From: Escherichia phage vB_EcoM_Lh1B | Direction: 5' to 3' (one strand) | Length of the DNA: 64,000 nucleotides | Sequence record: OK428535.1 | Shown: positions 1-64,000 of the stretch, piece after piece | Position numbering within the stretch: the stretch's first letter is position 1 | Layout of the letters: each line of letters opens with the position of its first letter | The notes under the pieces: model-generated | Told to the model about the DNA's origin: nothing | Database searches by the model: none | The model's input: the letters and a program-made list of their open reading frames with translations, nothing else | Made by a program: the position numbers and the translations under genes

Positions 1-984
1 TATTAAGATCTTAAAACGCGTGCAGGCGCGCGCGTGATCCTTATTAAGAGATCGTGATCGGACGGAAGTCCTAGTTTGGGTACCCTGTGTATTTTTTACG
101 TGGTTTCCCTATCGTGTGTTCAGACCACCACTCGATGTCCAAAAACCCATAGCTTCGGTGGTCGCCTCCCTGGTCGGTAGACTCTGACAAGTCGACCCAC
201 AACACCAACCCGTCCGGGGACGGATTTTTATTCCAACGACAAGCTCCACGAAAATCCCCGCAGAGGGACTCACTGCTGTGTGACTCACCGGCTCCTGGAC
301 GCCTACGCCTCGAGCCGGTAATTTTTTGATTACGTGAGTTTGTTGTTATATGCGAATAGCGATTGACCGCGCCAATGGTCCAATCACTTTTAAACCCTGT
401 ACGCTAGGGCTCCAAGTCCTGGGATTGTTACCCAGGACGCTTTTTCGAAAATACCTACCGTGGTGTCTTCGACAAAGCGCAATCTAACACTGCGTGATTT
501 ATTATGTTCTGGAAAACTTTCGCCGTGGAACAGAACCGGTGAGCGTCGGCGGGGATTCCGACAATCACCACCCATTCAGGTACTCGGTAAATAACCGACC
601 TGCCGACGGTGCTACGTCGGGCGTAGTTCGGTTTGCGAGAGTGTCGAGAAAGTCGACTGCGCACCCATGACAAAATCCGAGTTGACCGTGGCAGCGCCAG
701 AGGACTGGGCAGCGGAGAGACGTCGTTGAACTTACCTCCGATAGTTATCGCTGATTCCGCTCTGGCGTCGGGCCAAAACTGATTCGAATTCGGCGTTGCG
801 TCGAAAAGGGGTCTGCGTGTAGAACCGCAGACTTGGGGGATGACTCCAGACGGAGGTGGTCATATCTTGCCGGCTCGGAACAGACGAGAGGGGTGGGTAC
901 TCCCGTTGAGAAACGACGGTACCTGGCTGATTAAAATTTACAGATTCTGCGTGAGGTATGATAAACCAAACGGAGAATTAAATC

Positions 985-1560
985 ATGAACTTGTATCGCA
1001 TCGGGTTTTACCGGAACGAGGTACCAGAATCGGTTTTGGTTGTCTTAGCCGAAAACGAGGAGCAGGCCAAATCCTTCTGGCCGGTTAGCGCAGAGCGTAC
1101 AGCGGTTGCGTGCTGCTACGACGGTCCAGTTGCCGCAACGGATGTCGCTGCAGGCGTAGTCCTGAAGATGGGCCGATGGGAAGATTACTCCCATCCCGGT
1201 TTGGAGTTTGTTTCCGAACCTGCCAGACATTCCTGGGAATTTCCCTCAGGCAACACCGAGACGTATTTCGGATTTCAGGTTAAACAACCTTCGACGCTCA
1301 AACTGTACCTGGTGTACAGCGACGCCGCTACCGAAGACTACGTCGATTCCGGAATCATCGTCGGGGCAACAACCCCTGCTGCGGCATTCGCACATTGGGA
1401 CGGTGATAAACCCGGAATCGTTTCGGTCTGTGAGCTACCACTTGAAGCCGGTTTGGTTACGAACATCAAGTGTGAGCAAGGCCAGGAGCTGACTTGGATC
1501 CGCCAGGATTACCTGACGGAAACGACATTCGAGTACACACCGAGGAAGGTGACCCAATGA
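985..1560 (+). CDS. hypothetical protein
   Basis: 191-aa ORF, ATG 8 nt after GGAGA; N-terminal ~40 aa resemble the N-terminus of ORF 2283..2525 (MNLY..., ...VAAPTEQA...). Confidence 0.5.
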   Translation: MNLYRIGFYRNEVPESVLVVLAENEEQAKSFWPVSAERTAVACCYDGPVAATDVAAGVVLKMGRWEDYSHPGLEFVSEPARHSWEFPSGNTETYFGFQVKQPSTLKLYLVYSDAATEDYVDSGIIVGATTPAAAFAHWDGDKPGIVSVCELPLEAGLVTNIKCEQGQELTWIRQDYLTETTFEYTPRKVTQ

Positions 1561-2048
1561 CCACGATAGCGTTCGATGGAAAAGTCTTAGCTGCTGACGG
1601 CCAGTTAACCCGTGGGTCGAATATCTGCAACCTGAATACCCAGAAGTTATTCGTCTGTCCTCCTGACGAGGAGTGGTGGATTACCGGTGAACGAATTGTG
1701 GTGTTCGGGGTAAGCGGCGACATCACAGGACAATTGGCCCTGCTGGAAACGGTCCGCTTGAGACCCGGCTACAAGGGGTTAACACAAAGCTCGCAGTTAC
1801 CTGCGAAGATGGATTTTACTTTCCTGATGCTTTTGGCCTCAGGAAAAGCGATAGTCGGTGGGAAGCGTGAAGACGACGTGTCGTTGTGGTGGAGTGAAGC
1901 CACACCACCTCTGGCAACCGGAAGCGGTTACGAGTATGCGTTGGGTGCGATGAAGATGGGCGCGAATGCGGTTCGTGCTGTTGAGATTGCGTCCGAATGC
2001 GATATCTACACCGGTGGTGAGATTAGCACTTACGAACTACGGAGGTGA
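1557..2048 (+). CDS. hypothetical protein
   Basis: ATG overlaps upstream stop (ATGA), GAGGAAGG upstream; 164 aa (MTTIAFDG...). Confidence 0.45.
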   Translation: MTTIAFDGKVLAADGQLTRGSNICNLNTQKLFVCPPDEEWWITGERIVVFGVSGDITGQLALLETVRLRPGYKGLTQSSQLPAKMDFTFLMLLASGKAIVGGKREDDVSLWWSEATPPLATGSGYEYALGAMKMGANAVRAVEIASECDIYTGGEISTYELRR

Positions 2049-2140
2049 ATCATGCGGGAGTCAGAAGCACGCAAGCTTGACCCCATCAATCGCCTGCGAT
2101 AACGGGGTAGCGCATCCGTATAAACACGTTAAAGAATTCT

Positions 2141-2216
2141 AGGAAAGTGACGCAATTGGTAGCGTACCGGTCTCCAAAACCGGCTGTTTAGAGTTCGAGT
2201 CTCTACTTTCCTGCCA
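2141..2216 (+). tRNA. tRNA-Trp (anticodon CCA), 3' CCA encoded
   Basis: Hand-folded cloverleaf: 7-bp acceptor AGGAAAG/CTTTCCT, D-stem ACGC/GCGT, anticodon stem CCGGT/ACCGG with loop CTCCAAA, T-arm TAGAG-TTCGAGT-CTCTA, discriminator G then CCA. Confidence 0.85.
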
Positions 2217-2282
2217 CATTTAGCCAACAAGGCCATGATTCAAAGCAGAATGACACCGAATGTCTAACTGCGGAGAATAATC

Positions 2283-2525
2283 ATGAACTTGTATTTGCTA
2301 GAACGAACTGACGATATCGGGTATGATGAATTTGATTCCATAATCGTGGCGGCTCCTACGGAGCAAGCTGCGTGTGCAATTCCTCCCGACTGTGGTCATT
2401 GGATGGACTGCCGCTGGTTACCGAAAGAGCGCTGGGATGAAGGGCTTACCCTGACCGTTACTCTTATCGGTACTACGCACTATCCTGCTGGGACCGTCGT
2501 TCATGAATCGTTCAATGCTGGCTAA
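2283..2525 (+). CDS. hypothetical protein
   Basis: 80-aa ORF, ATG 8 nt after GGAGA; N-terminus resembles ORF 985..1560. Confidence 0.45.
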   Translation: MNLYLLERTDDIGYDEFDSIIVAAPTEQAACAIPPDCGHWMDCRWLPKERWDEGLTLTVTLIGTTHYPAGTVVHESFNAG

Positions 2526-3300
2526 ACAGTGGGCTTCGGCCCACTAACCCTATTCGAGCCGTGATACTTACTCAGATTGTGCGGGTTGATGTCCCGCATG
2601 AGCCGGTAGCAGCTCAGACCTACGGTAGACCAATAAATCCGTAGCAGCCAGGTACACAAAGCACCAGGTCGCTTGTACAGGATGCTGGGTATCTGACCGG
2701 TCATAACCTCATTCGATACGAGACACGTTTATGCATGAAATACTCCAGTACATCAGGATGTTGATTTCCAACGTCCGGTTCTGGGTATTCAATCATGTTT
2801 GGTTTACAGGCGATGGGTTTTCCCGCAAGGGCCCCACTTACAGACTGGCGTCTCCACGACAACCGTCCCTAGGGGACAGGCAAGCACCGGCCCATTAAGC
2901 CGCCACGCTACGCCTGTAAATCCACAATCTGATAACCGAATGGGATTGAGTTCCCAGTGTTAGGGTGACTATGTGTCACCGTAGGCGCGGTACCTCATAC
3001 GGCCGGTACGCCACGAATGTACGTGATAGCGGGTGGTGCTTGGAGACGCTAAGACCTGACCTTGCGGCCAGGCTCAGAAGAAGAAGTCCATCACCCGCAT
3101 TCAGAAATGAATTTAGGTTAATTATTGGAAGTGATGAAATCGTTTACGTGATAACTTAGTAGTATGCAACGAACAATACCAGAGTGACTTTACGAGGTTA
3201 CTGTGGTATATGTCGGTGCTCCGGGCAACGTGTTGCCGTAGATAAGCCCGAGGGAGCTGAGTGCACTAACACACACCGGGATGCACCGGCACCTTACAAT

Positions 3301-3370
3301 GGCTTTGTAGCTCAGGTAGGTAGAGCAACCTCTTCGAGGAAGGTCGCCGGTTCGAGTCCGGTCAAAGCAA
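3301..3370 (+). tRNA. tRNA-like element, non-canonical (possible pseudo-tRNA)
   Basis: Canonical D-arm GCTC-AGGTAGGTA-GAGC and T-arm GCCGG-TTCGAGT-CCGGT, 6-bp acceptor; the segment between them is too short for a standard anticodon arm plus variable loop. Confidence 0.4.
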
Positions 3371-3371
3371 G

Positions 3372-3447
3372 AGCAGCGAAGTTAGAGGAATTAACACCCG
3401 ACTCATAATCGGATATTTCGACGGTTCGAATCCGTGCCGTTTGCTCG
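3372..3447 (+). tRNA. tRNA-like fragment with Met-type anticodon loop (CTCATAA)
   Basis: Stem-loop CCGA-CTCATAA-TCGG and T-arm ACGG-TTCGAAT-CCGT are visible, but I could not close an acceptor stem. Confidence 0.25.
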
Positions 3448-3828
3448 CCCCATTTGTGTTATCCTTATCCCGAAGGCATTCGAAATAAGACGCGTATCCA
3501 CACACGGGTCAAGGGTAACACGAACCACTTCCGCGGTCACCGTGTCCATTGCCGCCTACCTGCATGGGCTGTCCTCCGACACGGTGACTTCGGGCCAACT
3601 TACAGGCCAGGGCCGTTTGGGTTTTTCTTACGCATCCATCCAGAGCCACCTCGCGCCCTAGTCTGTTACCCCTTTTCTGTTCCTGGTTTGCCAACTAAAT
3701 CAATTAAGCCTGGTGCGTTGCCCTGGGAACAGAAAAACTTATTCGGTTACACACCGAACCCACCCACGAGGGATATGTCGTGGACTACCAATAGAAGCAG
3801 CAATAGTAGAAGTAAGAAGGAAAGCAAC

Positions 3829-4650
3829 ATGTTTACAGTTAAACGTGTAATTGATGGTGACCGCATTATTACCGAACATGAAAAAGTTCGTATCGGTGAC
3901 CGTAAGTCTCGTGTATTCCGCGAGGCGTTAAAGATGCTCGAGAACGAGCGCTTCGACATCGTTGTCGATGATGAAAAGTTAGCCCTTAATCCGGGGTTAA
4001 AACGCGTTGCCCCTGATGTGGCTGATCCGAACACCATGCATTTGTCTGACTACTGCAGCTGGTCGCACAGATTATATAAAAGTCAGGTTTATGCACACAC
4101 GTATTTGCGGCAGCTTTTCCCCAACCTTATTATCCCCGATTTGGAAACGGTCGAGGTGTTTAACTGCAACGCACGCGAGTTTATTAGCTACGTGCTAGAT
4201 AATAAGGGCAATGCTATCTTGGTATTGGACACAAATTCCCGCATACCTGATGCTGTGGCTAGCATACGTGGTGAAATCATCGGTTACGGTACTCCCCCAG
4301 AGAAATTAGGCTGGTACAAACCATCTCCTGATAGCGACATGGCGATCATTGTCTACACTCAGGAAGAACTGCAACAAGTCGAATTAGAGCCTGGTCCATC
4401 TATCGAGTTCACTGATGTCCAGGAGCAGTCGCAGTGGATTAACGGTGAGTCTGTTGTTACTGTTTTAAAAGGCGCTCGCCCTGGCGACCGGTCAGTCGAT
4501 GAACTGATTGGCGCAATGTGCATCGAAGAAGAATCTGGATACGATCCTGATAACCAGATCAGTACCGGTGCGTTGTACGAACTGTTTTATAAAGGCGACG
4601 AAGTCTACGTGGTTAACTCTCACGGTAAGACTACCGACGTCCTTCGCTGA
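3829..4650 (+). CDS. hypothetical protein
   Basis: ATG at 3829 with AAGGAA 8 nt upstream; the track ORF 3454..4650 extends 5' over the tRNA-like region and is probably not translated there. Confidence 0.5.
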   Translation: MFTVKRVIDGDRIITEHEKVRIGDRKSRVFREALKMLENERFDIVVDDEKLALNPGLKRVAPDVADPNTMHLSDYCSWSHRLYKSQVYAHTYLRQLFPNLIIPDLETVEVFNCNAREFISYVLDNKGNAILVLDTNSRIPDAVASIRGEIIGYGTPPEKLGWYKPSPDSDMAIIVYTQEELQQVELEPGPSIEFTDVQEQSQWINGESVVTVLKGARPGDRSVDELIGAMCIEEESGYDPDNQISTGALYELFYKGDEVYVVNSHGKTTDVLR

Positions 4651-4740
4651 ATTAGCTAACGCCCAGTAGCTATGTTCCTGACGATTAGCCCTCGTCTGAC
4701 CTTGTAAGACCTTGTAGATTTACATGCCAACACCAGGGAA

Positions 4741-4784
4741 GTCCTCACTCTTCGGAGTGAGGACAACTCTTTTATTTTTTTTTG
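4741..4784 (+). terminator. rho-independent terminator
   Basis: Hairpin GTCCTCACT-CTTCGG-AGTGAGGAC followed by T-rich run. Confidence 0.7.
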
Positions 4785-4800
4785 TATCCCAAATATTCAC

Positions 4801-4827
4801 AGATAGATATTACCTAAGTGAGATGAG
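4801..4827 (+). promoter_or_regulatory. promoter-like motif AGATAGATATTACCTAAGTGAGATGAG
   Basis: Member of a recurrent motif family (see findings); sits between a terminator and the ATG at 4875. Confidence 0.5.
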
Positions 4828-4874
4828 AAAGCCTCATCTGAATTTCCCCAACTCGACTATAAAAGGTAAGCATC

Positions 4875-5825
4875 ATGTACAGACCAAGTAATCCTAGTGC
4901 TATTGAAGGATTAAACCAGGATGGCTTCAGCCTCGCAGAAGCAACCCGCATTCGACCTTTCTTACCTCGCAGATTCTTCCCTTTCGGTTCGTTATACAGA
5001 ACGAATTTCGACGCTTGGGAAGCGATACGTGCTGTAAAAGATGCACTACAGTACAAGAACTTCGAATTCCGATTTGTTTTCAAATGGGGCAACGGCGAAT
5101 TGCTCCACCACTTCGGATTCCAACAGAACGAGTTCATTGAGTATACCTCACCTACGTACCACACCAGGTTCTTAAGTATCGAATTCGTTCGCCATTTCGG
5201 CGATGCACTCTTTACGGAACGGGCTACAGATGAAAACCACGGACGTAGGCTGATGTTAACGAACGGCGCACTGCGCATCAAGATGAATCGTTTACGGGAA
5301 GCGTATAACCAGCTTATCAATCCTGAACCGGTAATGTTTCCAACTGTAGCTGATTTGAACATTACACCGCTCCAGTTGCCTGTGGATGTGGATAGACCGA
5401 TTCTGGCAATCCACGCTCTCCAGGCAGGCTATGCAAACTGGTATAAAGAGCACAGTCTCCCGAACACCAGATTGAACATCGCACCGTTTGAGTTGTGCCT
5501 GTTCTTAACGTTACGCAAACAGCTCGAGCCAGAAAACTTAGACTTACGTTATCTGGCTAAAACAGATAGCGGTAATTACTACCCAACGACCTGGATGCTG
5601 GCGGCTGTACTACCCGGCGGTGAAATTATCGGTAACCCAGTCACCGATGTTCAACAGTTACCATCACCGTTAGCACCACCGAAAGATTCAATCTATCCGT
5701 ACGCTTCGTGGTACGCGAGCAGTATTGGCGTGAGATGGTTAATGTTACACGTTCCTGAAGAGGTCTATAATTTATTCCCGCATGAGCAATGGCTCCGTGC
5801 GTATGAAAATCGGTTTGGTTACTAG
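4875..5825 (+). CDS. hypothetical protein
   Basis: 316-aa ORF downstream of promoter-like motif. Confidence 0.55.
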   Translation: MYRPSNPSAIEGLNQDGFSLAEATRIRPFLPRRFFPFGSLYRTNFDAWEAIRAVKDALQYKNFEFRFVFKWGNGELLHHFGFQQNEFIEYTSPTYHTRFLSIEFVRHFGDALFTERATDENHGRRLMLTNGALRIKMNRLREAYNQLINPEPVMFPTVADLNITPLQLPVDVDRPILAIHALQAGYANWYKEHSLPNTRLNIAPFELCLFLTLRKQLEPENLDLRYLAKTDSGNYYPTTWMLAAVLPGGEIIGNPVTDVQQLPSPLAPPKDSIYPYASWYASSIGVRWLMLHVPEEVYNLFPHEQWLRAYENRFGY

Positions 5826-5835
5826 TCGATGCTTT

Positions 5836-5871
5836 TGGGGGAACTTCGGTTCCCTCTTTTTTTTCTTTTTT
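5836..5871 (+). terminator. rho-independent terminator
   Basis: Hairpin GGGAAC-TTCG-GTTCCC then TTTTTTTTCTTTTTT. Confidence 0.7.
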
Positions 5872-5907
5872 CACGACTGCCTCAGAATCTTAATGGAGGA
5901 AGTTACC

Positions 5908-6324
5908 ATGATTACGCAGTGCTCATACCAGACGCAAGATTTATTTAAAGCATTGGAAGAAAATAAGCTACCCACGACTTTAAGACCGCAGTGCAGTTAT
6001 TCAAGAATGCTTGCAAGTGAGGTCTTTCCGGTGCTAATGCAGTTGCCTCAATTCCAACCGTGGCTCGACTCGCTAGATGTGGTAGATGTTGTGGCTATCT
6101 ACACTGGGTCAGACACACCAACAATAAATACAAGCGAGTGTTTATCCCGTAGCGAATCGTCGGCGATAAATGAAATGCCGCAGCTAATGCCTTCTTTATT
6201 CGATTCGATGTGCGCTGCAGTTATGCAGAAACGACTACCTTATGAGGAAGTATTCGCCATTGTGTTAGACAGCATCCACGCAATGAATTATAAACACTAT
6301 AAAACCCTCGGAACCTTACACTGA
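5908..6324 (+). CDS. hypothetical protein
   Basis: ATG at 5908 preceded by GGAGGA 7 nt upstream; the longer track ORF start at 5782 lies inside the terminator. Confidence 0.45.
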   Translation: MITQCSYQTQDLFKALEENKLPTTLRPQCSYSRMLASEVFPVLMQLPQFQPWLDSLDVVDVVAIYTGSDTPTINTSECLSRSESSAINEMPQLMPSLFDSMCAAVMQKRLPYEEVFAIVLDSIHAMNYKHYKTLGTLH

Positions 6325-6391
6325 CTTTTTTACGGCAGGCACCTATCTTGTAGGGAGTCTGTGCTGTAATAGATTCCAAAGGAGATGCTCG

Positions 6392-6781
6392 ATGAAAAAC
6401 AAACTGCGTCCGCTGGACGTGATTATGGCGCATCCGGATACCCTCAAGAAAATTAAAGTGGTCAATGAACTTGACCGTGGTCTCCTGGATACTATTCAAT
6501 GGGGTTTTACTTTCCACCCCGATGAAGAGAACAACACGCGTCAATTAGATGTCTGCGACGGCGTAGAAATTGATTGGTCTTCTAACGAAGGCTTCAACGA
6601 TGTCGTCGATTATGTCAAACAAGCCACCGTTCCACCTGTGTTTCCCGTAGCTGGTTTAGCGGAACACACAATTTCTCTCCGCCGACTGGTTAACGCTCAA
6701 CCAGAAATCGTGCGTGAAGGCGAGGCGTGGACGTCAGGCATTACCCATCATCTTAAGGATGTGCTGGGTGTTGCCGGTTAA
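6392..6781 (+). CDS. hypothetical protein
   Basis: 129-aa ORF, AGGAG upstream. Confidence 0.5.
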   Translation: MKNKLRPLDVIMAHPDTLKKIKVVNELDRGLLDTIQWGFTFHPDEENNTRQLDVCDGVEIDWSSNEGFNDVVDYVKQATVPPVFPVAGLAEHTISLRRLVNAQPEIVREGEAWTSGITHHLKDVLGVAG

Positions 6782-6783
6782 AA

Positions 6784-6832
6784 AAGAAGAAGTACCTCTA
6801 CTCACGTAGAGGTACGGAATCTTTCTTTTTTT
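6784..6832. terminator. bidirectional terminator between convergent genes
   Basis: Hairpin GTACCTCTAC-TCAC-GTAGAGGTAC flanked by an A-run upstream and a T-run downstream. Confidence 0.65.
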
Positions 6833-6833
6833 G

Positions 6834-7646
6834 TTACGACTTGAAGCGTCCACCGTTCATGTAGTTCCAACGGTTTCCGATGTTGTCGTTGTGGACCAGA
6901 CAACGTTGCATTTTCGGCAAGGTGTCTTCGAACATTTGACCCGCGTCCGAGTAACCTTCAATAACGTTTCTGAAGGCACCGAACTCCATACCATTTTCCA
7001 GTTTACCGGAGTCCATGTCGAAGATCATGGTGTTGTAAATATATTGCTTAACAGCCATGACTGCCAGCTCACCTACAACCGGATAGAATGCTGGTTTGAT
7101 TTCGTTCATCTCCTGGGATAGTTCGTACTTCACCACGAGTTTGGTAGAGTAAACGAACATGCCTGGGTCTTTGATACGGATGGTATTCGGGCCGAGTACC
7201 TCGACCTCTGGTGAGGCGATACGTGGCATCGCCGACTGACTATCAACCACTTGTTGGGTGGATGCTAATACGCCAGAGGTGGCACCGTCCAGATATGAAC
7301 CTGCGGGAGGCATGGTGTACGCCTGTCCGGCAACGGGTGTTACAGAAATGTGGGCATCCAGAATAGGACGACCGCCTGTTTTGATGTCGTCGAGATAATA
7401 CACGCGACTGAAATAATCTTGCGTGTCGTTATCCCAAGGGACACCTTGCAAATCTACTTCTTGATACTGCCCCATTCTGGAGATTTCAGGGACCAGAATC
7501 TCACGAATAACACGTTGTTGGATTTCGTTATCTACAGAGCTTGCAATTCCCAGTAACTTGAGGTTTTCTGGAACAAAAGCCGCCTGTAGAATCGGGGCAG
7601 GAATATGCTGTCTGATTTTACGCAGACAGTAGTCGATAACATTCAT
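6834..7646 (-). CDS. hypothetical protein
   Basis: Minus-strand ORF; start chosen at the ATG (MNVIDY...) with AGGAG 7 nt upstream; track ORF extends to 7898. Confidence 0.5.
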   Translation of the reverse strand: MNVIDYCLRKIRQHIPAPILQAAFVPENLKLLGIASSVDNEIQQRVIREILVPEISRMGQYQEVDLQGVPWDNDTQDYFSRVYYLDDIKTGGRPILDAHISVTPVAGQAYTMPPAGSYLDGATSGVLASTQQVVDSQSAMPRIASPEVEVLGPNTIRIKDPGMFVYSTKLVVKYELSQEMNEIKPAFYPVVGELAVMAVKQYIYNTMIFDMDSGKLENGMEFGAFRNVIEGYSDAGQMFEDTLPKMQRCLVHNDNIGNRWNYMNGGRFKS

Positions 7647-7765
7647 TCTAAGGCTCCTATGAAGCTCGTAGGACAACTCATACCATCGGGTAATGCTATC
7701 CCATTGCCTGACATTAAAATACGTTTTACGACCTTTATGTGCGCACCATACTCGAAGAAATTTTG

Positions 7766-7784
7766 CATAGATATTATCTTCGTG
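7766..7784 (+). promoter_or_regulatory. promoter-like motif CATAGATATTATCTTCGTG
   Basis: Motif family copy 26 nt upstream of the ATG at 7810. Confidence 0.45.
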
Positions 7785-7809
7785 AATTATCCTTAAGGAG
7801 CATTTCTCG

Positions 7810-8130
7810 ATGACGCGCATGTTCTTTAATTTCTCTCCAGGGACAAATGAACAGATTGTGCCTGCGGACATGTTACTGTGCGCGATACAAGAAGTCATTT
7901 ATCCCGGCACGCATGAGTTTCCACGCGAGTGGACACGCATTGCCGAAAGTTATTTTGGCACGGAAGCGTGGTTTGTTATTTCGGCGTTGGGCCGAAACCA
8001 TAGCTATCCCTTTCATTACAAAAATGGAGTTGTGCAAACGTGGTCAGAATATACCTCGAACCAGCTGCGGTTCATTCTAGCTTCTGGGGGCCTGTCGATG
8101 CTTCCCAGTACGCTACCGCTCTGCGGATGA
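7810..8130 (+). CDS. hypothetical protein
   Basis: 106-aa ORF with strong TAAGGAG site. Confidence 0.45.
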   Translation: MTRMFFNFSPGTNEQIVPADMLLCAIQEVIYPGTHEFPREWTRIAESYFGTEAWFVISALGRNHSYPFHYKNGVVQTWSEYTSNQLRFILASGGLSMLPSTLPLCG

Positions 8131-8690
8131 GCCAAAAAGAACGCGAGATGTTAACTGTACAACTGTTACACACTGCGCTCGAAGATATCTTTTACTCCGT
8201 TCCGGAAATGCCTAATGCACGTATGGAACCTTTGCTGGAACCTTATACTGACGCTTTTAATCTCACGATGATGTTGGTGGCTGACCAGATCATACTTCCA
8301 CCGAAAACAGTTCCTGTGGAACGTACACACGTTTCCAGTGGCGGTTTGGGTACTCCGGTTAATAAGACGAAAGAGACCGTAGCGATTTTACGTTCTACCG
8401 AATATCTTATCGGATTAGCATTCGAAGACTGTTACAACAGTTTCCTGGACAGTATCCATGCGCTTGTGGAGAATGCTGTGAAAGCCGCCAAACACCCGTT
8501 TAATCGTTATGCGACGATTAAACTGGAACCACACATAACCCGTCGTGGGCAGGTGCAATCTCTGGAGTTACAAAATGGAGAAGACATCAGATTCATCCAC
8601 TACCGCCAATGCTTCCCAAACAAACGATATCGTCCGTCTGGTACTGATCGATCACATTGCCTCGACGGCATACGTCAGGATATTGAATGA
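8126..8690 (+). CDS. hypothetical protein
   Basis: ATGA overlap with upstream stop (MSQKEREML...); 3' end overlaps next ORF by >100 nt, so one frame may be wrong. Confidence 0.4.
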
Positions 8691-9012
8691 CCCCAGCGAC
8701 ATCATGTTCAGCATGTATGATGTTAACACGGGGTTGAAGCATATCATTCTCTGTATGCTCGAATACATGATTCCGACATTTACAGAACACGGTGCGTGGG
8801 ACACAGAAACAGTCTCACTGATTGTTAGGTGTTATCGTCCCAGAAGTCATTCGCGGGAAATCCACACCATCGCGTCACACGTTCATCGTGCTATCTGTGA
8901 GGAAATGGGCATTCCTCCGAAAGGGTATCGGTATCATTATAATCAAGCAGACAGAATTCTCCGTTTCATTCCACGTAAGGTAACAGATGTCTATGATGAC
9001 GGTTTATACTGA
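8575..9012 (+). CDS. hypothetical protein
   Basis: ATG at 8575 after GGAG; long overlap with preceding ORF. Confidence 0.35.
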   Translation: MEKTSDSSTTANASQTNDIVRLVLIDHIASTAYVRILNDPSDIMFSMYDVNTGLKHIILCMLEYMIPTFTEHGAWDTETVSLIVRCYRPRSHSREIHTIASHVHRAICEEMGIPPKGYRYHYNQADRILRFIPRKVTDVYDDGLY

Positions 9013-9394
9013 GTTCGTGCGATTGACTTGCCGACTCACCGCACTCGTCAAAGAGAATCTCGGCATCGATTACCAGGATGCTGCGGTAGAGCTTGACGAC
9101 TATATCGAGCAAATTGTTCGGTTGCATGTTCTGCGGAAAAAATATGGCGTTATCGATAGCATGATACGCCAGTTCTTTATGGAGTATGTTCACGATAACC
9201 CAATCATTACTCCAACCACGTCGGCAAAATACTGGGCTCTTTGTCGATTTGAGTTGTTGATACGGGACACCGATTGCATCTGGCAAGCAATCGACGAGGA
9301 CATGACTTATTTACCACAATCCGACTTCCTCCTTTGGCATGTAGGAGATGGTGTCTGGAAAATGTTAACTACAGGGGTTACTTACAATGATTGA
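8987..9394 (+). CDS. hypothetical protein
   Basis: 135-aa ORF, AAGGT upstream. Confidence 0.45.
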   Translation: MSMMTVYTEFVRLTCRLTALVKENLGIDYQDAAVELDDYIEQIVRLHVLRKKYGVIDSMIRQFFMEYVHDNPIITPTTSAKYWALCRFELLIRDTDCIWQAIDEDMTYLPQSDFLLWHVGDGVWKMLTTGVTYND

Positions 9395-9896
9395 GCGATC
9401 TCATTTTTATATCCCCGGCTATCAGTTATTGGCTGGGCCGTTAACGGAGTTTTCGCCAAACGATGTGCTCCGCGAAGTGAATGACGATTTGAACTCGATA
9501 ATCAATACCGCCATGAGCTTCGTGGAACGTGGAACCATTGGTAGTGAGTTAAAGTTTATGATGAACAATACCTTTGGGTTTGTTTCTCGTACACTGAATG
9601 CGCACGGCGTTGTGTTGGAAAATGTGCAAGTAATCACTTACGGCACCGCAATTCAAAACATCGGTCGTGCGTATATGACCGCCGTATCGCAGTCTCCTTA
9701 TTGGTTTACTCACTACGGTCGTTGGGTCGGTGCACAATACACAACGCGCAATCCGGCGGATGTCGAATTCTTATTAGACTATAACGGTGGTGATAAATTC
9801 CCACAGTTTGCCAGCCAAGAAGCGTACGAGCGAATCACCCCACAACTTCTGCCTGTTATCGATTTGCTTATCGGTAATCTCGGAGGTCGTGTATGA
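9387..9896 (+). CDS. hypothetical protein
   Basis: 169-aa ORF in a coupled gene series. Confidence 0.5.
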   Translation: MIERSHFYIPGYQLLAGPLTEFSPNDVLREVNDDLNSIINTAMSFVERGTIGSELKFMMNNTFGFVSRTLNAHGVVLENVQVITYGTAIQNIGRAYMTAVSQSPYWFTHYGRWVGAQYTTRNPADVEFLLDYNGGDKFPQFASQEAYERITPQLLPVIDLLIGNLGGRV

Positions 9897-10381
9897 GTGT
9901 TCTGTTTGATGTGGCGGATATTGCGAACCAATATAGCGCGACTCGGTTTTACGAGCATGTTCGTGAAGCGGCATTGCGTGTACTGGAAGCCAGTAACCTG
10001 GAGATTGATGAAACACAGATACGTGATTTTTATCAACGTTTTGCGTTTGCGTATATCATCGGTGTGAAAACTCGTGACCCTTCGACGATGGTTGATTTGT
10101 TACAGGAAGACACGCTTGAACCTCTGGGCAATTGGGAGTTGGTGTCCGATGGTCTGTCCGTTGACCAGTTCGCTAAGGAAACGTCTGTCGATACGACGTT
10201 TCTGGCAGCACAAGGTTCGCCCGAACAACATCAAGCCGCCTTCGGCGCTGCGGTAAGTTTGCTGGCCGAAGAGTTAACAAACTTAACTGGTTTTGCTGGA
10301 CTGATAGAGTCGCTGTATCCGGGGCGATATCAAACGTATGTAGGTGATAGTTTTAACGATGTGGTGTTAATCTGCGAATGA
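9893..10381 (+). CDS. hypothetical protein
   Basis: ATGA overlap, GGAGG upstream. Confidence 0.5.
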   Translation: MSVLFDVADIANQYSATRFYEHVREAALRVLEASNLEIDETQIRDFYQRFAFAYIIGVKTRDPSTMVDLLQEDTLEPLGNWELVSDGLSVDQFAKETSVDTTFLAAQGSPEQHQAAFGAAVSLLAEELTNLTGFAGLIESLYPGRYQTYVGDSFNDVVLICE

Positions 10382-10809
10382 AACTGTACATGACCATAGG
10401 CGAAGTCTTCAAATATGAGTCGTTGTTGGCACGGGCCGAGATTGCTGATACTAGCGAGATCGAGCCCGCTGTCGCTTATTTGTTTCTGGCCAGTTACGCC
10501 GAATTAACGGTACGTTCTATTGTTAATGGGCTAGGTAAGGGTAAGAACTTTCTTACTTTTATTCCCCCGGACCCTGCGTTGATACTGGAACAGTTGCGCG
10601 GGCTGTGGGGTACTGAAAAGGTGCTGCCTCTAAACTGCTACAGCATGAGCAGTGGGATTAAGGATGATGTTCGGTTCTATGAAATCCTTTCCGTGATAGA
10701 ACGTGTGTGGGGCATGGCTGGCTTGACTCCAGAAGACGGAGCAAAAAAGACAAAGGTTTCACTCCTTATGAATGAAATTGGCAACGCACTCATCTGTGTT
10801 GAATGTTAA
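10378..10809 (+). CDS. hypothetical protein
   Basis: ATGA overlap with upstream stop. Confidence 0.5.
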   Translation: MKLYMTIGEVFKYESLLARAEIADTSEIEPAVAYLFLASYAELTVRSIVNGLGKGKNFLTFIPPDPALILEQLRGLWGTEKVLPLNCYSMSSGIKDDVRFYEILSVIERVWGMAGLTPEDGAKKTKVSLLMNEIGNALICVEC

Positions 10810-10818
10810 GGAGTACGA

Positions 10819-11418
10819 ATGATCTACAAGGTGATCGCCAACCACTTGATTAATGTGGACTTGGGGGTCGTGGGGTATCTTCCGGACGGTATGCGGTTTT
10901 TGGATTTGGTGGTTGACACCGTGGTCCGCCTACCGCGTATCACCGTGGAGATACCCGTAAAAGAATTGGACCAGGACGAGATACACGAACTTATACGTGA
11001 AACGCTGACTAGCTATACGTACGAGTTTCGCTGCATGTTGCCTCGCACCGACCTTACGTTCTTGCACGACTTCTTTACGTTACTGACTGACGAGTACCGT
11101 CGGTGGAAGTTTAATGTTGCAATGGAAGCCAGCACTGAGTCACATTTTAACGGGCTGACACCATTGTTAGATTTAGCGTTGGTGTACAAAGAGCAAGACA
11201 GTTCACACTGGGCTACGCTCAAGCACTACACGTTGGATCTAATGGCGACCGCCGTAACGGAGGCAGTTATGGCGCATTATGTTGAGCCGGTGAAGATGTT
11301 CTTAGAGGCGCATAATGGCGCTATCCGTACGTTGGTTCTCAAGGTGGACTTCCCGAAAACACCAGTGACCAATGCTTTGGATATGAGGCTGCTTATTGAT
11401 GTTCCTGAGGAGGAATAA
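10819..11418 (+). CDS. hypothetical protein
   Basis: 199-aa ORF behind conserved TTAAGGAGTA site. Confidence 0.55.
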   Translation: MIYKVIANHLINVDLGVVGYLPDGMRFLDLVVDTVVRLPRITVEIPVKELDQDEIHELIRETLTSYTYEFRCMLPRTDLTFLHDFFTLLTDEYRRWKFNVAMEASTESHFNGLTPLLDLALVYKEQDSSHWATLKHYTLDLMATAVTEAVMAHYVEPVKMFLEAHNGAIRTLVLKVDFPKTPVTNALDMRLLIDVPEEE

Positions 11419-11828
11419 TGTTCGATTTACGCACACTGGTCGCTGGGCAAAAAGTTAACATTGTTTACGACACCCCTTTGAAAGGGCAAGAGACGCGTGT
11501 AATTATTCTGGCAACCGGCGTTGGCTACGAGATGGCCAAAAGTTATATGGATGTGATGGCGGAGCAGAAGAATATCTACTCGTCCATCGTTTCCCAGCCA
11601 GAAGATAATGTGAACAAATACACGTATCTGATTTTCAAAGGTGTTGACGGCAAACCAAAAGTCGCTGCCGATGCCTGGATTCGTGATGTTCAGATTATCG
11701 AAAACACGAAGGTGCGCTTCACCGTCACCCTGGATAACAAACAGGAGATTGACGACCTTAAACGCGCCCTGGCTGCCAATGGTTTCAATGACGTCGATTT
11801 TGAAATCGTTGAGAGTATTGCCGGTTAA
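11418..11828 (+). CDS. hypothetical protein
   Basis: TAATG overlap, GAGGAGG upstream. Confidence 0.55.
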   Translation: MFDLRTLVAGQKVNIVYDTPLKGQETRVIILATGVGYEMAKSYMDVMAEQKNIYSSIVSQPEDNVNKYTYLIFKGVDGKPKVAADAWIRDVQIIENTKVRFTVTLDNKQEIDDLKRALAANGFNDVDFEIVESIAG

Positions 11829-11834
11829 AGTAAG

Positions 11835-11871
11835 CCCACACTTCGGAGTGGGTTATTTTTTTTTCTTTTTT
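11835..11871 (+). terminator. rho-independent terminator
   Basis: Hairpin CCCACAC-TTCGG-AGTGGG then TTTTTTTTTCTTTTTT. Confidence 0.7.
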
Positions 11872-11919
11872 CACGTATCCCGCAAGTCTTATAGCTGAGT
11901 AAAAACCAAGGGGCCAGAC

Positions 11920-14211
11920 ATGGACTACAATTCACCATTTCGTCTTAGTCAAGACGAGTATCATCGCGACATTGACGTTATCGATGCGTACTACGAACAA
12001 CTGGCGCTCTACATTCATACCGTCACCAACGGGAAATATTCTTTGGAGTTCTGTCGACAGCAGGTCGAAGAAATGTTCCAACCTGGTGGTGAGTTAGTAC
12101 ACGAATTCCCCGTGTGTAAGATGTGGGTGCGCAATCAAAAGACCGGCGATCGCGAAGAAAAATACACCACGGTAGATAAACTGTTCCGTACAGTGATTGA
12201 TAAGCAGATTATCTCTGCACCGTCGCTGACCTTTTATCTGCCTGAGCACGTCAAGCGCTCTAAGCTTGCTGAATTTACCGCAGAGAACGTGCGTAAGCGT
12301 GCGGTTGTTAAGAAAGAGATGTACGCAGCAGGTGCTGCGGGTAATGAAGTTCTGCGTATTAACAAAAAGAACGAACAGAACGCTGTTAAGACGTTGAACA
12401 ACGGGATGTCGGGTGCATTCTCATCACCGTACACGGTAATCTTTAACCAGTCTTCGCACTCTGTATTGACGTCAACCTGCCGTACGGCTACATCGTTCGG
12501 TAACGCGGGCAACGAACGTCTACTGGGCGGTAATCGTCACTACGACACGCCGTCCCGTGTTATCGACCACTTACTGTCTATTGGTACACTGACTAACTTT
12601 GCGGAGTTCAAGAAGTGTATGGAACTCTATAACCTCCACTACCCAACAGTGGACGAGGTTATGGAAGTGGTTATGTACTCTGCAGAGTTTTACTTCCGTA
12701 ACGACGAAGGGCTGGAGTTCATTCGTCACTACGTCGGTAATTGTAGCCCGCTGGTACGTGCAGCGTTTGTCTACATGGGTGACTTCTACCACCTGGCGAA
12801 ATACAACGATGAATTCATGCGCGGATTTATCGGTGCGCTGATTGCCGAGGAGATGGAAGACGAGATCACCGATTGGGATGCTGCTGAGCGCTCTATCGAC
12901 GGTGACATGCAGATCATTATCTCGCAGTTCCGTACTGATATCGTGCCGTTAGGTAAGTCGTTCTCTGACGTTAAACTCAAAGACGAAAACACGAACAAAG
13001 CGGAACCGTGGGATAAGCAGGAAAAATACAAAGAGCTGATTCGCTCAGCTGTGTATCTGCAGAAAACCATCGGTAAGTACGCGTGCTTGATTCGTAATAT
13101 CCTGACTACCAAAAACCTGCCGATTAACATTGCCAGGATGCCTGACGTGGTTCGTCGTGTCGGTGTGGTATCTGATACCGACTCCACGATGATGACTGCA
13201 CAGTGGTGGGCACAGTGGTATACCGGTCAACATTACGGTCGTGAAGCTACGCGCGTATCGGATGCGATGATTTATATTGCAACCCAGCACTTACGTCATC
13301 TGATGGCGAGCATGTCGGCGAACATTGGCGTGGCGAAAGAGCGTCTGTTTTTGTACGCAATGAAGAACGAATTTAAGTTCGACTCCTTTGCGTTAACCAC
13401 AAAAGCAAAACACTACTTCTCCATCATCACTGGCCAGGAAGGACAATTGAAGTCCGACCCTGAGTTAGAAGTTAAAGGTGTGTCTTTACGTACGTCGAAC
13501 ATACCGCCTGTGGTCATGAAAGAGTTCAAACGCACGATTAAAGAACTCTGTGAGATTGTAGCGCGCGGCGATAAGATTAAGATTCTGCCTCTGCTGGAAA
13601 AGGTTGCTGCAATTGAGCACGTTGTGGTGGACTCTATTCGTGCTGGTAAAGCAGGCTACCTGAAAACAACCAACGTCAAAGACCGTAGTGCGTACTCTGA
13701 AGATGATGAAAAGAGCTACCACTACCACCGCATGTACAACGCCATCTTTGGACCGAAGTACGGCTACCTGGACGAACCGCCTTATGACGCCGTGAAACTT
13801 CCGGTAAACCTGGAGAACAAAACAGCCGTTAAAGAGTGGCTGGAAAACATTAAAGACCCGATGATTAAGACCACTGCAACACGGTGGTTCGAAGAGAACA
13901 ACTATCGCACCTATCGTACTCTGATACTGCCAGAGTTCTTGGTGGAAAACTTCGGTATTCCTCCGGAGCTGATTGATGCTGCAGACACACGTCGAAGCGC
14001 ATTCTCCACAGTAGAACCTTACTATCACATCCTGGAATGTCTGGGTGTGTTCATGATGGACAAGAATAGAACTCGTCTGCTTTCGGATTACTACGGCGAG
14101 TCCGTAGACTCCGTCAAGGAAGAATTAGGTAGCGGCGAGTACGTTAAGAAATCTGAACGTGATGGAGAGGAAGAAGATGGGGAAGAAGATGGGGAAGAAG
14201 CGGAGGAGTAA
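11920..14211 (+). CDS. large protein; candidate polymerase-domain half of a split family-B DNA polymerase (tentative)
   Basis: 763-aa ORF; SDTDS (nt 13171..13185, motif C-like), motif B-like helix ~45 aa upstream (KELIRSAVYLQKTIG), KAKHY (KKRY-like) ~75 aa downstream; acidic C-terminal tail. Confidence 0.55.
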   Translation: MDYNSPFRLSQDEYHRDIDVIDAYYEQLALYIHTVTNGKYSLEFCRQQVEEMFQPGGELVHEFPVCKMWVRNQKTGDREEKYTTVDKLFRTVIDKQIISAPSLTFYLPEHVKRSKLAEFTAENVRKRAVVKKEMYAAGAAGNEVLRINKKNEQNAVKTLNNGMSGAFSSPYTVIFNQSSHSVLTSTCRTATSFGNAGNERLLGGNRHYDTPSRVIDHLLSIGTLTNFAEFKKCMELYNLHYPTVDEVMEVVMYSAEFYFRNDEGLEFIRHYVGNCSPLVRAAFVYMGDFYHLAKYNDEFMRGFIGALIAEEMEDEITDWDAAERSIDGDMQIIISQFRTDIVPLGKSFSDVKLKDENTNKAEPWDKQEKYKELIRSAVYLQKTIGKYACLIRNILTTKNLPINIARMPDVVRRVGVVSDTDSTMMTAQWWAQWYTGQHYGREATRVSDAMIYIATQHLRHLMASMSANIGVAKERLFLYAMKNEFKFDSFALTTKAKHYFSIITGQEGQLKSDPELEVKGVSLRTSNIPPVVMKEFKRTIKELCEIVARGDKIKILPLLEKVAAIEHVVVDSIRAGKAGYLKTTNVKDRSAYSEDDEKSYHYHRMYNAIFGPKYGYLDEPPYDAVKLPVNLENKTAVKEWLENIKDPMIKTTATRWFEENNYRTYRTLILPEFLVENFGIPPELIDAADTRRSAFSTVEPYYHILECLGVFMMDKNRTRLLSDYYGESVDSVKEELGSGEYVKKSERDGEEEDGEEDGEEAEE

Positions 14212-14315
14212 GAATAAGTCACGATCGTGTGTACCACAAACAATAACCGTTACGGGGGTGGACCCAGCACCGGTACCGACGGCGTTACTCAATCTTTGGT
14301 TATCTTATCTAAAGG

Positions 14316-14597
14316 ATGAACATTATGTCGAAACGAAACAGTAAAGCAAATAACTGGGGCTGGCGACAGCTCTATTTGCACAGCCAGCCTAACCTGGTAC
14401 GGCAGCATGTGTTGTCTTTGCCAACGCAGTTTCAAACACTGGCATCGTGTGAAGGTTCAGTGTCGCCACGCGACGATCGTTGGAAAACCATGAAACCGGT
14501 TGTGTCTATTGACAAGCAATTTGACAATCCTCTCGACGGTTGGTTTGCAGCAATAGGCGGTTTAAACGTGCTGGTGGAAGGGTATGTATCGAAATAG
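14316..14597 (+). CDS. hypothetical small protein
   Basis: 93-aa ORF; start ambiguous (14316 or 14325). Confidence 0.3.
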   Translation: MNIMSKRNSKANNWGWRQLYLHSQPNLVRQHVLSLPTQFQTLASCEGSVSPRDDRWKTMKPVVSIDKQFDNPLDGWFAAIGGLNVLVEGYVSK

Positions 14598-14781
14598 CGG
14601 GAAGTCCACAGAGATGATAACCGCAATCCGTCGCGACCTCGAAGAACGGGGTTGCGTGGATATTGAGTTACATCAGGCAGGCGAAACGGTGCATATCACG
14701 GCATTGGATGCCAAACGGAAACGTAGTATCACTGTGTGGGGTAAACCGTACGCAAGTGATTTCATGGAGACGATAAAATGA
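14584..14781 (+). CDS. hypothetical small protein
   Basis: 65-aa ORF with GGAAGG upstream. Confidence 0.3.
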   Translation: MYRNSGKSTEMITAIRRDLEERGCVDIELHQAGETVHITALDAKRKRSITVWGKPYASDFMETIK

Positions 14782-15449
14782 GTGATGAACAAGATTTGAA
14801 GTTACCAATGTCAATACCCGAATTGACTTATCTCACCGTCAACCGAGACGATCTCATTAATCAAGTAAGCAAACGCGTAGAGAAAGCCTTTGCTCAGAGT
14901 GGTTATAGTGAAGCGATTCGTAATTTCCGTACACCACTGGCACAATCAGTTACACAACCGCATGGTAAAGGCACTCAGTTATTAGTCGCTGTTCACCCGA
15001 CCTCACCTCTGGCAAAACAGCTGCTTACTGAAATGAACTGGCACTATAAGTGTGTTGAAGAAGTTCAGTCAGCTAATATCGAATGGGCTATGTCGCACAA
15101 GTCTCGCGAAGTGGCGTTAGTCGAATACCTGCGAAAACTACCTTGGGTTGGTGATTCTGCTGTTCTCCGCGATGGCGTAGGTGGGCCGGAAGTCTGGTCA
15201 CCTAATGCGGTGATTGATGTCGATTTCGTGGTTATCGATCCGGGTAGCAATACGCATGTCGTTCGTTTTACGGATGCGAATGTCGCTTCTGTGTGTAAAC
15301 AGTTGGGTATTGCCTACTATCAATGCGGGAAGAAAAAGAAGTCGTCGAGTGTTGAAATTGAGGTGGCGTTTACTGCGGTACAAACCCTAGATCCCGCTGC
15401 GGTTGAACATGCTTTAAACTTCCTCAAGAACCACCCAGACAGCAAATAA
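14778..15449 (+). CDS. hypothetical protein
   Basis: 223-aa ORF, ATGA overlap, GGAGA upstream. Confidence 0.5.
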   Translation: MSDEQDLKLPMSIPELTYLTVNRDDLINQVSKRVEKAFAQSGYSEAIRNFRTPLAQSVTQPHGKGTQLLVAVHPTSPLAKQLLTEMNWHYKCVEEVQSANIEWAMSHKSREVALVEYLRKLPWVGDSAVLRDGVGGPEVWSPNAVIDVDFVVIDPGSNTHVVRFTDANVASVCKQLGIAYYQCGKKKKSSSVEIEVAFTAVQTLDPAAVEHALNFLKNHPDSK

Positions 15450-15451
15450 AA

Positions 15452-15484
15452 AAAGAACTACACACCGAAGTGTGTAGTTTTTGT
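15452..15484. terminator. bidirectional terminator between convergent genes
   Basis: Hairpin AACTACACAC-CGAA-GTGTGTAGTT with A-run before and T-run after. Confidence 0.65.
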
Positions 15485-15531
15485 ATATAGTATGAATACT
15501 CGAAAGAGTGTTCGCGAGGAGAGAGTAAGTC

Positions 15532-16599
15532 TTATTTTTCTTCTAGCTCTGTCGTCAACGGGATAATCAAATCCCGTTGGATAAAGTTATAGAAGGATTT
15601 AGTCAGACGTGTGAGGACTTTAGAGTCCACATAACGCGCCAAATCAACCAACATCGTACGTTTATGCTTTTCCATATTCCCCTGGTTGTATTGAAGACAA
15701 AACAGTGCCCAGTACCAGTTCACCATGTTCTGGTGCCAGGTGTTCTGCAGTGTTTGACCTGGTTCTCGAAAGACAATCAGTTCCAGTGCTGTGTGGCCTT
15801 CTTCATCAGGGTGTTGGAAGAACAATGGGATGTTGTTTAAGACTTGTCCCGGTAACGGGTTGGCAGCCAGTAGTTTACTACGGATGCCTTTTGCGTGCTT
15901 CACAGCTAAAGCTTGAAGCGGCGGAACAGGAATGACACGTAATGTTTCATCCGGTTCAATCTCTTTCCCGAAGGCTATCGCACGATGTATATTTACAAAG
16001 GCGATATCCATGTAGCTCGGCAACATGCGAGAGATCACATGTCGTTGGAGATACACAGGTGTGGCAATAGGTTCGGTACCGCGACTGTAGTGCTGCTGAC
16101 CTTTGACATATTGCCAAAGCAAAGCAACCAGGTTGATTTCGATCACCGTAACACCTCGGGGCCGTCCGTCACCGAACTTCCAATTGAGGTTGGTATACTC
16201 ATGGTAGAGGTAACGTGCGGGGGTGTAGTCGCGGAACGAAAGGTCTGGATTTACTGGGCGGGCTACGAGAGAGATTACCTCATCTTGGCCCTGGATAAAC
16301 TTGCTATTAAAGATTTGACCGTACTCACCAACAGACGTCAAGCGTAAGGCGTTACCGATCTGAACAAGTTTGCGACGGCAAGCCCATTCGATGTCTTCGT
16401 ACTCTGGTTCACCGGCATAGCCGATGGCAGACAACACCTCTTGCAACAAATGGCCATTACCAGCACTGCGATTAAGCTGTTCGTAGTAGTTGCGTATACG
16501 CTGGCTGTTGTTTTTTACGTGAGCCGCTAATGTTATAGCGGAGGGGTCCGTGCTGTGACCCTTTATGGCCACTTGGTTTAACTCGGCTTGGCTGAACAT
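15532..16599 (-). CDS. hypothetical protein
   Basis: Minus-strand ORF; start at ATG (MFSQAEL...) with AAGGAG 7 nt upstream. Confidence 0.5.
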   Translation of the reverse strand: MFSQAELNQVAIKGHSTDPSAITLAAHVKNNSQRIRNYYEQLNRSAGNGHLLQEVLSAIGYAGEPEYEDIEWACRRKLVQIGNALRLTSVGEYGQIFNSKFIQGQDEVISLVARPVNPDLSFRDYTPARYLYHEYTNLNWKFGDGRPRGVTVIEINLVALLWQYVKGQQHYSRGTEPIATPVYLQRHVISRMLPSYMDIAFVNIHRAIAFGKEIEPDETLRVIPVPPLQALAVKHAKGIRSKLLAANPLPGQVLNNIPLFFQHPDEEGHTALELIVFREPGQTLQNTWHQNMVNWYWALFCLQYNQGNMEKHKRTMLVDLARYVDSKVLTRLTKSFYNFIQRDLIIPLTTELEEK

Positions 16600-16651
16600 G
16601 GCAGACTCCTTAGATTCCACATAGGAAGTCAGTCACAGTCAAAAATATCTC

Positions 16652-16673
16652 AGATTGATATTATCTATGTGAC
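16652..16673 (+). promoter_or_regulatory. promoter-like motif AGATTGATATTATCTATGTGAC
   Basis: Motif family copy ~140 nt upstream of the ATG at 16806 (distal of two). Confidence 0.45.
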
Positions 16674-16747
16674 AGTTCCTGAGAAATGTCTGGACTATGT
16701 GCCTTGTAAGTAAGCGACGGCGTACTTGCATTCCATGAAATTACAGG

Positions 16748-16764
16748 CAGATATTATCTCTGCG
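16748..16764 (+). promoter_or_regulatory. promoter-like motif CAGATATTATCTCTGCG
   Basis: Motif family copy 44 nt upstream of the ATG at 16806 (proximal of two). Confidence 0.45.
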
Positions 16765-16805
16765 AACCGAACTATGATTGCAATCACTATTAAGGAATAT
16801 TTAAA

Positions 16806-18659
16806 ATGGTAAAAATCGTTGACTCTAACAACAACGCTCAGCAGAACAACACTCAGACTCAAGACACCGCACCACTGGGCGGTCTGGGCAACGAGACTGT
16901 AAAAGTGCAAACTGCTGTGCCGGGTACTTCTACTGTCAGCCAATTCGATAACGCATTTGGCATCCGCAACATCAGCACCTATGCAATGCACTTCGTCAAC
17001 CTCCTGGACGAGCTGAAGAAAAGCAACGAATACCTCAACGCTTTCCGCTGGGGCACCATCGCCGGCGTGGGTAACGAAATGGGTTCCGCGGCGTATGTCG
17101 CAGGCCAATGGCAGGGCCACTGGCTGTATGGTATCATCTTCTTTGAACGCGGTCAGTCTCTGCGTCTGAAAGAAACTACCAACAACGGCCAGGAAGACTA
17201 CTACACCATCACTGAACTGTTCAACAAAGACGTGCTGGCAGTAGTACAGAAAAACATCATGGAAGCGCATGGTCTGACCAATGCGAACTTCATGATCATC
17301 AACTCCGTACCAGACCTGGGTAAAGTTCTGGATGCTGAGTGGGCACGTACTCTGATGGGTCAGATGATGATGGGCATCTTCGGTCGTATCGCAGGCTACC
17401 TGGGTACGCTGAACCTGCGTAAGCATGACCGTTATCAGGCTGCAGTAATGCCGCTGGAAGATGGTGCGGTTGTGGATGCTAACGGCCACGCACAACGTGC
17501 TGATTTCGCAATCACCGTTGAGCACAGCCCAAGCAACGTATCCGACGCCACTCCGACTCTGCTGGACACCAATCAGGTACAGGTGTATCCGCGTGTATCC
17601 GGTACTGGTTTCGTCAACATGCGTTTCACCGGTCAGAAGCCTGTCGTTAACGGCGTCTACGACCTGAAACAGCTGCAGGCTGAAATCGTAGTAAGTCTGG
17701 TCGATTCTCAAACTGAAGGTGCAATGGCACCGTATGAACGTCAACTGCTGCTGCTGGCTGCATTTGCAGAAATCGCGGCAATCGGTGGCTGGCGTGACCT
17801 GTTTGTGAAACGTCTGAACAAACAAGATCGCAAGTTCTCCCGTGTGGCAGAATACCTGTCCTGGGGTGCTGACGCTCGTCCTGATGTATCCAAAATCGAC
17901 GGTAGCCGTGAAGCTATCGAAGGTTGCCTGGATATGTTCGCACCGCGTGAAGCAGCACTGGTAGTTAGCCATCGTGCCGGTAACGGTCTGGGTGGTCTGT
18001 CTACTATGCTGTCTGAAATTGCGGTCGGTTACGACAACTCTCTGAAACAGCTGCTCGCTATTCTGAATTCCATGTCCCCGCGTGATCAGAACGGCGAAGT
18101 TGTTGCAGCGACCAGCTTCACTGCAGTATTTGCTTCTGCACTGAAAGCACAGCTGGGCGATGCCTTCAATGGTACCATCCATTGCAGCCACATCGTGAAA
18201 GCAGCCGTACCGACTGTTTCCGGTGTTTACACCGGTACTGCACAGAAACGTAGCTTCCAGGATATGGACCTGATTTCCGTTGTTACCAAACTGGGTGATA
18301 ACGCGAACGACGTCTATAGCTACCTGAACGCACAGTCCTACAGCCACCGTGAACTGAACGAGCGTCAACAGCGTATCTACATGCTGAAACTGGCCGCTTC
18401 TCTGTTCGCATCCAAAGCACCGCAAGCTACCGGTGAATCTCTGGATATGGCTATCAACCCGATCTTCGGTAAATGCCTGCTGGACTTCGTCCGTAACAAC
18501 TGCACCTGGTCTATGACTGGTGTAAATGCCTACAACACGATGGCGACCTCTCTGTTCTTCAACAACGGTGGGGAAGACTTCACGCTGTCTGGCAACGGCC
18601 TGTCTGCAAGCGGTTCCGATTTCGGTCTGGGCGTGTCTCTGAGCAACTTCAAACTGTAA
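16806..18659 (+). CDS. abundant early protein; candidate phage-nucleus shell (chimallin-like) or major structural protein
   Basis: 617-aa ORF with strongly E. coli-optimal codons (CTG, CGT, GGT, AAC, ATC, TTC), unlike neighbours; TAAGGAA site; two upstream promoter-like motifs; next to RNAP beta-prime-like gene. Confidence 0.7.
   Translation: MVKIVDSNNNAQQNNTQTQDTAPLGGLGNETVKVQTAVPGTSTVSQFDNAFGIRNISTYAMHFVNLLDELKKSNEYLNAFRWGTIAGVGNEMGSAAYVAGQWQGHWLYGIIFFERGQSLRLKETTNNGQEDYYTITELFNKDVLAVVQKNIMEAHGLTNANFMIINSVPDLGKVLDAEWARTLMGQMMMGIFGRIAGYLGTLNLRKHDRYQAAVMPLEDGAVVDANGHAQRADFAITVEHSPSNVSDATPTLLDTNQVQVYPRVSGTGFVNMRFTGQKPVVNGVYDLKQLQAEIVVSLVDSQTEGAMAPYERQLLLLAAFAEIAAIGGWRDLFVKRLNKQDRKFSRVAEYLSWGADARPDVSKIDGSREAIEGCLDMFAPREAALVVSHRAGNGLGGLSTMLSEIAVGYDNSLKQLLAILNSMSPRDQNGEVVAATSFTAVFASALKAQLGDAFNGTIHCSHIVKAAVPTVSGVYTGTAQKRSFQDMDLISVVTKLGDNANDVYSYLNAQSYSHRELNERQQRIYMLKLAASLFASKAPQATGESLDMAINPIFGKCLLDFVRNNCTWSMTGVNAYNTMATSLFFNNGGEDFTLSGNGLSASGSDFGLGVSLSNFKL
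17676..17733 (+). repeat. copy A of ~58-bp direct repeat (inside CDS 16806..18659)
   Basis: caggctgaaatcgtagtaagtctggtcgattctcaaactgaaggtgcaatggcaccg; about 90 percent identical to 18677..18732. Confidence 0.8.
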
Positions 18660-18676
18660 TCGAATCGGTTACTGAG

Positions 18677-18732
18677 CAGGCTGAAATCGTAGTAAGTCTA
18701 TCGATTCCAAACTTGAAGGTGCAATGGCACCG
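18677..18732 (+). repeat. copy B of ~58-bp direct repeat (intergenic, includes ATG of next gene)
   Basis: caggctgaaatcgtagtaagtctatcgattccaaacttgaaggtgcaatggcaccg; ends in the first three codons of ORF 18724. Confidence 0.8.
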
Positions 18733-20250
18733 ATTGACAGAATGAGAAAGGTACCAAAATTCTACGGAATATCCGGCCGGTTGGTTAGTCAGGATAACTA
18801 TTTGTCCGATTTGCAAATAGAAGCTGCTGCCAAAGGTATTAAACCACCCACTATTATTAACGATGTCGCCGTTAACGGGGATGCGATCGAGGTTGCTGAA
18901 CTTATCGATCGCATGGTACAGAACAGAATCGTTGACGAAGAACTGAACTCTGCACCGATTTGTAGTTTGGATTGTCCGGCACCGATCGCGCATCGTTACA
19001 ATCTCGGTTGTAAGTGTCCGACGTGTGGCTATGTTGTAACTGAACATCGAATTGAATCCGATGTCTGGTTACGTGCACCTGATGAAATGGGTAACTTCGT
19101 CAACCCACGATTCTGGGCAATGTTCAATGCTTTCTTTAATAGCAAGTTGAAGAAGTTTGAACGTAACAAGGTCACTATCGAACGCGGTAATGACTTGATG
19201 ATGTGGATGATTGACCCGTATTACCGTATAGAAGAACCAGACGGTAAACGCGCACATGCTGTGAAACGTGTATTGGAAGAACATGGTTTCGTTCGTGGCT
19301 TGCGCAATCTGGTTGATAACCACGTTAGTATCTTTAACATCCTTACCACGCCAGAAGCCTGGAAGGAAATCTTCGCACCTAATCGGCATAACGCCGCTGA
19401 AGGTGAACGCTTACGTTTACAATGGAAGGAGCTATTCGAAACGCAACGTCACGCATTCTTTCCAAGACATTTACCGCTAATCTCCTCTAAACTTATCGTT
19501 ACTGAGGAAGGTCGTCGTGGTGTCATGGTAGACCCAGTGTTCACGGGTGCTATTGACGCGGTGAAAAATATCGCGTTGCTCTATACGCGGCGTAAAGCGA
19601 TCGAACCACGTTTTCTGATTAGTCGTGCTTTGAAGGCGAACCGTCAGCTAACGTACTTCCACATGGACTTCCGTCGTGAGTCTATGGAAGGTAAACCGGG
19701 TGACTATCGTGCGAAATTGGGTTCTACCCATATCCCGTTCGGTGGTCGTGCAACCATCTCACCTATCTCAGAACCACACGATGCCTGGAAGTTAAAAGCA
19801 CCGTGGCGTTGGATGGTTGGGTTGATGTCGACCCACATCGAGAACAAACTGCTACGACGGGGTTATTCGTCGCGGCAATGTGAGCGTATCGTTGCAAAAG
19901 CGGCAATGCAGTATGACCCGCTTGTAGACGAAATCTTTAAAGAACTGATTCGTGAATCCCCAGGCGGTCTTGGGATCATGGTCATACCGTTACGTAACCC
20001 AACGCTGGTACAGTTGTCTATTCAAACGCTGTACATCGATGAAGTTGTTACCGATGTTAACCAGTGTTCGCTGCGTATCTCTGACCGTGTGATCAAGATG
20101 GCTAACGGTTCGAAAAGAGCCCCATCGGACGGGAAACCTCTGATGCGTATTCTCCTGAAATGCTGGGAAACCCTAAAGCGTATCTACCAGAAATGGGGAC
20201 GAAAGTCTGAAACAACAGATACGATGGCCTACGCTAAACAATACTGCTAA
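18724..20250 (+). CDS. multisubunit RNA polymerase beta-prime-like subunit, N-terminal fragment
   Basis: Zinc-ribbon CSLDC...CKCPTCGYVVT (cf. beta-prime CxC...CxxCGVEVT); ELIRESP and RNPTLVQLSIQT match beta-prime EVIREHP / RAPTLHRLGIQA. Confidence 0.65.
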   Translation: MAPIDRMRKVPKFYGISGRLVSQDNYLSDLQIEAAAKGIKPPTIINDVAVNGDAIEVAELIDRMVQNRIVDEELNSAPICSLDCPAPIAHRYNLGCKCPTCGYVVTEHRIESDVWLRAPDEMGNFVNPRFWAMFNAFFNSKLKKFERNKVTIERGNDLMMWMIDPYYRIEEPDGKRAHAVKRVLEEHGFVRGLRNLVDNHVSIFNILTTPEAWKEIFAPNRHNAAEGERLRLQWKELFETQRHAFFPRHLPLISSKLIVTEEGRRGVMVDPVFTGAIDAVKNIALLYTRRKAIEPRFLISRALKANRQLTYFHMDFRRESMEGKPGDYRAKLGSTHIPFGGRATISPISEPHDAWKLKAPWRWMVGLMSTHIENKLLRRGYSSRQCERIVAKAAMQYDPLVDEIFKELIRESPGGLGIMVIPLRNPTLVQLSIQTLYIDEVVTDVNQCSLRISDRVIKMANGSKRAPSDGKPLMRILLKCWETLKRIYQKWGRKSETTDTMAYAKQYC

Positions 20251-20453
20251 CGGTTGTGATAATGGGTAATCAGCAGCGAAGCCTCGTGAGAGGAACGTTC
20301 AACGACTATCGCTGAAATGCGAGTAGGGGTCCCAGTGGACTTCGAAGTGGGAGAACACCTAAGGCGATAGCTATGGTGAAGATATAGTCTGTGCCTTATC
20401 GAGAGATAAGGAGGGTGTCTTAGCACACCTGCTGTATACGGAAACGGTATACG

Positions 20454-20693
20454 ATGGACAAACAGGATTTCGATGGTGACCAGTTCCAGGTACGTTTGCC
20501 AGTCGATGAAACTGAGATGAAGTTGGCGCTCCAATTCCGTCCAGATAACGGCTTTATGTCTTCTACTGATGTGGACCGCGTAGAACACGGCATGGTTTTA
20601 CATAACGAGCTAATCAGTATGCAGAACCAGTTCCTTATTGAAGCAGATGAGGATGATGAAGAAGGCATTCCGTTGGAAGCGGTGATGGGCTAA
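20454..20693 (+). CDS. hypothetical small acidic protein
   Basis: 79-aa ORF, weak ribosome-binding site. Confidence 0.3.
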   Translation: MDKQDFDGDQFQVRLPVDETEMKLALQFRPDNGFMSSTDVDRVEHGMVLHNELISMQNQFLIEADEDDEEGIPLEAVMG

Positions 20694-20706
20694 TAGGAGT
20701 ATTGTA

Positions 20707-21288
20707 ATGTGGCTACAAGGTAGCACGGTGTGGACGAAACAGACCGAAGGTAGCGGGGCACTCAGCGTATTCAAAGAATCGTTTTCGCTGTCTAGCCTGG
20801 CACCCGATCTCGTTGACCGTGTAAAAGAACATTGTCAGGACTTAATCTCACTGGAGCGTTTCCGTGAAACATTCAGTACCGCACGTAAATTACGTTATAG
20901 CGATGCGGTAGAGATGGTAAGACAGATCGAAGAGTTGGGTGAATTCCAGTTCGCCAATGCTGCTTTACAGCCATTCCTCGTTGCCATGCCGGAATATCGT
21001 AAGTTGTATAATGACGGTATGGCGACTGGTTATGAGAACGGCTTTTCGCGGTTGGATGTGTTCAAAGGCAATGCGTATATGCGTACCGATGACCACTTCC
21101 GCGAAGCAACATCGGGCATTTCGACGAAGTACGACGAAGATAAGATTTGGCAATGGGCTACCAATGAAGATCGTGCAGTACGACTGAGTCGAATCGATAA
21201 AGTGGATATTCAACTTAACTGGGCACGCATGTCAGCTTTCGACTGGGAAGATGATGATCCCTGTTCGGAACTTGGCGCTACGTGTTAA
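20707..21288 (+). CDS. hypothetical protein
   Basis: 193-aa ORF, AGGAG upstream. Confidence 0.5.
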   Translation: MWLQGSTVWTKQTEGSGALSVFKESFSLSSLAPDLVDRVKEHCQDLISLERFRETFSTARKLRYSDAVEMVRQIEELGEFQFANAALQPFLVAMPEYRKLYNDGMATGYENGFSRLDVFKGNAYMRTDDHFREATSGISTKYDEDKIWQWATNEDRAVRLSRIDKVDIQLNWARMSAFDWEDDDPCSELGATC

Positions 21289-21293
21289 AAAAG

Positions 21294-21320
21294 ATGGGGA
21301 TTCGGCCCCCCTTTTTTTCT
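21294..21320 (+). terminator. rho-independent terminator
   Basis: Hairpin GGGGA-TTCG-GCCCC then CCTTTTTTT. Confidence 0.6.
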
Positions 21321-21370
21321 TCACTGGGGGCTGTATGCAGCATCCTACCTTGAATTTGACAGGAGCTAAC

Positions 21371-21757
21371 ATGATTGCGGTAGGAACCTTATCCACACGT
21401 GGCTGGGCACGTACACCCCAGGAAAAGGCGCGTGAGTTGATGAACCATTACACCGAGTCTGGCTATAGCCAATCGGTGGTATATCGTGGGAACATTAAAT
21501 CACTTGCGTATACGCAAGCTGTGTTTGCACAAGATCCCGACGGGATGGTTGCCCAGATTAAAATGGATTTGGAGAACCTCTACGGGAACGTATTTCCTGC
21601 TGGCGTTGAAGTTGAAACCAGCTGGGAGTTTTTAAAAGATTCAGATGTGCGTTACCGCATCTTCATTAGTGTCCGTGTGCAAGAAGTTGTAGACGGTGAA
21701 TGGTACGATGTTGAGCGGTACGTGGATACCGAGTCGAGTGCGATTGAGGATATGTAA
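21371..21757 (+). CDS. hypothetical protein
   Basis: ATG at 21371 with AGGAG 6 nt upstream; track ORF start 21251 lies in the terminator. Confidence 0.45.
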   Translation: MIAVGTLSTRGWARTPQEKARELMNHYTESGYSQSVVYRGNIKSLAYTQAVFAQDPDGMVAQIKMDLENLYGNVFPAGVEVETSWEFLKDSDVRYRIFISVRVQEVVDGEWYDVERYVDTESSAIEDM

Positions 21758-22431
21758 TGAGCCAGGAACCTACATTTAACGGTGTACCGTTAAGTCAGAT
21801 GAATGAGCAGATGCGCTTTGAGTATAACAAACTCAAAGAGATTGAAAACGATTTGGCGGAAAGCCAGAACGTCTGTAGTGTCTTCACCGAAGCACAGTTC
21901 CGTCGACAGGGCTTACCACTGCTGTCCGGGATGCTTGATGGTACTTTTAACGAAGAGACCTGGACGGCTTACGTAGGAAGTCCATTTGTACCCCTACAGA
22001 TTGTGGACGATGCTGATAACAGCAAACTGCTATTTACCATCCCTGCTCTGCTGAACACCGGCCGCTCGTTAATCACCGTTGACGGCGAACCCTCCCTCTC
22101 CGATGAGACTGAGTACATCCGTCGTCAGGTTGATGTGATTGCAACCGTCGGTGAAACCCAGATGTACAAGATGATCGATTACACCTTAACCGGGATCGAA
22201 AATATGTCTCTGGCTGAAAATTCAGTTCGTGCGAAGTACATTATTGACTTGCTGAACTGGATTTTCCGACGCTACGGTGTGGGTGGTCAATTGCCATATC
22301 CGGAAGGGTTGGTTGAATACGTCGATAAAATTACCGGCGGTAAAAACACGGCGACAGCTGCAGAGACTTCGGTGCAAGCCCCAGCTCAAACGCAGCCAAT
22401 CGTAGGGATCGGTGATGGAGAAGATTACTAA
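21757..22431 (+). CDS. hypothetical protein
   Basis: TAATG overlap, GAGGA upstream. Confidence 0.5.
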   Translation: MSQEPTFNGVPLSQMNEQMRFEYNKLKEIENDLAESQNVCSVFTEAQFRRQGLPLLSGMLDGTFNEETWTAYVGSPFVPLQIVDDADNSKLLFTIPALLNTGRSLITVDGEPSLSDETEYIRRQVDVIATVGETQMYKMIDYTLTGIENMSLAENSVRAKYIIDLLNWIFRRYGVGGQLPYPEGLVEYVDKITGGKNTATAAETSVQAPAQTQPIVGIGDGEDY

Positions 22432-23563
22432 ACCTCCTAAGAAACCAGAAGGCGTTAAGCGCCTTTTGAACACTAACGATATCCATTTGTTGCATAAGCG
22501 TGTGCCTACTTGGCACATCGTGGATGTGATACGTGAGGTACTCATTAGCTGCGAAAATACGCTTGACGCCTTTTATATAGCAGGGGATTTATTTGATGAT
22601 TCCCGACATCTTCGCCAGGAAGATTCTCAAGAAGCTGTGGGCTTCTTGACGTGGTTGCTCCAGTGGTCTAAGGCCACTAATACCGCAGTTCGCATCGTTG
22701 AGGGAACACCATCCCATGACCATGGCCAGTCCAAAATAGTTGAGTCGCTGAACATCAGTATAGGCGCAGACTGTTTGTATTTGGCAGGGATCGGGATATT
22801 TTACGATCCGGCTCTCGATGCGATGGTAGGTTGGGTGCAGGACGAATATAAAGCTGCTGGCGTCGATGAAATTAATGCTGCTGCCACTGAGGCAGAAATG
22901 GCAGAACTGATGGCGACACGAGGCTTGGAGAAGTTAGACTTTATCTTCATGCACGGCTGCTTCCAGTTTCAACTCCCTGTCGAGTCCCCTCGTTCTTTCC
23001 ACGAGGAGTTCTGGTTGCCGAGAGTCAAGCACCTGATATTTATCGGGCATGACCATCGACCCAAGGAATTAGACAAGATAAGAGTTGTAGGTAGTCCTGA
23101 GCGACTATCTCAAGGTGAAGAGGAGGACAAAGGCGTAGCTCTTGTCGATTTCACCGATACGGTTGCCAGGGATTATTTCCTGGTTAACCCACGCGCGTGC
23201 CCGCAGAAAAAGATTCGGGCACAGGAAGACTTTGATGCGCAGTTAGCAGCTTGTCTTTCTGCATTAGAATACATCGACAATCATCCCTCGTCCGCTATTG
23301 GGCGATTTGAGGTCGAGTATTACGCAGGCTCACCGATGGCCGAATACGTCAGTCGGTGGAAAAAAGAATACACGTTCCACATTTCTGGAGAGCGTGTGCG
23401 CTCCTCTGAAGAGGAGGAGTTGTTAGTGAAGAGTTTTTCGAACGAAGCCCCAGTGTACGAAAAACCTACTCCTGAGAACTTCGAACGGTTGGTTCTCGAA
23501 GAGCTAACATCAGTGAAGTACGACCCTGATGTTGTTACTGCAATCATTAGGAAAATAGAATGA
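22415..23563 (+). CDS. calcineurin-like metallophosphoesterase, SbcD/Mre11-type nuclease candidate
   Basis: Ordered motifs NDIHL (DxH), AGDLFDD (GDxxD), GTPSHDH, FMHGCF, GHDH. Confidence 0.6.
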   Translation: MEKITKPPKKPEGVKRLLNTNDIHLLHKRVPTWHIVDVIREVLISCENTLDAFYIAGDLFDDSRHLRQEDSQEAVGFLTWLLQWSKATNTAVRIVEGTPSHDHGQSKIVESLNISIGADCLYLAGIGIFYDPALDAMVGWVQDEYKAAGVDEINAAATEAEMAELMATRGLEKLDFIFMHGCFQFQLPVESPRSFHEEFWLPRVKHLIFIGHDHRPKELDKIRVVGSPERLSQGEEEDKGVALVDFTDTVARDYFLVNPRACPQKKIRAQEDFDAQLAACLSALEYIDNHPSSAIGRFEVEYYAGSPMAEYVSRWKKEYTFHISGERVRSSEEEELLVKSFSNEAPVYEKPTPENFERLVLEELTSVKYDPDVVTAIIRKIE

Positions 23564-24396
23564 ATCCAATCAGTGTTGATCGCACTTTCGGGTTCTATTC
23601 AGTGTCAATCGCCAGTTCGCTGGCGTTTGAAGGTCTGCTGCATACCGGCGAATACGCCGACTGGAAAGGCGAATTGCCTATCCATTCCTATCAGGAAATA
23701 TACCTGAATCTCCGGACATTGTTCCGTAACGCCTTCTATGCGTTTGAAGAGAATAGAGAACGGTTAACACCCGACGTGATGCTAACATCGATTGAAGAAG
23801 ATATTAATAATCTTACGGCTACCGCGAGAGCGGTAGCCCCTTCGGTGTTATGCGTTCCGTACCTTTGTAGCTATCGTAGCGCTAACAAAGTGTTTCCCGA
23901 AGCCTCGTTCAAAAACATTGCAGGCGGTCAGGATAAGATGACGCCAAACCAGCTGCACTATAATGCACTGGAACACGACACCTTAAAAATGTACGGTGAG
24001 AAACACGAAAATGACTTCCGTCAATTCGATGTTTTCCCAGAGGGTAGCCGCGACACACTGTTACTGACCCACATGCCAGCTGATCTCCTGGCACGTAAAG
24101 ATTTCCCTAAACTGGGTTTGTTGGAATCGCACACCGGTAAAGTGAAAACACAACTGGAGTGGTACACCAAACTTAACGGGAAACCCCAACATATTCCGTT
24201 TAACAAAGCGTTCCTGACGTTGTTTGGCGACGGGATAATGTTTTCACCCCTCGATCGCAAAACGCGTGGGGTGGTGTTAAAAACCGCAGAGAAGTACAGC
24301 TGGAAACAGGATACCACAATGGACCGTATTTATAACTGTCTAAAACTGGTGAATGAGCCATTTGTAATTGAACTGCTCCGCAGGCTTATGAAGTAA
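23560..24396 (+). CDS. hypothetical protein
   Basis: 278-aa ORF, ATGA overlap with phosphoesterase gene. Confidence 0.5.
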   Translation: MNPISVDRTFGFYSVSIASSLAFEGLLHTGEYADWKGELPIHSYQEIYLNLRTLFRNAFYAFEENRERLTPDVMLTSIEEDINNLTATARAVAPSVLCVPYLCSYRSANKVFPEASFKNIAGGQDKMTPNQLHYNALEHDTLKMYGEKHENDFRQFDVFPEGSRDTLLLTHMPADLLARKDFPKLGLLESHTGKVKTQLEWYTKLNGKPQHIPFNKAFLTLFGDGIMFSPLDRKTRGVVLKTAEKYSWKQDTTMDRIYNCLKLVNEPFVIELLRRLMK

Positions 24397-24461
24397 GTTA
24401 AAATTTACGTTAGTGGGAAATCATGTGTGAACCACTAGACTGCTTTTCCGAAAAGGATGAA

Positions 24462-25115
24462 ATGATGATTAACCAAGAAATTTTCAAAGACAAATGGCTT
24501 TACCCGCAGACCGAACCGGATCAGCAAAACCGTACGCGTAAACTCAACATCGAACCGAATGATTTCAACGGCGATGTTGAAACTATGAAGTTTAGCTACT
24601 CCTTTGGTAAGGGCGAAGGTCTCTATTTCTCTGCGCCAATTACGGTTTGTCGTACCATTATCGAAGCTCTGCAGGATTGTCTGCGTAAGAGCGAAAAGAG
24701 TATGCTGAAGTTTACTAACGAAAACGGCAACAAACCGCCCGTTAGTCTGATTGTTGGCCGTGAAGACAACCTGGTACCGTTCATCGCTATTGCCGGTGAA
24801 ATCCAGGGCGTTGGTGCCCGCCAGAAGAAGTTCTACTTCTCCTACCCGAAAGGCTTCCGTATTTTCCGCGACGGTCAGCAGGTTTCTGATTTAGAACTTG
24901 CCGAGCGCTGCGCACGTGCGTTTATCACTAACTTCGAGAAGTTCTTACAGAACCTGGAAGAGAAATATAAGCCGCGTGAATTCCAGCAAGGGGGTGGTAG
25001 CTTCGGTCGTGGCGGATACGGCGGTGGCCAGGGTGGCGGTCAGCGTAGCGGCGGTTATCAACAGCAACAATCTGCACCTCCAGCAACCACTGATTCTTAC
25101 GACGAATTCCTCTAA
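24462..25115 (+). CDS. nucleic-acid-binding-like protein with Gly/Arg-rich tail (SSB-like, tentative)
   Basis: C-terminus QQGGGSFGRGGYGGGQGGGQRSGGYQQQQSAPP...DSYDEFL (Gly-rich linker, acidic/hydrophobic tip); optimal codon usage; start may instead be 24423. Confidence 0.5.
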   Translation: MMINQEIFKDKWLYPQTEPDQQNRTRKLNIEPNDFNGDVETMKFSYSFGKGEGLYFSAPITVCRTIIEALQDCLRKSEKSMLKFTNENGNKPPVSLIVGREDNLVPFIAIAGEIQGVGARQKKFYFSYPKGFRIFRDGQQVSDLELAERCARAFITNFEKFLQNLEEKYKPREFQQGGGSFGRGGYGGGQGGGQRSGGYQQQQSAPPATTDSYDEFL

Positions 25116-25200
25116 GAAACAAAATAAAAAATACGCCCAAGGGAAACCTTGGGCTATTAACGCTTATGCGTGGTCCTGCAACACACACTGTAAGAAGATT

Positions 25201-25221
25201 TAGATAGATATTATCTCAGTG
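25201..25221 (+). promoter_or_regulatory. promoter-like motif TAGATAGATATTATCTCAGTG
   Basis: Motif family copy 30 nt upstream of the ATG at 25251. Confidence 0.5.
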
Positions 25222-25250
25222 CAATCGACTATTCGCGGAGTTCAACTATA

Positions 25251-26885
25251 ATGAAAATTATGAAGATTAAAGACCGGATGACAATCGAGCATCATGGTCA
25301 AGAGGTCACATTTATTGGCTTACGTTATCGGAAGGATAACAACGCACCCGACTACATCACTGTTAAAGGTAAACAGATTGCACGCGACAACATTCTCTTC
25401 ATGGAATTACAACGCGTGTGGGATTATTTAACGCCAGACGAACAAGATGAACTGTTCATGGCGTATCTGATGCTGGACGAGCTGGCAAACGAATCGACGG
25501 AAACGCAGCGTAAGCACATGCCGAAGATTGTGCAGACGATTGCGAAGTTCCACAAGGCCGAAGTGTATCGTAAGCTGTATCCCATCGATAAGCTGTGGAT
25601 TCCGCAGAACATGGAAGATACGCACGATGAAATGAACAGTAATTATCCGGAAGCGATGACGTACATTCGTCCGGACTATTACGAGTTGTTGATACTGGTC
25701 CTGATGATTAAACCGTATATTCCGGTGTTCCTCACCATGGGGACGTTCCCGATAGGTAAGAACTTGCCAATCGAAACACATCGGAAAATGGTGTACAATC
25801 TGACATACTGTCTGGAGATGCTTCAAGACACAGAAGTCATGTCTTTACCTGCTATTCCGAAACTGCGTGGGTTCCTACAGACAGTGATGGAAAAGGTAGA
25901 AAAAGAACTGGCAAACAAAGGTACGAACAGCACCAGTTTGTCGGTACTAGCTACGGTGCGGGGCTATGGCACGGATATGATGGAAGATTATATCCTGGCG
26001 TATGCTATTATTAAATTGTTGGCTGTCCGTGAAGTCGGTGGTGAATTACCGGTTGAAATCATGGTTAACAACAATATCGTCACCGGCATGTATTTTCTGG
26101 TTAAACAAGAGATTGAAACAGGTTTTGCAAACAAAATCTCTAACCAGCCGGTGCTGTTAAAAGCGCATCCGGAAAGTGTGGTATTCAATGGCGAAAAGGG
26201 TAAGATAAACGCCATGGATTTGGTGCAGGCACGTTCTCCTGCACAGATGAAAGAATACGTCCGTACCGAGTACGTATTTAAAGAATACCGCTCTTTCTTG
26301 AAAACAATGCGTCTGGATAATGCCGCTCCAGCAGATGTTAAGTTATTGATTGATTCGCAACTGGCAACACATGACGGTCCTGTCTATACGTTGCACGAAT
26401 GGTTAGTCGCATTAGCACTCCATCGTAGCGTGCATTATAAGACGTATACTGAATGTGGACCAGAAGCGTTTCGCTACGGTATGGCGTTGGCACAGGCAAC
26501 TTATCTCAATTATGGAATGTATGACGTTGCGCAACTGTTAAGTTGCAATATGGTGCGTTCTGAGATGTCTGCCGGTTATGCAGCCGACCCAATTCGATCT
26601 GAACTCAAAGCAGATTTAGATAGATATTATCTTCAGGAGTATCGCAACCCGCGTAATCTCGAACCGCAATCTACACCACGGGAATCACTGACCTTGTTAC
26701 ACAAGGATCACATCAACCCGTATCTGTTCCATCTCAGGGCTACACCAGAAGCAGCTGCGCTGCTGAAGTGTGAGACGGATCAGCCAAACTATATACCTCA
26801 CTTGTCACTGCACAATAGCCTGGCGGAGTTTATGGTGTTGAATGCACGTCGCAAGTTAGAAGAAGTTGAATGGTTTAATTCTTAA
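25251..26885 (+). CDS. hypothetical protein
   Basis: 544-aa ORF; contains an intragenic promoter-like motif near its 3' end. Confidence 0.6.
   Translation: MKIMKIKDRMTIEHHGQEVTFIGLRYRKDNNAPDYITVKGKQIARDNILFMELQRVWDYLTPDEQDELFMAYLMLDELANESTETQRKHMPKIVQTIAKFHKAEVYRKLYPIDKLWIPQNMEDTHDEMNSNYPEAMTYIRPDYYELLILVLMIKPYIPVFLTMGTFPIGKNLPIETHRKMVYNLTYCLEMLQDTEVMSLPAIPKLRGFLQTVMEKVEKELANKGTNSTSLSVLATVRGYGTDMMEDYILAYAIIKLLAVREVGGELPVEIMVNNNIVTGMYFLVKQEIETGFANKISNQPVLLKAHPESVVFNGEKGKINAMDLVQARSPAQMKEYVRTEYVFKEYRSFLKTMRLDNAAPADVKLLIDSQLATHDGPVYTLHEWLVALALHRSVHYKTYTECGPEAFRYGMALAQATYLNYGMYDVAQLLSCNMVRSEMSAGYAADPIRSELKADLDRYYLQEYRNPRNLEPQSTPRESLTLLHKDHINPYLFHLRATPEAAALLKCETDQPNYIPHLSLHNSLAEFMVLNARRKLEEVEWFNS
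26617..26637 (+). promoter_or_regulatory. intragenic promoter-like motif TAGATAGATATTATCTTCAGG
   Basis: Motif family copy inside CDS 25251..26885, ~265 nt upstream of the next ATG. Confidence 0.4.
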
Positions 26886-26897
26886 GGAGTATTTAAA

Positions 26898-28598
26898 ATG
26901 CAGCTTGTAAATCTACTGATGTATCCGGTCTACGATGTTCCAGAGCAAGTTCGTCGCCGCATCGGCTTTAACGCATCGACGGGTGCACTGGATGACTTAG
27001 CAGCAGCGGTTGAACTGGGCGGGGAAAAAGCTGTGGGAACACAGCAGTATCAAGAAGCATTATCTGCCATCGTGGGCTTCGATGGCACCCAGAATGGTTT
27101 TGAGCGTCCATTCATCAACGTGTCCGATGATGACAATCGTCCTGTACAGTTCCAATGGGAATCACGTGATACCGGTATCTTTAACTTCGTGGCGGTGTTT
27201 ATTGCTAAACCTCTGAATGCAACACGCACTCAGGAAACGCAATACATCGTATCCGGTTATACCAGTCAGGCAGAAACCAGCCTGGGTAGCTTGCTGCCGG
27301 ACGATATGGTGTTGTACATTAACGACATCTACGGCTTACAGGCAACGTATACACACGATGCCCTGGGCGGCAAAACATTGAACCCAGACTCATTCCGTCT
27401 ACTGGATAACTACGTTTTATCGAAAGCGCTGTCTGTTGAAGGTCAAACAGAAAGTACGGTAGATATCATTTCGATCGCGAAAGCGGCGGATATGGTAAAA
27501 CGTATTGAAATGAATAGCGGTGAGAAGTTCGTCCCAACGAGCGACTCTGTGCTATCCGCAACCAGTAGCTCTGCACCACAGTTGATGGTATCCCAACTCC
27601 AGCGTCCAGAAAACTACGTATCTGCCATCAGTAATGCGTATCTGGCAAGCTCTGGGGTAGATACCGAACTCGGTAGCGTGGAAAGCTTCTTTGCAGGTAA
27701 TAACTCCATCGGCGTTGAATCTGAATTGAAGCAACGTGGTGTTATCCGTAACTACAGCAACCACGAACTGATTGCTGCGATGCGTCAAGCACTCCAGAAC
27801 GGGATGTCTGATGTATCTGGCGGCTGGAAAGCAACCAGTAAGGCGACGTTCCGTTTGGCTGATTTGCGTAATGCGATTGTCAACCCAATGCGGTTGGATG
27901 AATGTATCCGTGAATCGCTGGCGCTGGCAAGTCGCCGTGGGTTGGGTGCAGGGCTGGTTAACCAAACCGACCACTGGATTGGACGTAATGGCTTCTCCAC
28001 GCAGGGTAGTCTAGTTGCGTATGATCTGGCTATGTCTATCGGGCCGATTATGTCACGTAACCTGATTGGTGAAGTGAGCTTTGTCTTTGATAACCGCAAC
28101 ACAGATATCATGATAGAGCCTACGCTGGAAGTTATTCCTAACTCAGTCAGCAGCATCACGCACCATCAGTTACCTGCTGCATTAGGTCGTCGTTTCTTGC
28201 AGAACATGAAAGAAGCGATGGTTCAGGTTACTAAACATAACCATATTCGCTGCCACATGCTGGTCACCGCATTGTTGGGGACCGTTACTCGTATTGAAAT
28301 CCGTGTCGACGACGAACCGCTGGAATATTACACCTACGCGTCGTTTATGCAATTCCGTCTCCATACCGGCAACACCACCGATCTCAAATACGTTGGTGAG
28401 CTGGCACAGAACACCGCAACGCTGTTGAAAGCCGTGGAAGAAGGTTATACAGAATTCGAGAAAGGCCAAGGCCGGGGTCGAATGCTATCTAACATTCCAA
28501 CTAACACAGGTGGCTTAGATCCTCTTGGAGGTCTTGACCTGGGTGGTGGCTTAGCCGGTTTAGGCGGAAACGGACTCGGCAACGGTCTCATTGATTAA
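26898..28598 (+). CDS. hypothetical protein with Gly/Leu-rich C-terminal tail
   Basis: 566-aa ORF behind CTTAAGGAGTATTTAAAATG; tail GGLDPLGGLDLGGGLAGLGGNGLGNGLID. Confidence 0.6.
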   Translation: MQLVNLLMYPVYDVPEQVRRRIGFNASTGALDDLAAAVELGGEKAVGTQQYQEALSAIVGFDGTQNGFERPFINVSDDDNRPVQFQWESRDTGIFNFVAVFIAKPLNATRTQETQYIVSGYTSQAETSLGSLLPDDMVLYINDIYGLQATYTHDALGGKTLNPDSFRLLDNYVLSKALSVEGQTESTVDIISIAKAADMVKRIEMNSGEKFVPTSDSVLSATSSSAPQLMVSQLQRPENYVSAISNAYLASSGVDTELGSVESFFAGNNSIGVESELKQRGVIRNYSNHELIAAMRQALQNGMSDVSGGWKATSKATFRLADLRNAIVNPMRLDECIRESLALASRRGLGAGLVNQTDHWIGRNGFSTQGSLVAYDLAMSIGPIMSRNLIGEVSFVFDNRNTDIMIEPTLEVIPNSVSSITHHQLPAALGRRFLQNMKEAMVQVTKHNHIRCHMLVTALLGTVTRIEIRVDDEPLEYYTYASFMQFRLHTGNTTDLKYVGELAQNTATLLKAVEEGYTEFEKGQGRGRMLSNIPTNTGGLDPLGGLDLGGGLAGLGGNGLGNGLID

Positions 28599-28610
28599 GG
28601 ATTATTAACC

Positions 28611-29978
28611 ATGAAATTGATTGAATTCTACCGTTCGTTTCTGACCTCGCTCGGATACGGATTCGAAGGTGACATGCTGACTATCGATGATGGTCATCCG
28701 GCAATGTTCACCTACAACAAAGTGAAGCGCCGCTTGGTGCTTCCAACTGCAGCGATGATTAAGCGTGGGTTGGAAGATGACGAAGGTAGTGAATGTCATG
28801 CGTTCCACCCGCTGTGTGAATCGGTGCTGGCTGGCGAATCTGGAACGATTCGTTTCCTGAAGAAAGCCATCAACGCGAACCTCTTCCTGAAAAGCTTCGA
28901 GTTAATCGATGCGATTTTGGAAACAGCAGCCGAAGGAAAAAATATCCGTCTGGCAGCGTACAAGAAGTTTTTAAGCGATGTGGTTTGTGCTGACCTGAAA
29001 GATCCAACGATGGATAAGAAACTGGTTCAGAGCTGGCACGCAGTGAAGAACTACGTTTACGGGTTGCTGGAAGAAGATAAAAAGACAAAGATCACCAGTA
29101 TCTTCATCTCCAGCGATATGACCATTGAAGGTATCAAATATATCCGTGTGGCGAACTACAAACACATGTTTGAAGAAGAGTCACTGGATGGTACGGCAAC
29201 ATTCTTCGGTGCCAAGCTCCAGCGTAAGCAGGATAAGGTCATTATCTTTAACCTGCTAACTGCAGTGTTTGGTTGGTATCCTTCGGTTACTGGTTCTAAC
29301 GATCCGCGTCCGTACTTCGGTTCTTTGGCACGCGGTTGGGCACAATACGTGACCAACTACAATCAAGTGGTTCGTGGTCTGCGTGACCACACTCCACTGC
29401 GTCCGTTAGAAGAAGAATGGATTGGCCAACTGGATAACATGAGCGTTTATGATAACGTTATCCAAACTCTGCCGTATAATACCGGCCCACGCACCGATCA
29501 GGCAACAGACACCACCGCAACGGATTTCCGTATCGGGCGTACACCTGCCGGCACAAAGCCGGTCGTTGCTTTAGCTTCTCAACAAGCTCCGCAGGAAAAT
29601 CTTGATCTCAACGATCCGGTAAACTATTTCCGTGCGAAGAAAGCGCAACAGGCGTCTTCAGCTAATAGCTTCAATGCGTTAGCACCGAAGATTCAGGAAG
29701 CGCTGCGTGAGAACAACGGCCATTTACCGAAAGGGACAATTAAAGAACTGTCTCTCGGTGAAGCGCTGCGTGGTAATGCGGTGACGAAAGAAAGTGGTCT
29801 GGGTTCTGGTTTGCTGGTAAGTAGTAATAATCTCTTGGGGGGTAGCACGCAGTTGGGCGGCGGTAGCACCAACCTCTTAGGAGGGAGTAGTGACGTGTTA
29901 GGTGGTCTGGGTGGTTTAGGTGGCGGAAGTAGCAGCAGTTTAGGCAACCTACCATTCTCATCAGCTAATTTACGTTAA
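28611..29978 (+). CDS. hypothetical protein with Gly/Ser-rich C-terminal tail
   Basis: 455-aa ORF; tail LGGSTQLGGGSTNLLGGSSDVLGGLGGLGGGSSSSLGNL. Confidence 0.6.
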   Translation: MKLIEFYRSFLTSLGYGFEGDMLTIDDGHPAMFTYNKVKRRLVLPTAAMIKRGLEDDEGSECHAFHPLCESVLAGESGTIRFLKKAINANLFLKSFELIDAILETAAEGKNIRLAAYKKFLSDVVCADLKDPTMDKKLVQSWHAVKNYVYGLLEEDKKTKITSIFISSDMTIEGIKYIRVANYKHMFEEESLDGTATFFGAKLQRKQDKVIIFNLLTAVFGWYPSVTGSNDPRPYFGSLARGWAQYVTNYNQVVRGLRDHTPLRPLEEEWIGQLDNMSVYDNVIQTLPYNTGPRTDQATDTTATDFRIGRTPAGTKPVVALASQQAPQENLDLNDPVNYFRAKKAQQASSANSFNALAPKIQEALRENNGHLPKGTIKELSLGEALRGNAVTKESGLGSGLLVSSNNLLGGSTQLGGGSTNLLGGSSDVLGGLGGLGGGSSSSLGNLPFSSANLR

Positions 29979-29985
29979 GCGTTAG

Positions 29986-30015
29986 AAAGAAGGGACTGGG
30001 CGTCCCTTCTTTTTT
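29986..30015. terminator. bidirectional terminator
   Basis: Hairpin GAAGGGAC-TGGG-CGTCCCTTC with A-run before and T-run after. Confidence 0.65.
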
Positions 30016-30339
30016 TCAAGATTCTACGATAGTCGATAAGATGTTACTTACCACACCGACACTAGGAACCAATAAGGTCCTTATCTCTGGCGTGAAATCA
30101 AACGGAGTAGAAATTCCGTTCATTAACATCATCGGATAAATAATACTATTATCGTACTGTTTGAGACGACAGTACGCGTAGAAACTGTGTACCTCTGGGT
30201 AGGCATATTTTGGGTCAACAACTTCTTCTGTAGTATCTGGGTGTTTGCGAAGGAAGTCTGTATAGTCATGCAACACCTTATACTTGGTCGAATCAGGCGA
30301 AGGTATCATTTCGGATAAGGTAGCAAATTTATCTAGCAT
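30016..30339 (-). CDS. hypothetical protein
   Basis: 107-aa minus-strand ORF, AAGGAGAG upstream. Confidence 0.5.
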   Translation of the reverse strand: MLDKFATLSEMIPSPDSTKYKVLHDYTDFLRKHPDTTEEVVDPKYAYPEVHSFYAYCRLKQYDNSIIYPMMLMNGISTPFDFTPEIRTLLVPSVGVVSNILSTIVES

Positions 30340-30360
30340 CGTCTCTCCTTAAAATAAAAC

Positions 30361-30375
30361 AGATAGATATTATCT
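30361..30375 (+). promoter_or_regulatory. promoter-like motif AGATAGATATTATCT
   Basis: Motif family copy 30 nt upstream of the RNAP beta-like gene. Confidence 0.5.
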
Positions 30376-30405
30376 TACCGAGGTAACCAAAAGGAGCATT
30401 TACGA

Positions 30406-32643
30406 ATGAAAACACCAGTCGAACTCATGTCAAGCGTTGCTGACCGTGAGGTGAATATCACTGGCGTATCTGGGGCACGTGCCTCAATGGTGGGTGGACA
30501 TATGAAGTCGGCGGTACCACTGGACAATCCAGATCCGACTATCCATTTTACCGGCGCTGATGTGAACTACCACGATTATTGTTTTAACGATATCGTGGAA
30601 GACAGTGGTACCGTGTGCAGTTACACAACCAAAGAAGGTGTTACTCGTGCAGCTGTTTTTGCACGCTATGGTCGTGAAGGGGATCACGATCCGCTCCAAC
30701 ATGTTATCTTCTTCACGCGCGCAGATTTAACCAACCAGCGCAAAGTGATGATTGATGTAATCGATATCAAGTATTACACCAACCACGATAACATTTTCTC
30801 GTCTAAGAAAGAGGCTACTGGGAAACTTCAGGCGTTGCTGCGCGGGCAGACTCAGCACCTGGAAAAAGATGAAATGCTTACCGTGCTGCCGGCACAGAAA
30901 GACGGTGAGTTTGTCGATGGGGTCAACCTGCACACCGTGACAATGTCGCACCCGGACATTATCGAGGACTCGTACACCATCTCCGAAACTGCAGCGAAGG
31001 CGATGCACGCTTATGGTTTGCGTGCAATTGACTTTACCCTCCGTGACGACGAGTACCTGCTTGACACGTATGGGACAACGGGTATTGATGGCGTTCGTCG
31101 ACCACAGTACCTACCCAATAAAGGACAGGCAATTCGTGATGATGGGTTGGTTATTGCCGCGCGCCGTTTCGATAAGCTATGGGCAGCCATTGACTCGCAC
31201 GTAGGTGAAACACAACATATCTCTCCGCACTTCGACCGTTGTGAGTATGTTGATGCTGACCCTGAGCATTACAAAGCGCGTCAGGCTGGCGACTTTGAAA
31301 AGATGGAACGTACTGGTTCTCGTGTCGTTGATATTCAGGTATGGCGGGACGAAACCAAATGCGATCGTGGTGTTAACAATATCGCATGTACCGAAGAGAA
31401 CAAACGCGAGTTAGATCACTACGCGAACGCTTTGAAACGTTTTTACAATGATATCGTGCGGTTCTATTTTGCGATGTCCAAGGACAAGAATATTGTCTGG
31501 TCACCGAAAGCGTTTGAGATTCTTGACAAGGCGTTCTGTTCTGAGACGTATGAAGTCTATAACGACTTCCGTGAAGAGATTGGTCGTGAATACGATGAAG
31601 CCATGCGTAAAGGTGAGTATAACCGTTCTGCTGATAAGAACGTGTTGAACAAACTGGCGCAGCCGGTTCAGCGTGGTCTCTGGGACCCAATTGGTAGCTA
31701 CACGATACGCATCGTGGTACGTTATCCAATCCCAGTTACCGTCTCATCGAAAATCACCGACCGTTCAGGTACAAAAGGTATCGTGGGCGCAGTGCGGCCT
31801 GATGAAGAAATGCCGATTAACGAGTTCGGAGAACGTGTGCATGTCATTCGTTCCATGAACGCCGTAATTCGTCGTTCGACTTATGCTGCGCTGTTCCACA
31901 TGTATTGGTCTGCTGCATCCGAGCAGTTGAAGATGCGGTTGAAACCATTACTTGCTGCCAACCAGGTTGATGAAGCCTGGGAAATCCTGATGGACTATAT
32001 CGATCGCTATAACCCACGCTGGACATTCTATCTCAATGCCAGTCACCCAGATACTGAGTCACGTCTGGAACTCTTTAAAGAGATTTACGACTTCACGATT
32101 CGTATCTGGCTTCCCCACGAATTGAATGCCACCCAGGTAGAAATCTGCCGTGCTCTAGGCGAGTATGCACCACGCAAGTCTAAGCTACTGATTACTAACT
32201 ATCAGGGTGAGAAAGAGTGGACGAAGAACCAGTTCTACGTCGGCATGGTAGAGACTCTGCGCCTGGATAAAACCGGTCGTGAGTTCTCCAGTATCTCATC
32301 GATGTACACGAACTATTTGGGTTGTATTGATGCATCCAACCAAGGACGTGGTTCATATCCGATTAACCTGAAAGGGTTGAAGTGGGGTGGTCCTTCCGAG
32401 CAGCGTCTTACCGACGGCTTTGGTCCGGGCAACTTCCCCGAAACTCATGACCGCGCTAATAACCCTGCGGTACACCGTGCGATCGTAACGGGGTTGTATA
32501 ACTCGCCAACACCAACCAATCCGGGGGTGCTGGTCGATCGTAAGAAACTGCCAATGGGAGATTCGCAGATTGACAGGATGATACGTAACATCCATCGCTG
32601 TGAAGGTTTTGAATTAGTGCGTCCAATTCGGGAGGATAAATAA
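30406..32643 (+). CDS. multisubunit RNA polymerase beta-like subunit (C-terminal portion)
   Basis: KITDRSGTKGIVGAVRPDEEMPINEFGERVHVI...SMNAV parallels beta [33 protein letters not shown]...SRMNIG. Confidence 0.7.
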   Translation: MKTPVELMSSVADREVNITGVSGARASMVGGHMKSAVPLDNPDPTIHFTGADVNYHDYCFNDIVEDSGTVCSYTTKEGVTRAAVFARYGREGDHDPLQHVIFFTRADLTNQRKVMIDVIDIKYYTNHDNIFSSKKEATGKLQALLRGQTQHLEKDEMLTVLPAQKDGEFVDGVNLHTVTMSHPDIIEDSYTISETAAKAMHAYGLRAIDFTLRDDEYLLDTYGTTGIDGVRRPQYLPNKGQAIRDDGLVIAARRFDKLWAAIDSHVGETQHISPHFDRCEYVDADPEHYKARQAGDFEKMERTGSRVVDIQVWRDETKCDRGVNNIACTEENKRELDHYANALKRFYNDIVRFYFAMSKDKNIVWSPKAFEILDKAFCSETYEVYNDFREEIGREYDEAMRKGEYNRSADKNVLNKLAQPVQRGLWDPIGSYTIRIVVRYPIPVTVSSKITDRSGTKGIVGAVRPDEEMPINEFGERVHVIRSMNAVIRRSTYAALFHMYWSAASEQLKMRLKPLLAANQVDEAWEILMDYIDRYNPRWTFYLNASHPDTESRLELFKEIYDFTIRIWLPHELNATQVEICRALGEYAPRKSKLLITNYQGEKEWTKNQFYVGMVETLRLDKTGREFSSISSMYTNYLGCIDASNQGRGSYPINLKGLKWGGPSEQRLTDGFGPGNFPETHDRANNPAVHRAIVTGLYNSPTPTNPGVLVDRKKLPMGDSQIDRMIRNIHRCEGFELVRPIREDK

Positions 32644-34748
32644 TGGCGGGTCGTTCTGTACACGTGCGTGATTTGCGTATGCTTAACTCTGATCAGGTGT
32701 GGAAACTACGCGGGCGTTATTACGTGACATTCGACGATGGTAAGTCGTTGGAAATGTCTAGTCGCCACATCAAACTCAGCTGGCCGTATTGGGGTGTGTC
32801 GCGTCTGTATCCGCAGGTGCCCACTCCATCGACCATGGCGTATCGTCCAGGTCAGGTAGCAACAGATGACCTGCATCTGGACTTTATGTCGGAAGCAGCG
32901 GTACTGGCCCGTAAAGCAGGTGTCGACCTTGCTGAAACGCGTTATATCCTGAGTCAACATGTCTACGCCGATGCGTTCAACATGACAGTGAAGAACTTGC
33001 TGTCGTATTGTACGACAATCGACTTTGACACGATGATGGAGATCTACGACCACCCGAACTTCGAACTCATCCGTCAGTGGGAAGTGCAATACCCTACTGG
33101 CTACGATGAAGATGGTCAGGATATGGTTGAAGAAGCGTACAAGCTTATCGAGAAAATCTTCAAAGACCCTGCGCTACGGTATAACCCGGTCGTGATGTCG
33201 GTACTGGACGGTACTGTGAAGATGAACCAGGTACTGCAAGCCTTCGTGCGTGGTAAAACGTCAGAAATTGACTCACGTGTATACACCAATCAGGTGTGGG
33301 AAGGCTTCTTTACCGGAATGCACTCGGTTATTTCGCGTTTGAAAGAATCCGGTGCAACATCACGTTCCCACTTGTACAACACTGACAAGATTGCCGAAGC
33401 AGAATACGCCTCACGTAAACTGCAGCTGGCAGCAAACGTACTGATGTATTTCACGTACGACGACTGCGGTACAACTCACGCACACCGCTACACGTTTAAG
33501 GATACGCAGCTGGATGAGCGTGCCTATAAAGCGATGGTGGGGATGCGTTATCGTTTAGAAGGCGATAATGGTCCGTGGTTGAGATTTGAGAAAGGTGGAT
33601 ACGCAGACCTGGTTGGTAAACCGCTGGTCTTCCGTAGTGCAATGACCTGTAAAGAGATGGCGAATCAGTCCATCTGTGCGACCTGCATGGGGGATTTGAT
33701 TTATAACCTCTCTGAAGGCACGTCACCGGGTCACCTGGCATCCACTTCCATCTCAGAAAAGGGTACACAGGGAATTCTCTCCACCAAGCACCTTGACTTC
33801 TTGCGTTATCTGCTCAACCTGGTACTCACGCCGAGAATGCGTGAGTACATGACCGAATACAAACATAACTCTCTGAAAGGGTTGTGCTTGCTACCAAAAC
33901 CACAGCGTGGTAATTGGTCAGAATACGAGTTGGTCGTTACCGACAAAGTTTATTCGGAGCTGAGCCAGATTGCGTATCATGAAGATCTCGATGCAATCGA
34001 TGAAACAGCATTGCCGGAAATCACCGACTTGACATTCCAGCGTCGTTTAGAAGATGGGCAAATCATCGCTGCAGATTCTATCGATGTGCGAATGGGTGTT
34101 TGTGGGAACTTCTCTAAACCGTTCTTGCATTACTTCTTGAAACAACGTGCGAACATTCGTATCGAGAAGAAGACGGTTCAGATTCCTTTGAAAGGATGGA
34201 ACCCGAAACACCCGGTACTGGTCTACACCAACCGTTCTGAATCGATGGCAGAATTCGTGGCAGGGTTAGAAACCAAGCTACGTTCAATCGCAGCCGATAA
34301 GAACGAAGACATTGTGGAAATCATCAACACAGCCTCGACTGTGAAGTTGAACAAGAAACAAGGTCGTGTGAAACCGGTAACGTTGGTTGAAATGGGTGGT
34401 GCTACAGAGAAACAGTGTACTTATGCGTTGATGGATACGTTTAAGTACATCCAGCGTAAGCTGAGCGGTATACCGATGACGCACATTGCGATTATGTTGG
34501 CGATATCTCGTGTAGAGTCACCAACCAATCCGTTCCCGGCAGTAGGATTTGACAGTGAGGATTCTACTAATGCCACCGGGAAACGGTTTGTCGATCACAA
34601 CACGCTCATTAGTTTGCGCTCGGCAATTCCGATGTTGTTGTTTGAAGGACAGCAGGGGAATATCGATCGCGTTGGTTTTTATACCGAGTACAAAATCCCG
34701 GCATCGTTGTACGATGACCTAGGAGCCGCTGTGGTAATTGAGTTGTAA
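32643..34748 (+). CDS. multisubunit RNA polymerase beta-prime-like subunit (C-terminal portion)
   Basis: CATCMGDL (cf. CAHCYGRDL) and trigger-loop-like TSISEKGTQGILSTKH (cf. QSIGEPGTQLTMRTFH); TAATG coupling to beta-like gene. Confidence 0.65.
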   Translation: MAGRSVHVRDLRMLNSDQVWKLRGRYYVTFDDGKSLEMSSRHIKLSWPYWGVSRLYPQVPTPSTMAYRPGQVATDDLHLDFMSEAAVLARKAGVDLAETRYILSQHVYADAFNMTVKNLLSYCTTIDFDTMMEIYDHPNFELIRQWEVQYPTGYDEDGQDMVEEAYKLIEKIFKDPALRYNPVVMSVLDGTVKMNQVLQAFVRGKTSEIDSRVYTNQVWEGFFTGMHSVISRLKESGATSRSHLYNTDKIAEAEYASRKLQLAANVLMYFTYDDCGTTHAHRYTFKDTQLDERAYKAMVGMRYRLEGDNGPWLRFEKGGYADLVGKPLVFRSAMTCKEMANQSICATCMGDLIYNLSEGTSPGHLASTSISEKGTQGILSTKHLDFLRYLLNLVLTPRMREYMTEYKHNSLKGLCLLPKPQRGNWSEYELVVTDKVYSELSQIAYHEDLDAIDETALPEITDLTFQRRLEDGQIIAADSIDVRMGVCGNFSKPFLHYFLKQRANIRIEKKTVQIPLKGWNPKHPVLVYTNRSESMAEFVAGLETKLRSIAADKNEDIVEIINTASTVKLNKKQGRVKPVTLVEMGGATEKQCTYALMDTFKYIQRKLSGIPMTHIAIMLAISRVESPTNPFPAVGFDSEDSTNATGKRFVDHNTLISLRSAIPMLLFEGQQGNIDRVGFYTEYKIPASLYDDLGAAVVIEL

Positions 34749-34751
34749 ACC

Positions 34752-34778
34752 GAGGGGCCTTGCGCCCCTCTTTTTTTG
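34752..34778 (+). terminator. rho-independent terminator
   Basis: Hairpin GAGGGGC-CTTG-CGCCCCTC then TTTTTTT. Confidence 0.7.
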
Positions 34779-34794
34779 GGCGAAGAGGGGCAGC

Positions 34795-37539
34795 ATGGTA
34801 GAAATTCAAATGACTTACACGAGTATGGGGGTACGGGTTGAAGTCCCCATCCGCCAGGCTGAAAGGGCCATACTCGCGTGGGCCGAAGAGAATATGCACG
34901 CCCCAAAGATGGGCAAGCAACATGGACGAATAACCACGGAACGCGGCGATGCGTACTACGCCCACATTCCGTCTTTAAGGACATTCATTTTCCATAAAGT
35001 GTTCGCTGAGAAGATTAAACATATCCTCCAACGGGCAGCAATTGAATACGCTTTTCAGTACAAGCTTACAGAGCACCATCCTGAACGAGGAACACCTTAC
35101 AGCTGTACATTTGATAACTACGGTTTCTCGATGGTAGAAAGCGATCCGGAGTCGCGGTTCTATTATCAGAACGAGGTTGTGGATGCAGCATCCGATCCAA
35201 ACCGACCACAGACAATCTTTGCCATTCAGACAGGGAGAGGAAAATGCTGTGCTCATGGTACGCGTGTGCGTGTACCGGGTGGTTGGAAGAACATTGAGGA
35301 TATACAGCTAGGTGATTACGTTACGGGGCGTGACGGAAAACCAGCAATGGTCTCTGGAGTGTTCCCACAGGGTGTGGTTGACCTGTATCAGGTGACGTTT
35401 TGGGATGGTAGGAGTGTTGACGTATGTGGCGAGCACTTGTGGCAAAGCTACTACGTTAATACCACCGAGAATCGTCGCTGGGGTGTACGTGATACCCTAG
35501 AGATGAAACGTTTAATTTCGATGCCTAATCCACGGGTATACATCCCATTACCAGAACCAGAGGAAATGCCAGCTAAGGATTTTGTCATTCATCCGTATTT
35601 ACTCGGTATCCTCTTGGGTGATGGCTCCCTATCGATGCCTGGTGTTTTATACACCAAAGGCGATGTGGAGATTCGTGACCGTGTTGCTGAGGTCATGCCC
35701 GCTGGACATGCAATCCATGATTCATCGTACAGCGATGGGATAACGAAGTGCATCTCTTGTCCCGGCGGTGTTAACCTTGTCCGCAGAGAGCTTGAGCGGT
35801 TAGGGTTAATTGGCTGCAGGTCTTGGGAAAAGTTCATACCTGGAGATTACTTCGAAACGTCCATCGAACAACGGTGGGAGTTGTTGCGTGGCTTGATGGA
35901 TACTGACGGTACTGTGGATAAGGATGGTGGTACGCCTTCTTTCTGTTCCACCAGTAAAGAATTGGCTTTAGGTGTTCAGGAACTTGTGCGGTCTTTAGGA
36001 GGGATTGCAACACTACGCGAGAAACGTCCGTTCTTCACACACAACGGCGAACGTCGTGAAGGTCGTTTGGCTTATAACGTCTCCATCCGCCACAAAACAC
36101 CATCGAAACTGTTCCACCTTCCAAGGAAGAAAGAACTGTGTCGTGATAACGGACAATACACCGATATACTGAAACTCCGTGTTAAGTCTATCGAACCCAT
36201 TGGTCGTGATCTTGCCACGTGTATTCGTGTCGAGAACGACGATGCGTTGTTTGTGGTGGACAAGTGGATCGTTACGCACAACACCAAGACCTGTATGAAG
36301 TCGATGGTTAAACGGGGAACCCGTACCGCATTGATTCACCGTCCGTCATACGTTCCCAAATGGCTGTTTGACGTCTGTGATGATGAAACAGGACTTCGTA
36401 TACTTCGTGACGAGGTGTTAGTTTGTACAGGCGTACAGGCGATTTACGACGCACTGGAGATGGGTAAGTCGGGAGAGCTAGATAGACGCGGTATTAAGGT
36501 AATAATCCTCCCCACGGTCTCTCTACAGCGTTTCCTGAAGGAGTACATTAACACTGCTGCGACTAACCCTGTGGACCTGGATACGTTTTATGATGTTCTG
36601 GGTGTGGGTCTGGTGGCGATGGATGAGGTGCACGAGCATTTTCACCTCGTTTACATGGCTGGTATAATGTTGAACCCGCCGGCATCGATAGAGATGTCTG
36701 CAACTCTTAAACCGGGTAGCAGTAAAGCCTTTATCGCGGAGCGGTATTTAGAACGTTTCCCAATGGAGTACCGAATCAGTATTCCAATCATTCCGGTGGT
36801 TGACGTGAAAGCGTTGTACTATCGACTGGATGATAAGAAGTTCGCGTGGTGGGCGTCGAAGATGACGCCGTATAACCACAAACTCTTCGAAGGGAAGCTG
36901 ATTAAAGAGAACTTGCATTTAGAATACGCGAACATGATCTGGGATGTGGTTGAGAAATCGTTCCTTAAACGGTATCAACCCGGCCAGAAGTGTTTGCTGC
37001 TATTTGCCACGGTTGCAATGTGTGAGTTCTTTACCGAGTATGTGAAAGATAAGTTATCGCGTGACCCTGTATTCCATCCACTGATGGTGGCGAAATATAA
37101 TGCAGGCGATTCGTATGACGACTTTATCCAAGCAGACTTCTCTATCTCCACACCGGGGAAAGCGGGGACTGCGGTCGATAAACCTGGGTTGGTGCACATG
37201 TACATTTCAACCCCGGTAGAAGACCAGCAACTGAACGAACAGATGGCCGGTCGTCCACGTAAGATTCTCCACAACGAGTGGGGTGAAATAGACCCAACGG
37301 TGTGGTTATTCCATGCGTATAACGTACCGAAGCATTGCAATTACTTGAATGCCCGCCAGAAATCACTCAAGGATGTCGTATTGTCGTTCCGTATCGCGAC
37401 ATCCCCCTACGTTGTAAGGAAATCACATGCTCACTCCGCCGCGTCCAGCAGAGCCACTGCCGCCCTACATCGGAATGACTTTAGCAAGTTTTCTCGAAAA
37501 CATTCTAAAGGCGTATCCCGGCGTAGAAGACGTCGCTAA
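34795..37539 (+). CDS. DExH-box SF2 helicase interrupted by an intein
   Basis: Extein motifs: I AIQTGRGK|T (split by intein), II VAMDEVHEH, III SAT, VI QMAGRPRK; start at ATG 34795 after GAGGGG; 3' end uncertain (overlaps ORF 37427). Confidence 0.75.
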   Translation: MVEIQMTYTSMGVRVEVPIRQAERAILAWAEENMHAPKMGKQHGRITTERGDAYYAHIPSLRTFIFHKVFAEKIKHILQRAAIEYAFQYKLTEHHPERGTPYSCTFDNYGFSMVESDPESRFYYQNEVVDAASDPNRPQTIFAIQTGRGKCCAHGTRVRVPGGWKNIEDIQLGDYVTGRDGKPAMVSGVFPQGVVDLYQVTFWDGRSVDVCGEHLWQSYYVNTTENRRWGVRDTLEMKRLISMPNPRVYIPLPEPEEMPAKDFVIHPYLLGILLGDGSLSMPGVLYTKGDVEIRDRVAEVMPAGHAIHDSSYSDGITKCISCPGGVNLVRRELERLGLIGCRSWEKFIPGDYFETSIEQRWELLRGLMDTDGTVDKDGGTPSFCSTSKELALGVQELVRSLGGIATLREKRPFFTHNGERREGRLAYNVSIRHKTPSKLFHLPRKKELCRDNGQYTDILKLRVKSIEPIGRDLATCIRVENDDALFVVDKWIVTHNTKTCMKSMVKRGTRTALIHRPSYVPKWLFDVCDDETGLRILRDEVLVCTGVQAIYDALEMGKSGELDRRGIKVIILPTVSLQRFLKEYINTAATNPVDLDTFYDVLGVGLVAMDEVHEHFHLVYMAGIMLNPPASIEMSATLKPGSSKAFIAERYLERFPMEYRISIPIIPVVDVKALYYRLDDKKFAWWASKMTPYNHKLFEGKLIKENLHLEYANMIWDVVEKSFLKRYQPGQKCLLLFATVAMCEFFTEYVKDKLSRDPVFHPLMVAKYNAGDSYDDFIQADFSISTPGKAGTAVDKPGLVHMYISTPVEDQQLNEQMAGRPRKILHNEWGEIDPTVWLFHAYNVPKHCNYLNARQKSLKDVVLSFRIATSPYVVRKSHAHSAASSRATAALHRNDFSKFSRKHSKGVSRRRRRR
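35245..36282 (+). mobile_element. intein with LAGLIDADG homing-endonuclease domain, inserted in helicase P-loop
   Basis: Starts with Cys directly after the Walker-A lysine (CCAHGTRVRV...), ends ...VVDKWIVTHN followed by Thr; two LAGLIDADG motifs (YLLGILLGDGS, ELLRGLMDTDGTV); 346 aa. Confidence 0.75.
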
Positions 37540-37810
37540 GAAACTCTGCACCGACGCCACTATCAACCAGGCGTTTCATTACTACATGGTCACTGAACAT
37601 TACAGCGGCCTGTTCCTTAACCAACGCGGGTTGACGTATTACGTCACCCGCACGTCAAGTATCCGTAACACTTCGTCGTACGAGTTATATACGTACGTGT
37701 TGTGGAATGAGAACCCGGCCGGTAGTGTCGATCAGAATCCAAAGATGGCTTATCGTCTTTACTCTGAAAAATGGCACGATTGGGTGACTGTTCCACACGA
37801 TGCAAGTTAA
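37427..37810 (+). CDS. hypothetical protein
   Basis: 127-aa ORF, AAGGAAA upstream; overlaps end of helicase ORF by ~110 nt. Confidence 0.4.
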   Translation: MLTPPRPAEPLPPYIGMTLASFLENILKAYPGVEDVAKKLCTDATINQAFHYYMVTEHYSGLFLNQRGLTYYVTRTSSIRNTSSYELYTYVLWNENPAGSVDQNPKMAYRLYSEKWHDWVTVPHDAS

Positions 37811-37870
37811 TCACGTTTTGGGTGTATATTGTTTATACCCCCAACCCCTAATTGCAAAAGGATTATTACG

Positions 37871-38491
37871 ATGAGTCGTCGCAAAAAGAAACCCGCTTAT
37901 AACCCACGTAAAGACGCACGCGATTTCGTCAAGGCGATGATGCAGTCTGTGTTGAAAAAACAAGCTGTGTTTATCGAAAGTACCGAATTCCTGTCAGGCA
38001 AAATTGATCGGGAGCGTGAAGTAACTGAAGCCATTGCGCACGAAGAGCTGAAAGCTTTCACGTTGAAAGCGCTGGATGAAGCACAAGCGGCATTCCTCGG
38101 CATGTGCCAACAAGGCAAAGAGCTGTTCGGTAAACTGATTGTTGAGGCAGATGCTAAGGCTGTGCCGGTGTTTGACATGCTGAACGATAACAGCAAAACC
38201 TGGAAAGAGGTTAAAGACCAGTTCCACGTCGACCACACCGAGCTGTCTTTGATTGACCAGCGGGCGAATATGCTCGCGATGGATATCCAGGGCACCAGTA
38301 TCGAAATCTTCTCTACGTATAACGCGAAAGTGAAGTTCGTGAAGCAGGCGCTGAATAACGGGCATACCGTGGAACAAGCCGAAGTTCTGTTGGCCGAAGC
38401 TCTGGCTAATAATTCGAAAGAACTCCCTAAAAACGCCATCGTCGATCACAACGACGTTGTAGTAGAAACCGAGGAAGCGGCACATGTCTGA
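37871..38491 (+). CDS. hypothetical protein
   Basis: ATG at 37871 with AAAGGA upstream (MSRRKKKPAY...). Confidence 0.5.
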   Translation: MSRRKKKPAYNPRKDARDFVKAMMQSVLKKQAVFIESTEFLSGKIDREREVTEAIAHEELKAFTLKALDEAQAAFLGMCQQGKELFGKLIVEADAKAVPVFDMLNDNSKTWKEVKDQFHVDHTELSLIDQRANMLAMDIQGTSIEIFSTYNAKVKFVKQALNNGHTVEQAEVLLAEALANNSKELPKNAIVDHNDVVVETEEAAHV

Positions 38492-40454
38492 GATCCAAGA
38501 TCAGCGTCCGGGTAATGCCCGTCNCCCTAATCCCGATCAGCCAGCCCCTGTGGCGGCTGCTACCCAACAAGAGATGATTCTTCCGACCGTGCCTGATGAC
38601 GCGAATCCGGATGCAATCATCATGNCTATTAAACANNNNNACCCCNATTTTNNTTTTGCCCGTGCAGAAGAAGTTTATCACCAACATTATCATCAGCCGG
38701 AGCCTAAGCTCGAGCGTCCGACGTTTGTAGAAGAAGCTTTGCCCGAACCTGCTGCACCGGTACAGCCTGTATCCCAGACCTTCTCTGAACAGGTGCATGA
38801 GCATATTCATCACACCCCAGAACCGGNGGNAGAGAAANCGCCNGNGGNANAACCNNCNCCCCNNCNAAAAACNCCGGNNGGGGGNGNCCCNNNNAACCCG
38901 GGGNNAAAAAAAAAGNAAAACNCNNCNCCNAAGGTTCCGGAANAANAACAGGNCCNNGNGANTNACTTNGGTAANACCCATTTAGCTGAAACCGCCGAAA
39001 TGGGTGAAGATGAAGCTGATCGTATCCTGACACAGTCGAAGATGTTGATTGGTCTGAAACAAGACCCTAACATCATTGCAGACTCTCTGCAAAAGTTCCT
39101 CGGTAACATTAAACGTTCACCGAAAGACGGTCGGCTGCTGTTCGAAAGCCCTGAACAACAACAGGTTTACGACGACATCTATCGTGCTTTGAACATGACA
39201 CCGCCACGTCTACAGGACGGCGTACCGGCATTCGCTGGTGCACTGGACCGTGGTGACACCGCTTGGGAACAGCGTGTGATGTTGCCGGACGGTAAGGCAT
39301 CTGGTGCTATTGCACCGCGTGACAATATGCACACTGGCGCGCTGGCTGCTTTGCGTCGTGTACGTAAGTCGGGTATTCCGAACATGGTTTGGCTGCCGGC
39401 CACAGGTATCTACGTGNGCTTCCNCGCACCACATGAACGCGACCTTTGTGACTTCGACATGCGTCTAACACTGGAAACTGCGACCATCGGTATGCAGACC
39501 TACGGATTGATGCTGTCGTCGTCTTCTGGCGTGTACATGCGTCACATGGTTGAATTCGCACTTCAGTTTGTTACCGAAGCAACCATCGATTGTGCAGGTA
39601 ACGATCTGCGTACGGTGCTGTTGGATACCATTGATCTGGCTGACTACTGGCTGGTTATTCTGGGTCCGTTGCAGGCGAAGTGGCCGTCTGGTATTCCATG
39701 GACGCTGATGTGTGGCGAAGACGGTTGCACTCAGCAGGAAGATGTGAAGCTGAATATCGCACGTTGTATCCGTTTTGGTTCCGGTCTGTTTAGCGACCTG
39801 CAGAAANAACNGTGGGNACGTCAGCGCGGTACTGAGCGTCCAGTGATTTCTATTGCTGAACAGCGCGAATATATCGCGGCGCATCAGGTTGACCCATCCT
39901 CGGTATTTGAATACCACGACGTGCGTGTTGAATTTGGCCGTTCTACCCTGGGTAGCTTCTTTGACTCCACCGAGAAGTGGATTGAAGACGTTAACGCGTC
40001 AACTACGGCAGCGCTGTCTGAATTTGCTACCGAGCGTGAACGTGAATCCCATATGCGTTTAACTGCGGAAGCCCGTCGCTTAACGCGCTACGCTCACATG
40101 GTGAAATCTATCACTGTTAATGAGCAACGTGAAGTAAACGGTGAAATGCAGGTTATCCCACAAACTGAAACCGACACAGCGAAAATCGTTGAGATGCTGG
40201 AAGAGCTGTCTTCCGACCGTATCTACGTTGGTCAGTTTGAAAACGCGATTGCTGAATACAACGAACGTACACGTTTAGCGGTATTCGGTTACATGGGTAA
40301 ACGCTGCCCGGCGTGCGGTAAAACACACGGCGAGAAAGACGGTCTGTATCGCGGTATTGTTACCATCTCACCGGACAGGGTTTTTTTCGTGCTCTCTCGA
40401 GTGGTGTCCGAGATTCAGAAATTCTTGCTGGATCAATACGCCGATATTGGCTAG
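38484..40454 (+). CDS. hypothetical protein; Pro/Glu/Lys-rich low-complexity N-region, C-terminal CPACG zinc-ribbon-like motif
   Basis: 656-aa ORF; frame through 38521..38990 is provisional because of many N calls. Confidence 0.45.
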   Translation: MSEIQDQRPGNARXPNPDQPAPVAAATQQEMILPTVPDDANPDAIIMXIKXXXPXFXFARAEEVYHQHYHQPEPKLERPTFVEEALPEPAAPVQPVSQTFSEQVHEHIHHTPEPXXEKXXXXXXXPXXKXPXGXXXXNPGXKKKXNXXXKVPEXXQXXXXXXGXTHLAETAEMGEDEADRILTQSKMLIGLKQDPNIIADSLQKFLGNIKRSPKDGRLLFESPEQQQVYDDIYRALNMTPPRLQDGVPAFAGALDRGDTAWEQRVMLPDGKASGAIAPRDNMHTGALAALRRVRKSGIPNMVWLPATGIYVXFXAPHERDLCDFDMRLTLETATIGMQTYGLMLSSSSGVYMRHMVEFALQFVTEATIDCAGNDLRTVLLDTIDLADYWLVILGPLQAKWPSGIPWTLMCGEDGCTQQEDVKLNIARCIRFGSGLFSDLQKXXWXRQRGTERPVISIAEQREYIAAHQVDPSSVFEYHDVRVEFGRSTLGSFFDSTEKWIEDVNASTTAALSEFATERERESHMRLTAEARRLTRYAHMVKSITVNEQREVNGEMQVIPQTETDTAKIVEMLEELSSDRIYVGQFENAIAEYNERTRLAVFGYMGKRCPACGKTHGEKDGLYRGIVTISPDRVFFVLSRVVSEIQKFLLDQYADIG

Positions 40455-40498
40455 ACCAGGAAGACGTTCCGTCCGAGCAAATCATTACAACGCTCAAG

Positions 40499-40870
40499 AT
40501 GGATACCACCTCTCTCTTCAAGCAGCGTAGCACACGTCCTATTACGTATCAGGAAGCCCATAACGAGCTTCTGGAAGCGTATGACCGTACACTGGCTCTT
40601 AATACCGGCGACCATCAGGTAGGGTTGTCAGATTTTGAAAACCCGGTATACGGTAGTCTTTACGATATCTGGTACGCCACTTACTTACGTGAAGAGGTCG
40701 GTGAAAACTACCGGATGTCGATAGACGAGTTCCTCGACCGTCCCCNCTGGCAGATACTNCTNATGCNCGACAATGCCCGTCGCCCCAATGNGTTTTTCCC
40801 CAAANCCGGGGAATACGCGGCGGGTAAACGCGGGCAAAAGGAGCCGGATAAATATATGACGGGATATTAA
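40499..40870 (+). CDS. hypothetical protein
   Basis: 123-aa ORF, weak ribosome-binding site, contains N calls. Confidence 0.3.
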   Translation: MDTTSLFKQRSTRPITYQEAHNELLEAYDRTLALNTGDHQVGLSDFENPVYGSLYDIWYATYLREEVGENYRMSIDEFLDRPXWQIXXMXDNARRPNXFFPKXGEYAAGKRGQKEPDKYMTGY

Positions 40871-40879
40871 AANAAATTN

Positions 40880-40908
40880 GGGGNTTCGGCCCCGTTTTCT
40901 TTTTTTTA
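40880..40908 (+). terminator. rho-independent terminator
   Basis: Hairpin GGGGnTTCGGCCCC then T-run (contains N). Confidence 0.55.
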
Positions 40909-40950
40909 TTCGCCTTGGTATGAATGCCCTTTTCACTATGGAACAGAGCC

Positions 40951-41808
40951 ATGATTGATATTTATACCGACTATGCGGCTGTATTGACAGTCAACCGTCA
41001 CGAAGGTCGTGCAGCACCGATGCTAGATTTAGTGACGCTCGGTATGGATTACGGTTACGATGTGGCGTTATCCGATGTTTATAGCAACCCGTTGTCTGAC
41101 CCTGCGGACGAAACTGTTCGTCTGGAATCCATTATCGTGAAGGTAGCGGTTGGGTTAGGCAACCGCCTCGGTATCGGACTTAATCCACAAATCGTCTTCC
41201 AGAAACCGAAAGAAACCGTACGTATCCTTCACGGTGTGTTGGAAGCCTTCGAAGAGTTCGAAGACAGTGATGCCCTTTACGGGATTGTCTCCTCTGGTGA
41301 GACACCAGAGTATATCCTGGAGAACATGTGTCGTTATGTTTACGGTGACGAAAACCTGCACTTCGAAGACCTGATTACTGTTGTCAGCCCACGCGTGCTT
41401 ACCGTGATGGAAAACTTCTTAGCGGCAGAGTCGTTGGAAAGCCAGAAAAGAAATGGCGATGATGAGCGCCAAGAGCGTATCGTCACTTACTTGCGGTTGT
41501 TCCCTGAGAACCCGTCAGCGTTTGTCTTTATGAATCTGCCTGCTGAACCAGACTTAACAGTGGTGCAACAATCGTTAGAATTTCGCGTAGAAGACATTAG
41601 CGAAATTGATTTGCTGACGATGTATGCGGTAGGTTTATCGATTATTCCTCATGCGGAGTTTGACGGGGCTTACGGTGACTTAGAAAAGAACCTTGCCTTG
41701 TTGAACGTCGACAACGTCCCGCCTGGAGAAATCTTGCGGAAAGGATTGGAAGCGTTGAAAGTCATATACGCTAGTGGGGTCGCGGAGGTAGATGATGAAC
41801 AAGATTGA
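40951..41808 (+). CDS. hypothetical acidic protein
   Basis: ORF; start ambiguous between 40924 and 40951. Confidence 0.45.
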   Translation: MIDIYTDYAAVLTVNRHEGRAAPMLDLVTLGMDYGYDVALSDVYSNPLSDPADETVRLESIIVKVAVGLGNRLGIGLNPQIVFQKPKETVRILHGVLEAFEEFEDSDALYGIVSSGETPEYILENMCRYVYGDENLHFEDLITVVSPRVLTVMENFLAAESLESQKRNGDDERQERIVTYLRLFPENPSAFVFMNLPAEPDLTVVQQSLEFRVEDISEIDLLTMYAVGLSIIPHAEFDGAYGDLEKNLALLNVDNVPPGEILRKGLEALKVIYASGVAEVDDEQD

Positions 41809-43090
41809 TTATCTGGTTGCTGCGTGTAAAGCAGAAGCTTGGCGTAGACTGGTGTGGCGTATTGCGGTTTTCAACGTGGCCATCTTTAATGAAAAAGGTG
41901 AGCCACCTGAGCAATACGACCTGAACTACATTGACGGCTTACCCCACTACTGGGAAAACGAAGAAACCAAGTGGGTGCCGATTGAAGGGTGCAAAAAAGA
42001 TGAAGAGCTGTTCGTGCCGGAAGAGCAGTTTGAATTGCGTCCTGAGATGTACCCAGGTTTAGCTGGTCCCATTCCAACTACTGTGGGTCGCTATGTCTTT
42101 AACTGGATTGCTATCTACTATGCTTTCGGTACCCGTCTCCCGTATCTGGCAGAGTCTCGTGACCCGCTAGCCTACCGTAAAGAGATGTATGAGCGTTGTG
42201 TGGAATATGATGACACCGATCCAGACAACGAAGACGCGATTCGACCGTACATGATAGGACGCTTTGTAGGGGGTCTGCACGAGCTTGCTCCGTTGTGTCG
42301 TGGGATTGCCCCAACAGGAACTATTAGAAGCCTTACAACGCATCCTGACGCGTATAAGGTACGAGATGCGTTGCTGTTGAAGCACAAAGACGAACTGGAT
42401 AACCCTGCGGTTATCGTTATGATTGAAAAAGCTCTCGACGAACTTGATAAAGAGTGGTTGAGTGGCGACCAGTCCGTTGAGTTCTACAGCTCTCCTAAAG
42501 CGCGTATGCGTCGCCGTAAGCTGATGCTGATGTACGGTATTCAGACCGCTTTTAAAGAAGGTGCAGATTTTACCTTAATCCCAACGAGCCTGATGGAAGT
42601 TGATCAGACCGGGATGAAGTATCTGGTAGAGAAATTCAATGATACGCGAGAAGGTTCCTTCATGCGTGGTGCAGAAACTGCCAAGGGCGGGGAGCAAGTA
42701 CGTATCATCCAGATGATTTTCCAGAACCACAAAATCGTGCCTGGGGATTGCGGGACAAAACTGACACATGCACTTGTAATTAACCAGTATAACTACAAGC
42801 GTTATGTTGGCATGAACGCGATGATTAACGGTAAAGTTACCCAACTTACTGAAGAGTATTTGAAAACGCAATTTGGTAAAGTTGTTCGACTCCGCCGACC
42901 CATCTTATGTCAGCAAGGTCACGTAGACTGTTGNGCGGCGTGCGCCTCTGCACACAAAGCAGAAGAGCCACGGGCAATCGCTGCGGATATCTCTTCCGGC
43001 TTCTCGAACGTTATGACCACTGCAATGGGTGCGATGCACGGTCGCGAAACCGTGGTTAAAGAGTACATCCCTAAATTCCACATCACCTAA
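41792..43090 (+). CDS. hypothetical protein
   Basis: 432-aa ORF, GGAGG upstream. Confidence 0.5.
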   Translation: MMNKIDYLVAACKAEAWRRLVWRIAVFNVAIFNEKGEPPEQYDLNYIDGLPHYWENEETKWVPIEGCKKDEELFVPEEQFELRPEMYPGLAGPIPTTVGRYVFNWIAIYYAFGTRLPYLAESRDPLAYRKEMYERCVEYDDTDPDNEDAIRPYMIGRFVGGLHELAPLCRGIAPTGTIRSLTTHPDAYKVRDALLLKHKDELDNPAVIVMIEKALDELDKEWLSGDQSVEFYSSPKARMRRRKLMLMYGIQTAFKEGADFTLIPTSLMEVDQTGMKYLVEKFNDTREGSFMRGAETAKGGEQVRIIQMIFQNHKIVPGDCGTKLTHALVINQYNYKRYVGMNAMINGKVTQLTEEYLKTQFGKVVRLRRPILCQQGHVDCXAACASAHKAEEPRAIAADISSGFSNVMTTAMGAMHGRETVVKEYIPKFHIT

Positions 43091-43103
43091 GGATTGTTTC
43101 CTC

Positions 43104-43604
43104 ATGACTAAGAAAGACACTACTACCCTTGACCCGCGTACAGAAGGCGTGGTCCGTGATAGCGCTTCTTACAGCAACGACGACCAATATCATGTTAAAC
43201 TGATCACCACAATGCTTGATGAAGCAGGTAACAATGCCGGCCCACGTAAAGCATCTGGTACCCAGGCTGAGAAAGATGCGTATAATAAGCTGCATCACTC
43301 TTTCCGTGAGCTGTTTAAACTGCGCGGTCAGGCCTTCCTGGACGGTTTCTACGCCTTTGTAGAAGCGGCTAATAAGCACCGTAACGGTATTTTCTACGCA
43401 CCGGCTGCTAATAACCGTATCAGTGAGAACTTCCCGAATCGTGACGAGCGTGAAGTCTTCGTTATCTTTATTAACATGCTGATTCGTTACGCACGTTGCG
43501 CCGATAAAGGCCGTTTCCGTGATACCAACGATGTTGACCGTCTGGCTCGTCGCCTGAACGACCCGGACCTGCGTTCGCTGGTTATGCACGCCTTTGGCGG
43601 TTAA
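43104..43604 (+). CDS. hypothetical protein, probably highly expressed
   Basis: ATG at 43104 after TAAGGA; CGT/CTG-rich optimal codons; followed by strong terminator. Confidence 0.55.
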   Translation: MTKKDTTTLDPRTEGVVRDSASYSNDDQYHVKLITTMLDEAGNNAGPRKASGTQAEKDAYNKLHHSFRELFKLRGQAFLDGFYAFVEAANKHRNGIFYAPAANNRISENFPNRDEREVFVIFINMLIRYARCADKGRFRDTNDVDRLARRLNDPDLRSLVMHAFGG

Positions 43605-43607
43605 ATA

Positions 43608-43652
43608 AAAGTACCTCTCTACCCTAGGGTAGAGAGGCCTTTCTTTTTTTGT
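43608..43652. terminator. bidirectional terminator between convergent genes
   Basis: Hairpin CCTCTCTACCC-TA-GGGTAGAGAGG with A-run before and T-run after. Confidence 0.7.
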
Positions 43653-43653
43653 T

Positions 43654-45438
43654 TTAGAACCCGCAGATGTACTCCATAGGCTCTGTCACTACTTCCCCTT
43701 GCTTACGTAAGAACGTAGACAGGACAGTGTCTTTGTCCGGTAAGCAGAAGAAGTCTGTCGCTATTTCCATGGCATTAACTCGCCCAGCAGTTAAGTTGAC
43801 GCCCGTGCGACGTCGAATCTCTTCACTAACCCCATTGATGGACAGTAGTTCGATGAGTGTGGTCTCACGAGATTGGTTCATCATGTTTGTGGCCGAAGGG
43901 TAGGCCTGGGTTAAGTCCGCATCCGCAGTTTGTCCACGGAACGCAGAGTAATATTCGTCAATCTCCTCCAGAATGTTATTCAGACCGTTCTCAGCATTCA
44001 TACATGCTGTCAGGGTAACAATCCAACCGTCTGTACCGATAACCTCTTCATCGTAATCGTTACGCATTGCAGACCCTACGGAACCGATGACGTATCCTTT
44101 GTCATACAGATAATAGGTAAAGGCCACGCAGATACGTTTTGGTAGCGACGGGAAGATATCGTACATCGAGAAACCTGCCAGAATGGATATTGCCGAAGAC
44201 AAGTCGTTCGTTTTCTTATCCAACAACACGATTAACAAGTTATCCATCATGTTGTATACGGCATATTCGGCAGGGTAGTCCCGTTGTGCTTTTATGTGCC
44301 ATTGCAGGTTATCTTCATACGGCAGTCCAGGAATGTCGAGTTTGTGTAAACCGAGTTCGGTGTACAGTATGGCAGATAACTTGTACGAAGGACGTTGCCC
44401 TTCGTGGACACGCAACGAACGGAATAACACCATGGCATCCACACAGTAGAAAGACGCAGTACAGTAGAGTACGTGCCACTGTTGTGACGGTGCTTTGGTG
44501 AGTGACTTGGATTCCGTCTTTTTGTTCGCCTGGTCTTCTTTAAACCACAGACGACGGTATTTCTCCGGCACATCCGGATGGTTAAAGACGCCCAGTGGAT
44601 CGATACCTTCTTTCTGCAAGGTTTCCAACATGCGTGAAATATCGAACTGGTGGTTCCATGCGACCAGCAAATCAGGAAGACGCGGATGAATCTCTTCGAA
44701 CATCCTGACGATGCACTGCCCTGCCGTAGCGCAGGTATAGGTGAAGATTTTATAACCNCTGATAATGTCTTTGGTCTTTGTCNCCTTTTCGCCGGTCTTT
44801 TTGTCTTTNTCNTCGNATTCGNTTTTGNTTAAGAGTTCCTGCGCTTTTTTGANAATGACTTCTTCCGCGTTTTTACCGATGCGGTCCATGTAGTTCTTAG
44901 CACCAAAGAAATGGATTTCGTCGTCTAAGATAAATGACACGATCCACGGTTCCTTCGTGCCGTCCATTTCGTTGGTCTCCACGTCGTATACGCAAAGACG
45001 GTTAGGGCTGATGTTGTTCGGCCAGCGCTTTAAATATTTCTGTTTAATCCAGCTGGTAATCGGTAAGTCGGCCCAATAAACGTACGGGCTAGTACAGACA
45101 CGACGCAGGTTCTTTTTCGGGTCAGGGAAACGTGCACCTAAACCCATCTGCAACGTCTTCGCCATCTGCGCATCAGTAGTCCAGAGTTCTTGACATTTTC
45201 CTTTTTCTTCGAACTCTTTTTTCTCCTGGTGGTTACGATATTCTTCACGGGTAACGTACACCGGACGCTTTAAATTCTCACGCATTACCAAGCGCGGGAT
45301 AAGCCTGCCATCCTTAGTATGGATGACCTCTTTGATGAGGACAAAGTCATTTTCTTTTTCTTCGTCCGTCGCATAAGCGACGTGTTTGCACTCTTTAGCG
45401 ATGACATCCTCGGGTGCGTAATAGGTATTGATTTCCAT
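43654..45438 (-). CDS. family-B DNA polymerase, N-terminal fragment (3'-5' exonuclease domain plus motif A)
   Basis: Exo I YDVETN, Exo II WNHQFD, Exo III YNMMD with typical spacing; motif A DLTQAYPS (cf. T4/RB69 DLTSLYPS); ORF ends ~85 aa after motif A; some N calls. Confidence 0.65.
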   Translation of the reverse strand: MEINTYYAPEDVIAKECKHVAYATDEEKENDFVLIKEVIHTKDGRLIPRLVMRENLKRPVYVTREEYRNHQEKKEFEEKGKCQELWTTDAQMAKTLQMGLGARFPDPKKNLRRVCTSPYVYWADLPITSWIKQKYLKRWPNNISPNRLCVYDVETNEMDGTKEPWIVSFILDDEIHFFGAKNYMDRIGKNAEEVIXKKAQELLXKXEXXXKDKKTGEKXTKTKDIIXGYKIFTYTCATAGQCIVRMFEEIHPRLPDLLVAWNHQFDISRMLETLQKEGIDPLGVFNHPDVPEKYRRLWFKEDQANKKTESKSLTKAPSQQWHVLYCTASFYCVDAMVLFRSLRVHEGQRPSYKLSAILYTELGLHKLDIPGLPYEDNLQWHIKAQRDYPAEYAVYNMMDNLLIVLLDKKTNDLSSAISILAGFSMYDIFPSLPKRICVAFTYYLYDKGYVIGSVGSAMRNDYDEEVIGTDGWIVTLTACMNAENGLNNILEEIDEYYSAFRGQTADADLTQAYPSATNMMNQSRETTLIELLSINGVSEEIRRRTGVNLTAGRVNAMEIATDFFCLPDKDTVLSTFLRKQGEVVTEPMEYICGF

Positions 45439-45508
45439 GGTCTACTCTCAAATATGGTGTCTGCTATACTGATTTGTGGGTAACGTATTTTCTAAAAGGA
45501 ACGTCTAA

Positions 45509-46861
45509 ATGGGACACNGGNAAAANNANANAANCCCNTTGGCNNNCGNNAAANCCGNGGCCNCNGAANCCNNNGNNTTCNAAAAAAAAAAAAAANNCCC
45601 CTNTTTGGNGGNAGNGGNANGNANGTTNCGTGNTGCGGGNGACTTCTCGCCAGNGGGTTATCAGAGTTCTGGTATTGCTGCCTGGGTCTTTGACAACAAC
45701 GGTATTACAGTCCTGCCTCGTAACGGGTCCGACTTAGGTGTGGCGGACGTTGTGTTTGCGGGTGTGGAGCCGCCGAAGCTCGATGCGAACAACCCAATCA
45801 TCGCCGACCTGCAACGCAAGATGGTGCAGGGTAACACCGACCTGGATGTCTACAGTAAGTTCTTAAAAGAGAACGAACTGAACGGCGAGTTCGACGATAA
45901 AAATGCGAAGCTTTCAGGCGAACTCAGCAAGGTGCCGTCCCCACTTTGGCTGACCCCGAAACTACTGACCAGTATCGACTTAACGGATTTAGAAGTCGCG
46001 GCGATTATTCTACATGAAGTCGGCCACGTCTATTACTATTTCCGTACCTTGATGCGTACGGTGGTAACGAACCTGATTGCGGATGCTGCAGCGAACCGCA
46101 TGATGCAAACCGAAGACCCGACAGTGCGTTTGAAAGTCGTAAAAGACGTTGAACGTATGCTGAACACCAAAGTGAATCAGCCGGAAACTATCTGCAAAGA
46201 GATGTCTAAAGAGAACATCTACATGCATCTGGTGACGGACATTCTGCTTGAGCGTCCATTTGTTACCGGTTCGGAAGGGTTCGCTAACCGTACCTGGGAA
46301 CGTGCTGCAGATGACTTCGCAGCTCGCTTTGGTGCAGCCCCGTACCTGGCGTCAGCCCTGTACAAAATCGAAACGTCCCAATTCTATCTCTGCCGGAACG
46401 CGTCGTACATGAACTACGGTGTGCATCTGATGCTGGAAATGCTTAACGTTTCGCTGCTGATTGTGGCTTCGACTAATCCAGTTGGCCTGTTCTTCACGAC
46501 TATCTCGGTGGCGTTCGGTCTGATTGTGAACGACCCACGCAACACCATCTACGATCCGCCGCAGGAACGTTTTGAGACGATGCGTCGTAACTTAGTGGAA
46601 GAGCTGAACACCTTAAAAGGTAGCACCACGAAAGAAGCGAACGAACATCGTAAACGTATTCTGCAGGGCATTGCGTCTATCGACGAATTACTGAAAACCG
46701 TGAAAGACAAAGACAACGTCTTTAGCTTCATCATGAAAACGCTGACCCCTGGCGGTCGCCGTGAGCGCGCTGGTGTGGATTATCAGCGTACGATGGAGCG
46801 NTATCTTTCTAATGACCTGCGTGTGGCTTCATCAAAGCTAAGCCGGGCTACCGTTTCTTAA
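45509..46861 (+). CDS. M48-like (HtpX/Ste24-type) zinc metalloprotease candidate with C-terminal hydrophobic segments
   Basis: HEVGH ~95 aa before ERAADDFAA (ExxADxxA third-ligand motif); hydrophobic stretch LLIVASTNPVGLFFTTISVAFGLIV; true start uncertain because N calls fill 45518..45653. Confidence 0.5.
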   Translation: MGHXXXXXXXLXXXKXXAXEXXXFXKKKKXPXLXXXXXXXRXAXDFSPXGYQSSGIAAWVFDNNGITVLPRNGSDLGVADVVFAGVEPPKLDANNPIIADLQRKMVQGNTDLDVYSKFLKENELNGEFDDKNAKLSGELSKVPSPLWLTPKLLTSIDLTDLEVAAIILHEVGHVYYYFRTLMRTVVTNLIADAAANRMMQTEDPTVRLKVVKDVERMLNTKVNQPETICKEMSKENIYMHLVTDILLERPFVTGSEGFANRTWERAADDFAARFGAAPYLASALYKIETSQFYLCRNASYMNYGVHLMLEMLNVSLLIVASTNPVGLFFTTISVAFGLIVNDPRNTIYDPPQERFETMRRNLVEELNTLKGSTTKEANEHRKRILQGIASIDELLKTVKDKDNVFSFIMKTLTPGGRRERAGVDYQRTMEXYLSNDLRVASSKLSRATVS

Positions 46862-46876
46862 GTAAGGGTACTTAAC

Positions 46877-47320
46877 ATGACGCATAAAGTTTCTTTAAAT
46901 AACCTGGTACTGGATTTCAAACGTACCAACGAAGGGAAAGGTGTACACGCCCAGCGTGCTTTGACCGGTCTGGTTGCTTTCTCACTGGCGTATAACGCGG
47001 TATTGGCTGACAATGGCCAATATGGCGCTGCAGAGGCCGCTGGGACGTTTTTACGTCCGGTAATGCGTAATATCGTCTCTGACGTTAACGAGCTGTACTG
47101 TGTTGATTTAGGCGTGATTGAGGACATGACCGTGGGTCTGTACTGCAATCGTTACTGCAACGTGTATGGCGGCGCTAAAGCTCTGGAAAGTTTCTCAGTT
47201 CGTGAGATTTTCAACCAGGCACTCGGGGAAGATATCTGGGAAACCGTCGGTCTGTGGATTAGCCGCTTTATGGAAGTGGTTGGTTTCTACATGGCAGAAC
47301 TGAAAGGGCAGATTTCATGA
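46877..47320 (+). CDS. hypothetical protein
   Basis: 147-aa ORF, AAGGG upstream. Confidence 0.5.
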   Translation: MTHKVSLNNLVLDFKRTNEGKGVHAQRALTGLVAFSLAYNAVLADNGQYGAAEAAGTFLRPVMRNIVSDVNELYCVDLGVIEDMTVGLYCNRYCNVYGGAKALESFSVREIFNQALGEDIWETVGLWISRFMEVVGFYMAELKGQIS

Positions 47321-49050
47321 GCATGGAAATGACAGGTAACGCCACCCACCCCAAATGGCGTTTGGGGGAGATCGGTGAAGTCCTGCGTTCACGTATGGCC
47401 GAGCGTATTGATTCTGNCANCCANCTCAATCTGTACATGCAACGCAACGAAGCCGACTTAATCTACGGCTCTCGACTGATTCTGCAAATAGACGCGATTC
47501 TTGATGAGGTGCGACGCGCTGGCCTATCGAAAGATGTCGCTGTCGCTGTTGAATCTTCCCGCCCAGGCACAATTCCCGAAGCTGTCCGCAAAATCCTGAC
47601 CTCTAACTATACCCGCACGCACCAGAAAGAGACTATTGTTGCGCTCGAGTCCTGGGCAAATGCAGGTAAAGTGGGATTGGTTGTGTTAATCATGACCGCG
47701 ATTATCAAAATCATCGGTTGGATTATCAGCAACGGTAACGGGTTTGCTGGTAATGGCGAATTCGACGGCGAAGGTTACGCTGAGAAAGTCGGCGAAAAAG
47801 CAGAGAGTTTCTCCCAGACCGAAAACACTATCATCGGTCAGCTGAAAATCAGCGCAGTGAAAGATGCATACATCGAAGCCTCTAAGGGTCTGAAAGGTCG
47901 TGACCTGGAAAACCTGAACTTGGCTATCGCGATGGCCGACGAAGTGTTTACGAACATGAACGCGGAAGAGTATCTGAACGACTTGAGCAGCGCGCTGGGC
48001 CGTTCGCCGTTCACTGAATTGTTCAAAGGTTACACTAAGAAACGCCAATCGAGCCAGCAGGTTATTCACGACCTGTTAGATACCCTGTTACAACACAACG
48101 TAACTTACGGTATCTATCCGATTGAGGTGGGTAAGAAAGCCTGGCAGGCATTGCCGAAGTCTGCACGTGAAGCCGGTGTACGTATTCCGAACCTGTTGAA
48201 CTTCCAACAGATGTCGAATGTTGCCAGCGAACTTATCGGCTACTTTGGCTCCCTCCAAAGTGCCTTTAAAGCAATGATCGACCCAAGCGTTGCCGAGGGT
48301 TTTAAGAATCAGCAAGGTTCAACCACTACCCATAACGGTAAGCAGGTCAATAAAGCAGCACACGACACCGCGCTTATCTTCGGCCAGGCGTTAGCGCAGC
48401 TGAACACCACGATGAACTTCATCATCAGCGACGTTTCCCGCAAAGGATTCGAATACGCTACTGCACCTTTGGTCGTTATCCCAGAAAACAAAGTTCGCGG
48501 TTTAGTGGGTCATGACGATGGTGTGGACTTCGTGCCTGGTAAGGTATTGGTTAATGCACAAGCATCGGCGTTCTTGGGACGTGAATGCTTAGAGCAAATG
48601 CGCCAAGCGGGCACGTTATCGGTTGGCGACGAACGTGAGCTGCTGGCCGTGGTAGTAACGCTAGGTAAACAAGGTTTTACTAACGACACCGCCGCGACTA
48701 ACCTGAACCGTTACAGTGCACTGGATAAGGCGGTTAATAACACGATTAAAGTGTTGGAGCAGTTCCAGAAAGCAACCAAGGATAACGCTGAATACGTTAA
48801 CCTGATTAGCGAAGTCATTATGAACGAGCTTAATCAACCTTCTGGTCTGCGCACCGACGGTCGTGAACTCTCGATGGTGTTATTCTCCCCAGACGGTGAT
48901 GAAGACCTCTTCGTCGGCTTGCGTCGTAACCTGTCGTTGGTGCGTCGTTGTTGCGGTGCTGCCGCTACACTGCAGACGATACTGAACCTGGCCAAACGTA
49001 ACCCGTTGGTGAAAGGCAATAATCGCAAAAACATGCTTGACGGCGAATAA
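47317..49050 (+). CDS. hypothetical protein with one predicted transmembrane helix
   Basis: 577-aa ORF, ATGA overlap; hydrophobic segment KVGLVVLIMTAIIKIIGWIIS. Confidence 0.55.
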   Translation: MSMEMTGNATHPKWRLGEIGEVLRSRMAERIDSXXXLNLYMQRNEADLIYGSRLILQIDAILDEVRRAGLSKDVAVAVESSRPGTIPEAVRKILTSNYTRTHQKETIVALESWANAGKVGLVVLIMTAIIKIIGWIISNGNGFAGNGEFDGEGYAEKVGEKAESFSQTENTIIGQLKISAVKDAYIEASKGLKGRDLENLNLAIAMADEVFTNMNAEEYLNDLSSALGRSPFTELFKGYTKKRQSSQQVIHDLLDTLLQHNVTYGIYPIEVGKKAWQALPKSAREAGVRIPNLLNFQQMSNVASELIGYFGSLQSAFKAMIDPSVAEGFKNQQGSTTTHNGKQVNKAAHDTALIFGQALAQLNTTMNFIISDVSRKGFEYATAPLVVIPENKVRGLVGHDDGVDFVPGKVLVNAQASAFLGRECLEQMRQAGTLSVGDERELLAVVVTLGKQGFTNDTAATNLNRYSALDKAVNNTIKVLEQFQKATKDNAEYVNLISEVIMNELNQPSGLRTDGRELSMVLFSPDGDEDLFVGLRRNLSLVRRCCGAAATLQTILNLAKRNPLVKGNNRKNMLDGE

Positions 49051-49052
49051 AA

Positions 49053-49098
49053 TAAAAGGCTACCCTCTCCTTCGGGAGAGGGTAGTGCTTTTTTTATT
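49053..49098. terminator. bidirectional terminator between convergent operons
   Basis: Hairpin CTACCCTCTCC-TTCG-GGAGAGGGTAG with A-run before and T-run after. Confidence 0.7.
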
Positions 49099-52054
49099 CT
49101 TTTTCGGTATCGTGACGGTTGTACGACAGTACGATGTCATCTTTCAAACCGATGTCGCCGTTGGCTTCAATATCGAGTTTCTTACCAATTGTAGCTCGCG
49201 CTGCTTCGGTAATGACAGTGAACAGTCGCAGGTCTTTATCTGGCCCCATGTCGTCGAGTTCAACACCGATAATGGCATCGTTAAGCGTATTGCGTAACGC
49301 ATTACCGATCTCGGTTGCTGAAACGGTCAGATGTGTTGACAGATAGTCGTTAATGACTTGCGAAGTCCGTTTCCGGATTTGTGCCAGAAGCTCGCTGTTT
49401 GCTCGGTTCGCTGCCGTGAGGTAATATTTGACAGTGAACTGGTTTTCAGCAGGCAACGGTGACACAACTCCGTCTTCGGTACGTACATCGATATAACCCA
49501 TCGTGGTAATAGGAACAAAGAAGCCTTCAGTTTGCTCCAACAGCAGCGGTTTCAGATTCGGTAGTACCACCGTAACGTAGTTGATGATATTGTCAATCAC
49601 GCTATCAAGGTACGCTTTAACCGCTTTCGAGGTTGCGAACTTATAACGGGCATCGAAGACAGCCATTTCACTACGGAACTTAATACTGCGCGGCTTCGCA
49701 ATAATAGGCTGACCGTTCCCGTCGAAGATTTGTTCCCCAACGTGGTGTGCGATTTCTTGCTCACCGGTGGCCGGGTCTATTTTCGGATCGCCTTTGCGAT
49801 GCAGGTACGTGATTTGCAACGGTGGAACAGCATCAGGGTCGTACGTGTACTCAGGTGTTACGCCATCGTCTTTGGTTTTAATAACATCCTTTTCCCAATA
49901 CGCCAGAACGTCCTCCTGGTAGTATTCGTAGTTGATGCTGTCCGTTACTGCACGTGCTTTTCGCCNGTAATAGGACATGGCTTTACCCAGCTCGATTTTG
50001 AAAATCTCATGAGTAATCCCAATACCATCACGCGCAGGTGGTACAATCATTGTATCCATTTCAGCACGTTCGTAATTACCGGGGTAGTAACCCGTACAGC
50101 CGTAGAACACGTTATACTCGGTTAACAACGGTGCAGGTGTGTCCACATCCACTTCGGTGGTGATTCGGGTGTTGTTGATAATCAGCTCATCGTTACGGTC
50201 AACGTCGAGATTGGTTTTCAACAAGAATTCCCATACACGCTCCGAACCTTGACGACCCACTAAGGTGCCGTTGATGTACNCCAACTTACCGTNNGNGTTA
50301 CGCGGCGAGAAGGAAATCTGCGCAAAGACTTGGTCATCACTTAACGCCTGGTATGGCGGTTCTGATTTAGTCACAGTGCGCAGGATATAACCTTCGGCCG
50401 TTTTCTCAATCTGATAATCTGCAGTGACAACACTCAGCTCCGTTGTCACGTTGGTGCTAACGAAACGTTTTGAGTTCAACTGCGGTTTATCGAGTTGGTA
50501 AATACGAACATCGCAAGATTTGTTGTTAATGTCCACCACGTAATGGAACGGCGTGAACAGGTAACGGTTAGTGTTACCCGCGTTAACCAAATCTTCTTTA
50601 CGCATGGTCTTCGCAAGGATGGTCATCTCCGCATCGATTTGTAGACTGGTATCCGTAAAGCGATACAGCGTATCTGGCTCAATTGTCAAACGGTTGCCGT
50701 TAATACGGACCGTCGGCAGTTTCACCAGTTCATCCCAGCTAAAGTACAGCGGGGCGGTGATGGTCCCGATAGGGGAACTCACTTTAGATAACGTGGATTC
50801 CGGCATCGGCGCGGTCAGGAAGTAAGTACGCCCAGTTACGTAATCGTTCGGCTTAGACAAGGTCAGGCCGTAATCCGATACCGTGGCTTCTAACTGTTTC
50901 TCTGTTACTGGCAGTTTGCGAATCCCCACTGCATTGTTTACCANACGGTCACGCAACTCATCAAACGAAAGTTGTGTACGGCCCCCGGTGGCGTAACTGC
51001 CTTCTTCCGCAACCAGCATTTTGATGGAGAATGATTTCAACGGGTTGATGTATCCCGCATCGTATTCACCGTTCAAGTCTCGCAATGAGAAGGTGTACTC
51101 GTCCGCCGGGAATGCAGAAACGTCGAGGTCGAGTGGCCCGATGGTCGTATATACGTCCATGCGGATTTCACCACTTACCAGGTTCTTCGCCATGTAGATA
51201 GACGGTATCGTACAACGAATGGACTGGTTAACGACTTGAATCAGCGCCGTAGGCGTGTTTGGATCGTAAACGTCACGACTGTGCGTGTGGTGGATTTCTG
51301 TCCAGGTGTTTGAATTGGACGGTTTATTCCACACCCGTGCGTAGAAGAACTTGTTGGTGAACGTGCGCGTCATCACAAACGTGTTCTGCCCCAACAACGT
51401 ATCGTTCTCGTCCTTTACACTGTACTGCATCACCGGAATACGGATAGCCAGTATCTGCGACGGTGTGCTAGGAACACTTGTCAACTCCCAGTCCAACGCG
51501 TTAGTGGTTACGGGCGATATCGGTGACTGAGTTTCGGTAATCCACAAGACCTGGAAGGCTGGATTATCAACGGTACCATACGGCAGCACTCGAATTTCGA
51601 TAGGATACTGGATGGCAAAGTTGTAACCTGAAACAGTAAAGACGGTATCCCGTGGAATCACGACTTTACGAATACCTGCCACGTTTAACGGCATCGCCTT
51701 CGCTAATAGAGAGTCGACATCTAGAAGCAGCAGTAAGGTCGCTTGTGATGGCTGGGCAAAAACATCGACATAATCCACGTCAGACATGTGGCGGAACAGA
51801 TCGTCGTGAGTTTGTGCCATAGAGGGGAACATTTTCGGAATGGTGTCCCGATCGCCCTGGATAATAGTGTGGCCCATCGTAATTCCGACCTCGGTCATGT
51901 AGACCACCGGGTCGGTCGGGTCACGTAGCAGAATTTGCCCGTCGGCGTCCTGCACGTCTTGGAGCTGGTTCAGCATTAATGACTGCATTGCCGATGGGTT
52001 ATGTGCCATCAGCAGCAAGTCTTTCGATAATGCGTCGTACGTTTTCGTAGTCAT
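49094..52054 (-). CDS. large hypothetical protein (possibly structural)
   Basis: 986-aa minus-strand ORF, 1-nt TAATG coupling with upstream ORF. Confidence 0.6.
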   Translation of the reverse strand: MTTKTYDALSKDLLLMAHNPSAMQSLMLNQLQDVQDADGQILLRDPTDPVVYMTEVGITMGHTIIQGDRDTIPKMFPSMAQTHDDLFRHMSDVDYVDVFAQPSQATLLLLLDVDSLLAKAMPLNVAGIRKVVIPRDTVFTVSGYNFAIQYPIEIRVLPYGTVDNPAFQVLWITETQSPISPVTTNALDWELTSVPSTPSQILAIRIPVMQYSVKDENDTLLGQNTFVMTRTFTNKFFYARVWNKPSNSNTWTEIHHTHSRDVYDPNTPTALIQVVNQSIRCTIPSIYMAKNLVSGEIRMDVYTTIGPLDLDVSAFPADEYTFSLRDLNGEYDAGYINPLKSFSIKMLVAEEGSYATGGRTQLSFDELRDRXVNNAVGIRKLPVTEKQLEATVSDYGLTLSKPNDYVTGRTYFLTAPMPESTLSKVSSPIGTITAPLYFSWDELVKLPTVRINGNRLTIEPDTLYRFTDTSLQIDAEMTILAKTMRKEDLVNAGNTNRYLFTPFHYVVDINNKSCDVRIYQLDKPQLNSKRFVSTNVTTELSVVTADYQIEKTAEGYILRTVTKSEPPYQALSDDQVFAQISFSPRNXXGKLXYINGTLVGRQGSERVWEFLLKTNLDVDRNDELIINNTRITTEVDVDTPAPLLTEYNVFYGCTGYYPGNYERAEMDTMIVPPARDGIGITHEIFKIELGKAMSYYXRKARAVTDSINYEYYQEDVLAYWEKDVIKTKDDGVTPEYTYDPDAVPPLQITYLHRKGDPKIDPATGEQEIAHHVGEQIFDGNGQPIIAKPRSIKFRSEMAVFDARYKFATSKAVKAYLDSVIDNIINYVTVVLPNLKPLLLEQTEGFFVPITTMGYIDVRTEDGVVSPLPAENQFTVKYYLTAANRANSELLAQIRKRTSQVINDYLSTHLTVSATEIGNALRNTLNDAIIGVELDDMGPDKDLRLFTVITEAARATIGKKLDIEANGDIGLKDDIVLSYNRHDTEKE

Positions 52055-53316
52055 TACAGTAAGCCCGCTCGTTTAAGGATGAATTGGTAATCTGCCTGAT
52101 AAACATACCAGGTCAGTTTACGACGCAGGGAGTCGATGTGCGGATAGCCGTAGTAGTTGAACAGCGGTAGTAGCTGTGGTGCAATCGGCACAAGCTGGTC
52201 TTCAGCAATCGGGATAAAGTTGCCCGCTGCAACACTCCCTGGTTGCGGCATCATATCCGGGTTAAACATAGACACCGTCAAGTTGAACATCTCCATGTAC
52301 AATGGGTCATCGAAGCGCGCCCCGATACATTGCCAGTTGAGGTTAATTGTGGTGTCGTCATTTAATTGAGGCTTGGTGTTATCGACATTCGCCATTTGAC
52401 CGGCGTTATCGTTCATCGGCCAACAAACACACGCTGTCCAGAAACGAGTGATGTTTCCGAGCGCGTCGTATTTAAACCCGTACATCCTCGACTGGTAGTC
52501 AATGCGGCGTTGGATGGAGTTACGCATCTTCGGTTTGAACTTACCCATCTTAATGCCGGACATATACTCCAGCCACACGCCCATCATTCGCATGATAGGG
52601 TTGCCGTATGGGTTGTTCAGCGACATCGACATACTGTACTGGTTATTGATTTCATGTGTGGAGTCAACCATACCCCACTGTTCGCGCATTAAACCTTCTT
52701 CAGACATCCAGTTATCGACAGACTGGTCAGGCATCCCCGAGAGGCTCAGCATCTGCGTACTCAGCAATGGTATGAATGCCTGAAGATTGTCAAACATAAT
52801 GTCCTTCATGAATGGCGTGCCCAAACGGTTCTTTCTTCGCCCATCTTCCATCGGTGAATCAGAGAACCCCAATTCAAAATCTGGGTCTAACGCTGCCAGA
52901 ATGGAATAGTCGAGTGACGATTTCGGCTGAGAAGCCATGTTCGACATCTTGCGCGAGTTGGCAATGTTGTCAAAGCACAAGTTGAAGTCAGGGCGGGTAA
53001 TGAAGGTTAGGCCACCGTACTCACGGTTAACAGGCGTCGGGTTCGACGCCATCATATGGTTGAACCCCATGTAGGGGTTGGTCACACGCTGCGCAGCCAG
53101 ACCCAAACCTAACGTAAGACGGATACGGTCATTCCAACCCGATAACTCATCATTAACGTTGTACGCCGTGGTGGGTTTCGCATCGGACAGTCGACGGTCA
53201 AAGTAGTCGGCGACCGATGGTACTGCATCGATATTATTCGGGTTTTGATACGAATTGTCGTAGTCGGTATTCGGGTCATACCCCGGATCGTTCTTATCGG
53301 TCTCGTTACTCATCAT
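52054..53316 (-). CDS. hypothetical protein
   Basis: 420-aa minus-strand ORF, GGAG upstream. Confidence 0.6.
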   Translation of the reverse strand: MMSNETDKNDPGYDPNTDYDNSYQNPNNIDAVPSVADYFDRRLSDAKPTTAYNVNDELSGWNDRIRLTLGLGLAAQRVTNPYMGFNHMMASNPTPVNREYGGLTFITRPDFNLCFDNIANSRKMSNMASQPKSSLDYSILAALDPDFELGFSDSPMEDGRRKNRLGTPFMKDIMFDNLQAFIPLLSTQMLSLSGMPDQSVDNWMSEEGLMREQWGMVDSTHEINNQYSMSMSLNNPYGNPIMRMMGVWLEYMSGIKMGKFKPKMRNSIQRRIDYQSRMYGFKYDALGNITRFWTACVCWPMNDNAGQMANVDNTKPQLNDDTTINLNWQCIGARFDDPLYMEMFNLTVSMFNPDMMPQPGSVAAGNFIPIAEDQLVPIAPQLLPLFNYYGYPHIDSLRRKLTWYVYQADYQFILKRAGLL

Positions 53317-53338
53317 TAACTCCGGAGTTTAGTTAAAA

Positions 53339-54457
53339 ATGGCAGAAAAAACATTTGAGACATCGCTCGTCTCCTTTCTTTCTAAGTTTCCCATGCTGCT
53401 TCGCCAGCGGGCGGAATCGACGGAAGAATTCAACTCTGTGCTGTACAACGAGCACACCACGNTGGTTGAANAAAGTCTGTTGGGCTTAGATTACCTGCCA
53501 GGTATTCTGGAGAAAATCCAAATCCTGCTCGCGGGCAACCAACTTACCGCCATCTCAATTCTGGTAGGTGTTCCTGAGGTTGATATCCTTGGTACGCTTG
53601 ACCAGGTTAGCACCCGTCGTAATGCCCTCGATGCGGCTGCACGTTCGGGTTCTCGCTTAGCGTCTTTCGCAATCGGCGAGTCCTCCCGTCACGCGCTGCC
53701 GTCATACGATAAAATCGGGCTTGCGGTCGGTGAATCCCGTCGCCAGAAATCCGATAACAAAGTAGCGACTGAATCGTCCGCAGGTTCTGTGCTGCCGAAC
53801 AACACGCTGAAGCTCCTGCATGATCAAGAAGGTCTGTCCAACGGTAAACTGTTCTCTGTTACCTTCGAACGTGACGGTAATAAAGTCGAGCTGCCAATGC
53901 GTCTACGTCTTGATGTGAAGTCTCTGCCGACCGANGAAATGAAAACGNTCATTGCGTTCAGCGATCAAACCAAAACCTTCTGGGAACGTGTGCTGCGTGC
54001 GAAGGTCGGTTCTCTCAGCTACGCGAAAGATATCGCGCTGTGTAATGACCTCATTGAAGAATACCGTAAGAACCGCTTCCGTGATAAGTCCGGTTATTAC
54101 CGTAAGATGATGGAAAAGAAAAACGCCAACTGGCTGTCTGGCCTGCTGACGCTGAGCCCATCCATCAACAACGCGTCTTCGGTTATGGTGGTTTCTCAAG
54201 AAACTATCGACGATCTGACTGCTCAGCTGGGCGGTGACTTCGATGATTACAATATCCGCCAGCGTGTGTTCAAAGACACCCTGACTGTTTACTACGTGGT
54301 TGTCGACCAGACCTGGAACCGTGTAACCATTTATACGCGTGGCCAGACCGGGTCTCAAGAACTCGACAAATCAGACTTTAGCAAGGCGAAGTCCGGTAGC
54401 GGCGATGTAAACAAAATCATCGATGCCTATCGCGTCGGCGCGAATCCGGTACTGTAA
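53339..54457 (+). CDS. hypothetical protein, probably abundant
   Basis: 372-aa ORF with optimal codon usage; diverges from minus operon across a 22-bp palindromic spacer. Confidence 0.6.
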   Translation: MAEKTFETSLVSFLSKFPMLLRQRAESTEEFNSVLYNEHTTXVEXSLLGLDYLPGILEKIQILLAGNQLTAISILVGVPEVDILGTLDQVSTRRNALDAAARSGSRLASFAIGESSRHALPSYDKIGLAVGESRRQKSDNKVATESSAGSVLPNNTLKLLHDQEGLSNGKLFSVTFERDGNKVELPMRLRLDVKSLPTXEMKTXIAFSDQTKTFWERVLRAKVGSLSYAKDIALCNDLIEEYRKNRFRDKSGYYRKMMEKKNANWLSGLLTLSPSINNASSVMVVSQETIDDLTAQLGGDFDDYNIRQRVFKDTLTVYYVVVDQTWNRVTIYTRGQTGSQELDKSDFSKAKSGSGDVNKIIDAYRVGANPVL

Positions 54458-54467
54458 GGGGAAAAGA

Positions 54468-55400
54468 ATGCCGATTCCGAATATGTTGGCGATGTTGCTG
54501 CCGAGCTTCGAAGCCACGAACTTAAAAAACCAACTGTCATCTAACTGCGACTCGATTGCTGCGTTAGAGCCACAGTTCCAGAACCTCCAGGAACTGGTGG
54601 GAAGTGTCCAGGGTAAGCCATTTAAAGCGAAGCCTGTTGCAGACCTTTCTACTGAAATCGTTAAGTACCTGCATAGCTCCGGTTTGGAAGTTAAAGGGTT
54701 ACGTAACGCAAGTATGCTGGAGTACGTCATCGCGTCTATGCAGAACGTACAGGCGCTGCGACCTTTCCTGGAGCAGTGTATCGACCGCGACATCGGGAAG
54801 ACGTTGGTGACATCATCTCTAACGTTCAACAAACAAACCGTGTTGCAGTTGCTGGATATGATCGAATTCTTCGTCGGTTACGCTAGCACCCTGATTAACT
54901 ACATCACGGCCGAAGAGATTGCCGCTGTACAAGACTCGAACATTGCAGTGAAGGGAATCGGTCCGAAAGACCTTCAGTATCTGCAAACCCGTAAGACGTC
55001 TTTCTGTATTGCGGTGCGCGTCCTGGCAACCCCCATTACCAAACTGAAAGCAGACTACGCTGAGATACCTGAAGCGGTGTTTGACGAAGAGACATATAGC
55101 CAATTGGTTCAGCAGTTCGGTTCGAACACCACTGATCCACTGGGTATGTCCTCCGTTCCGTTCCCGCTGTCAATTGTCTACCGCGTGCGTCTGAATATTG
55201 CAGAATGGCAAATGGATCGTTATGACGAGTGCGTGGAAGCCGCGAAAGCGACTGAGCTGCGTATTCTGTTGTACAAGAAACAACAGGCTGCCGGTGAAGG
55301 GGACGTGCACATTGAGAAACTCATCGAAGCACACGAAAAGCGCTTGATGGAACTCAAGTACAAACGTGAACGTCTGGAGAAAAAATACGGTCTGGTTTAA
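54468..55400 (+). CDS. hypothetical protein
   Basis: ATG at 54468 after AAGGGGAAAAG (MPIPNML...). Confidence 0.5.
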   Translation: MPIPNMLAMLLPSFEATNLKNQLSSNCDSIAALEPQFQNLQELVGSVQGKPFKAKPVADLSTEIVKYLHSSGLEVKGLRNASMLEYVIASMQNVQALRPFLEQCIDRDIGKTLVTSSLTFNKQTVLQLLDMIEFFVGYASTLINYITAEEIAAVQDSNIAVKGIGPKDLQYLQTRKTSFCIAVRVLATPITKLKADYAEIPEAVFDEETYSQLVQQFGSNTTDPLGMSSVPFPLSIVYRVRLNIAEWQMDRYDECVEAAKATELRILLYKKQQAAGEGDVHIEKLIEAHEKRLMELKYKRERLEKKYGLV

Positions 55401-55423
55401 GGCCGTATTATCAGGAGAGTCTC

Positions 55424-55981
55424 ATGTTTGACAATGACCAGAATTTTAACCTCGCCGAGAAGTTGATTAAAAACTACATGGCGAAACTGACCCAAAACCC
55501 CGTGCTGGTTCATGACGACGAACTGATACATGAAACCCTGGAAGCTGCAGCCGTTGTGCTGCCGTATTTCCGCATGATGGGCGCTGACTCTGTCCAACAA
55601 GTATTATATGACGAATATCCGCAGGTCGGTTTTACGTTTAATACGTTTTATAACGAATCTGCATCGTTCATACTTGACGGTAAACGCCGTACAGTGTCAA
55701 CAGGACAGTGGTCCGTTCTTCTGGTATCGTACATGAACGATATCCACTCTACTAAGCAAGTAGAGCGAACCGGTTCCCTGGGCTCACGACTTCTTGCTGC
55801 GGCTTACGGTCGTAGTGGGCAAGTTCGCCATATGGGAACTGCGCATCAGACGTACACGCCTGACCGGCGTCTATTATCTTATGCAGACCACGAACTGCTG
55901 GCACGTTGGTTGACACGTCCGAACGGGTTATCCGATATGATCTCGTCGTTAGCAGTGTTTTTAAAAATCGCACGTCCCTAA
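55424..55981 (+). CDS. hypothetical protein
   Basis: 185-aa ORF, AGGAGAG upstream. Confidence 0.5.
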   Translation: MFDNDQNFNLAEKLIKNYMAKLTQNPVLVHDDELIHETLEAAAVVLPYFRMMGADSVQQVLYDEYPQVGFTFNTFYNESASFILDGKRRTVSTGQWSVLLVSYMNDIHSTKQVERTGSLGSRLLAAAYGRSGQVRHMGTAHQTYTPDRRLLSYADHELLARWLTRPNGLSDMISSLAVFLKIARP

Positions 55982-56037
55982 GGGGGCCCCTTATCTAGGG
56001 GCGTGTAATTGGGTTATAACCAAAGGAACCGAAACAA

Positions 56038-57315
56038 ATGGCAAACTTTGTAAAAAGTAAACTCGCCCGCGAGTCCGTTGAAGCTACCGGCGACGTAATC
56101 GACGGTCTGAGCAACGTTGAACCGGCAGAAGAGAACATCGACGTTCAGCTGGCAGAAGTTGCGTCTATCGACGGTCAGCTGGAACAGCTCGATGGTGACC
56201 AGGAAACCCTGGCTGCTGATACCGAGTGTACCGAAGCTGCTATCGACGCTGCTGACGAAAAAATCGAAAACGGTGAAGAGATGCCTGAAGAAGCCATCGC
56301 TCACACCGAAGTGGCGCAGGAATCTATCCGTAAACGTTGGGCTATCGATCGTACCAAACTGGCACGCGAATCTTATCGCCGTGGCCGTGGCATGACCAAA
56401 GCAGCTCAGGAAGGCTGGAAAGAAACCCTGAAAGATCTGTTCAAGCGCTTCGTTGAACTGTGTAAAGCAGTTATCGCGAAAGCGAAAGAGCTGAAACTGA
56501 AATACATCAACGTTGGTAAGTCTGCACAGAAACGTGCGAAAGCTTACCAAGAGATGCTGCGTAAGCTCGGTAAGCAGAAGAAAGAAAACATCTCTGGCGG
56601 CTTTATTAGCAAACTGTCTATCGAAGGCGACTTCGATGTGGCCAACTCCATCGCTATCGCGAAAGAGCTGACCGGCGGTAAAGCGAAAGACGCTATCAAC
56701 AAGCTGTCCTCTCAGGCGTCCGAATCTGCTGTAGCGATCACCAAAACCGCAGAAGGTACTGCAACGGCTGCTAAAGGCGCTGTTGATGTTGCCCTGTTCG
56801 GTACCGCTGCTAAGAAACTGCGCACCCTGCCGCAGTTCGAAGATGGCGAAGGCGGTCAGAAAGTTCTGGCACTGCCAGGCAACGCCTATGTGCAGATCGG
56901 TAGCAAAACTCTGGCCGGCGGCCAGGACTTCACTGCGGTGGCGTTCCTGTCAACTGGCGACTCTACCGACACGAAAGAGATTGCTACCCCGGCAATTACC
57001 GCACTGGCGTCTGCAGCAACCGCTCTTGATGCGATCGGTAAAGGCTTCGAGAAAGTGCTGCAGGACTTCCGCTCCTATGACGCCGATGTTGAGAAACTGG
57101 AGCAGGCTGCTAGCAAAGCTGCTGCTGCCCTGGATAAATCCAACGACGAAGGCGAGTGGGAAGCACTGCGTAATGCACGTACTGCAGCCGACCAGGCTGT
57201 GCGTAACTACCAGACTCTGAACCGTGCCGTGGCGCATGTTGGTAACACTGTTATCAGCGGCCTGAACGGTTACATCGGTGCTGGTATCGGCGCGTACGAA
57301 AAGTCTAAAGCTTAA
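56038..57315 (+). CDS. acidic alpha-helical protein, paralog A (probably abundant)
   Basis: 425 aa; starts MANFVKSKLARESVE, contains AQESIRKRWA and LGKQKKE..SGGFI, ends GAGIGAYEKSKA; optimal codons. Confidence 0.65.
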   Translation: MANFVKSKLARESVEATGDVIDGLSNVEPAEENIDVQLAEVASIDGQLEQLDGDQETLAADTECTEAAIDAADEKIENGEEMPEEAIAHTEVAQESIRKRWAIDRTKLARESYRRGRGMTKAAQEGWKETLKDLFKRFVELCKAVIAKAKELKLKYINVGKSAQKRAKAYQEMLRKLGKQKKENISGGFISKLSIEGDFDVANSIAIAKELTGGKAKDAINKLSSQASESAVAITKTAEGTATAAKGAVDVALFGTAAKKLRTLPQFEDGEGGQKVLALPGNAYVQIGSKTLAGGQDFTAVAFLSTGDSTDTKEIATPAITALASAATALDAIGKGFEKVLQDFRSYDADVEKLEQAASKAAAALDKSNDEGEWEALRNARTAADQAVRNYQTLNRAVAHVGNTVISGLNGYIGAGIGAYEKSKA

Positions 57316-57392
57316 TCCGCTTTACGTACCAAACGTCGGTTGACATATCATTACAAACGGCACGCGTCTTATCGCCTAGCGGACCGAAAAAG

Positions 57393-58652
57393 ATGGCTAA
57401 CTTTGTAAAAAGTAAACTCGCGCGTGAATCTGTCGAAGGCACAGGTACTGTCGTTCCGGACGGTATCGAGCTGCCGGCTGAGTCCGTAGAAGGTACTCTG
57501 GCTGACATCGAGCACGACACTAAACCGATCGACCAGCTGGATGCTGAAGCAGATGTGCTGGCAGAAGACGGCGACGAAACCGACGCGCAGCTGGATGCAG
57601 TTGATGCTGCTGAAGCTGCTGCTGACGGTGAAGGTGAAGATGGCGAAGAGCCAATGGAAGTGGAAGAAGATATGCCTGACGAAGCTGCTGAGCAGCTGGA
57701 CGTTGCGCAGGAATCTATCCGTAAACGTTGGGCATTCGACCACCGCGTAAGCGTTGCGCAGGAATCTTACGGTGCACGTAAGCGCCGCCAGGTTGCTCGT
57801 GAAAGCCTGTGGGACGACATCAAAGCGTTCCTGCAGCGCATCTACGACTGGCTGAAAGAACAAGGCCGTAAGGTTAAAGACCGTTGGCTGAAGTTCAGCA
57901 ACCAGGGTAAATCCATTCAGGCGCGTGCTAAGAAATATGACGCTGCTCTGCGTGGCCTGGGCAAGCAGAAGAAAGACACCGTTAGCGGTGGGTTCATTAA
58001 GAACCTGACCACCGGTGGTAAGTTCGTCGGTGACGACATCAACGTCCTGAAAGAGCTTCTGTCTTCTATCGGCAGCATCTACGGTGAGCAGGATGCAGTT
58101 GTTGCAGCCGCTACCACTATGGTTGGCGCAGTTGAGGCTGGCAAACGGGTTGGCGGTTTCGCAGCAGCGGTTAACAAAGCAACTGCAGGTAAAGCGGGCG
58201 AAGTTCAGCTGCTGGGCAACCAGATCGGTAAAGCCGAAGTGAAAGTGAACGGGGATGACCTGGAAGCTTCCTTCAATGTTATCGACGCCGAAGGTAGCGT
58301 AGAGCAGTCTGTTTCTACTCCGTCTCTCACGACTCTGTCTTCCCTGGTTGCGTTCTTCAACCAGCTGGGTAAAGCAGTCGAAGAGAACGTGAAAGCATAC
58401 CACAAAAATAACCAGGCTCAAGAGCGTTACGAGCAGGCTATTGAGAAACTGCTGAAACGTATCGACGGCGTGAAGATCGACGACAACGCAGAACTGACTT
58501 CCAACGTCCGTGTTGCACGTCGTGCAATCACCGTTGCGAACCAGTACATCTCCTGGACCGAACGTTGCGTTGCANCCGGCCANAAAAACCTGATCGCCGG
58601 CGTTAACGGCTACATCNGCGAGGGTATCGGTGCGTACGAAAAGTATAAGTAA
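57393..58652 (+). CDS. acidic alpha-helical protein, paralog B (probably abundant)
   Basis: 419 aa; same N-terminus, internal blocks and C-terminal GIGAYEKYK as paralog A. Confidence 0.65.
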   Translation: MANFVKSKLARESVEGTGTVVPDGIELPAESVEGTLADIEHDTKPIDQLDAEADVLAEDGDETDAQLDAVDAAEAAADGEGEDGEEPMEVEEDMPDEAAEQLDVAQESIRKRWAFDHRVSVAQESYGARKRRQVARESLWDDIKAFLQRIYDWLKEQGRKVKDRWLKFSNQGKSIQARAKKYDAALRGLGKQKKDTVSGGFIKNLTTGGKFVGDDINVLKELLSSIGSIYGEQDAVVAAATTMVGAVEAGKRVGGFAAAVNKATAGKAGEVQLLGNQIGKAEVKVNGDDLEASFNVIDAEGSVEQSVSTPSLTTLSSLVAFFNQLGKAVEENVKAYHKNNQAQERYEQAIEKLLKRIDGVKIDDNAELTSNVRVARRAITVANQYISWTERCVAXGXKNLIAGVNGYIXEGIGAYEKYK

Positions 58653-58663
58653 TTAGACTGGCG

Positions 58664-58703
58664 AATCCCCCACTTCGGTGGGGGATTTACCTTTTCTTTT
58701 TTT
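58664..58703 (+). terminator. rho-independent terminator
   Basis: Hairpin AATCCCCCAC-TTCG-GTGGGGGATT then T-run. Confidence 0.7.
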
Positions 58704-58725
58704 GTCTCCGATTACAANAATTTTC

Positions 58726-58750
58726 AGATATATATTACCTAGGTGAGATT
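58726..58750 (+). promoter_or_regulatory. promoter-like motif AGATATATATTACCTAGGTGAGATT
   Basis: Near-identical to the copy at 4801; 40 nt upstream of ATG 58789. Confidence 0.5.
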
Positions 58751-58788
58751 GCATTGGTAATCTTTTAACCGACTATCACTTAAGGAAT

Positions 58789-59550
58789 ATGAAAATGAAA
58801 ACTATCAATCTGCTTACTCTGGCTAATGGCTCTATCGAACGTAGCGAAGATGACGGTGCTATCCTGCAAGCAACCAACGGCTTTAAAATTATACTGTCCC
58901 CAATTCAATTCACCGGCTTACAAGTCTGGCTGCGCGAAATCAACAAACGCAAACTACCGCGCCGTATGGCGGTTGGCGACCTGCTCTTTACACTGGATAA
59001 CGTTGACGGTGTTAAACCGGAACTGTACGAAGTTCAGTACAAAGCCGCAGTCGATACACTGCGCCTGAAGAAAGGGGAAGAAATCAAATTCATTCCGGTG
59101 ACCTATAATGGTAACAATTACCTGCAGATGGAAGACACTCCGTTCGCTGCGCACGTCACTGACACTGCTGTTGAATTGGTCATTGCCTTTGGTCTGGTTG
59201 CGACTCCGGCGGTACTGGAAATCAGCGAAGACCCACTGCAAGATTTCGGTACGCTGTTCGATACCATGCTGGGTGGCATGAAGCTCGGGAATATCACCAA
59301 GGTCATCCGCCGTATTCCGATTCTGAATGCGCAGCCGAAAGTGATGACCCTGGCAGAAAGCATGATGGAACACCCGGAGCTGACTGCTGAAGAAATTCAG
59401 GCGCAAGAAGACGCAATTGAAGAAGAACGTCAGAACGCCCAGCGTGAAGCCATGAAGCCGTTCCGTGGTTTCCTGGATGCTATCTTCGACTGTGCGAACT
59501 CGCTGATGAAACCAGTTGAAGTGAAAACCGCTGAAGAACCAGCAGCGTGA
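58789..59550 (+). CDS. hypothetical protein
   Basis: 253-aa ORF behind TTAAGGAATA site. Confidence 0.5.
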   Translation: MKMKTINLLTLANGSIERSEDDGAILQATNGFKIILSPIQFTGLQVWLREINKRKLPRRMAVGDLLFTLDNVDGVKPELYEVQYKAAVDTLRLKKGEEIKFIPVTYNGNNYLQMEDTPFAAHVTDTAVELVIAFGLVATPAVLEISEDPLQDFGTLFDTMLGGMKLGNITKVIRRIPILNAQPKVMTLAESMMEHPELTAEEIQAQEDAIEEERQNAQREAMKPFRGFLDAIFDCANSLMKPVEVKTAEEPAA

Positions 59551-59608
59551 ATATCACGTTACCCTCAAACCCTATGCAATCGACCATTAATCTTAAGGAG
59601 TATTTATA

Positions 59609-60154
59609 ATGAAACGTGTCAATCTTAAAGATATTATTAGCGTAAGTAACGATAAATCATCGCCCCTTTGGGATGAGGTTACTACGCTGCAATTTAGTAC
59701 CAGTGTCATGGCAATCCCACGTCCAGTTATGATTGGTCTGGGCGTATTCATTTTAGAATGCGACCGTCGTTCAGCAGGCACGCACATTCTAACGTACGGT
59801 GGGTACGAGTTTGTCGTCGAAAGCGAACTTAACAAACATTGCTCAGAGGGCATCATCGGTCTTTGGAAATACTTAATCGATGCGGGATTGTCCGACATGT
59901 CTAAAGTCTGTAGTCACGATTACGGTAAGTTGGAACATTTTGTTCGTCGTAACGGTGAGCGTGTTCCGGTGACGATTGATGGTTACCAGACCAAAATGGT
60001 CACCGCGCCTTACAGCGCTGAGGGGATACGTGCAACGCTTTACATTCGCCAGACGCTCGTACGTGATGACCTGTTAGACGAAGCAGAGCAAACTCTACAT
60101 GGTCGTGTTGTGAACCTCGCACCGTCTTACGACGCGCAGCGTATGGTTCAATGA
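59609..60154 (+). CDS. hypothetical protein
   Basis: 181-aa ORF behind CTTAAGGAGTATTTATAATG. Confidence 0.55.
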   Translation: MKRVNLKDIISVSNDKSSPLWDEVTTLQFSTSVMAIPRPVMIGLGVFILECDRRSAGTHILTYGGYEFVVESELNKHCSEGIIGLWKYLIDAGLSDMSKVCSHDYGKLEHFVRRNGERVPVTIDGYQTKMVTAPYSAEGIRATLYIRQTLVRDDLLDEAEQTLHGRVVNLAPSYDAQRMVQ

Positions 60155-60160
60155 TTTAAT

Positions 60161-60190
60161 AAGGTGGCCTAACAAGCCACCTTCTTTTTT
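60161..60190 (+). terminator. rho-independent terminator
   Basis: Hairpin AAGGTGGC-CTAACAA-GCCACCTT then TTTTTT. Confidence 0.7.
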
Positions 60191-60198
60191 GGGATTGT

Positions 60199-60573
60199 GT
60201 GATGACTGATAAATTTAAATTTGAGATGACGCCAGAAACCGCAAACGTAGAACCGCAGATTCGCCTCCGTGTACGAGATGACGAATACTGTCTAGCGATA
60301 GTTGAAGAAGACCTGGCAGAGGCCTTGTTGCTGCTCGGCGACAGAGAATGGCTTGGCACGCTAACTATTAGGCTTAAGAGGCCGTTGGTTGGTAGTGGGA
60401 TGTTTGCAGGTTGCTGTACGAACAGTCTGTTGGTCGAAGTGGATGCCAGAACGGTATCACTGTCGGTGATTCTGGACTATCCGGTGACATTCTCGTATAG
60501 CCGTCTTGAATTTAGTCGTTATTTACGTCGCGCAATGAAAGAATTATCTAAAGCACGTAGGAGCAAACCATGA
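60199..60573 (+). CDS. hypothetical protein
   Basis: 124-aa ORF, coupled (ATGA) to the DHFR gene. Confidence 0.45.
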   Translation: MMTDKFKFEMTPETANVEPQIRLRVRDDEYCLAIVEEDLAEALLLLGDREWLGTLTIRLKRPLVGSGMFAGCCTNSLLVEVDARTVSLSVILDYPVTFSYSRLEFSRYLRRAMKELSKARRSKP

Positions 60574-61121
60574 AACTCTCTATTATCGTCGCGATGGACC
60601 GCAACAACGCCATCGGTAAAAACAACGAACTGCCGTGGCGTCTGCCTGCCGACCTGGCTAACTTTAAGGCAATCACCACAGGGAAGAACGTTATCATGGG
60701 CAGTAAGACCTGGGAATCGTTAGGTTGTCGTCCTTTGCCTAACCGCGGCAACTTAATTGTTACTCGTAACCCAGAAGGGTATATCAGTGGCCGGGAAGAA
60801 CACACGGACATGCGTTTGGTGACGTTTCACACGAGTATTGATTTAGCCATCAAAGCTCTGGAACGTATCGAGAAAGATACCGGGAAAGAGCAAGAGGTGA
60901 TGATTATTGGCGGCGCATCAATTTATCAACAAACCCTCGCTCGTGCGGATCGTATTTATCTATCGCGTATTGACATTGCTGTTGAAGGTGCAGATGCTTT
61001 CTTCCCAGAAATTGACAGAGATGTTTTTCAAGTCGATTACACCATGACCCATTTACCCGACGGCCAGAAACACACGCACCGTTGGACGTATCAAATTTTA
61101 AATCGTATCGCTGGAGTTTAA
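60570..61121 (+). CDS. folA: dihydrofolate reductase
   Basis: MKLSIIVAMDRNNAIGKNNELPWRLPADLANFKAITTGKNVIMGSKTWESLG..RPLPNRGNLIVTRN matches the DHFR N-terminal fold signature (cf. E. coli FolA ...[42 protein letters not shown]...). Confidence 0.9.
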   Translation: MKLSIIVAMDRNNAIGKNNELPWRLPADLANFKAITTGKNVIMGSKTWESLGCRPLPNRGNLIVTRNPEGYISGREEHTDMRLVTFHTSIDLAIKALERIEKDTGKEQEVMIIGGASIYQQTLARADRIYLSRIDIAVEGADAFFPEIDRDVFQVDYTMTHLPDGQKHTHRWTYQILNRIAGV

Positions 61122-61122
61122 A

Positions 61123-61452
61123 ATGGAAAAGAAATCTGTTAAAGGTTACGTGATGGAAGTAACCCCAAAAGCGGCTGAACTGGCGAGAGAATATACCGGA
61201 TGTATCGTGCCACTGACCTCAATCGTGGTGTGTGAGGGTTCCTTCTATCTCATCTTCGGCAGTAATGAGCCGGTCTATGCGTACATCGATGACCCTGATC
61301 AAGTTACAGCCCTCTCTATTGCGATGGGTAAAATGGTATCAGACAAGATGATTGAATTCGTTGTCGGGAAAACGATGGACATTATCCGCAATCCGGTTGG
61401 ACACAGCGGAATAAAATGTAAGAAGTGGCAGCTAGCTTGGCTGGCACATTAA
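61123..61452 (+). CDS. hypothetical protein
   Basis: 109-aa ORF, GGAG upstream. Confidence 0.5.
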   Translation: MEKKSVKGYVMEVTPKAAELAREYTGCIVPLTSIVVCEGSFYLIFGSNEPVYAYIDDPDQVTALSIAMGKMVSDKMIEFVVGKTMDIIRNPVGHSGIKCKKWQLAWLAH

Positions 61453-61479
61453 ACGGTTATCTTCTTAAGGAGTATTAAA

Positions 61480-62070
61480 ATGCTTAGTGAACGTGCGCCC
61501 CGTTTAGAAGCGGCGGTATTGAAAATTGAACGTGTGAATATCAAATTGTTATCGAACGATGTTGGTCGGGCATCGTACAGTGACTTATGGAGTATCCCCG
61601 CACCACCGCGTACGTTGGTGGTGAACTGGTTAACGAATCGTTTGGGCTCATGCGATGTTAAAGCCAAGGATGTCGTACTAACGCTACCTGACGGCAAAAC
61701 AACTACCGGCGATGTGTTGATTGCCAGTGGTTCTAAATTGCGTATGGGCGATATTCGCTTGGGTGAGTCCTATCTTCCGGACGGTATGCGACCTATGCCG
61801 ATTGGCGAGGTAGAAAACCGAATTCTGGAAAAAGAAAGAGTGCTGGCGTTCATACGCCGCCCGCCGGATAGCACGGTGTCGTTTAAGCAACGTAAACCGG
61901 CTGCAGACAACACACCCGTTGTCGAGTGGCTCGAAAAGTATTTTGGCGAATATGGCATCAGTCCTGATGAGGTCATTCTCATCAACGGCCACGCCATGAT
62001 GCCGTTTAAGCCCAGCCCGTATTACACGATGGGACAACTGCGCGCTTCCTTCAAAGGGAAAGCACGCTAA
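61480..62070 (+). CDS. hypothetical protein
   Basis: 196-aa ORF behind CTTAAGGAGTATTAAAATG. Confidence 0.55.
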   Translation: MLSERAPRLEAAVLKIERVNIKLLSNDVGRASYSDLWSIPAPPRTLVVNWLTNRLGSCDVKAKDVVLTLPDGKTTTGDVLIASGSKLRMGDIRLGESYLPDGMRPMPIGEVENRILEKERVLAFIRRPPDSTVSFKQRKPAADNTPVVEWLEKYFGEYGISPDEVILINGHAMMPFKPSPYYTMGQLRASFKGKAR

Positions 62071-62074
62071 AGTG

Positions 62075-62103
62075 TGGGGGACTTCGGTCCCCTTTCTTTT
62101 TTT
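62075..62103 (+). terminator. rho-independent terminator
   Basis: Hairpin GGGGGAC-TTCG-GTCCCC then T-run. Confidence 0.7.
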
Positions 62104-62144
62104 GCGTTTTAGGCCAGTGATATGACTACAACGAGGGACAGCTA

Positions 62145-63647
62145 ATGCAACAGTATTTTGAAATTCCATCGTTGGACAAGACCATGCGCAAAGCTGTGGT
62201 CGACGGCGTCGTAGAACGTGTGCTAAACGAATCTGGTATTGAACGTGCCAGTGTTGTTTTCACGGATAGCTTCAACACCGCCCATCAGCCAGGCTCTACG
62301 CTCGGCGATGAGACACCGGTGGACTATTCAGCACCGAACCGTGTCTACGTCGAAGTGGAAGAAGAACGTGATGAACGCGCACGCATTAACCGTCAAGTTG
62401 GGTTAGCGGCAGAGATTCCATTCTTCCATAACCCCGAAGACCAAGTACGCGCCGCTCCTGTCCGCGTAATGTATAACGTGACTATCACGCTACGGCGTGT
62501 CGGCCCATCGCGTGACGAATTGTTACGTTGGGCGAACCGCCTGGATTCACTTATCGACATGGGTCGCTATTCAACCATGACGGAATCCGAAGCGTACTAC
62601 TTGATTCCAAAACCTGCGCTTAAGCTATTGAACGAATGCTATATCGCCGCAGGGACCCGTGTGCCGAAATACGATGACTTTAAAGATTATCTAAAGGCGC
62701 ACTTCACACCCGACGTTTTCACCACAGGTAATGTTGCCGGTGGTCAGAATGTCTTAGCGGTACGCTACGCACCAACCCGTATCGAGACGGTTTACGATGT
62801 TATCTCTCCTACCTGGGATAACGACGAAAACCGTTACGAGACCAGCTTCGTTATACGCTTCTCATATCAGCGACCCGAAGAGGTGGTGATTACCTACCCG
62901 TACATTATCAACCAGACACCGTTGCCTGATGAATGGTGGCCTGAGATAGACCCACCGTTTGTGAGTAATGAAGAGGGCGTGCAACGTCACCAACAGCAAA
63001 AGAACCTTGACGGCACTTGGTGGATTAATGAATCTCGCCAGTTCTTACGCCTACCGTATCTGCTGTCACCGACAGAACAGTTTGAACGTACACACTCGCC
63101 GCTAAAAGCAAAGCTTCTGCATGTGTTCGGCACCGATGTAGCATTCGGTGAAGAAAACATGACCGATCCTGAAGTTTGTAGCATTGACGACCTGCCGTAT
63201 GTTTGGAACGCTGAGGTGGTTCCTTATATCGAACACTGCCGCACGATAGACCCGACAGGTCAGACGGGCATTATCCGTATGGAGTTGTTCGAGAACGGTC
63301 AAATCATTGAACCACGTTTCTACCATTGGGAAAACGGTGTCTTCTCGCTACGTAACCGTGAAGTTCATGTCGAGAAAGCGTACTACTTAACAGAGTCGGC
63401 AATACACGACTGGCGTAATCTGGACTTATGGCCACTGCATCTTTATCCAAAAGCGGCAAAAGTGCTTATTGAGTGGTTATTCCCAGATTGGGATTGCCCG
63501 GATTGGTGGTGGGATAAACCTGTGTTACCACCAAGTGTGATTGATGAAATCACGAAGTTCTATCGCCGTGTCCTGTTGACGCAATTTAATACCACGATTA
63601 TAGCCATCAGAGGAGCCGATAATGCTCAAGGCGAACAAGAGGGGTGA
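62145..63647 (+). CDS. hypothetical protein
   Basis: 500-aa ORF, GAGGGA upstream. Confidence 0.55.
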   Translation: MQQYFEIPSLDKTMRKAVVDGVVERVLNESGIERASVVFTDSFNTAHQPGSTLGDETPVDYSAPNRVYVEVEEERDERARINRQVGLAAEIPFFHNPEDQVRAAPVRVMYNVTITLRRVGPSRDELLRWANRLDSLIDMGRYSTMTESEAYYLIPKPALKLLNECYIAAGTRVPKYDDFKDYLKAHFTPDVFTTGNVAGGQNVLAVRYAPTRIETVYDVISPTWDNDENRYETSFVIRFSYQRPEEVVITYPYIINQTPLPDEWWPEIDPPFVSNEEGVQRHQQQKNLDGTWWINESRQFLRLPYLLSPTEQFERTHSPLKAKLLHVFGTDVAFGEENMTDPEVCSIDDLPYVWNAEVVPYIEHCRTIDPTGQTGIIRMELFENGQIIEPRFYHWENGVFSLRNREVHVEKAYYLTESAIHDWRNLDLWPLHLYPKAAKVLIEWLFPDWDCPDWWWDKPVLPPSVIDEITKFYRRVLLTQFNTTIIAIRGADNAQGEQEG

Positions 63648-64000
63648 TACTAAATTCGTTCCTGTTGAACCNNAAATTCCGATTAACAATAAACCGCAGG
63701 NCGGGGTNAAAGAAGCCAGCAACTTGGTAACGATTCCAACCCGCACCACGGTAACGGACTTCGACAGGATTCCGAAACAGTATCTCCTGCAATACAACGA
63801 AGGTTCTGAATGGCCGGTTGATTTTTATCACGCGTTGTCGGGTCGCAACGATCCGAAGACGATGTTCGATACTCAGAATGACAGCCCTACGCAACAGCTG
63901 CTTAAGATTGTTAATCTGTCATTACGTGTTAACGCACCGCTCGACCGTACGCAGGACGAACAACGTAAGACTTTCGAACTGACCGGGACGTCGACCCTGG
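63621..64000 (+). CDS. hypothetical protein, 3'-truncated by window end
   Basis: ATG at 63621 with GAGGAG 9 nt upstream; frame open to the end of the window (contains N calls); not in the supplied ORF track. Confidence 0.4.

What the first reader, a model, noticed from the sequence alone, without database searches (positions are those of the whole stretch)
26898..29978. Two consecutive large proteins ending in Gly-rich flexible tails
ORFs 26898..28598 and 28611..29978 both end in ~30-45 residues of (L)GG(S/L)-type repeats, with no other obvious similarity between them. Together with the RGG/Gly-rich tail of ORF 24462..25115 this makes three Gly-tailed proteins within 6 kb. Such tails may mediate nucleic-acid binding, phase separation or partner docking; in a nucleus-forming phage they could relate to compartment targeting.
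Basis: inference. Interest (0 to 1): 0.5.

Follow-up and report, generated by a model that had tools for sequence, protein, structure and literature searches.

The report
Disordered tails on phage-nucleus shell proteins
The two genes encode the jumbo-phage 'nucleus' protein-import factor PicA/Imp1 and its uncharacterised shell-associated neighbour (phiKZ gp70 family). Their floppy glycine-leucine tails are real and change type in step with each other from phage to phage, which suggests the two tails work together at the shell of the phage nucleus.

Summary
The window is an SPN3US-like Salmonella jumbo phage. ORF 26898-28598 is the ortholog of phiKZ gp69 (PicA/Imp1, the essential phage-nucleus import factor). 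ORF 28611-29978 is the ortholog of phiKZ gp70 / PhiPA3 gp64, a nuclear-shell-associated protein of unknown function. ORF 24462-25115 is ChmC/Imp6, whose tail is already known to drive RNA condensates. These are the only three Gly-rich stretches among 100 ORFs in the window.

Both tails are predicted disordered (pLDDT about 30) and evolve about twice as fast as the folded parts. The new result is that the PicA and gp70 tails co-vary in chemistry across 20 clades: LGG/LGG here, FG/FG in two metagenomic relatives, GNSLLD/GNSLLD in one Erwinia-phage clade, and R/D-rich in both in pVa-21 (permutation p about 5e-5). ChmC tails do not co-vary, and the two tails share no DNA repeats.

The most likely role is clade-specific sticky extensions that hold PicA and gp70 together at the shell. 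This is inferred, not shown. An FG-nucleoporin-like barrier is possible but weakly supported: the tails are short, PicA lacks a tail in Goslar-like phages, and FG motifs are not enriched family-wide. Gene identity is known biology; the tail co-variation appears unreported.

The parts
26898..28598 (+). PicA/Imp1 ortholog (566 aa; = SPN3US gp31), the phage-nucleus protein import factor
28491..28595 (+). PicA C-terminal low-complexity tail (residues 532-566): uncharged-to-acidic G/L repeats ending in GLID
   Evidence: Composition is and pLDDT is 32-41. Identity to homologs averages 0.29, against 0.54 for the body.
28611..29978 (+). Ortholog of phiKZ gp70 / PhiPA3 gp64 / Goslar gp173 (455 aa; = SPN3US gp32), a phage-nuclear-shell-associated protein of unknown function
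   Evidence: This ORF hits phrog_3520 at E = 2.1e-134; phiKZ gp70 hits it at 2.4e-127. BLASTP against phiKZ gp70 gives 6e-13. Synteny is conserved. The family has 1519 representatives at 50% clustering.
28611..29486 (+). gp70-family folded N-terminal domain (residues 1-292)
29487..29768 (+). gp70-family linker (residues 293-386): mostly disordered, with moderately predicted helices
   Evidence: pLDDT is 30-72, with helices at 336-352 and 359-367 and a short one at 382-386. Identity to homologs is 0.26.
29769..29975 (+). gp70-family C-terminal low-complexity tail (residues 387-455): about six (L)LGG(S/G)xx units and a tip reading LPFSSANLR
   Evidence: Composition and repeat units are. pLDDT is about 30. 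There is a weak 9-bp DNA period at 29899-29923. No DNA repeat is shared with the PicA tail.
24462..25115 (+). ChmC/Imp6 ortholog (217 aa; = SPN3US gp29). Its tail (residues 172-217, nt 24975-25112) is RGG/YGG-rich with the acidic tip SYDEFL.
   Evidence: This ORF hits phrog_3284 at E = 5.8e-65; phiKZ gp67 hits it at 6.1e-80. The tail architecture is conserved in all 20 phage loci compared. Its function in PhiPA3 is described.
25251..26885 (+). Ortholog of phiKZ gp68 (non-virion RNA polymerase subunit). Context gene between ChmC and PicA.
   Evidence: Both this ORF and phiKZ gp68 hit phrog_3209.
16806..18659 (+). Probable ChmA (nuclear shell protein; = SPN3US gp22). Its disordered N-tail contains PLGGLGN and its C-tail is G/L/S-rich.
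   Evidence: Its position between the DNA polymerase and the nvRNAP beta gene matches phiKZ gp54. hhalign against phiKZ-like ChmA gives E = 1.1e-4 over 420 columns.
29986..30016 (.). An 11-bp hairpin followed by a T-run directly after the gp70-like stop codon, between convergent genes. Probable operon end.
   Evidence: Read directly from the sequence. The consensus scan did not list it.

Best explanation
IDENTITY (shown by homology and synteny). The window carries the conserved chimallivirus 'nuclear-shell' gene block: ChmC/Imp6, then the nvRNAP subunit (gp68-like), then PicA/Imp1, then a gp70-like gene. [quoted passage not shown] ChmC is a Whirly-fold RNA binder that also binds PicA. gp70/gp64 localises to the shell (PhiPA3) or nucleus (phiKZ) and has no known function.

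THE TAILS (inferred). The PicA and gp70-like C-termini are intrinsically disordered 'sticker-and-spacer' extensions. Gly/Ser/Asn spacers carry regularly spaced Leu stickers. They evolve fast, but in parallel in the two proteins, so that each phage lineage has its own shared tail 'dialect' (LGG, FG, GNSLLD, R/D-rich, and others). I infer that they mediate weak, multivalent, like-with-like contacts. These contacts would co-assemble PicA and gp70 at the shell, at the single import punctum, possibly with the similarly flavoured disordered termini of ChmA. I see them as an accessory avidity or organisation device, not as the import machine itself.

The ChmC tail is a separate, conserved class: an RGG/N-G region plus an acidic tip, with RNA condensation shown in PhiPA3.
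For: Identity:
- ORF1 and ORF2 hit the same PHROG families as phiKZ gp69 and gp70, as do the ChmC-like and gp68-like ORFs for gp67 and gp68.
- BLASTP of ORF2 against gp70 gives 6e-13.
- Gene order is identical in 20 phage loci plus two metagenomic contigs.
- Roles of the homologs come from the literature.
- In phiKZ Tn-seq supplementary tables (meaning of the columns inferred from position), PHIKZ068 and PHIKZ069 show zeros and PHIKZ070 a single site with 3 reads in one file; a second file shows some for all three.

Disorder: pLDDT is about 30 in both tails.

Fast evolution: tail identity is 0.29 and 0.25, against 0.54 and 0.60 for the bodies.

Retention: all 149 gp70 representatives examined carry a long polar-rich C-terminal region. 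Median length after residue 300 is 154 aa, 55% G/S/T/N/Q/P. Tail entropy is 3.31 bits against 4.09 for the N-domain.

Co-variation across 20 clades (PicA bodies <= 62% identical), same-genome PicA tail against gp70 tail:
- Composition cosine is 0.718 against 0.585 +/- 0.028 for permuted pairings (p = 5e-5).
- Shared 3-mers are 2.30 against 1.11 (p = 2.5e-4).
- C-terminal tip score gives p = 0.003.
- The composition and 3-mer signals hold separately within the SPN3US supergroup and within the other 12 clades.

Concrete cases:
- FG repeats in both proteins on contigs L022 and L023.
- GNSLLD in both in one Erwinia-phage clade (Huxley, Caitlin and relatives), R/D-rich tails in both in pVa-21, and matching tips FNY/FNY, FNF/FSF, LGLL/LGLI and LGLV/LGLV.

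Specificity control: ChmC tails from the same genomes do not co-vary with either tail (p = 0.89 and 0.46), and the PicA-gp70 signal survives removal of Gly.

Not DNA homogenisation: no repeat is shared between the two tail-coding regions, and codon use is mixed.

ChmA termini share the dialect in 9 genomes (p = 0.0004 to 0.03). For example, PLGGLG here corresponds to PSFGGVG in the FG clade.
Against: - No experiment bears on these two tails.
- PicA has no tail in Goslar, Ea35-70, Eowyn or Proteus phage 10, and PicA is essential in Goslar. The tail therefore cannot be required for import in general.
- phiKZ gp70 did not co-purify with Imp1 from E. coli, although weak tail contacts could escape a pull-down.
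- phiKZ gp70 is listed as intranuclear rather than shell-bound.
- The permutation tests do not correct for phylogeny. The ChmA comparison rests on 9 genomes in two groups.
- Within the SPN3US supergroup the tip match is not significant (p = 0.62).
- In the window's tails, Leu-next-to-Gly is no more frequent than composition predicts.
Confidence: 0.5

Rival explanations
1. Tether plus shared docking motif. The low-complexity part is only a flexible leash. The functional element is the extreme C-terminal tip, a short linear motif that PicA and gp70 both insert into the same receptor site (a ChmA groove, ChmB or another shell protein). This anchors both proteins to the lattice.
For: The tips match within genomes: c16610 TFNY/SFNY, c239534 SFNF/GFSF, Phabio LGLL/LGLI, PA1C LGLV/LGLV. 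The tip score gives p = 0.003 overall and p = 1.5e-4 in the 12 non-supergroup clades. ChmA itself assembles by inserting N- and C-terminal segments into neighbouring protomers. PhiPA3 gp63 and gp64 came down together in ChmB pull-downs.
Against: In this window's clade the tips differ (GLID against ANLR), and the tip test is not significant in the supergroup (p = 0.62). Order-specific similarity of either tail to the ChmA C-terminus is not above shuffles: 3 of 18 comparisons reach p < 0.05 and none survives correction. This model does not explain why whole-tail composition co-varies.
Confidence: 0.22
2. FG-nucleoporin analogue. The hydrophobic-glycine tails of many PicA and gp70 copies (with ChmA termini) form a small cohesive mesh at the import site. 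The mesh acts as a selective barrier or solvent for licensed cargo, as FG domains do in nuclear pores.
For: Both proteins carry true FG repeats with uncharged S/T/N/G/Q spacers in L022 and L023. GLFG/SLFG/MFG arrays occur in gp70 relatives: P0079, P0082, P0083 (a perfect 10-residue MFGAPQQ(A/T)S(N/S) repeat), P0091 and Phabio gp106. The tails here are nearly uncharged. PicA forms a single punctum where a stalled, transport-defective cargo colocalises. How proteins physically cross the shell is an acknowledged open question.
Against: The tails are short (35 and 69 aa, 8-14 stickers). The stickers here are Leu, not Phe. Family-wide, FG is barely enriched: 0.50 against 0.34 per 100 aa, and only 10 of 149 representatives have >= 4 FG. 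In 29 of 149 the tail is highly charged. PicA lacks a tail in several clades. Published genetics places cargo selectivity on folded PicA surfaces.
Confidence: 0.13
3. Functionally neutral low-complexity drift. The tails are tolerated spacers or entropic bristles that expand and contract by slippage. The resemblance between them reflects shared mutational bias or gene conversion between neighbouring genes.
For: Sequence turnover is very fast. Flavours are diverse. There is a weak 9-bp DNA period in the gp70 tail. The PicA tail is dispensable in some clades.
Against: The two tail-coding regions share no DNA repeat and their codon use is mixed. ChmC tails in the same genomes do not follow the dialect. 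A long tail is retained in all 149 gp70 representatives. L-to-F switches occur in both proteins in both F-type lineages: the L022/L023 clade and Derbicusvirus.
Confidence: 0.1
4. Nucleic-acid-binding tails. This is the first reader's option, extending the RGG logic of the third protein to ORF1 and ORF2.
For: The neighbouring ChmC tail promotes RNA condensates. The gp70 and PicA tails of pVa-21 and DT01 are Arg-rich.
Against: In this phage the PicA tail has no R or K and is net acidic. The gp70 tail has 2 R and 1 K in 69 residues and one aromatic residue. The R/D-rich variants are charge-balanced rather than basic.
Confidence: 0.05

Closest known systems
PicA / Imp1 (phiKZ gp69, PhiPA3 gp63, Goslar gp174)
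   Same: Same PHROG family with full-length matches. Same position between the gp68-like nvRNAP subunit and the gp70-like gene. Similar length. The predicted fold has no PDB relatives, as published for phiKZ PicA.
   Different: Pairwise BLASTP to phiKZ gp69 is not significant. This clade has a 35-residue G/L tail. phiKZ has a Q/N/P-rich tail and Goslar has none. Import function has not been tested in SPN3US-like phages.
phiKZ gp70 / PhiPA3 gp64 (shell-associated, function unknown)
   Same: Homologous N-terminal domain with ten invariant residues. Always followed by a long low-complexity C-terminal region. Always the next gene after PicA.
   Different: The tail chemistry differs: L/G/S here, M/Q/P/G in phiKZ, FG-type in Phabio and some metagenomic relatives, R/D-rich in pVa-21 and DT01.
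ChmC / Imp6 (PhiPA3 gp61, phiKZ gp67)
   Same: The third Gly-tailed ORF is its ortholog. The tail has the published layout: a G/N-rich region followed by an acidic S/D/E tip.
   Different: This tail belongs to a different class from the two tails in the finding. It is conserved in kind in every clade and does not co-vary with them.
FG nucleoporins (GLFG/SxFG domains of Nup98, Nup100, Nup116, Nup49/57)
   Same: Disordered and nearly uncharged, with G/S/T/N/Q spacers and evenly spaced single hydrophobic stickers next to Gly. The proteins sit at the gate of a genome-containing compartment. Relatives carry literal FG, GLFG and SLFG repeats. Properties of FG nucleoporins are from my own knowledge.
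   Different: The tails are ten-fold shorter. The stickers here are Leu, not Phe. No transport receptors are known. FG is not a family-wide feature. There is no homology. Neither 'chimalli*' nor 'phage nucleus' co-occurs with 'nucleoporin*' in any relevant paper of the searchable library.
Elastin-like / abductin-like hydrophobic-glycine elastomeric repeats
   Same: GGL, GLGG and (in phiKZ) MGG-type composition, typical of self-associating disordered polymers. This is from my own knowledge and was not tested.
   Different: Those are extracellular structural proteins with far longer repeat arrays. The comparison is of physical chemistry only.

Membership tests
PicA/Imp1 family | Sequence-profile membership in the same family as phiKZ gp69 | tested here: met
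   phrog_3141: window ORF 6.6e-157 (residues 1-535), phiKZ gp69 2.7e-179. Direct BLASTP is not significant.
PicA/Imp1 family | Conserved position in the ChmC - gp68 - PicA - gp70 - nvRNAP beta/beta' block of ChmA-encoding phages | tested here: met
   A ChmA-like gene lies upstream.
PicA/Imp1 family | Localises as a punctum on the nuclear shell and is required for selective protein import | not testable with these tools
   Known only for phiKZ, PhiPA3 and Goslar.
phiKZ gp70 / PhiPA3 gp64 family | Homologous N-terminal domain | tested here: met
   BLASTP 6e-13. phrog_3520 in both. Ten invariant residues across 17 diverse members. BFVD fold matches only to uncharacterised phage proteins; every named one is from a jumbo phage.
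phiKZ gp70 / PhiPA3 gp64 family | Folded N-domain followed by a long low-complexity C-terminal region | tested here: met
   pLDDT profile. 149 representatives with median 154 residues after position 300 and low entropy.
phiKZ gp70 / PhiPA3 gp64 family | Association with the phage nuclear shell | not testable with these tools
   PhiPA3 gp64 localises to the shell. phiKZ gp70 is listed as nuclear.
ChmC/Imp6 family (for ORF 24462-25115) | Profile membership with phiKZ gp67, and a G/N-rich disordered tail with an acidic tip | tested here: met
   phrog_3284 at 5.8e-65 and 6.1e-80. Tails compared. The Whirly fold was not modelled here.
FG-nucleoporin-like repeat domain | Repeated Phe-Gly motifs | tested here: not met
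   The window tails have 0 and 1 aromatic residues, and the stickers are Leu. The feature is met in relatives L022, L023, P0079, P0082, P0083, P0091 and Phabio.
FG-nucleoporin-like repeat domain | Uncharged polar spacers; intrinsically disordered | tested here: met
   3 of 35 and 5 of 69 residues are charged. G/S/N/T dominate. pLDDT is about 30.
FG-nucleoporin-like repeat domain | Long arrays (hundreds of residues, tens of motifs) | tested here: not met
   The tails are 35 and 69 residues with about 8 and 14 Leu.
FG-nucleoporin-like repeat domain | Forms a cohesive selective phase and binds transport factors | not testable with these tools
   Needs purified tails and in vivo mutants.
RGG-type nucleic-acid-binding tail (for ORF1 and ORF2) | Arg-Gly(-Gly) motifs, usually with aromatic residues | tested here: not met
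   The PicA tail has no Arg. The gp70 tail has 2 Arg, neither in an RGG motif. The feature is met only by the ChmC-like ORF.

The most novel reading that the evidence does not exclude
The co-evolving hydrophobic-glycine tails of PicA/Imp1 and gp70, together with the like-flavoured disordered termini of ChmA, form a small cohesive FG-nucleoporin-like mesh at the import punctum of the phage nucleus. The mesh contributes to its selective permeability. That would be a convergent, virus-built analogue of the nuclear-pore barrier, with lineage-specific sticker 'dialects' (L, F, M) that might also insulate co-infecting phages from one another.
Probability: 0.13. Interest if true: 0.85.

Novelty: new member of a known kind. 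Interest (0 to 1): 0.48.

Why it matters
How folded proteins, and even a >300 kDa RNA polymerase, cross the protein shell of the phage nucleus is an open question stated in the field's own papers. Published work on PicA/Imp1 concerns its folded surfaces. In the PicA and Imp1 papers I searched for 'disordered', 'glycine' and C-terminal terms, I found no discussion of the tails of PicA or gp70.

This analysis shows that the import factor and its uncharacterised, apparently near-essential neighbour carry disordered tails that switch chemistry together, while ChmC's tail does not. That gives gp70 a first functional link to PicA. It also gives a cheap set of experiments: tail deletions, sticker mutants and dialect swaps. 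If the tails prove irrelevant, the result is still a correct annotation of three 'hypothetical proteins' in SPN3US-like phages that are candidates for therapy.

Tried and rejected
1. Pfam: no family for either ORF.
3. ChmA C-terminal-segment mimicry by the tails: local alignment against shuffled tails is not significant after correction. Rejected as a general explanation.
4. Gene conversion or slippage homogenising the two tails: no shared DNA repeats and only a weak 9-bp period in one tail. Rejected.
5. Genome-wide bias affecting all disordered regions: rejected by the ChmC control.
6. Leu-next-to-Gly patterning beyond composition: not significant.
7. FG enrichment across the gp70 family: not found. 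This lowers the nucleoporin reading.
8. A third homolog search with a diverse alignment added only two sequences.
9. Literature: I found no paper naming a function for phiKZ gp70, PhiPA3 gp64 or Goslar gp173. None links phage-nucleus proteins to nucleoporin-like repeats. One search for structural work on PicA was swamped by unrelated hits.
10. SPN3US virion paper: gp29-gp32 are not mentioned in the main text. This is only weak evidence that they are non-virion.
Full report
WHAT THE WINDOW IS. Megablast of 26898-29978 finds 24 records that cover at least 80% of the query. The closest are 98.6-99.6% identical Salmonella/Escherichia/Proteus jumbo phages of the SPN3US group (Seoulvirus), where the two ORFs are SPN3US_0031 and _0032, both 'hypothetical protein'. 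Split multisubunit RNA polymerase genes follow at 30406-34748.

CHECK OF THE OBSERVATION. Both ORFs are present as described.
- The 566-aa protein ends in NIPTNTGGLDPLGGLDLGGGLAGLGGNGLGNGLID. This stretch is 37% G and 23% L, against 7.5% G in the body (P about 8e-7).
- The 455-aa protein ends in a 69-residue stretch that is 28% G, 20% L and 20% S, with about six imperfect (L)LGG(S/G)xx units (P about 1e-7).
- ORF 24462-25115 ends in an RGG/YGG-rich stretch with an acidic tip.
- Of 100 ORFs of at least 100 aa on both strands of the window, only these three have >= 9 Gly in 30 residues.
- The folded parts of the two proteins are unrelated.
- AlphaFold2 with family alignments gives confident bodies (PicA-like 1-531; gp70-like 1-290 mostly above 90) and pLDDT of about 30-41 for residues 532-566 and 387-455.
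The second tail is longer than stated.

WHAT THE GENES ARE. The PHROG profiles place each window ORF in the same family as a phiKZ protein, with near full-length matches:
- ORF1 with phiKZ gp69 (phrog_3141).
- ORF2 with gp70 (phrog_3520; BLASTP also gives 6e-13).
- The RGG ORF with gp67 (phrog_3284).
- The ORF between them with gp68 (phrog_3209).
The order SbcD - gp66 - gp67 - gp68 - gp69 - gp70 - small reverse gene - RNAP beta - beta' is the same in phiKZ, Goslar, pVa-21, Ea35-70, Eowyn, RTH11, Noxifer, Psa21, Phabio, PA1C, DT01, Proteus phage 10 and seven Erwinia/Cronobacter phages.

What is known about these proteins, from the literature:
[quoted passage not shown] It forms a punctum on the shell.
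- gp67 is ChmC/Imp6, a Whirly-fold RNA binder. It binds Imp1 with 2:1 stoichiometry, and its N/G-rich disordered C-terminus is required for condensate formation with RNA.
- gp68 is an nvRNAP subunit.
- gp70 has no known function. Its PhiPA3 homolog gp64 localises to the nuclear shell together with gp61 and gp63, and is expressed early.
- phiKZ gp70 is listed among nuclear proteins and did not co-purify with Imp1 from E. coli.
- In phiKZ Tn-seq supplementary tables (meaning of the columns inferred from position), PHIKZ070 shows one site with 3 reads in one file, where gp68 and gp69 show zeros; a second file shows some for all three.
- I found no paper naming a function for this family.
So the three Gly-tailed proteins within 5.5 kb are exactly the three conserved shell-associated proteins of the phage nucleus.

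ARE THE TAILS CONSERVED? They are conserved as a feature but not as sequence.
- Identity to the window averages 0.54 (PicA body) against 0.29 (tail). For gp70 it is 0.60 (N-domain) against 0.26 (linker) and 0.25 (tail).
- All 149 gp70 representatives examined keep a long C-terminal region. Its median length after residue 300 is 154 aa, its entropy is low (3.31 against 4.09 bits), and it is 55% G/S/T/N/Q/P.
- The flavour of that region varies: L/G, F/G, NPF, M/Q/P, Q-rich, or R/D-rich (29 of 149 exceed 25% charged).
- PicA has a G/L, FG, GNSLLD or GF-type tail in the SPN3US supergroup and a Q/N/P-rich tail in phiKZ-like phages. It has none in Goslar, Ea35-70, Eowyn or Proteus phage 10.
- ChmC tails are the same kind everywhere: G/N/Q/R/Y followed by an acidic-aromatic tip.

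THE NEW RESULT: THE PicA AND gp70 TAILS CO-VARY. Within a genome the two unrelated proteins carry the same tail 'dialect':
- LGG in both here and in Erskinevirus.
- True FG repeats in both on two metagenomic contigs. PicA reads ...SFGSFGSFGAP...GGVFGAFGE; gp70 reads ...SGFGDVGGFGQ...SFGGGSSFGGSSFGSQPQFGSSSGFGSS....
- GNSLLD in both in one Erwinia-phage clade (Huxley, Caitlin and relatives).
- GF/NPF types in Derbicusvirus.
- R/D-rich tails in both in pVa-21.
- Matching tips such as TFNY/SFNY, SFNF/GFSF, LGLL/LGLI and LGLV/LGLV.

Statistics, using one genome per clade (20 clades, PicA bodies <= 62% identical), same-genome pairs against permuted pairings:
- Composition cosine 0.718 against 0.585 +/- 0.028 (p = 5e-5).
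- Shared 3-mers 2.30 against 1.11 (p = 2.5e-4).
- Tip similarity p = 0.003.
- The composition and 3-mer signals hold separately in the 8 supergroup clades (p = 0.03 and 0.006) and in the other 12 (p = 0.002 and 0.01).
- The tip signal comes only from the latter group (p = 1.5e-4, against 0.62 in the supergroup).

Controls:
- ChmC tails of the same genomes do not co-vary with either tail (p = 0.89 and 0.46), and the PicA-gp70 signal survives removal of Gly. This is therefore not a genome-wide bias on disordered regions.
- The two tail-coding regions share no DNA repeat and use mixed Gly and Leu codons. It is therefore not recent gene conversion or slippage.

ChmA. The 617-aa ORF 16806-18659 sits where phiKZ gp54 sits and aligns to phiKZ-like ChmA by hhalign (E = 1.1e-4, 420 columns). 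Its disordered N-tail contains PLGGLGN. The FG-clade counterpart has PSFGGVG...AFGG. Over 9 genomes the ChmA termini share composition and 3-mers with the PicA+gp70 tails of the same phage (p = 0.0004 to 0.03). This is suggestive only, because the 9 genomes fall into two groups. Order-specific mimicry of the ChmA C-terminal segments, which mediate lattice assembly, is not supported.

HOW IT MOST LIKELY WORKS.
Shown: gene identity by homology and synteny, disorder by prediction, retention, fast turnover, and specific co-variation.
Inferred: the tails are sticker-and-spacer extensions that make weak, multivalent, like-with-like contacts. These contacts would help PicA and gp70 (and perhaps ChmA termini) co-assemble at the shell. 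Their role would be accessory, because PicA is essential in Goslar, whose PicA has no tail, and because cargo selectivity maps to folded PicA surfaces.

Rivals:
- A leash ending in a shared docking motif. The tip matches support it, but the whole-tail co-variation and this clade's non-matching tips count against it.
- An FG-nucleoporin-like selective mesh. It is attractive because relatives carry literal FG, GLFG, SLFG and MFG arrays. It is weakened by short length, Leu stickers here, no family-wide FG enrichment (0.50 against 0.34 per 100 aa; 10 of 149 with >= 4 FG), and charged variants.
- Neutral drift. Retention and the ChmC control count against it.
- Nucleic-acid binding. The tails have no RGG motifs and almost no basic or aromatic residues.

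COMPARISON WITH WHAT IS KNOWN, AND NOVELTY. The genes are members of known families (PicA/Imp1, the gp70/gp64 family, ChmC/Imp6). The PicA paper states that picA is conserved in all ChmA-encoding phages, so the identity is not new. A disordered, condensate-forming tail is published for ChmC only. In the PicA and Imp1 papers I searched for 'disordered', 'glycine' and C-terminal terms, I found nothing on the tails of PicA or gp70. In the searchable library no paper holds both 'chimalli*' and 'nucleoporin*', and only two unrelated ones hold 'phage nucleus' and 'nucleoporin*'. About 1.4 million manuscripts are not searchable, so absence is not proof.

VERDICT. This is a real feature on correctly identifiable, known proteins. 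The added value is the PicA-gp70 tail co-variation and its FG-type variants, which give a testable link between the import factor and its uncharacterised neighbour. Interest is moderate (0.48). The nucleoporin-like reading gets about 0.13 probability.

Noticed in passing
window 24975-25112 (ChmC-like tail); L006:3549-4259; L008:1-819; L014:3512-4285; L003:3160-3900: ChmC/Imp6 orthologs end in an acidic-aromatic tip that resembles the bacterial SSB C-terminal tip. Proteus phage 10 ends in KDFDDDIPF, whose last eight residues match the E. coli SSB end as I remember it. Others end in SDDDIPM, FDDDVPL and FDEDMPSF, and this window's ends in SYDEFL. Combined with a Gly-rich linker, this looks like an SSB-style tail that could recruit SSB-interacting host enzymes or bind PicA.
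   Followed up: no
window 16806-18659: The 617-aa protein (= SPN3US gp22) is probably the shell protein ChmA, by position and by hhalign (E = 1.1e-4). An SPN3US head-assembly paper found gp22 highly abundant in prohead preparations and proposed it as a scaffold or core protein (PMC7411985). Co-purifying shell lattice would be an alternative explanation. Laughlin et al. name 'gp244' as the SPN3US chimallin, so the gene numbering needs reconciling.
   Followed up: partly
Phage records LR535901-LR535917 (SPFM1, 5-10, 12, 14, 15, 20); proteins P0029, P0030, P0033, P0034, P0063-P0065, P0074, P0075: Several SPFM Salmonella-phage records carry scrambled versions of both proteins. tblastn finds the query in 2-8 shuffled pieces, and the deposited proteins are mosaics of short segments. 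These look like assembly or record artefacts, not biology.
   Followed up: no
L003:7250-7327 (phiKZ); L021:7501-7635 (CR5): The RefSeq start of phiKZ gp70 seems to be 26 codons too short. The upstream ATG yields an N-terminus that aligns with the family, and the PA_ZH1 annotation uses the longer form. CR5_033 may be truncated in the same way: the tblastn match to the window protein begins 135 nt upstream of its annotated start.
   Followed up: partly
window 29986-30016: An 11-bp GC-containing hairpin with a T-run lies directly after the gp70-like stop codon, between convergent genes. It is read from the sequence; the consensus scan did not list it. It is probably the end of the ChmC-to-gp70 transcription unit.
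   Followed up: no
window 30016-30339 (minus strand): A small 107-aa minus-strand gene (phrog_3455, unknown function) sits between the gp70-like gene and nvRNAP beta in nearly every chimallivirus locus fetched. Its conserved opposite orientation inside an otherwise co-directional block is unexplained.
   Followed up: no
L005:5933-8721 (Vibrio phage pVa-21); L014:5989-8886 (DT01): In pVa-21 the PicA and gp70 tails are both extremely Arg/Asp-rich (18 of 40 and 43 of 60 residues charged). In DT01 the gp70 tail is also strongly charged (27 of 60) and the PicA tail moderately so (11 of 40). This is a quite different physical chemistry from the hydrophobic-glycine tails, yet it is shared between the two proteins.
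   Followed up: partly
P0083, P0082, P0079, P0091 (gp70-family representatives); L012:7372-8706 (Phabio gp106): Some gp70 relatives carry very regular FG-type arrays, for example MFGAPQQ(A/T)S(N/S) repeated five times, SMFGNN repeats, and GLFG/SLFG motifs. Their genomic context, and the PicA tails that go with them, could not be fetched.
   Followed up: partly

What the first reader, a model, noticed from the sequence alone, without database searches (positions are those of the whole stretch)
30406..34748. Adjacent beta-like and beta-prime-like fragment genes of a split multisubunit RNA polymerase
Two translationally coupled ORFs carry hallmark motifs of the beta C-terminal region (GxxGxKG...EEMP...SMN) and of the beta-prime C-terminal region (CxxC...G, trigger-loop GTQ...T.H). 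Polymerases split into several polypeptides are, as far as I recall, a signature of phiKZ-like jumbo phages, which encode virion and non-virion enzymes. The upstream promoter-like motif suggests this pair is in the same temporal class as the abundant 617-aa protein.
Basis: partly seen in the sequence, partly recalled or inferred. Interest (0 to 1): 0.5.

Follow-up and report, generated by a model that had tools for sequence, protein, structure and literature searches.

The report
Known jumbo-phage non-virion RNA polymerase genes
These two overlapping genes encode the beta C-terminal and beta-prime C-terminal pieces of the split, phage-made (non-virion) RNA polymerase of an SPN3US-like Salmonella jumbo phage; they are already annotated and described in the literature, so the finding is correct but ordinary.

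Summary
ORFs 30406..32643 (745 aa) and 32643..34748 (701 aa) are intact and overlap by one base (TAATG).

The window is a Seoulvirus, an SPN3US-like Salmonella jumbo phage (up to 99.8% DNA identity). The two proteins are 99.7% identical to SPN3US gp34 and gp35, which the literature names as non-virion RNAP (nvRNAP) beta and beta-prime C-terminal subunits. They match the solved phiKZ nvRNAP chains gp71-73 (E 1.9e-29) and gp74 (E 8.8e-39). They align collinearly with E. coli beta 669-1286 and beta-prime 716-938. The two double-psi beta-barrel (DPBB) lysines, the four zinc cysteines and the start of the trigger loop are conserved; the alignment also spans the bridge-helix region.

Two more nvRNAP subunit genes lie in the window: beta-prime N (18724..20693) and the gp68-like fifth subunit (25251..26885). 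The beta N piece lies outside it, and one virion-RNAP subunit sits at 41792..43090.

A strand-specific AT-rich motif, (A)GATAGATATTATCT, precedes the pair, the gp68-like gene and the 617-aa gene that heads the beta-prime N unit.

Verdict: already known, low interest. Side observations are a group I intron at the DFDGD catalytic motif of beta-prime N and an intein in the downstream helicase.

The parts
30358..30379 (+). Promoter-like motif AACAGATAGATATTATCTTACC (core GATATTATCT at 30366-30375), 31-40 nt upstream of the ORF1 ATG. It is a candidate early (virion-RNAP) promoter for the ORF1-ORF2 unit.
   Evidence: There are 6 exact + strand copies in the window. At up to 1 mismatch there are 16 matches against 2.36 expected. 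The same sites occur in SPN3US, including upstream of its gp76-gp77 (beta N) unit. [quoted passage not shown]
30406..32643 (+). nvRNAP beta C-terminal subunit gene (745 aa), the ortholog of SPN3US gp34 and phiKZ gp71-73. It contains the beta DPBB lysines K449 and K457, EEMP 467-470 and SMN 483-485.
   Evidence: 7OGP_C E 1.9e-29; AR9 7S00_C E 1.6e-08; E. coli beta 669-1286, hhalign probability 97%; 99.7% aa identity to SPN3US gp34.
32643..34748 (+). nvRNAP beta-prime C-terminal subunit gene (701 aa), the ortholog of SPN3US gp35 and phiKZ gp74. It covers the bridge-helix region, the Zn site C275/C336/C345/C348 and the trigger-loop start G374-T-Q...T381-K-H383. Its start overlaps the ORF1 stop by 1 nt (TAATG), with SD GGGAGGA at 32630-32636.
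   Evidence: 7OGP_D E 8.8e-39; E. coli beta-prime 716-938, probability 95.7%; 99.7% identity to gp35; gp74 E 1.5e-41 against vRNAP gp80 E 5.9e-5. PMC5105663 names gp35 as the nvRNAP beta-prime subunit.
34752..34777 (+). Terminator-like GC-rich hairpin (GAGGGGCCTTGCGCCCCTC) followed by T7, 4 nt after the ORF2 stop. It is the likely 3' end of the bicistronic unit.
   Evidence: The role is inferred only; terminator-like sites are not enriched over shuffles in this region.
18724..20109 (+). nvRNAP beta-prime N-terminal subunit gene, exon 1 (ortholog of SPN3US gp23 and phiKZ gp55). The SPN3US-annotated start corresponds to GTG 18742. The exon ends ...KMANG.
   Evidence: (7OGP_A E 1.5e-32).
20110..20465 (+). 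Group I intron (356 nt, no endonuclease ORF) interrupting the beta-prime N gene immediately before the catalytic DFDGD motif.
   Evidence: Rfam RF00028 scores 69.4 bits against a gathering score of 50, E 1.6e-15. The insertion relative to SPN3US is shown. Conceptual splicing gives 529/530 identity to gp23. phiKZ gp55 has an intron (with the HNH endonuclease gene gp56) at the same site, APNG|DFDGD.
20466..20693 (+). nvRNAP beta-prime N-terminal subunit gene, exon 2. It starts DFDGDQFQV..., carrying the catalytic Mg-binding aspartates.
25251..26885 (+). Homolog of phiKZ gp68, the fifth (sigma-like) nvRNAP subunit (544 aa). It is preceded by the same promoter-like motif at 25207.
   Evidence: 7OGP_B E 2e-06; blastp E 9e-13. 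The role of gp68 comes from PMC8287921.
41792..43090 (+). Context: one subunit of the second (virion) polymerase set, the ortholog of SPN3US gp42 and phiKZ gp80.
   Evidence: (E 1.9e-38 to gp80). SPN3US virion proteomics are in PMC5694885.

Best explanation
The two genes encode the beta C-terminal (ORF1) and beta-prime C-terminal (ORF2) polypeptides of the non-virion multisubunit RNA polymerase of an SPN3US-like (Seoulvirus) jumbo phage.

**Shown here**
- Orthology to SPN3US gp34/gp35 and phiKZ gp71-73/gp74.
- Conservation of the beta DPBB lysines, the beta-prime zinc site and the start of the trigger loop, within an alignment that also spans the bridge-helix region.
- Partner genes in the same window: beta-prime N carrying DFDGD, and a gp68-like fifth subunit.
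- Synteny with the phiKZ gp68-gp80 block.

**Inferred by analogy with phiKZ and AR9**
- The pair is transcribed early from the AT-rich motif at 30366 by the virion RNAP that is injected with the DNA.
- It is translated as a coupled bicistronic message.
- The products assemble with beta N (the gp77 homolog, outside the window), beta-prime N and the gp68-like subunit into a five-subunit enzyme lacking alpha and omega.
- That enzyme transcribes middle and late phage genes independently of the host RNAP.
For: **Identity of the window.** Up to 99.8% DNA identity to Seoulvirus genomes, whose annotations call these genes RNAP beta and beta-prime. 99.7% amino-acid identity to SPN3US gp34 and gp35.

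**Family matches.**
- PHROG RNAP families at E 2e-268 and 1.1e-240.
- Pfam Rpb2_6 above its gathering score.
- phmmer to the phiKZ nvRNAP cryo-EM chains: 7OGP_C E 1.9e-29 and 7OGP_D E 8.8e-39.
- hhalign to E. coli beta 669-1286 and beta-prime 716-938.

**Catalytic and structural residues.**
- K449 and K457 align with phiKZ K386 and K394 (PMC8287921).
- C275, C336, C345 and C348 align with the E. coli and phiKZ zinc cysteines.

**Non-virion rather than virion lineage.** ORF2 matches gp74 at 1.5e-41 against gp80 at 5.9e-5, while the separate 432-aa ORF matches gp80 at 1.9e-38.

**Partners.** Beta-prime N, the gp68-like subunit, and beta N as SPN3US gp77, which matches 7OGP_E at 3e-20.

**Literature.**
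- gp35 is the nvRNAP beta-prime subunit (PMC5105663).
- gp34 is 'Non-virion RNAP beta' (PMC7411985).
- The vRNAP is gps 42, 218, 240, 241 and 244 (PMC5694885).
- nvRNAP genes are early genes in phiKZ and AR9 (PMC7598289).

**Promoter motif.**
Against: Nothing contradicts it. The limits are these:
- No expression, splicing, assembly or activity data exist for this particular genome.
- Pfam Rpb1_5 on ORF2 is below its gathering score (17 against 28.5 bits). The beta-prime assignment therefore rests on the phiKZ gp74 match and the hhalign result.
- The first Gly of the bacterial GRHGNKG motif is Asp here.
- The temporal class and the polymerase that reads the motif are inferred by analogy only.
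- The beta N subunit is not in the window.
Confidence: 0.95

Rival explanations
1. The pair belongs to the virion-packaged RNA polymerase (vRNAP) that is injected with the DNA, not to the non-virion enzyme.
For: Both sets are split beta/beta-prime homologs. ORF2 shows weak paralogous similarity to the vRNAP family (phrog_2962 E 1.7e-06; phiKZ gp80 E 5.9e-5).
Against: - The best matches by more than 30 orders of magnitude are to the nvRNAP chains.
- A distinct gp80/gp42 ortholog exists at 41792..43090.
- SPN3US virion proteomics list gps 42, 218, 240, 241 and 244 as the vRNAP, not gp34 or gp35 (PMC5694885).
- gp34 is labelled non-virion (PMC7411985).
- ORF2 carries the C-terminal beta-prime region in one polypeptide, as the nvRNAP does, whereas the vRNAP needs the separate gp244 (PMC5105663).
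Confidence: 0.02
2. The ORFs are decayed or captured fragments of cellular rpoB/rpoC with no polymerase function.
For: Identity to cellular beta and beta-prime is only about 20-26%. One Pfam hit is below threshold.
Against: - Both are long intact ORFs with Shine-Dalgarno sites.
- Homologs occur in 270 phage records from many hosts, with the beta C / beta-prime C / helicase gene order kept.
- Catalytic and structural residues are kept.
- The phiKZ and AR9 orthologs are parts of solved, active enzymes (PMC8287921; PMC7598289).
Confidence: 0.01
3. This rival concerns the promoter sub-claim only. The GATATTATCT motif would not be an early vRNAP promoter. It would instead be a middle promoter read by the nvRNAP itself, or a binding site for a regulator.
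For: No transcript mapping exists for this phage group in what I could search. One copy (26623) lies inside the gp68-like ORF. The motif is a near-palindrome (minus-strand 1-mismatch echoes), as operator sites often are.
Against: - All exact copies are on the coding strand.
- The copies at 7770, 16750, 25207 and 30366 lie about 40-56 nt upstream of start codons; 16657 is a second, more distal copy before the 617-aa gene and 26623 lies inside an ORF.
- The motif precedes the nvRNAP genes, which cannot depend on nvRNAP for their own first expression.
- Reviews state that a roughly 10-nt AT-rich motif upstream of early operons is found in every RNAP-encoding jumbo phage, and that it proved to be the early promoter wherever it was tested (PMC7598289).
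- AT-rich elements sit at the same position in CR5, 201phi2-1 and phiKZ.
Confidence: 0.15

Closest known systems
Salmonella phage SPN3US gp34 and gp35 (SPN3US_0034 / SPN3US_0035), the nvRNAP beta and beta-prime C-terminal subunits
   Same: Same length, same gene order and same 1-nt overlap. Amino-acid identity is 99.7% for both. The promoter-like motif sits at the same position.
   Different: Essentially nothing within the two genes. The surrounding genome differs by mobile elements: a group I intron in the gp23 homolog and an intein in the gp36 helicase homolog. Both are absent from SPN3US.
Pseudomonas phage phiKZ nvRNAP subunits gp71-73 and gp74 (PDB 7OGP chains C and D)
   Same: - Same split architecture and same adjacency (beta C, then beta-prime C, then helicase), inside a syntenic gp68-gp80 block.
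- Conserved DPBB lysines, Zn cysteines and trigger-loop start.
   Different: - Only about 22-26% identity.
- The phiKZ beta C gene is itself interrupted by an intron with the endonuclease gp72; here it is continuous.
- The genes are separated by 30 nt in phiKZ but overlap here.
Bacillus phage AR9 nvRNAP (PDB 7S00)
   Same: A split beta/beta-prime enzyme with a gp68-like promoter-specificity subunit. ORF1 matches chain C at E 1.6e-08, and beta-prime N matches chain d.
   Different: It is much more distant. AR9 has uracil-containing DNA and recognises template-strand uracils (PMC7598289). ORF2 gave no phmmer hit to an AR9 chain.
Bacterial RNAP beta (RpoB) and beta-prime (RpoC), e.g. E. coli
   Same: Collinear with beta 669-1286 and beta-prime 716-938, with the active-site-proximal motifs kept.
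   Different: - Each subunit is split into two polypeptides.
- There are no alpha or omega homologs in this enzyme class (PMC7598289).
- Identity is about 20-26%.
- The gene order places beta C next to beta-prime C, rather than next to beta-prime N.

Membership tests
Multisubunit RNAP beta subunit, C-terminal half (Rpb2 domain 6 / DPBB-B) | Significant match to the curated family profile | tested here: met
   Pfam PF00562 RNA_pol_Rpb2_6 scores 24.1 bits against a cut-off of 23.4, E 2.3e-05, residues 430-507. hhalign to E. coli beta 669-1286 gives probability 97%, E 1.2e-10.
Multisubunit RNAP beta subunit, C-terminal half (Rpb2 domain 6 / DPBB-B) | Two conserved DPBB lysines (phiKZ gp71-73 K386 and K394; the K..GxxGxKG region of bacterial beta) | tested here: met
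   K449 and K457 align with K386 and K394 in the phmmer alignment (residue roles from PMC8287921). The same segment aligns with E. coli [11 protein letters not shown]. The first Gly of GxxGxKG is Asp452.
Multisubunit RNAP beta-prime subunit, C-terminal part (Rpb1 domain 5; bridge helix and trigger loop) | Significant match to the curated family profile | tested here: inconclusive
   Pfam PF04998 RNA_pol_Rpb1_5 gives E 0.0041 and 17 bits, below the 28.5 cut-off. Profile-sequence hhalign to E. coli beta-prime 716-938 gives probability 95.7%, E 1e-08.
Multisubunit RNAP beta-prime subunit, C-terminal part (Rpb1 domain 5; bridge helix and trigger loop) | Four-Cys zinc site, bridge helix, and trigger loop with the conserved GTQ...H | tested here: met
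   C275, C336, C345 and C348 align with phiKZ C288, C341, C350 and C353 and with the E. coli DDCGT...C..C..C segment. EKGTQGILSTKH aligns with EPGTQLTMRTFH (PMC8287921).
phiKZ-type non-virion RNAP (as opposed to the virion RNAP) | Closest to the nvRNAP lineage in reciprocal comparison | tested here: met
   ORF2 matches gp74 at E 1.5e-41 against gp80 at 5.9e-5. ORF1 matches gp71 and gp73 at 2e-12 and 3e-19. The separate 432-aa ORF matches gp80 at 1.9e-38. The beta C virion paralog (phiKZ gp149) was not compared.
phiKZ-type non-virion RNAP (as opposed to the virion RNAP) | A full complement of partner subunits: beta N, beta-prime N with DxDGD, and the gp68-like fifth subunit | tested here: met
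   Beta-prime N lies at 18724..20693 and matches 7OGP_A at 1.5e-32; its DFDGD is restored after removal of the intron. The gp68-like gene lies at 25251..26885. Beta N is not in the window, but SPN3US gp77 matches 7OGP_E at 3e-20.
phiKZ-type non-virion RNAP (as opposed to the virion RNAP) | Absent from the virion; synthesised after infection | not testable with these tools
   Literature for the 99.7%-identical SPN3US proteins only. The vRNAP is gps 42, 218, 240, 241 and 244 (PMC5694885), and gp34 is listed as 'Non-virion RNAP beta' (PMC7411985).
phiKZ-type non-virion RNAP (as opposed to the virion RNAP) | Conserved gene neighbourhood (gp68, gp69, gp70, beta C, beta-prime C, helicase) | tested here: met
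   The same order is seen in phiKZ, 201phi2-1, CR5 and pVa-21. The window proteins match phiKZ gp68, gp70, gp77 and gp80.
Early (vRNAP-dependent) transcription unit of RNAP-encoding jumbo phages | A conserved AT-rich motif of about 10 nt upstream of the operon, shared with other early genes | tested here: met
   Six exact + strand copies, with 0 of 100 shuffles reaching the observed count. The SPN3US beta N unit also has the motif.
Early (vRNAP-dependent) transcription unit of RNAP-encoding jumbo phages | Transcription start just downstream of the motif, independent of new protein synthesis | not testable with these tools
   This needs dRNA-seq or primer extension with and without chloramphenicol.

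The most novel reading that the evidence does not exclude
The pair itself is not novel. The most novel reading the evidence leaves open concerns the window's version of the nvRNAP locus, which is flanked by two polymorphic self-splicing elements.
- An endonuclease-less group I intron sits exactly at the DFDGD catalytic motif of beta-prime N.
- A LAGLIDADG intein sits in the Walker A loop of the helicase immediately downstream of beta-prime C.

These elements might do more than ride along as passengers. They could gate nvRNAP and replisome production, or mediate exclusion between co-infecting Seoulviruses. [quoted passage not shown]
Probability: 0.1. Interest if true: 0.4.

Novelty: already known. 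Interest (0 to 1): 0.12.

Why it matters
The finding matters little as a discovery. These genes are annotated in GenBank for SPN3US and its relatives, discussed in the SPN3US literature, and their phiKZ orthologs have solved structures. Its value is as an anchor. It identifies the window as a Seoulvirus (SPN3US-like, phiKZ-related) jumbo phage. It also fixes the non-virion transcription module: beta-prime N, the gp68-like subunit, beta C and beta-prime C. Finally, it supplies a candidate early-promoter consensus, (A)GATAGATATTATCT, that can be used to partition the genome into temporal classes.

Tried and rejected
**Searches that found nothing**
- phmmer against PDB sequences found no hit for the 617-aa protein, the gp42 homolog or SPN3US gp78.
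- I checked whether the 617-aa protein, which sits just upstream of beta-prime N as phiKZ gp54 (nuclear shell protein) does, is a chimallin. Pairwise blastp and phmmer against phiKZ gp54 gave nothing (E at or above 0.1). tblastn found homologs only in SPN3US-, Erwinia- and Cronobacter-type phages, all annotated as hypothetical. Its identity and abundance remain unestablished here.
- tblastn of SPN3US gp77 and gp78 against the window found no beta N piece.

**Scans that showed no enrichment**
- The sigma-70 promoter scan of 29900-35000 found 4 sites against 6.6 expected. This gives no support for host-RNAP promoters.

**Alternative reading considered and rejected**
- I tested other splice junctions for the intron within the repeated GATGG. 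Only 20109|20110 and 20465|20466 keep a U before the 5' splice site, a terminal G, and the SPN3US reading frame. This is my own reading.

**Not run**
- Structure prediction, fold search, the large protein-database searches and contig look-ups. Sequence matches to solved structures and near-identical annotated genomes were already decisive.

Full report
**1. Observation**

- The TAA stop of the first (32641-32643) shares its last A with the ATG of the second.
- A GGGAGGA Shine-Dalgarno lies 7-13 nt upstream of that ATG.
- ORF1 has AAGGAG at 30391-30396.

- ORF1: GTKG at 455, EEMP at 467, SMN at 483.
- ORF2: CATC at 345, GTQ at 374, TKH at 381.
- One detail is wrong: no literal G..G.KG exists. 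The segment reads DRSGTKG.

**2. What the window is**

Megablast of the region hits 48 phage records. Thirty cover at least 80% of the query, and identity reaches 99.8% (Salmonella phage 1252). All the close hits are SPN3US-like Salmonella/Escherichia/Proteus jumbo phages of about 240 kb, genus Seoulvirus. Their annotations already call the two genes RNA polymerase beta and beta-prime subunits. The proteins are 99.7% identical to SPN3US gp34 and gp35.

**3. What the proteins are**

*ORF1*
- It passes the Pfam gathering score for RNA_pol_Rpb2_6.
- It matches PHROG 3295, 'RNA polymerase beta subunit', over its full length (E 2e-268).
- By phmmer it matches chain C (gp71-73) of the phiKZ non-virion RNAP cryo-EM structure 7OGP (E 1.9e-29) and chain C of the AR9 nvRNAP 7S00. 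A tail of bacterial beta subunits follows.

*ORF2*
- It matches PHROG 3015 (E 1.1e-240).
- It matches 7OGP chain D, gp74 (E 8.8e-39).
- Its Pfam Rpb1_5 hit is sub-threshold.

*Mapping to E. coli*

I built a small profile from the window protein plus the CR5, pVa-21 and 201phi2-1 orthologs (and phiKZ gp74 for beta-prime). hhalign of this profile gave:
- ORF1 residues 16-677 collinear with E. coli beta 669-1286 (probability 97%).
- ORF2 residues 177-385 collinear with E. coli beta-prime 716-938 (probability 95.7%).

ORF1 therefore starts at the conserved ...ANRALMGxNMQRQAVP block (here GARASMVGGHMKSAVP) and runs close to the beta C-terminus.

*Conserved residues*
- K449 and K457 align with the DPBB lysines K386 and K394 of gp71-73 (PMC8287921).
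- C275, C336, C345 and C348 align with the beta-prime zinc site.
- EKGTQGILSTKH aligns with the trigger-loop start EPGTQLTMRTFH.

**4. Which polymerase set**

Local blastp against phiKZ proteins separates the two lineages.
- ORF2 matches nvRNAP gp74 at E 1.5e-41, but virion gp80 at only 5.9e-5.
- A different window ORF (41792..43090, 432 aa, the SPN3US gp42 homolog) matches gp80 at 1.9e-38.

The literature agrees.
- The SPN3US vRNAP is gps 42, 218, 240, 241 and 244 by virion proteomics (PMC5694885).
- gp35 is called the nvRNAP beta-prime subunit (PMC5105663).
- gp34 is called 'Non-virion RNAP beta' (PMC7411985).

**5. The rest of the enzyme**

| Subunit | Location | Evidence |
|---|---|---|
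| beta-prime N | window 18724..20693 | 7OGP chain A (gp55), E 1.5e-32 |
| gp68-like fifth (sigma-like) subunit | window 25251..26885 | 7OGP_B E 2e-06; blastp 9e-13 |
| beta N | outside the window | no tblastn hit in the window; SPN3US gp77 at 73754-75532 matches 7OGP_E at 3e-20 |

The block from the gp68-like gene through the gp80-like gene is syntenic with phiKZ gp68-gp80. The beta C, beta-prime C, helicase order recurs in phiKZ, 201phi2-1, CR5 and pVa-21. tblastn finds ORF2 homologs in 270 phage records spanning Pseudomonas, Erwinia, Vibrio, Serratia, Klebsiella, Ralstonia and Staphylococcus phages.

**6. Promoter claim**

*Enrichment and strand.* The 10-mer GATATTATCT occurs six times exactly, always on the + strand: 7770, 16657, 16750, 25207, 26623 and 30366. 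At up to one mismatch there are 16 matches against 2.36 expected, and no shuffle reaches that number.

*Consensus and position.* The flanks extend the consensus to about (A)GATAGATATTATCT. The proximal copies at 7770, 16750, 25207 and 30366 start about 40-56 nt upstream of start codons. Site 16657 is a second, more distal copy ahead of the 617-aa gene, and 26623 lies inside the gp68-like ORF.

*What it precedes.*
- The 617-aa gene, which is followed by beta-prime N.
- The gp68-like gene.
- ORF1.
- In SPN3US, also the gp76-gp77 (beta N) unit.

*Comparisons.* AT-rich elements sit at the same place upstream of the CR5, 201phi2-1 and phiKZ beta C genes. No excess of sigma-70-like promoters is seen. 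A GC hairpin with a T7 run follows ORF2 at 34752-34777.

*Interpretation.* Reviews state that such a motif upstream of early operons exists in every RNAP-encoding jumbo phage, that it was the early (vRNAP) promoter wherever it was tested, and that nvRNAP genes are early genes (PMC7598289). That the class is 'early, read by the vRNAP' is an inference by analogy.

**7. Mechanism**

Most of this is inferred from phiKZ and AR9. The injected vRNAP transcribes the ORF1-ORF2 unit from the motif at 30366. The 1-nt stop/start overlap couples translation of the two subunits. They assemble with beta N, beta-prime N and the gp68-like subunit into an alpha- and omega-less five-subunit enzyme. Its active site is formed by the beta-prime N DFDGD and the ORF1 lysines, with the ORF2 bridge helix and trigger loop driving nucleotide addition. 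This enzyme transcribes middle and late genes independently of the host RNAP (PMC8287921; PMC7598289).

**8. Seen in passing**

*(a) Group I intron in the beta-prime N gene*
- The gene is interrupted by a 356-nt group I intron at 20110..20465 (Rfam RF00028, 69.4 bits, E 1.6e-15).
- It is inserted exactly between ...KMANG and DFDGD.
- Removing it restores a protein 529/530 identical to SPN3US gp23.
- phiKZ gp55 carries an intron, with the HNH endonuclease gene gp56, at the homologous APNG|DFDGD site.
- The intron is present in only some Seoulviruses, where the gene is annotated as two CDSs.

*(b) Intein in the helicase*
- The helicase downstream of ORF2 has its true start at ATG 34795.
- It carries a 346-aa LAGLIDADG/Hint intein at nt 35245..36282, inserted in its Walker A loop (GRGK|T).
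- The intein is absent from SPN3US and present in four database records.

*(c) Ambiguity codes*
- The window contains many IUPAC ambiguity codes from 38524 onward.

**9. Verdict**

The refinement is that these are the non-virion set, specifically the beta C and beta-prime C pieces. The feature is already known, so interest is low.

Noticed in passing
window 20110..20465 (+), within the beta-prime N gene 18724..20693: A 356-nt group I intron without an endonuclease ORF (Rfam RF00028, 69.4 bits). It is inserted exactly before the catalytic DFDGD motif of the nvRNAP beta-prime N subunit. Conceptual splicing restores 529/530 identity to SPN3US gp23. phiKZ gp55 has an HNH-carrying intron at the homologous site. 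The intron is present in only 5 close Seoulvirus records plus 2 diverged ones, and those records annotate the gene as two CDSs.
   Followed up: yes
window 35245..36282 (+), within the helicase gene 34795..37539: A 346-aa intein (LAGLIDADG_3 plus Hint; it begins with C, ends with HN and is followed by T). It is inserted in the Walker A loop GRGK|T of the phiKZ gp75-like helicase immediately downstream of ORF2. It is absent from SPN3US gp36 (568 aa) and from most relatives, and present in EC001, SPLA3, SPLA5c and JN03. The 933-aa TTG-start ORF listed mechanically at 34738 runs through a terminator-like hairpin, so it is probably too long at its 5' end.
   Followed up: partly
window 4806, 7770, 16657, 16750, 25207, 26623, 30366, 58731 (+): A strand-specific AT-rich motif, (A)GATAGATATTATCT, found mostly upstream of + strand genes. 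It is a candidate early-promoter consensus of this phage group. Site 26623 lies inside the gp68-like ORF, about 275 nt before the next gene.
   Followed up: partly
window 16806..18659 (+): A 617-aa protein of unknown function (phrog_8316) sits immediately upstream of beta-prime N, the position that the nuclear shell protein gp54 occupies in phiKZ. No pairwise similarity to phiKZ gp54 was detectable, and there was no hit among PDB sequences.
   Followed up: partly
window 38524..63708: More than 100 scattered non-ACGT (IUPAC ambiguity) positions, clustered for example at 38827-38975 and 45518-45654. None occur before 38524. This suggests a consensus built from a mixed or low-quality assembly in that part of the window.
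   Followed up: no
window 29985..30015: A GC-rich hairpin (AGAAGGGAC...GTCCCTTCT) flanked by A and T runs lies between the convergent 455-aa (+) and 107-aa (-) genes. It looks like a bidirectional terminator that isolates the ORF1-ORF2 unit from the upstream gp68-gp70-like genes.
   Followed up: no
window 2141..2213 and 3301..3370 (+): Two tRNA genes (Rfam RF00005, 63.6 and 40.9 bits). They correspond to the tRNA-Trp and tRNA-OTHER features annotated in SPN3US.
   Followed up: no

Follow-up and report, generated by a model that had tools for sequence, protein, structure and literature searches.

The helicase gene of Escherichia phage vB_EcoM_Lh1B that lies in the window, i.e., the 64,000 nt stretch of DNA analyzed here (OK428535.1), is interrupted by an insert of 346 codons. 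This insert was confirmed to be an intein with a LAGLIDADG homing endonuclease lodged inside its HINT splicing domain. It can with good confidence be regarded as a bifunctional, mobile class 3 intein that splits the Walker A motif, between its Lys and Thr, in an XPB-like SF2 helicase of a jumbo phage. Inteins with a homing endonuclease are an ordinary kind of element and the splicing class is the refinement made here.

The interrupted helicase gene and its intein

The gene and its parts are arranged as follows; motifs were read from the sequence.

34795..37539, + strand: helicase precursor gene, an open reading frame of 914 aa plus stop
34795..35244, + strand: N-extein of 150 aa, up to and including the AIQTGRGK of helicase motif I
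35221..35244, + strand: AIQTGRGK, the portion of helicase motif I that precedes the intein
35245..36282, + strand: intein of 346 aa (Cys1 to Asn346)
36283..37539, + strand: C-extein of 418 aa plus stop, opening with Thr+1, which completes GRGKT
36622..36633, + strand: motif II, DEVH, in the C-extein
within 36694..36708, + strand: motif III, SAT, in the C-extein
37240..37263, + strand: motif VI, QMAGRPRK, in the C-extein

The host is an SPN3US-like (Seoulvirus) jumbo phage, and the ATG start of the gene is the one annotated in EC001, the closest record, as well as in JN03, SPLA3 and SPN3US. The reading frame yields a 914-aa precursor with a split ATP-binding loop, while the intein-free form of the helicase comprises 568 aa (SPN3US gp36). 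The SF2 motifs I (GxGKT), II (DExH), III (SAT) and VI (QxxGRxxR) are present on two RecA-like domains and the spliced form matches PHROG 16, “DNA helicase,” with E = 1.5e-57. Searches of the spliced form against Pfam returned no significant match (ResIII, E = 0.088; DEAD, 0.21) and those against PDB sequences only a chance antibody match. As sequence searches were insufficient, the fold was assigned by structure prediction and Foldseek: the best matches of the model (pLDDT 84.5) were XPB/Ssl2 and other SF2 enzymes, the closest folds being those of XPB/Ssl2, Rad54 and HsdR (E about 1e-11 to 1e-10). Motifs, PHROG 16 and predicted fold thus agree with the sequence-only reading that the host protein is a DExH (SF2) helicase, for which the model predicts an XPB-like fold. 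The same reading took the P-loop insertion as a mark of an essential helicase. The insertion by itself is insufficient for this conclusion and independent support comes through homology only, as gp250, the homologue in Erwinia phage RAY, figures among the core genes given for phages that form a nucleus (PMC10299810).

In GenBank, the helicases of SPLA3 and SPLA5c are labeled “terminase large subunit.” A terminase host was ruled out, since the exteins match the helicase PHROG 16 and SF2 folds. The “terminase” PHROGs 19299, 36964 and 15 are matched by the intein alone and the spliced protein matches PHROG 16 only. The label can be attributed to an intein family that is shared with the P-loop inteins of terminases. 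Consequently, the “terminase large subunit” and “DarB-like antirestriction” labels assigned by automated pipelines are explained, as they track the intein and not the host protein.

The insert measures 1038 nt and is inserted in frame and without a stop codon between Lys and Thr of AIQTGRGK/T (the slash marks the insertion point). Its N-terminus reads CCAHGTRVRV..., with Cys1 at 35245..35247. The features expected of an intein, namely the splicing blocks A, B, F and G with the block B His64, the C-terminal His345-Asn346 and Thr+1, are present and conserved across 48 relatives. The Pfam HINT models Hom_end_hint (E = 4e-7) and Hint_2 both score just under their curated cut-offs, while the endonuclease models LAGLIDADG_3 (E = 1.3e-10) and Hom_end (E = 1.2e-4) score above theirs. 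An AlphaFold model of the intein (pLDDT 92.5, pTM 0.92) has its best whole-chain match in PI-SceI (E = 1e-16, TM 0.72) and its HINT lobes match class 3 DnaB mini-inteins, so that the fold search confirms the HINT fold.

In about 30 records of related phages, the gene is present minus exactly 1038 nt and reads GRGK/TKS. Given this exact absence and the Pfam matches, the insert is far beyond chance, and the boundaries proposed from the sequence (35245 to 36282, between K and T of Walker A, with a His-Asn end and Thr+1) hold to the base. Four Seoulvirus records carry the intein and about 30 do not; in Agricanvirus it is found in Rebecca, one of 17 records, with an exact difference of 1035 nt from RAY. 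Among 114 orthologue clusters of the helicase, 28 have an intein at QTGRGK/T and 86 precisely lack the segment. Its distribution is sporadic over three genera, at one exact site, and the element explains the 346-aa length polymorphism of a conserved jumbo phage helicase.

These comparisons also bear on the possibility that the helicase contains the 346 aa as an ordinary domain that does not splice or, alternatively, that the insert is an RNA-level intron with a free-standing endonuclease gene. No observation in favor of either was found. As 86 of the 114 clusters lack it, the segment is not a conserved domain; a conserved domain had been named beforehand as the outcome that would refute the intein assignment. 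It splits the GK/T of the P-loop, contains all HINT blocks and an intein fold and is in frame and free of stop codons. A search of 34500..37800 against Rfam, including group I and II introns, gave no match at E values up to 1. Both explanations can be considered exceedingly improbable. No second copy of the intein was found by tblastn within the window, and the GC content of the intein, 0.492 (window, 0.487), gave no signal of a foreign base composition.

Residue 1 and the splicing class

The residues relevant to splicing are located at the following positions.

35245..35250, + strand: intein residues 1 and 2, Cys-Cys (TGC TGT), the variable position of the family
35407..35448, + strand: splicing block B, GRSVDVCGEHLWQS, with Cys61 (B7), His64 (B10) and Trp66 (B12)
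35434..35436, + strand: His64 (B10), in block B
35440..35442, + strand: Trp66 (B12), in block B, the “W” of WCT
36208..36258, + strand: splicing block F, DLATCIRVENDDALFVV, containing Cys326
36220..36222, + strand: Cys326 (F4), the “C” of WCT and proposed first nucleophile
36262..36282, + strand: splicing block G, KWIVTHN, with Thr344 (G5, the “T” of WCT), His345 and Asn346
36283..36285, + strand: Thr+1, the first C-extein residue; TKTCMK follows the intein

Class 3 inteins are defined by the WCT triplet of Trp at B12, Cys at F4 and Thr at G5 (PMC2807308, PMC3196547) and carry Thr or Ser, rarely Cys, at position +1 (PMC2807308). Biochemically, they are characterized by an obligate Cys nucleophile in block F and a thiol-labile branched intermediate at block F (PMC2807308, PMC5222942). 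In the Lh1B intein and its 48 relatives, His (B10), Trp (B12), Cys (F4), Thr (G5) and the terminal His and Asn are each invariant (48/48), and a Cys326 equivalent is also present in every orthologue intein tail examined. At position +1, 40 of the 48 relatives have Thr and the other 8 Ser; Cys never occurs there. Conversely, the Thr at B7 that is standard in class 1 occurs in one relative and Asp at F4 in none. His64, Trp66, Cys326 and the Thr of THN align with His65, Trp67, Cys118 and the THN Thr of Mycobacterium smegmatis DnaB-1 (6BS8), in which His65, Trp67 and Cys118 were established by experiment as class 3 residues (PMC5222942, PMC6195587).

Both the WCT triplet and Thr/Ser at +1 are thus found, while the third class 3 feature, a non-nucleophilic residue 1, is present in SPLA3 and JN03 (Ala1) but not in the Lh1B allele (Cys1). 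The Cys-Cys start is common to the Lh1B allele, EC001 and a Salmonella Derby contig. The inteins of SPLA3, SPLA5c and JN03 show 98.3-99.4% protein identity, and those of SPLA3 and JN03 begin with Ala-Leu; at the protein level, the inteins of EC001 and SPLA3 differ at residues 1 and 2 only. Across the 28 orthologous helicase inteins, residue 1 is Ala (nine), Cys (seven), Val (six), Ser (five) or Met (one), i.e., Ala, Val or Met in 16 of 28, and it is Ala in 41 of the 48 relatives. Orthologues from isolated phages that have no nucleophile at this position include Kwan (Val1), Rebecca (Ala1) and RTH11 (Ala1). WCT inteins with Ser1 or Cys1 were reportedly included in class 3 by Tori and Perler in 2011, and such inteins, together with the Snf2 intein, are said to be covered by Tori and Perler in 2011 and Brace and colleagues in 2010. 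Three of 37 WCT inteins carry Ser1 or Cys1 (PMC2807308).

The presence of Cys1 makes a class 1 first step chemically possible in the Lh1B allele. In such a canonical scheme, an N-to-S acyl shift at Cys1 would be followed by attack of Thr+1 on the linear thioester and cyclization of Asn346, with Cys326 merely in the supporting role that usually falls to Asp at F4. The Cys-Cys starts and the Cys or Ser at residue 1 of 12 of the 28 orthologues are in line with this scheme, and inteins of class 1 with Cys at F4 have been reported (PMC3196547). Moreover, the closest solved HINT domains by sequence include the class 1 intein gp41-1, whose PDB match is about level with those of class 3 DnaB inteins. 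Overall similarity can for this reason not decide the class, and only the WCT residues and the variation at residue 1 do so. Grafting WCT onto gp41-1 did not give a working class 3 intein (PMC7664689), so that WCT alone is insufficient as proof of mechanism. The variation at residue 1 argues against class 1: if the helicase is needed, alleles and orthologues with Ala1 or Val1 have to splice with an identical active site but no nucleophile at residue 1. Together with the invariant WCT, the rarity of Thr at B7, the absence of Asp at F4 and a +1 residue that matches class 3 inteins, it renders class 1 splicing unlikely. The conserved residues point to class 3, the rarer route, as the most likely mode of splicing, with Cys326 instead of Cys1 as the probable initiating nucleophile; given the WCT signature and Ala1 in alleles 98-99% identical in protein, Cys1 is probably not a required nucleophile. 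The emphasis of the sequence-only reading on Cys1, which implied class 1 chemistry, is accordingly to be corrected.

In the class 3 scheme, the precursor would be inactive as an ATPase, by analogy with other P-loop inteins. The intein is then expected to excise itself and to ligate the exteins into the 568-aa helicase with an intact GRGKT, as suggested by its intact catalytic residues and by the viable phages that carry it. Cys326, helped by His64 and Trp66, would attack the peptide bond at Lys(-1) and form a thioester-branched intermediate, from which the N-extein would move to the side chain of Thr+1; cyclization of Asn346 and an O-to-N shift would then yield the peptide bond. We infer this order of steps from the sequence signature and the natural variants. 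The Cys1 of the Lh1B allele would be dispensable.

The endonuclease and probable footprints of homing

The endonuclease domain, delimited by the secondary structure of the model, fold matches and Pfam, and the sequences that travel with the intein are located as follows.

35572..36147, + strand: LAGLIDADG homing endonuclease domain, about intein residues 110-301
35599..35625, + strand: LAGLIDADG motif 1, LLGILLGDG, with catalytic Asp126 (invariant in 48/48 relatives)
35881..35910, + strand: LAGLIDADG motif 2, LLRGLMDTDG, with catalytic Asp221 (kept in 47/48 relatives)
35233..36291, + strand: flanking tracts travelling with the intein, GGG AGA GGA AAA upstream and ACC AAG ACC downstream

Both of the LAGLIDADG motifs claimed from the sequence were located, and the domain matches the folds of PI-SceI, the Tli/Pho VMA inteins and I-DmoI, the latter with E about 1e-4 and a target-normalized TM of 0.5-0.6. 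The model thus gives it the fold of a two-motif, monomeric LAGLIDADG enzyme, with two pseudo-symmetric alpha/beta halves. Both catalytic Asp residues and the LAGLIDADG helices persist in relatives that are merely 30-40% identical. A dN/dS of 0.03 in comparison with JN03 indicates that the region evolves under purifying selection; compared with a 76%-identical allele, dN was 0.285 and dS saturated.

Compared with EC001, the intein differs at none of its 1038 nt while the exteins differ at 40 of 1707 (2.3%). About 24 differences would be expected in the intein (Poisson P about 3e-11). The window is collinear with EC001, with 347 differences among 10,802 positions compared, 64 of them being N in the window. 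Nine of the 12 extein differences to the intein-free phage 1252 fall within 21 nt around the insertion site, where the intein-free allele reads GGT CGT GGG AAG/ACG AAA TCG in place of the flanks listed above (...CAGACAGGTCGTGGGAAG/ACGAAATCGTGTATG...). All six intein-bearing alleles compared (window, SPLA3, JN03, Kwan, RTH11, Rebecca) have AAA before and ACC after the intein, and 99%-identical intein-free alleles carry AAG/ACG. In the helicase P0137, the exteins are 98% identical, yet the intein belongs to a different lineage (59% identical, Val at residue 1). More distant members of the intein family, 30-45% identical, sit at GxGK/T or GxGK/S in PhoH, DnaB and terminase proteins.

These footprints strongly suggest recent homing. 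The released intein would act as a site-specific endonuclease on the intein-free helicase alleles of co-infecting relatives, and repair templated by the intein-bearing copy would transfer the element along with a few adjoining bases; it is the population footprints that point to this step.

Identical inteins in diverged backgrounds can also be obtained by ordinary recombination between co-infecting phages, without an endonuclease.

It is conceivable that the intein splices while its endonuclease is dead or vestigial, the element being passed on only vertically or by such general recombination, which could account for the identity to EC001. Decayed endonucleases are common among inteins. Against this explanation stand the retention of catalytic Asp and helices, the purifying selection, the sporadic distribution over three genera at one site, the very short converted tracts centered on the insertion point and the occupation of this site by different intein lineages. 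It is thus held to have only a small chance of being correct. The earlier description as a candidate active homing endonuclease is indirectly supported by the conserved catalytic Asp residues, purifying selection and footprints of recent transfer.

Known systems and implications for jumbo phages

By description, a close counterpart is MP-Be DnaB of mycobacteriophage Bethlehem, the prototype of class 3 (PMC2807308), which is likewise a phage helicase intein of about 340 aa with a LAGLIDADG endonuclease, a WCT triplet, a block B His, a C-terminal His-Asn and Thr+1. It differs in starting with Pro1 instead of Cys-Cys, in its host protein, a DnaB-type replicative helicase instead of an SF2 DExH XPB-like helicase, and in its origin from an actinobacteriophage instead of an enterobacterial jumbo phage. 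M. smegmatis DnaBi1 (6BS8) and M. chimaera DnaB-1 (6RIX/6RIY) share the class 3 active-site residues and the insertion in a helicase P-loop, and their HINT lobes superpose on the Lh1B model with a target-normalized TM of about 0.78. Unlike the Lh1B intein, they are bacterial mini-inteins of ~140 aa with Ala1 that have lost the endonuclease. For the mycobacterial DnaBi1, redox and zinc control of splicing was demonstrated (PMC6195587). The “classic” P-loop inteins of phage terminase large subunits (TerL1-a of mycobacteriophages and others), PhoH and DnaB (PMC5050341) occupy the same site between the invariant Lys and Thr/Ser of Walker A and belong to the same intein family, but reside in different host protein families. 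PI-SceI (yeast VMA1) and the Tli/Pho VMA inteins, to which the whole chain is structurally most similar, also combine HINT with a two-motif LAGLIDADG enzyme, but are class 1 (Cys1, Cys+1), 14-17% identical and about 100 aa larger owing to an extra DNA-recognition region. The gp210 endonuclease of PhiPA3 is comparable in that it is mobile and occupies the gene of a core nucleic-acid enzyme in a phiKZ-like jumbo phage; it was shown to aid competition (PMC11620839, PMC12908238). Both elements are polymorphic among related phages able to co-infect; the PhiPA3 element encodes an enzyme of the HNH type within a group I intron and is removed at the RNA level, whereas the Lh1B intein would be removed at the protein level.

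Relatives of phiKZ-related phages replicate inside a protein “nucleus.” By analogy with the PhiPA3 intron endonuclease, the Lh1B endonuclease could be used to attack relatives that lack the intein when both infect one cell. Access to the enclosed phage DNA could be gained as part of a helicase precursor that is imported into the nucleus, with splicing taking place afterwards. In addition, through the extra cysteines at residues 1-2 of the Lh1B allele, next to Cys326, splicing and hence helicase activation could respond to the redox state or to zinc, as in DnaBi1. This reading, in which the intein is more than a parasite, appears rather improbable.

No published description of the Lh1B intein was found in the literature on SPN3US or on jumbo phage helicase inteins, and the word “intein” is absent from a 2025 review of nucleus-forming phages. 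General knowledge of intein function is left unchanged by the Lh1B intein. It adds an allelic series for class 3 splicing, in which near-identical inteins at one site differ in residue 1 (Cys, Ala, Val, Ser, Met), and the EC001/SPLA3 pair offers natural material for asking if Cys1, once regained by a class 3 intein, is put to use. The signs of its evolution include zero divergence in the intein versus 2.3% in the exteins, converted tracts of about 20 nt and intein lineages that compete for one site. These footprints point to current intein movement among Salmonella and E. coli jumbo phages, which are candidates for therapy. If the reading that involves the phage nucleus is true, protein splicing would be tied to the biology of import and competition in phages that form a nucleus.

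The insert, its borders and its predicted fold

Codon-by-codon reading of the helicase gene places the insert, an intein of 346 aa at 35245..36282, between the Lys and Thr of helicase motif I (AIQTGRGK/T, with the slash here and below marking the insertion point). The coordinates, the length, the two LAGLIDADG motifs and the terminal VTHN proposed in the sequence-only reading were all found to be exact. The features are:

34738 (TTG)..37539, + strand: longest open reading frame (ORF) across the intein
34795 (ATG)..37539, + strand: helicase precursor, 914 aa, with the start annotated in all related records
35245..35247, + strand: Cys1, by codon-by-codon reading
35599..35625, + strand: LAGLIDADG motif LLGILLGDG, from the sequence
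35881..35910, + strand: LAGLIDADG motif LLRGLMDTDG, from the sequence
36280..36282, + strand: Asn346, by codon-by-codon reading
36283..36285, + strand: Thr+1, by codon-by-codon reading

The precursor passes from PQTIFAIQTGRGK into CCAHGTRVRVPGGW and later from FVVDKWIVTHN into TKTCMKSMVK. As read from the sequence, the extein-extein junction peptide expected from the spliced helicase is FAIQTGRGKTKTCM, and the flanks of the intein in this phage, joined without it, read GGGAGAGGAAAA/ACCAAGACC. Within the intein, the Pfam models LAGLIDADG_3 (E = 1.3e-10) and Hom_end (E = 1.2e-4) scored above cut-off, and the N-terminal HINT models Hom_end_hint (4e-7) and Hint_2 fell slightly under it.

The intein plus four flanking extein residues at either end was modelled with AlphaFold2 from an alignment of 48 sequences, reaching a mean pLDDT of 92.5 and a pTM of 0.92. 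Over the whole chain, the top PDB matches of the model were PI-SceI (E = 1e-16, TM 0.72) and the Tli and Pho VMA inteins, which contain an endonuclease. Its endonuclease part matches I-DmoI, and its splicing lobes match gp41-1 and the DnaB-1 inteins of Mycobacterium chimaera and M. smegmatis at a target-normalised TM of ~0.8. Together, these matches identify the predicted structure as a two-domain intein with the PI-SceI type of architecture.

Host helicase and distribution of the insert

The description of the host protein as a DExH helicase proved right, because the spliced protein matches only PHROG 16 “DNA helicase” (E = 1.5e-57), carries the SF2 motifs I (QTGRGKT, after splicing), II (DEVH), III (SAT) and VI (QMAGRPRK), and is predicted to adopt an XPB/Ssl2-like fold. 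Pfam and PDB sequence searches with the spliced helicase were uninformative. When the 568-aa form was modelled with AlphaFold (pLDDT 84.5), the best matches were XPB/Ssl2 of TFIIH and archaeal XPB, followed by Rad54, HsdR and further SF2 enzymes. In TFIIH, the transcription and repair factor of eukaryotes and archaea, XPB/Ssl2 serves as the DNA translocase. In the stretch 30406..37539 (+ strand), the helicase gene lies directly downstream of the split multisubunit RNA polymerase beta/beta' genes, and this order is kept in the phages Kwan, Rebecca (gp251) and RAY (gp250). A role of the helicase in transcription rather than replication is conceivable.

The exteins of Rebecca are 27% identical to those of the window (E = 7e-38). 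RAY gp250 is reported to be a core gene of nucleus-forming phages, with a product that localises inside the phage nucleus (PMC10299810). The view that the helicase is important thus gains some independent support, through homology only, but the P-loop insertion itself shows nothing of the kind. At its 3' end, the gene is overlapped over its final 113 nt, in another frame, by the next gene (37427..37810, + strand; 127 aa, hypothetical); the overlapped tail (spliced residues 533-568) ends in RRRRRR and is predicted to be disordered, with pLDDT < 50. The overlap is also annotated in SPN3US and JN03 and is shorter, 65 nt, in Kwan.

The annotation “terminase large subunit” given to the homologous gene in Salmonella phage SPLA3 (2058..4802 of OR413581.1) and in SPLA5c is an artefact, as the exteins match the helicase PHROG only. 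The label tracks the intein: PHROGs 19299, 36964 and 15, derived from terminases that contain inteins, are matched by the intein alone. Homologous intein-bearing genes elsewhere are labelled “DarB-like antirestriction,” “RNA polymerase beta subunit,” “DNA gyrase subunit A” or “DNA helicase/terminase.”

The window derives from an SPN3US-like jumbo phage of the genus Seoulvirus and is collinear, with identical coordinates, with Escherichia phage vB_EcoM_EC001 (MN445185.1). Between 30738 and 41539 the two differ at 347 of 10,802 positions, 64 of which are N in the window; the interval showed no indels. The window contains 133 N bases in 109 runs, all within ~38.5-64 kb, which appear as X in translated ORFs such as 38484..40454.

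A megablast search with the gene matched 39 phage records, with full-length cover in four of them (EC001, SPLA3, SPLA5c and JN03). About 30 records matched in two pieces spanning 1764 bases against the 2802-base query, exactly 1038 fewer. The intein-free gene encodes 568 aa (SPN3US gp36) with the junction GRGK/TKSCMK, and the vacant site reads CAGACAGGTCGTGGGAAG/ACGAAATCGTGTATG in phage 1252 and SPFM and GGAGCCGGGAAA/TCTAAGAGC in SPN3US. The comparison with intein-free alleles proposed in the sequence-only reading hence identifies a precisely bounded, optional insert and not a helicase domain, since related phages hold the same gene minus exactly 1038 nt. These presence/absence data, the HINT fold and the lack of any Rfam match in 34500..37800 rule out both a non-splicing domain and an RNA intron. 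Among orthologue clusters from a large protein collection, 86 were found without the insert and 28 with an insert at the same QTGRGK/T point. In Agricanvirus it is confined to Erwinia phage Rebecca (1 of 17 records), where comparison with RAY gives an exact 1035-nt insertion; Erwinia phage Kwan (Wellingtonvirus) and Xanthomonas phage RTH11 also carry it.

Splicing class

Class 3 inteins are defined by a non-nucleophilic residue 1 that co-varies with a WCT triplet, whose Trp, Cys and Thr lie at position 12 of block B, position 4 of block F and position 5 of block G, and by Thr or Ser at +1 (PMC2807308; PMC3196547; PMC5222942). The window intein reads VCGEHLW in block B (His64, Trp66), LATCIRVE in block F (Cys326) and IVTHN in block G (Thr344), followed by Thr+1.

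Conservation of splicing residues in the window intein aligned with 47 full-length relatives from the protein collection (n = 48)
His B10: 48/48
Trp B12: 48/48
Cys F4: 48/48
Thr G5: 48/48
His G6: 48/48
Asn G7: 48/48
+1 residue: Thr 40, Ser 8
Residue 1: Ala 41/48

In a phmmer search against PDB sequences, His64, Trp66 and Cys326 align to the M. smegmatis DnaB-1 residues His65, Trp67 and Cys118, established by experiment as the catalytic set of class 3 (PMC5222942, PMC6195587). The mechanism is probably that of class 3 and not of class 1, even though the window allele formally departs from the class 3 definition by having a nucleophile, Cys1, at residue 1. That the window allele instead splices by the class 1 route via this Cys1 is rather improbable. 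WCT inteins starting with Ser or Cys are on record (3 of 37; PMC2807308), and a WCT triplet grafted onto a class 1 intein was insufficient for conversion (PMC7664689). The strongest argument for class 3 is the natural variation at residue 1. Among the 28 orthologous helicase inteins, residue 1 is Ala in nine, Cys in seven, Val in six, Ser in five and Met in one, the HLW motif is present in all 28, and the block F Cys and C-terminal His-Asn are kept in every intein tail among those listed.

The SPLA3 intein differs from that of the window at only 9 of 1038 nt, seven of which fall within the first three codons (35245..35253): the window begins with TGCTGTGCT (TGC TGT GCT, Cys-Cys-Ala) and SPLA3 with GCTCTCGCG (GCT CTC GCG, Ala-Leu-Ala), and no further amino acid changes were found beyond the first codons. 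SPLA3, SPLA5c, JN03, Kwan (Val1), Rebecca (Ala1) and RTH11 (Ala1) are all isolates whose complete genomes are deposited. If the helicase matters to these phages, the isolates bearing an intein without a nucleophile at residue 1 imply that the active site must splice without one, which is why Cys326 is proposed as the initiating nucleophile in the window allele too, where Cys1 would be dispensable.

Endonuclease conservation and homing footprints

The acidic residues of the LAGLIDADG motifs are conserved among the relatives (Asp126 in 48/48, Asp221 in 47/48). In the endonuclease region, comparison with JN03 gave nine synonymous changes and one non-synonymous change (dN/dS = 0.03), and comparison with a 76%-identical allele gave a dN of 0.285 with synonymous sites saturated. 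The region is therefore under purifying selection.

Three population footprints point to recent movement of the intein. Relative to EC001, the window has 13/450 and 27/1257 nt changed in the exteins and 0/1038 in the intein, where ~24 differences would be expected at the extein rate (Poisson P ~3e-11). Compared with the intein-free Salmonella phage 1252, the exteins differ at 12/1707 nt, nine of them within 21 nt straddling the insertion point (GGG AGA GGA AAA / ACC AAG ACC in the window, GGT CGT GGG AAG / ACG AAA TCG in 1252). The Rebecca/RAY pair shows a smaller group of flank changes at the junction, and AAA/.../ACC is common to the six intein-bearing helicase alleles compared. This flank pattern looks like short co-conversion tracts from homing.

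The third footprint is that other intein-bearing lineages form differing mosaics. SPLA3 and JN03 have a divergent upstream tract of ~210 nt. A contig of a Salmonella Derby assembly (AAPGIT010000170.1, GCA_011094165.1; whole 1357 nt) carries a second intein allele at the same site, with the Cys-Cys junction of the window. Its splicing-domain parts lie near those of the window (1-7 differences per 60 nt). In the endonuclease region the DNA diverges by about 25-50% (14-31 differences per 60 nt) and in the downstream extein by 17%, as if the endonuclease domain had been exchanged as a module. In a protein cluster of 56 member sequences (P0137, 914 aa), exteins 98% identical to those of the window surround a Kwan-like intein that starts Val-Cys-Arg-Trp-Asp and shares only 59% identity with the window intein, so a different intein lineage occupies this site of what is essentially one gene. 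A small population of related inteins thus invades the site again and again. The TGCTGTGCT version and the upstream flank are common to the window and the Salmonella Derby contig. As seven of the nine SPLA3 differences lie in the first nine bases and this contig has the window version, a recombination breakpoint in the first few intein codons, rather than stepwise mutation, is suggested. The residue conservation and the population footprints speak against a dead endonuclease in an otherwise splicing-competent intein, which is considered unlikely.

Relatives of the window intein were found by tblastn in 449 phage records, including many phiKZ-like jumbo phages (EL, PhiPA3, PA1C, 2050HW), 240 mycobacteriophages and Stx2a-converting phages, and metagenomic relatives occupy the P-loops of PhoH, DnaB and terminase proteins. 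K/T is the “classic” P-loop insertion site (PMC5050341), and the window intein belongs to a widespread phage family of K/T P-loop inteins. Phage EL (AJ697969.1) and its relatives have three separate intein-matching places per genome, so some jumbo phages carry several members of this family; in EL ORF039, a “putative ATP-dependent DNA helicase,” a 366-aa intein follows AAGK. Many helicase homologues lie on ~240-kb contigs in assemblies named “Salmonella enterica,” which suggests phages carried along in bacterial cultures.

The window intein would work like that of the mycobacteriophage Bethlehem DnaB, the class 3 prototype, which resides in a phage helicase and has a LAGLIDADG domain, and like DnaBi1 of mycobacteria, which is also of class 3 and occupies the P-loop of a helicase. 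The kind of element, insertion site, class and phage association are all already established; no paper describing an intein in the Seoulvirus helicase was found, and a 2025 review of nucleus-forming phages makes no mention of inteins. It is a long shot that the endonuclease serves competition between co-infecting nucleus-forming phages, with the helicase precursor carrying it to the enclosed DNA and splicing perhaps being redox- or metal-gated. What the window intein and its alleles offer is a case of systematic misannotation caused by an intein, unusually clean homing footprints, and a natural allelic series at residue 1 that includes an intein pair whose proteins differ at residues 1 and 2 only.
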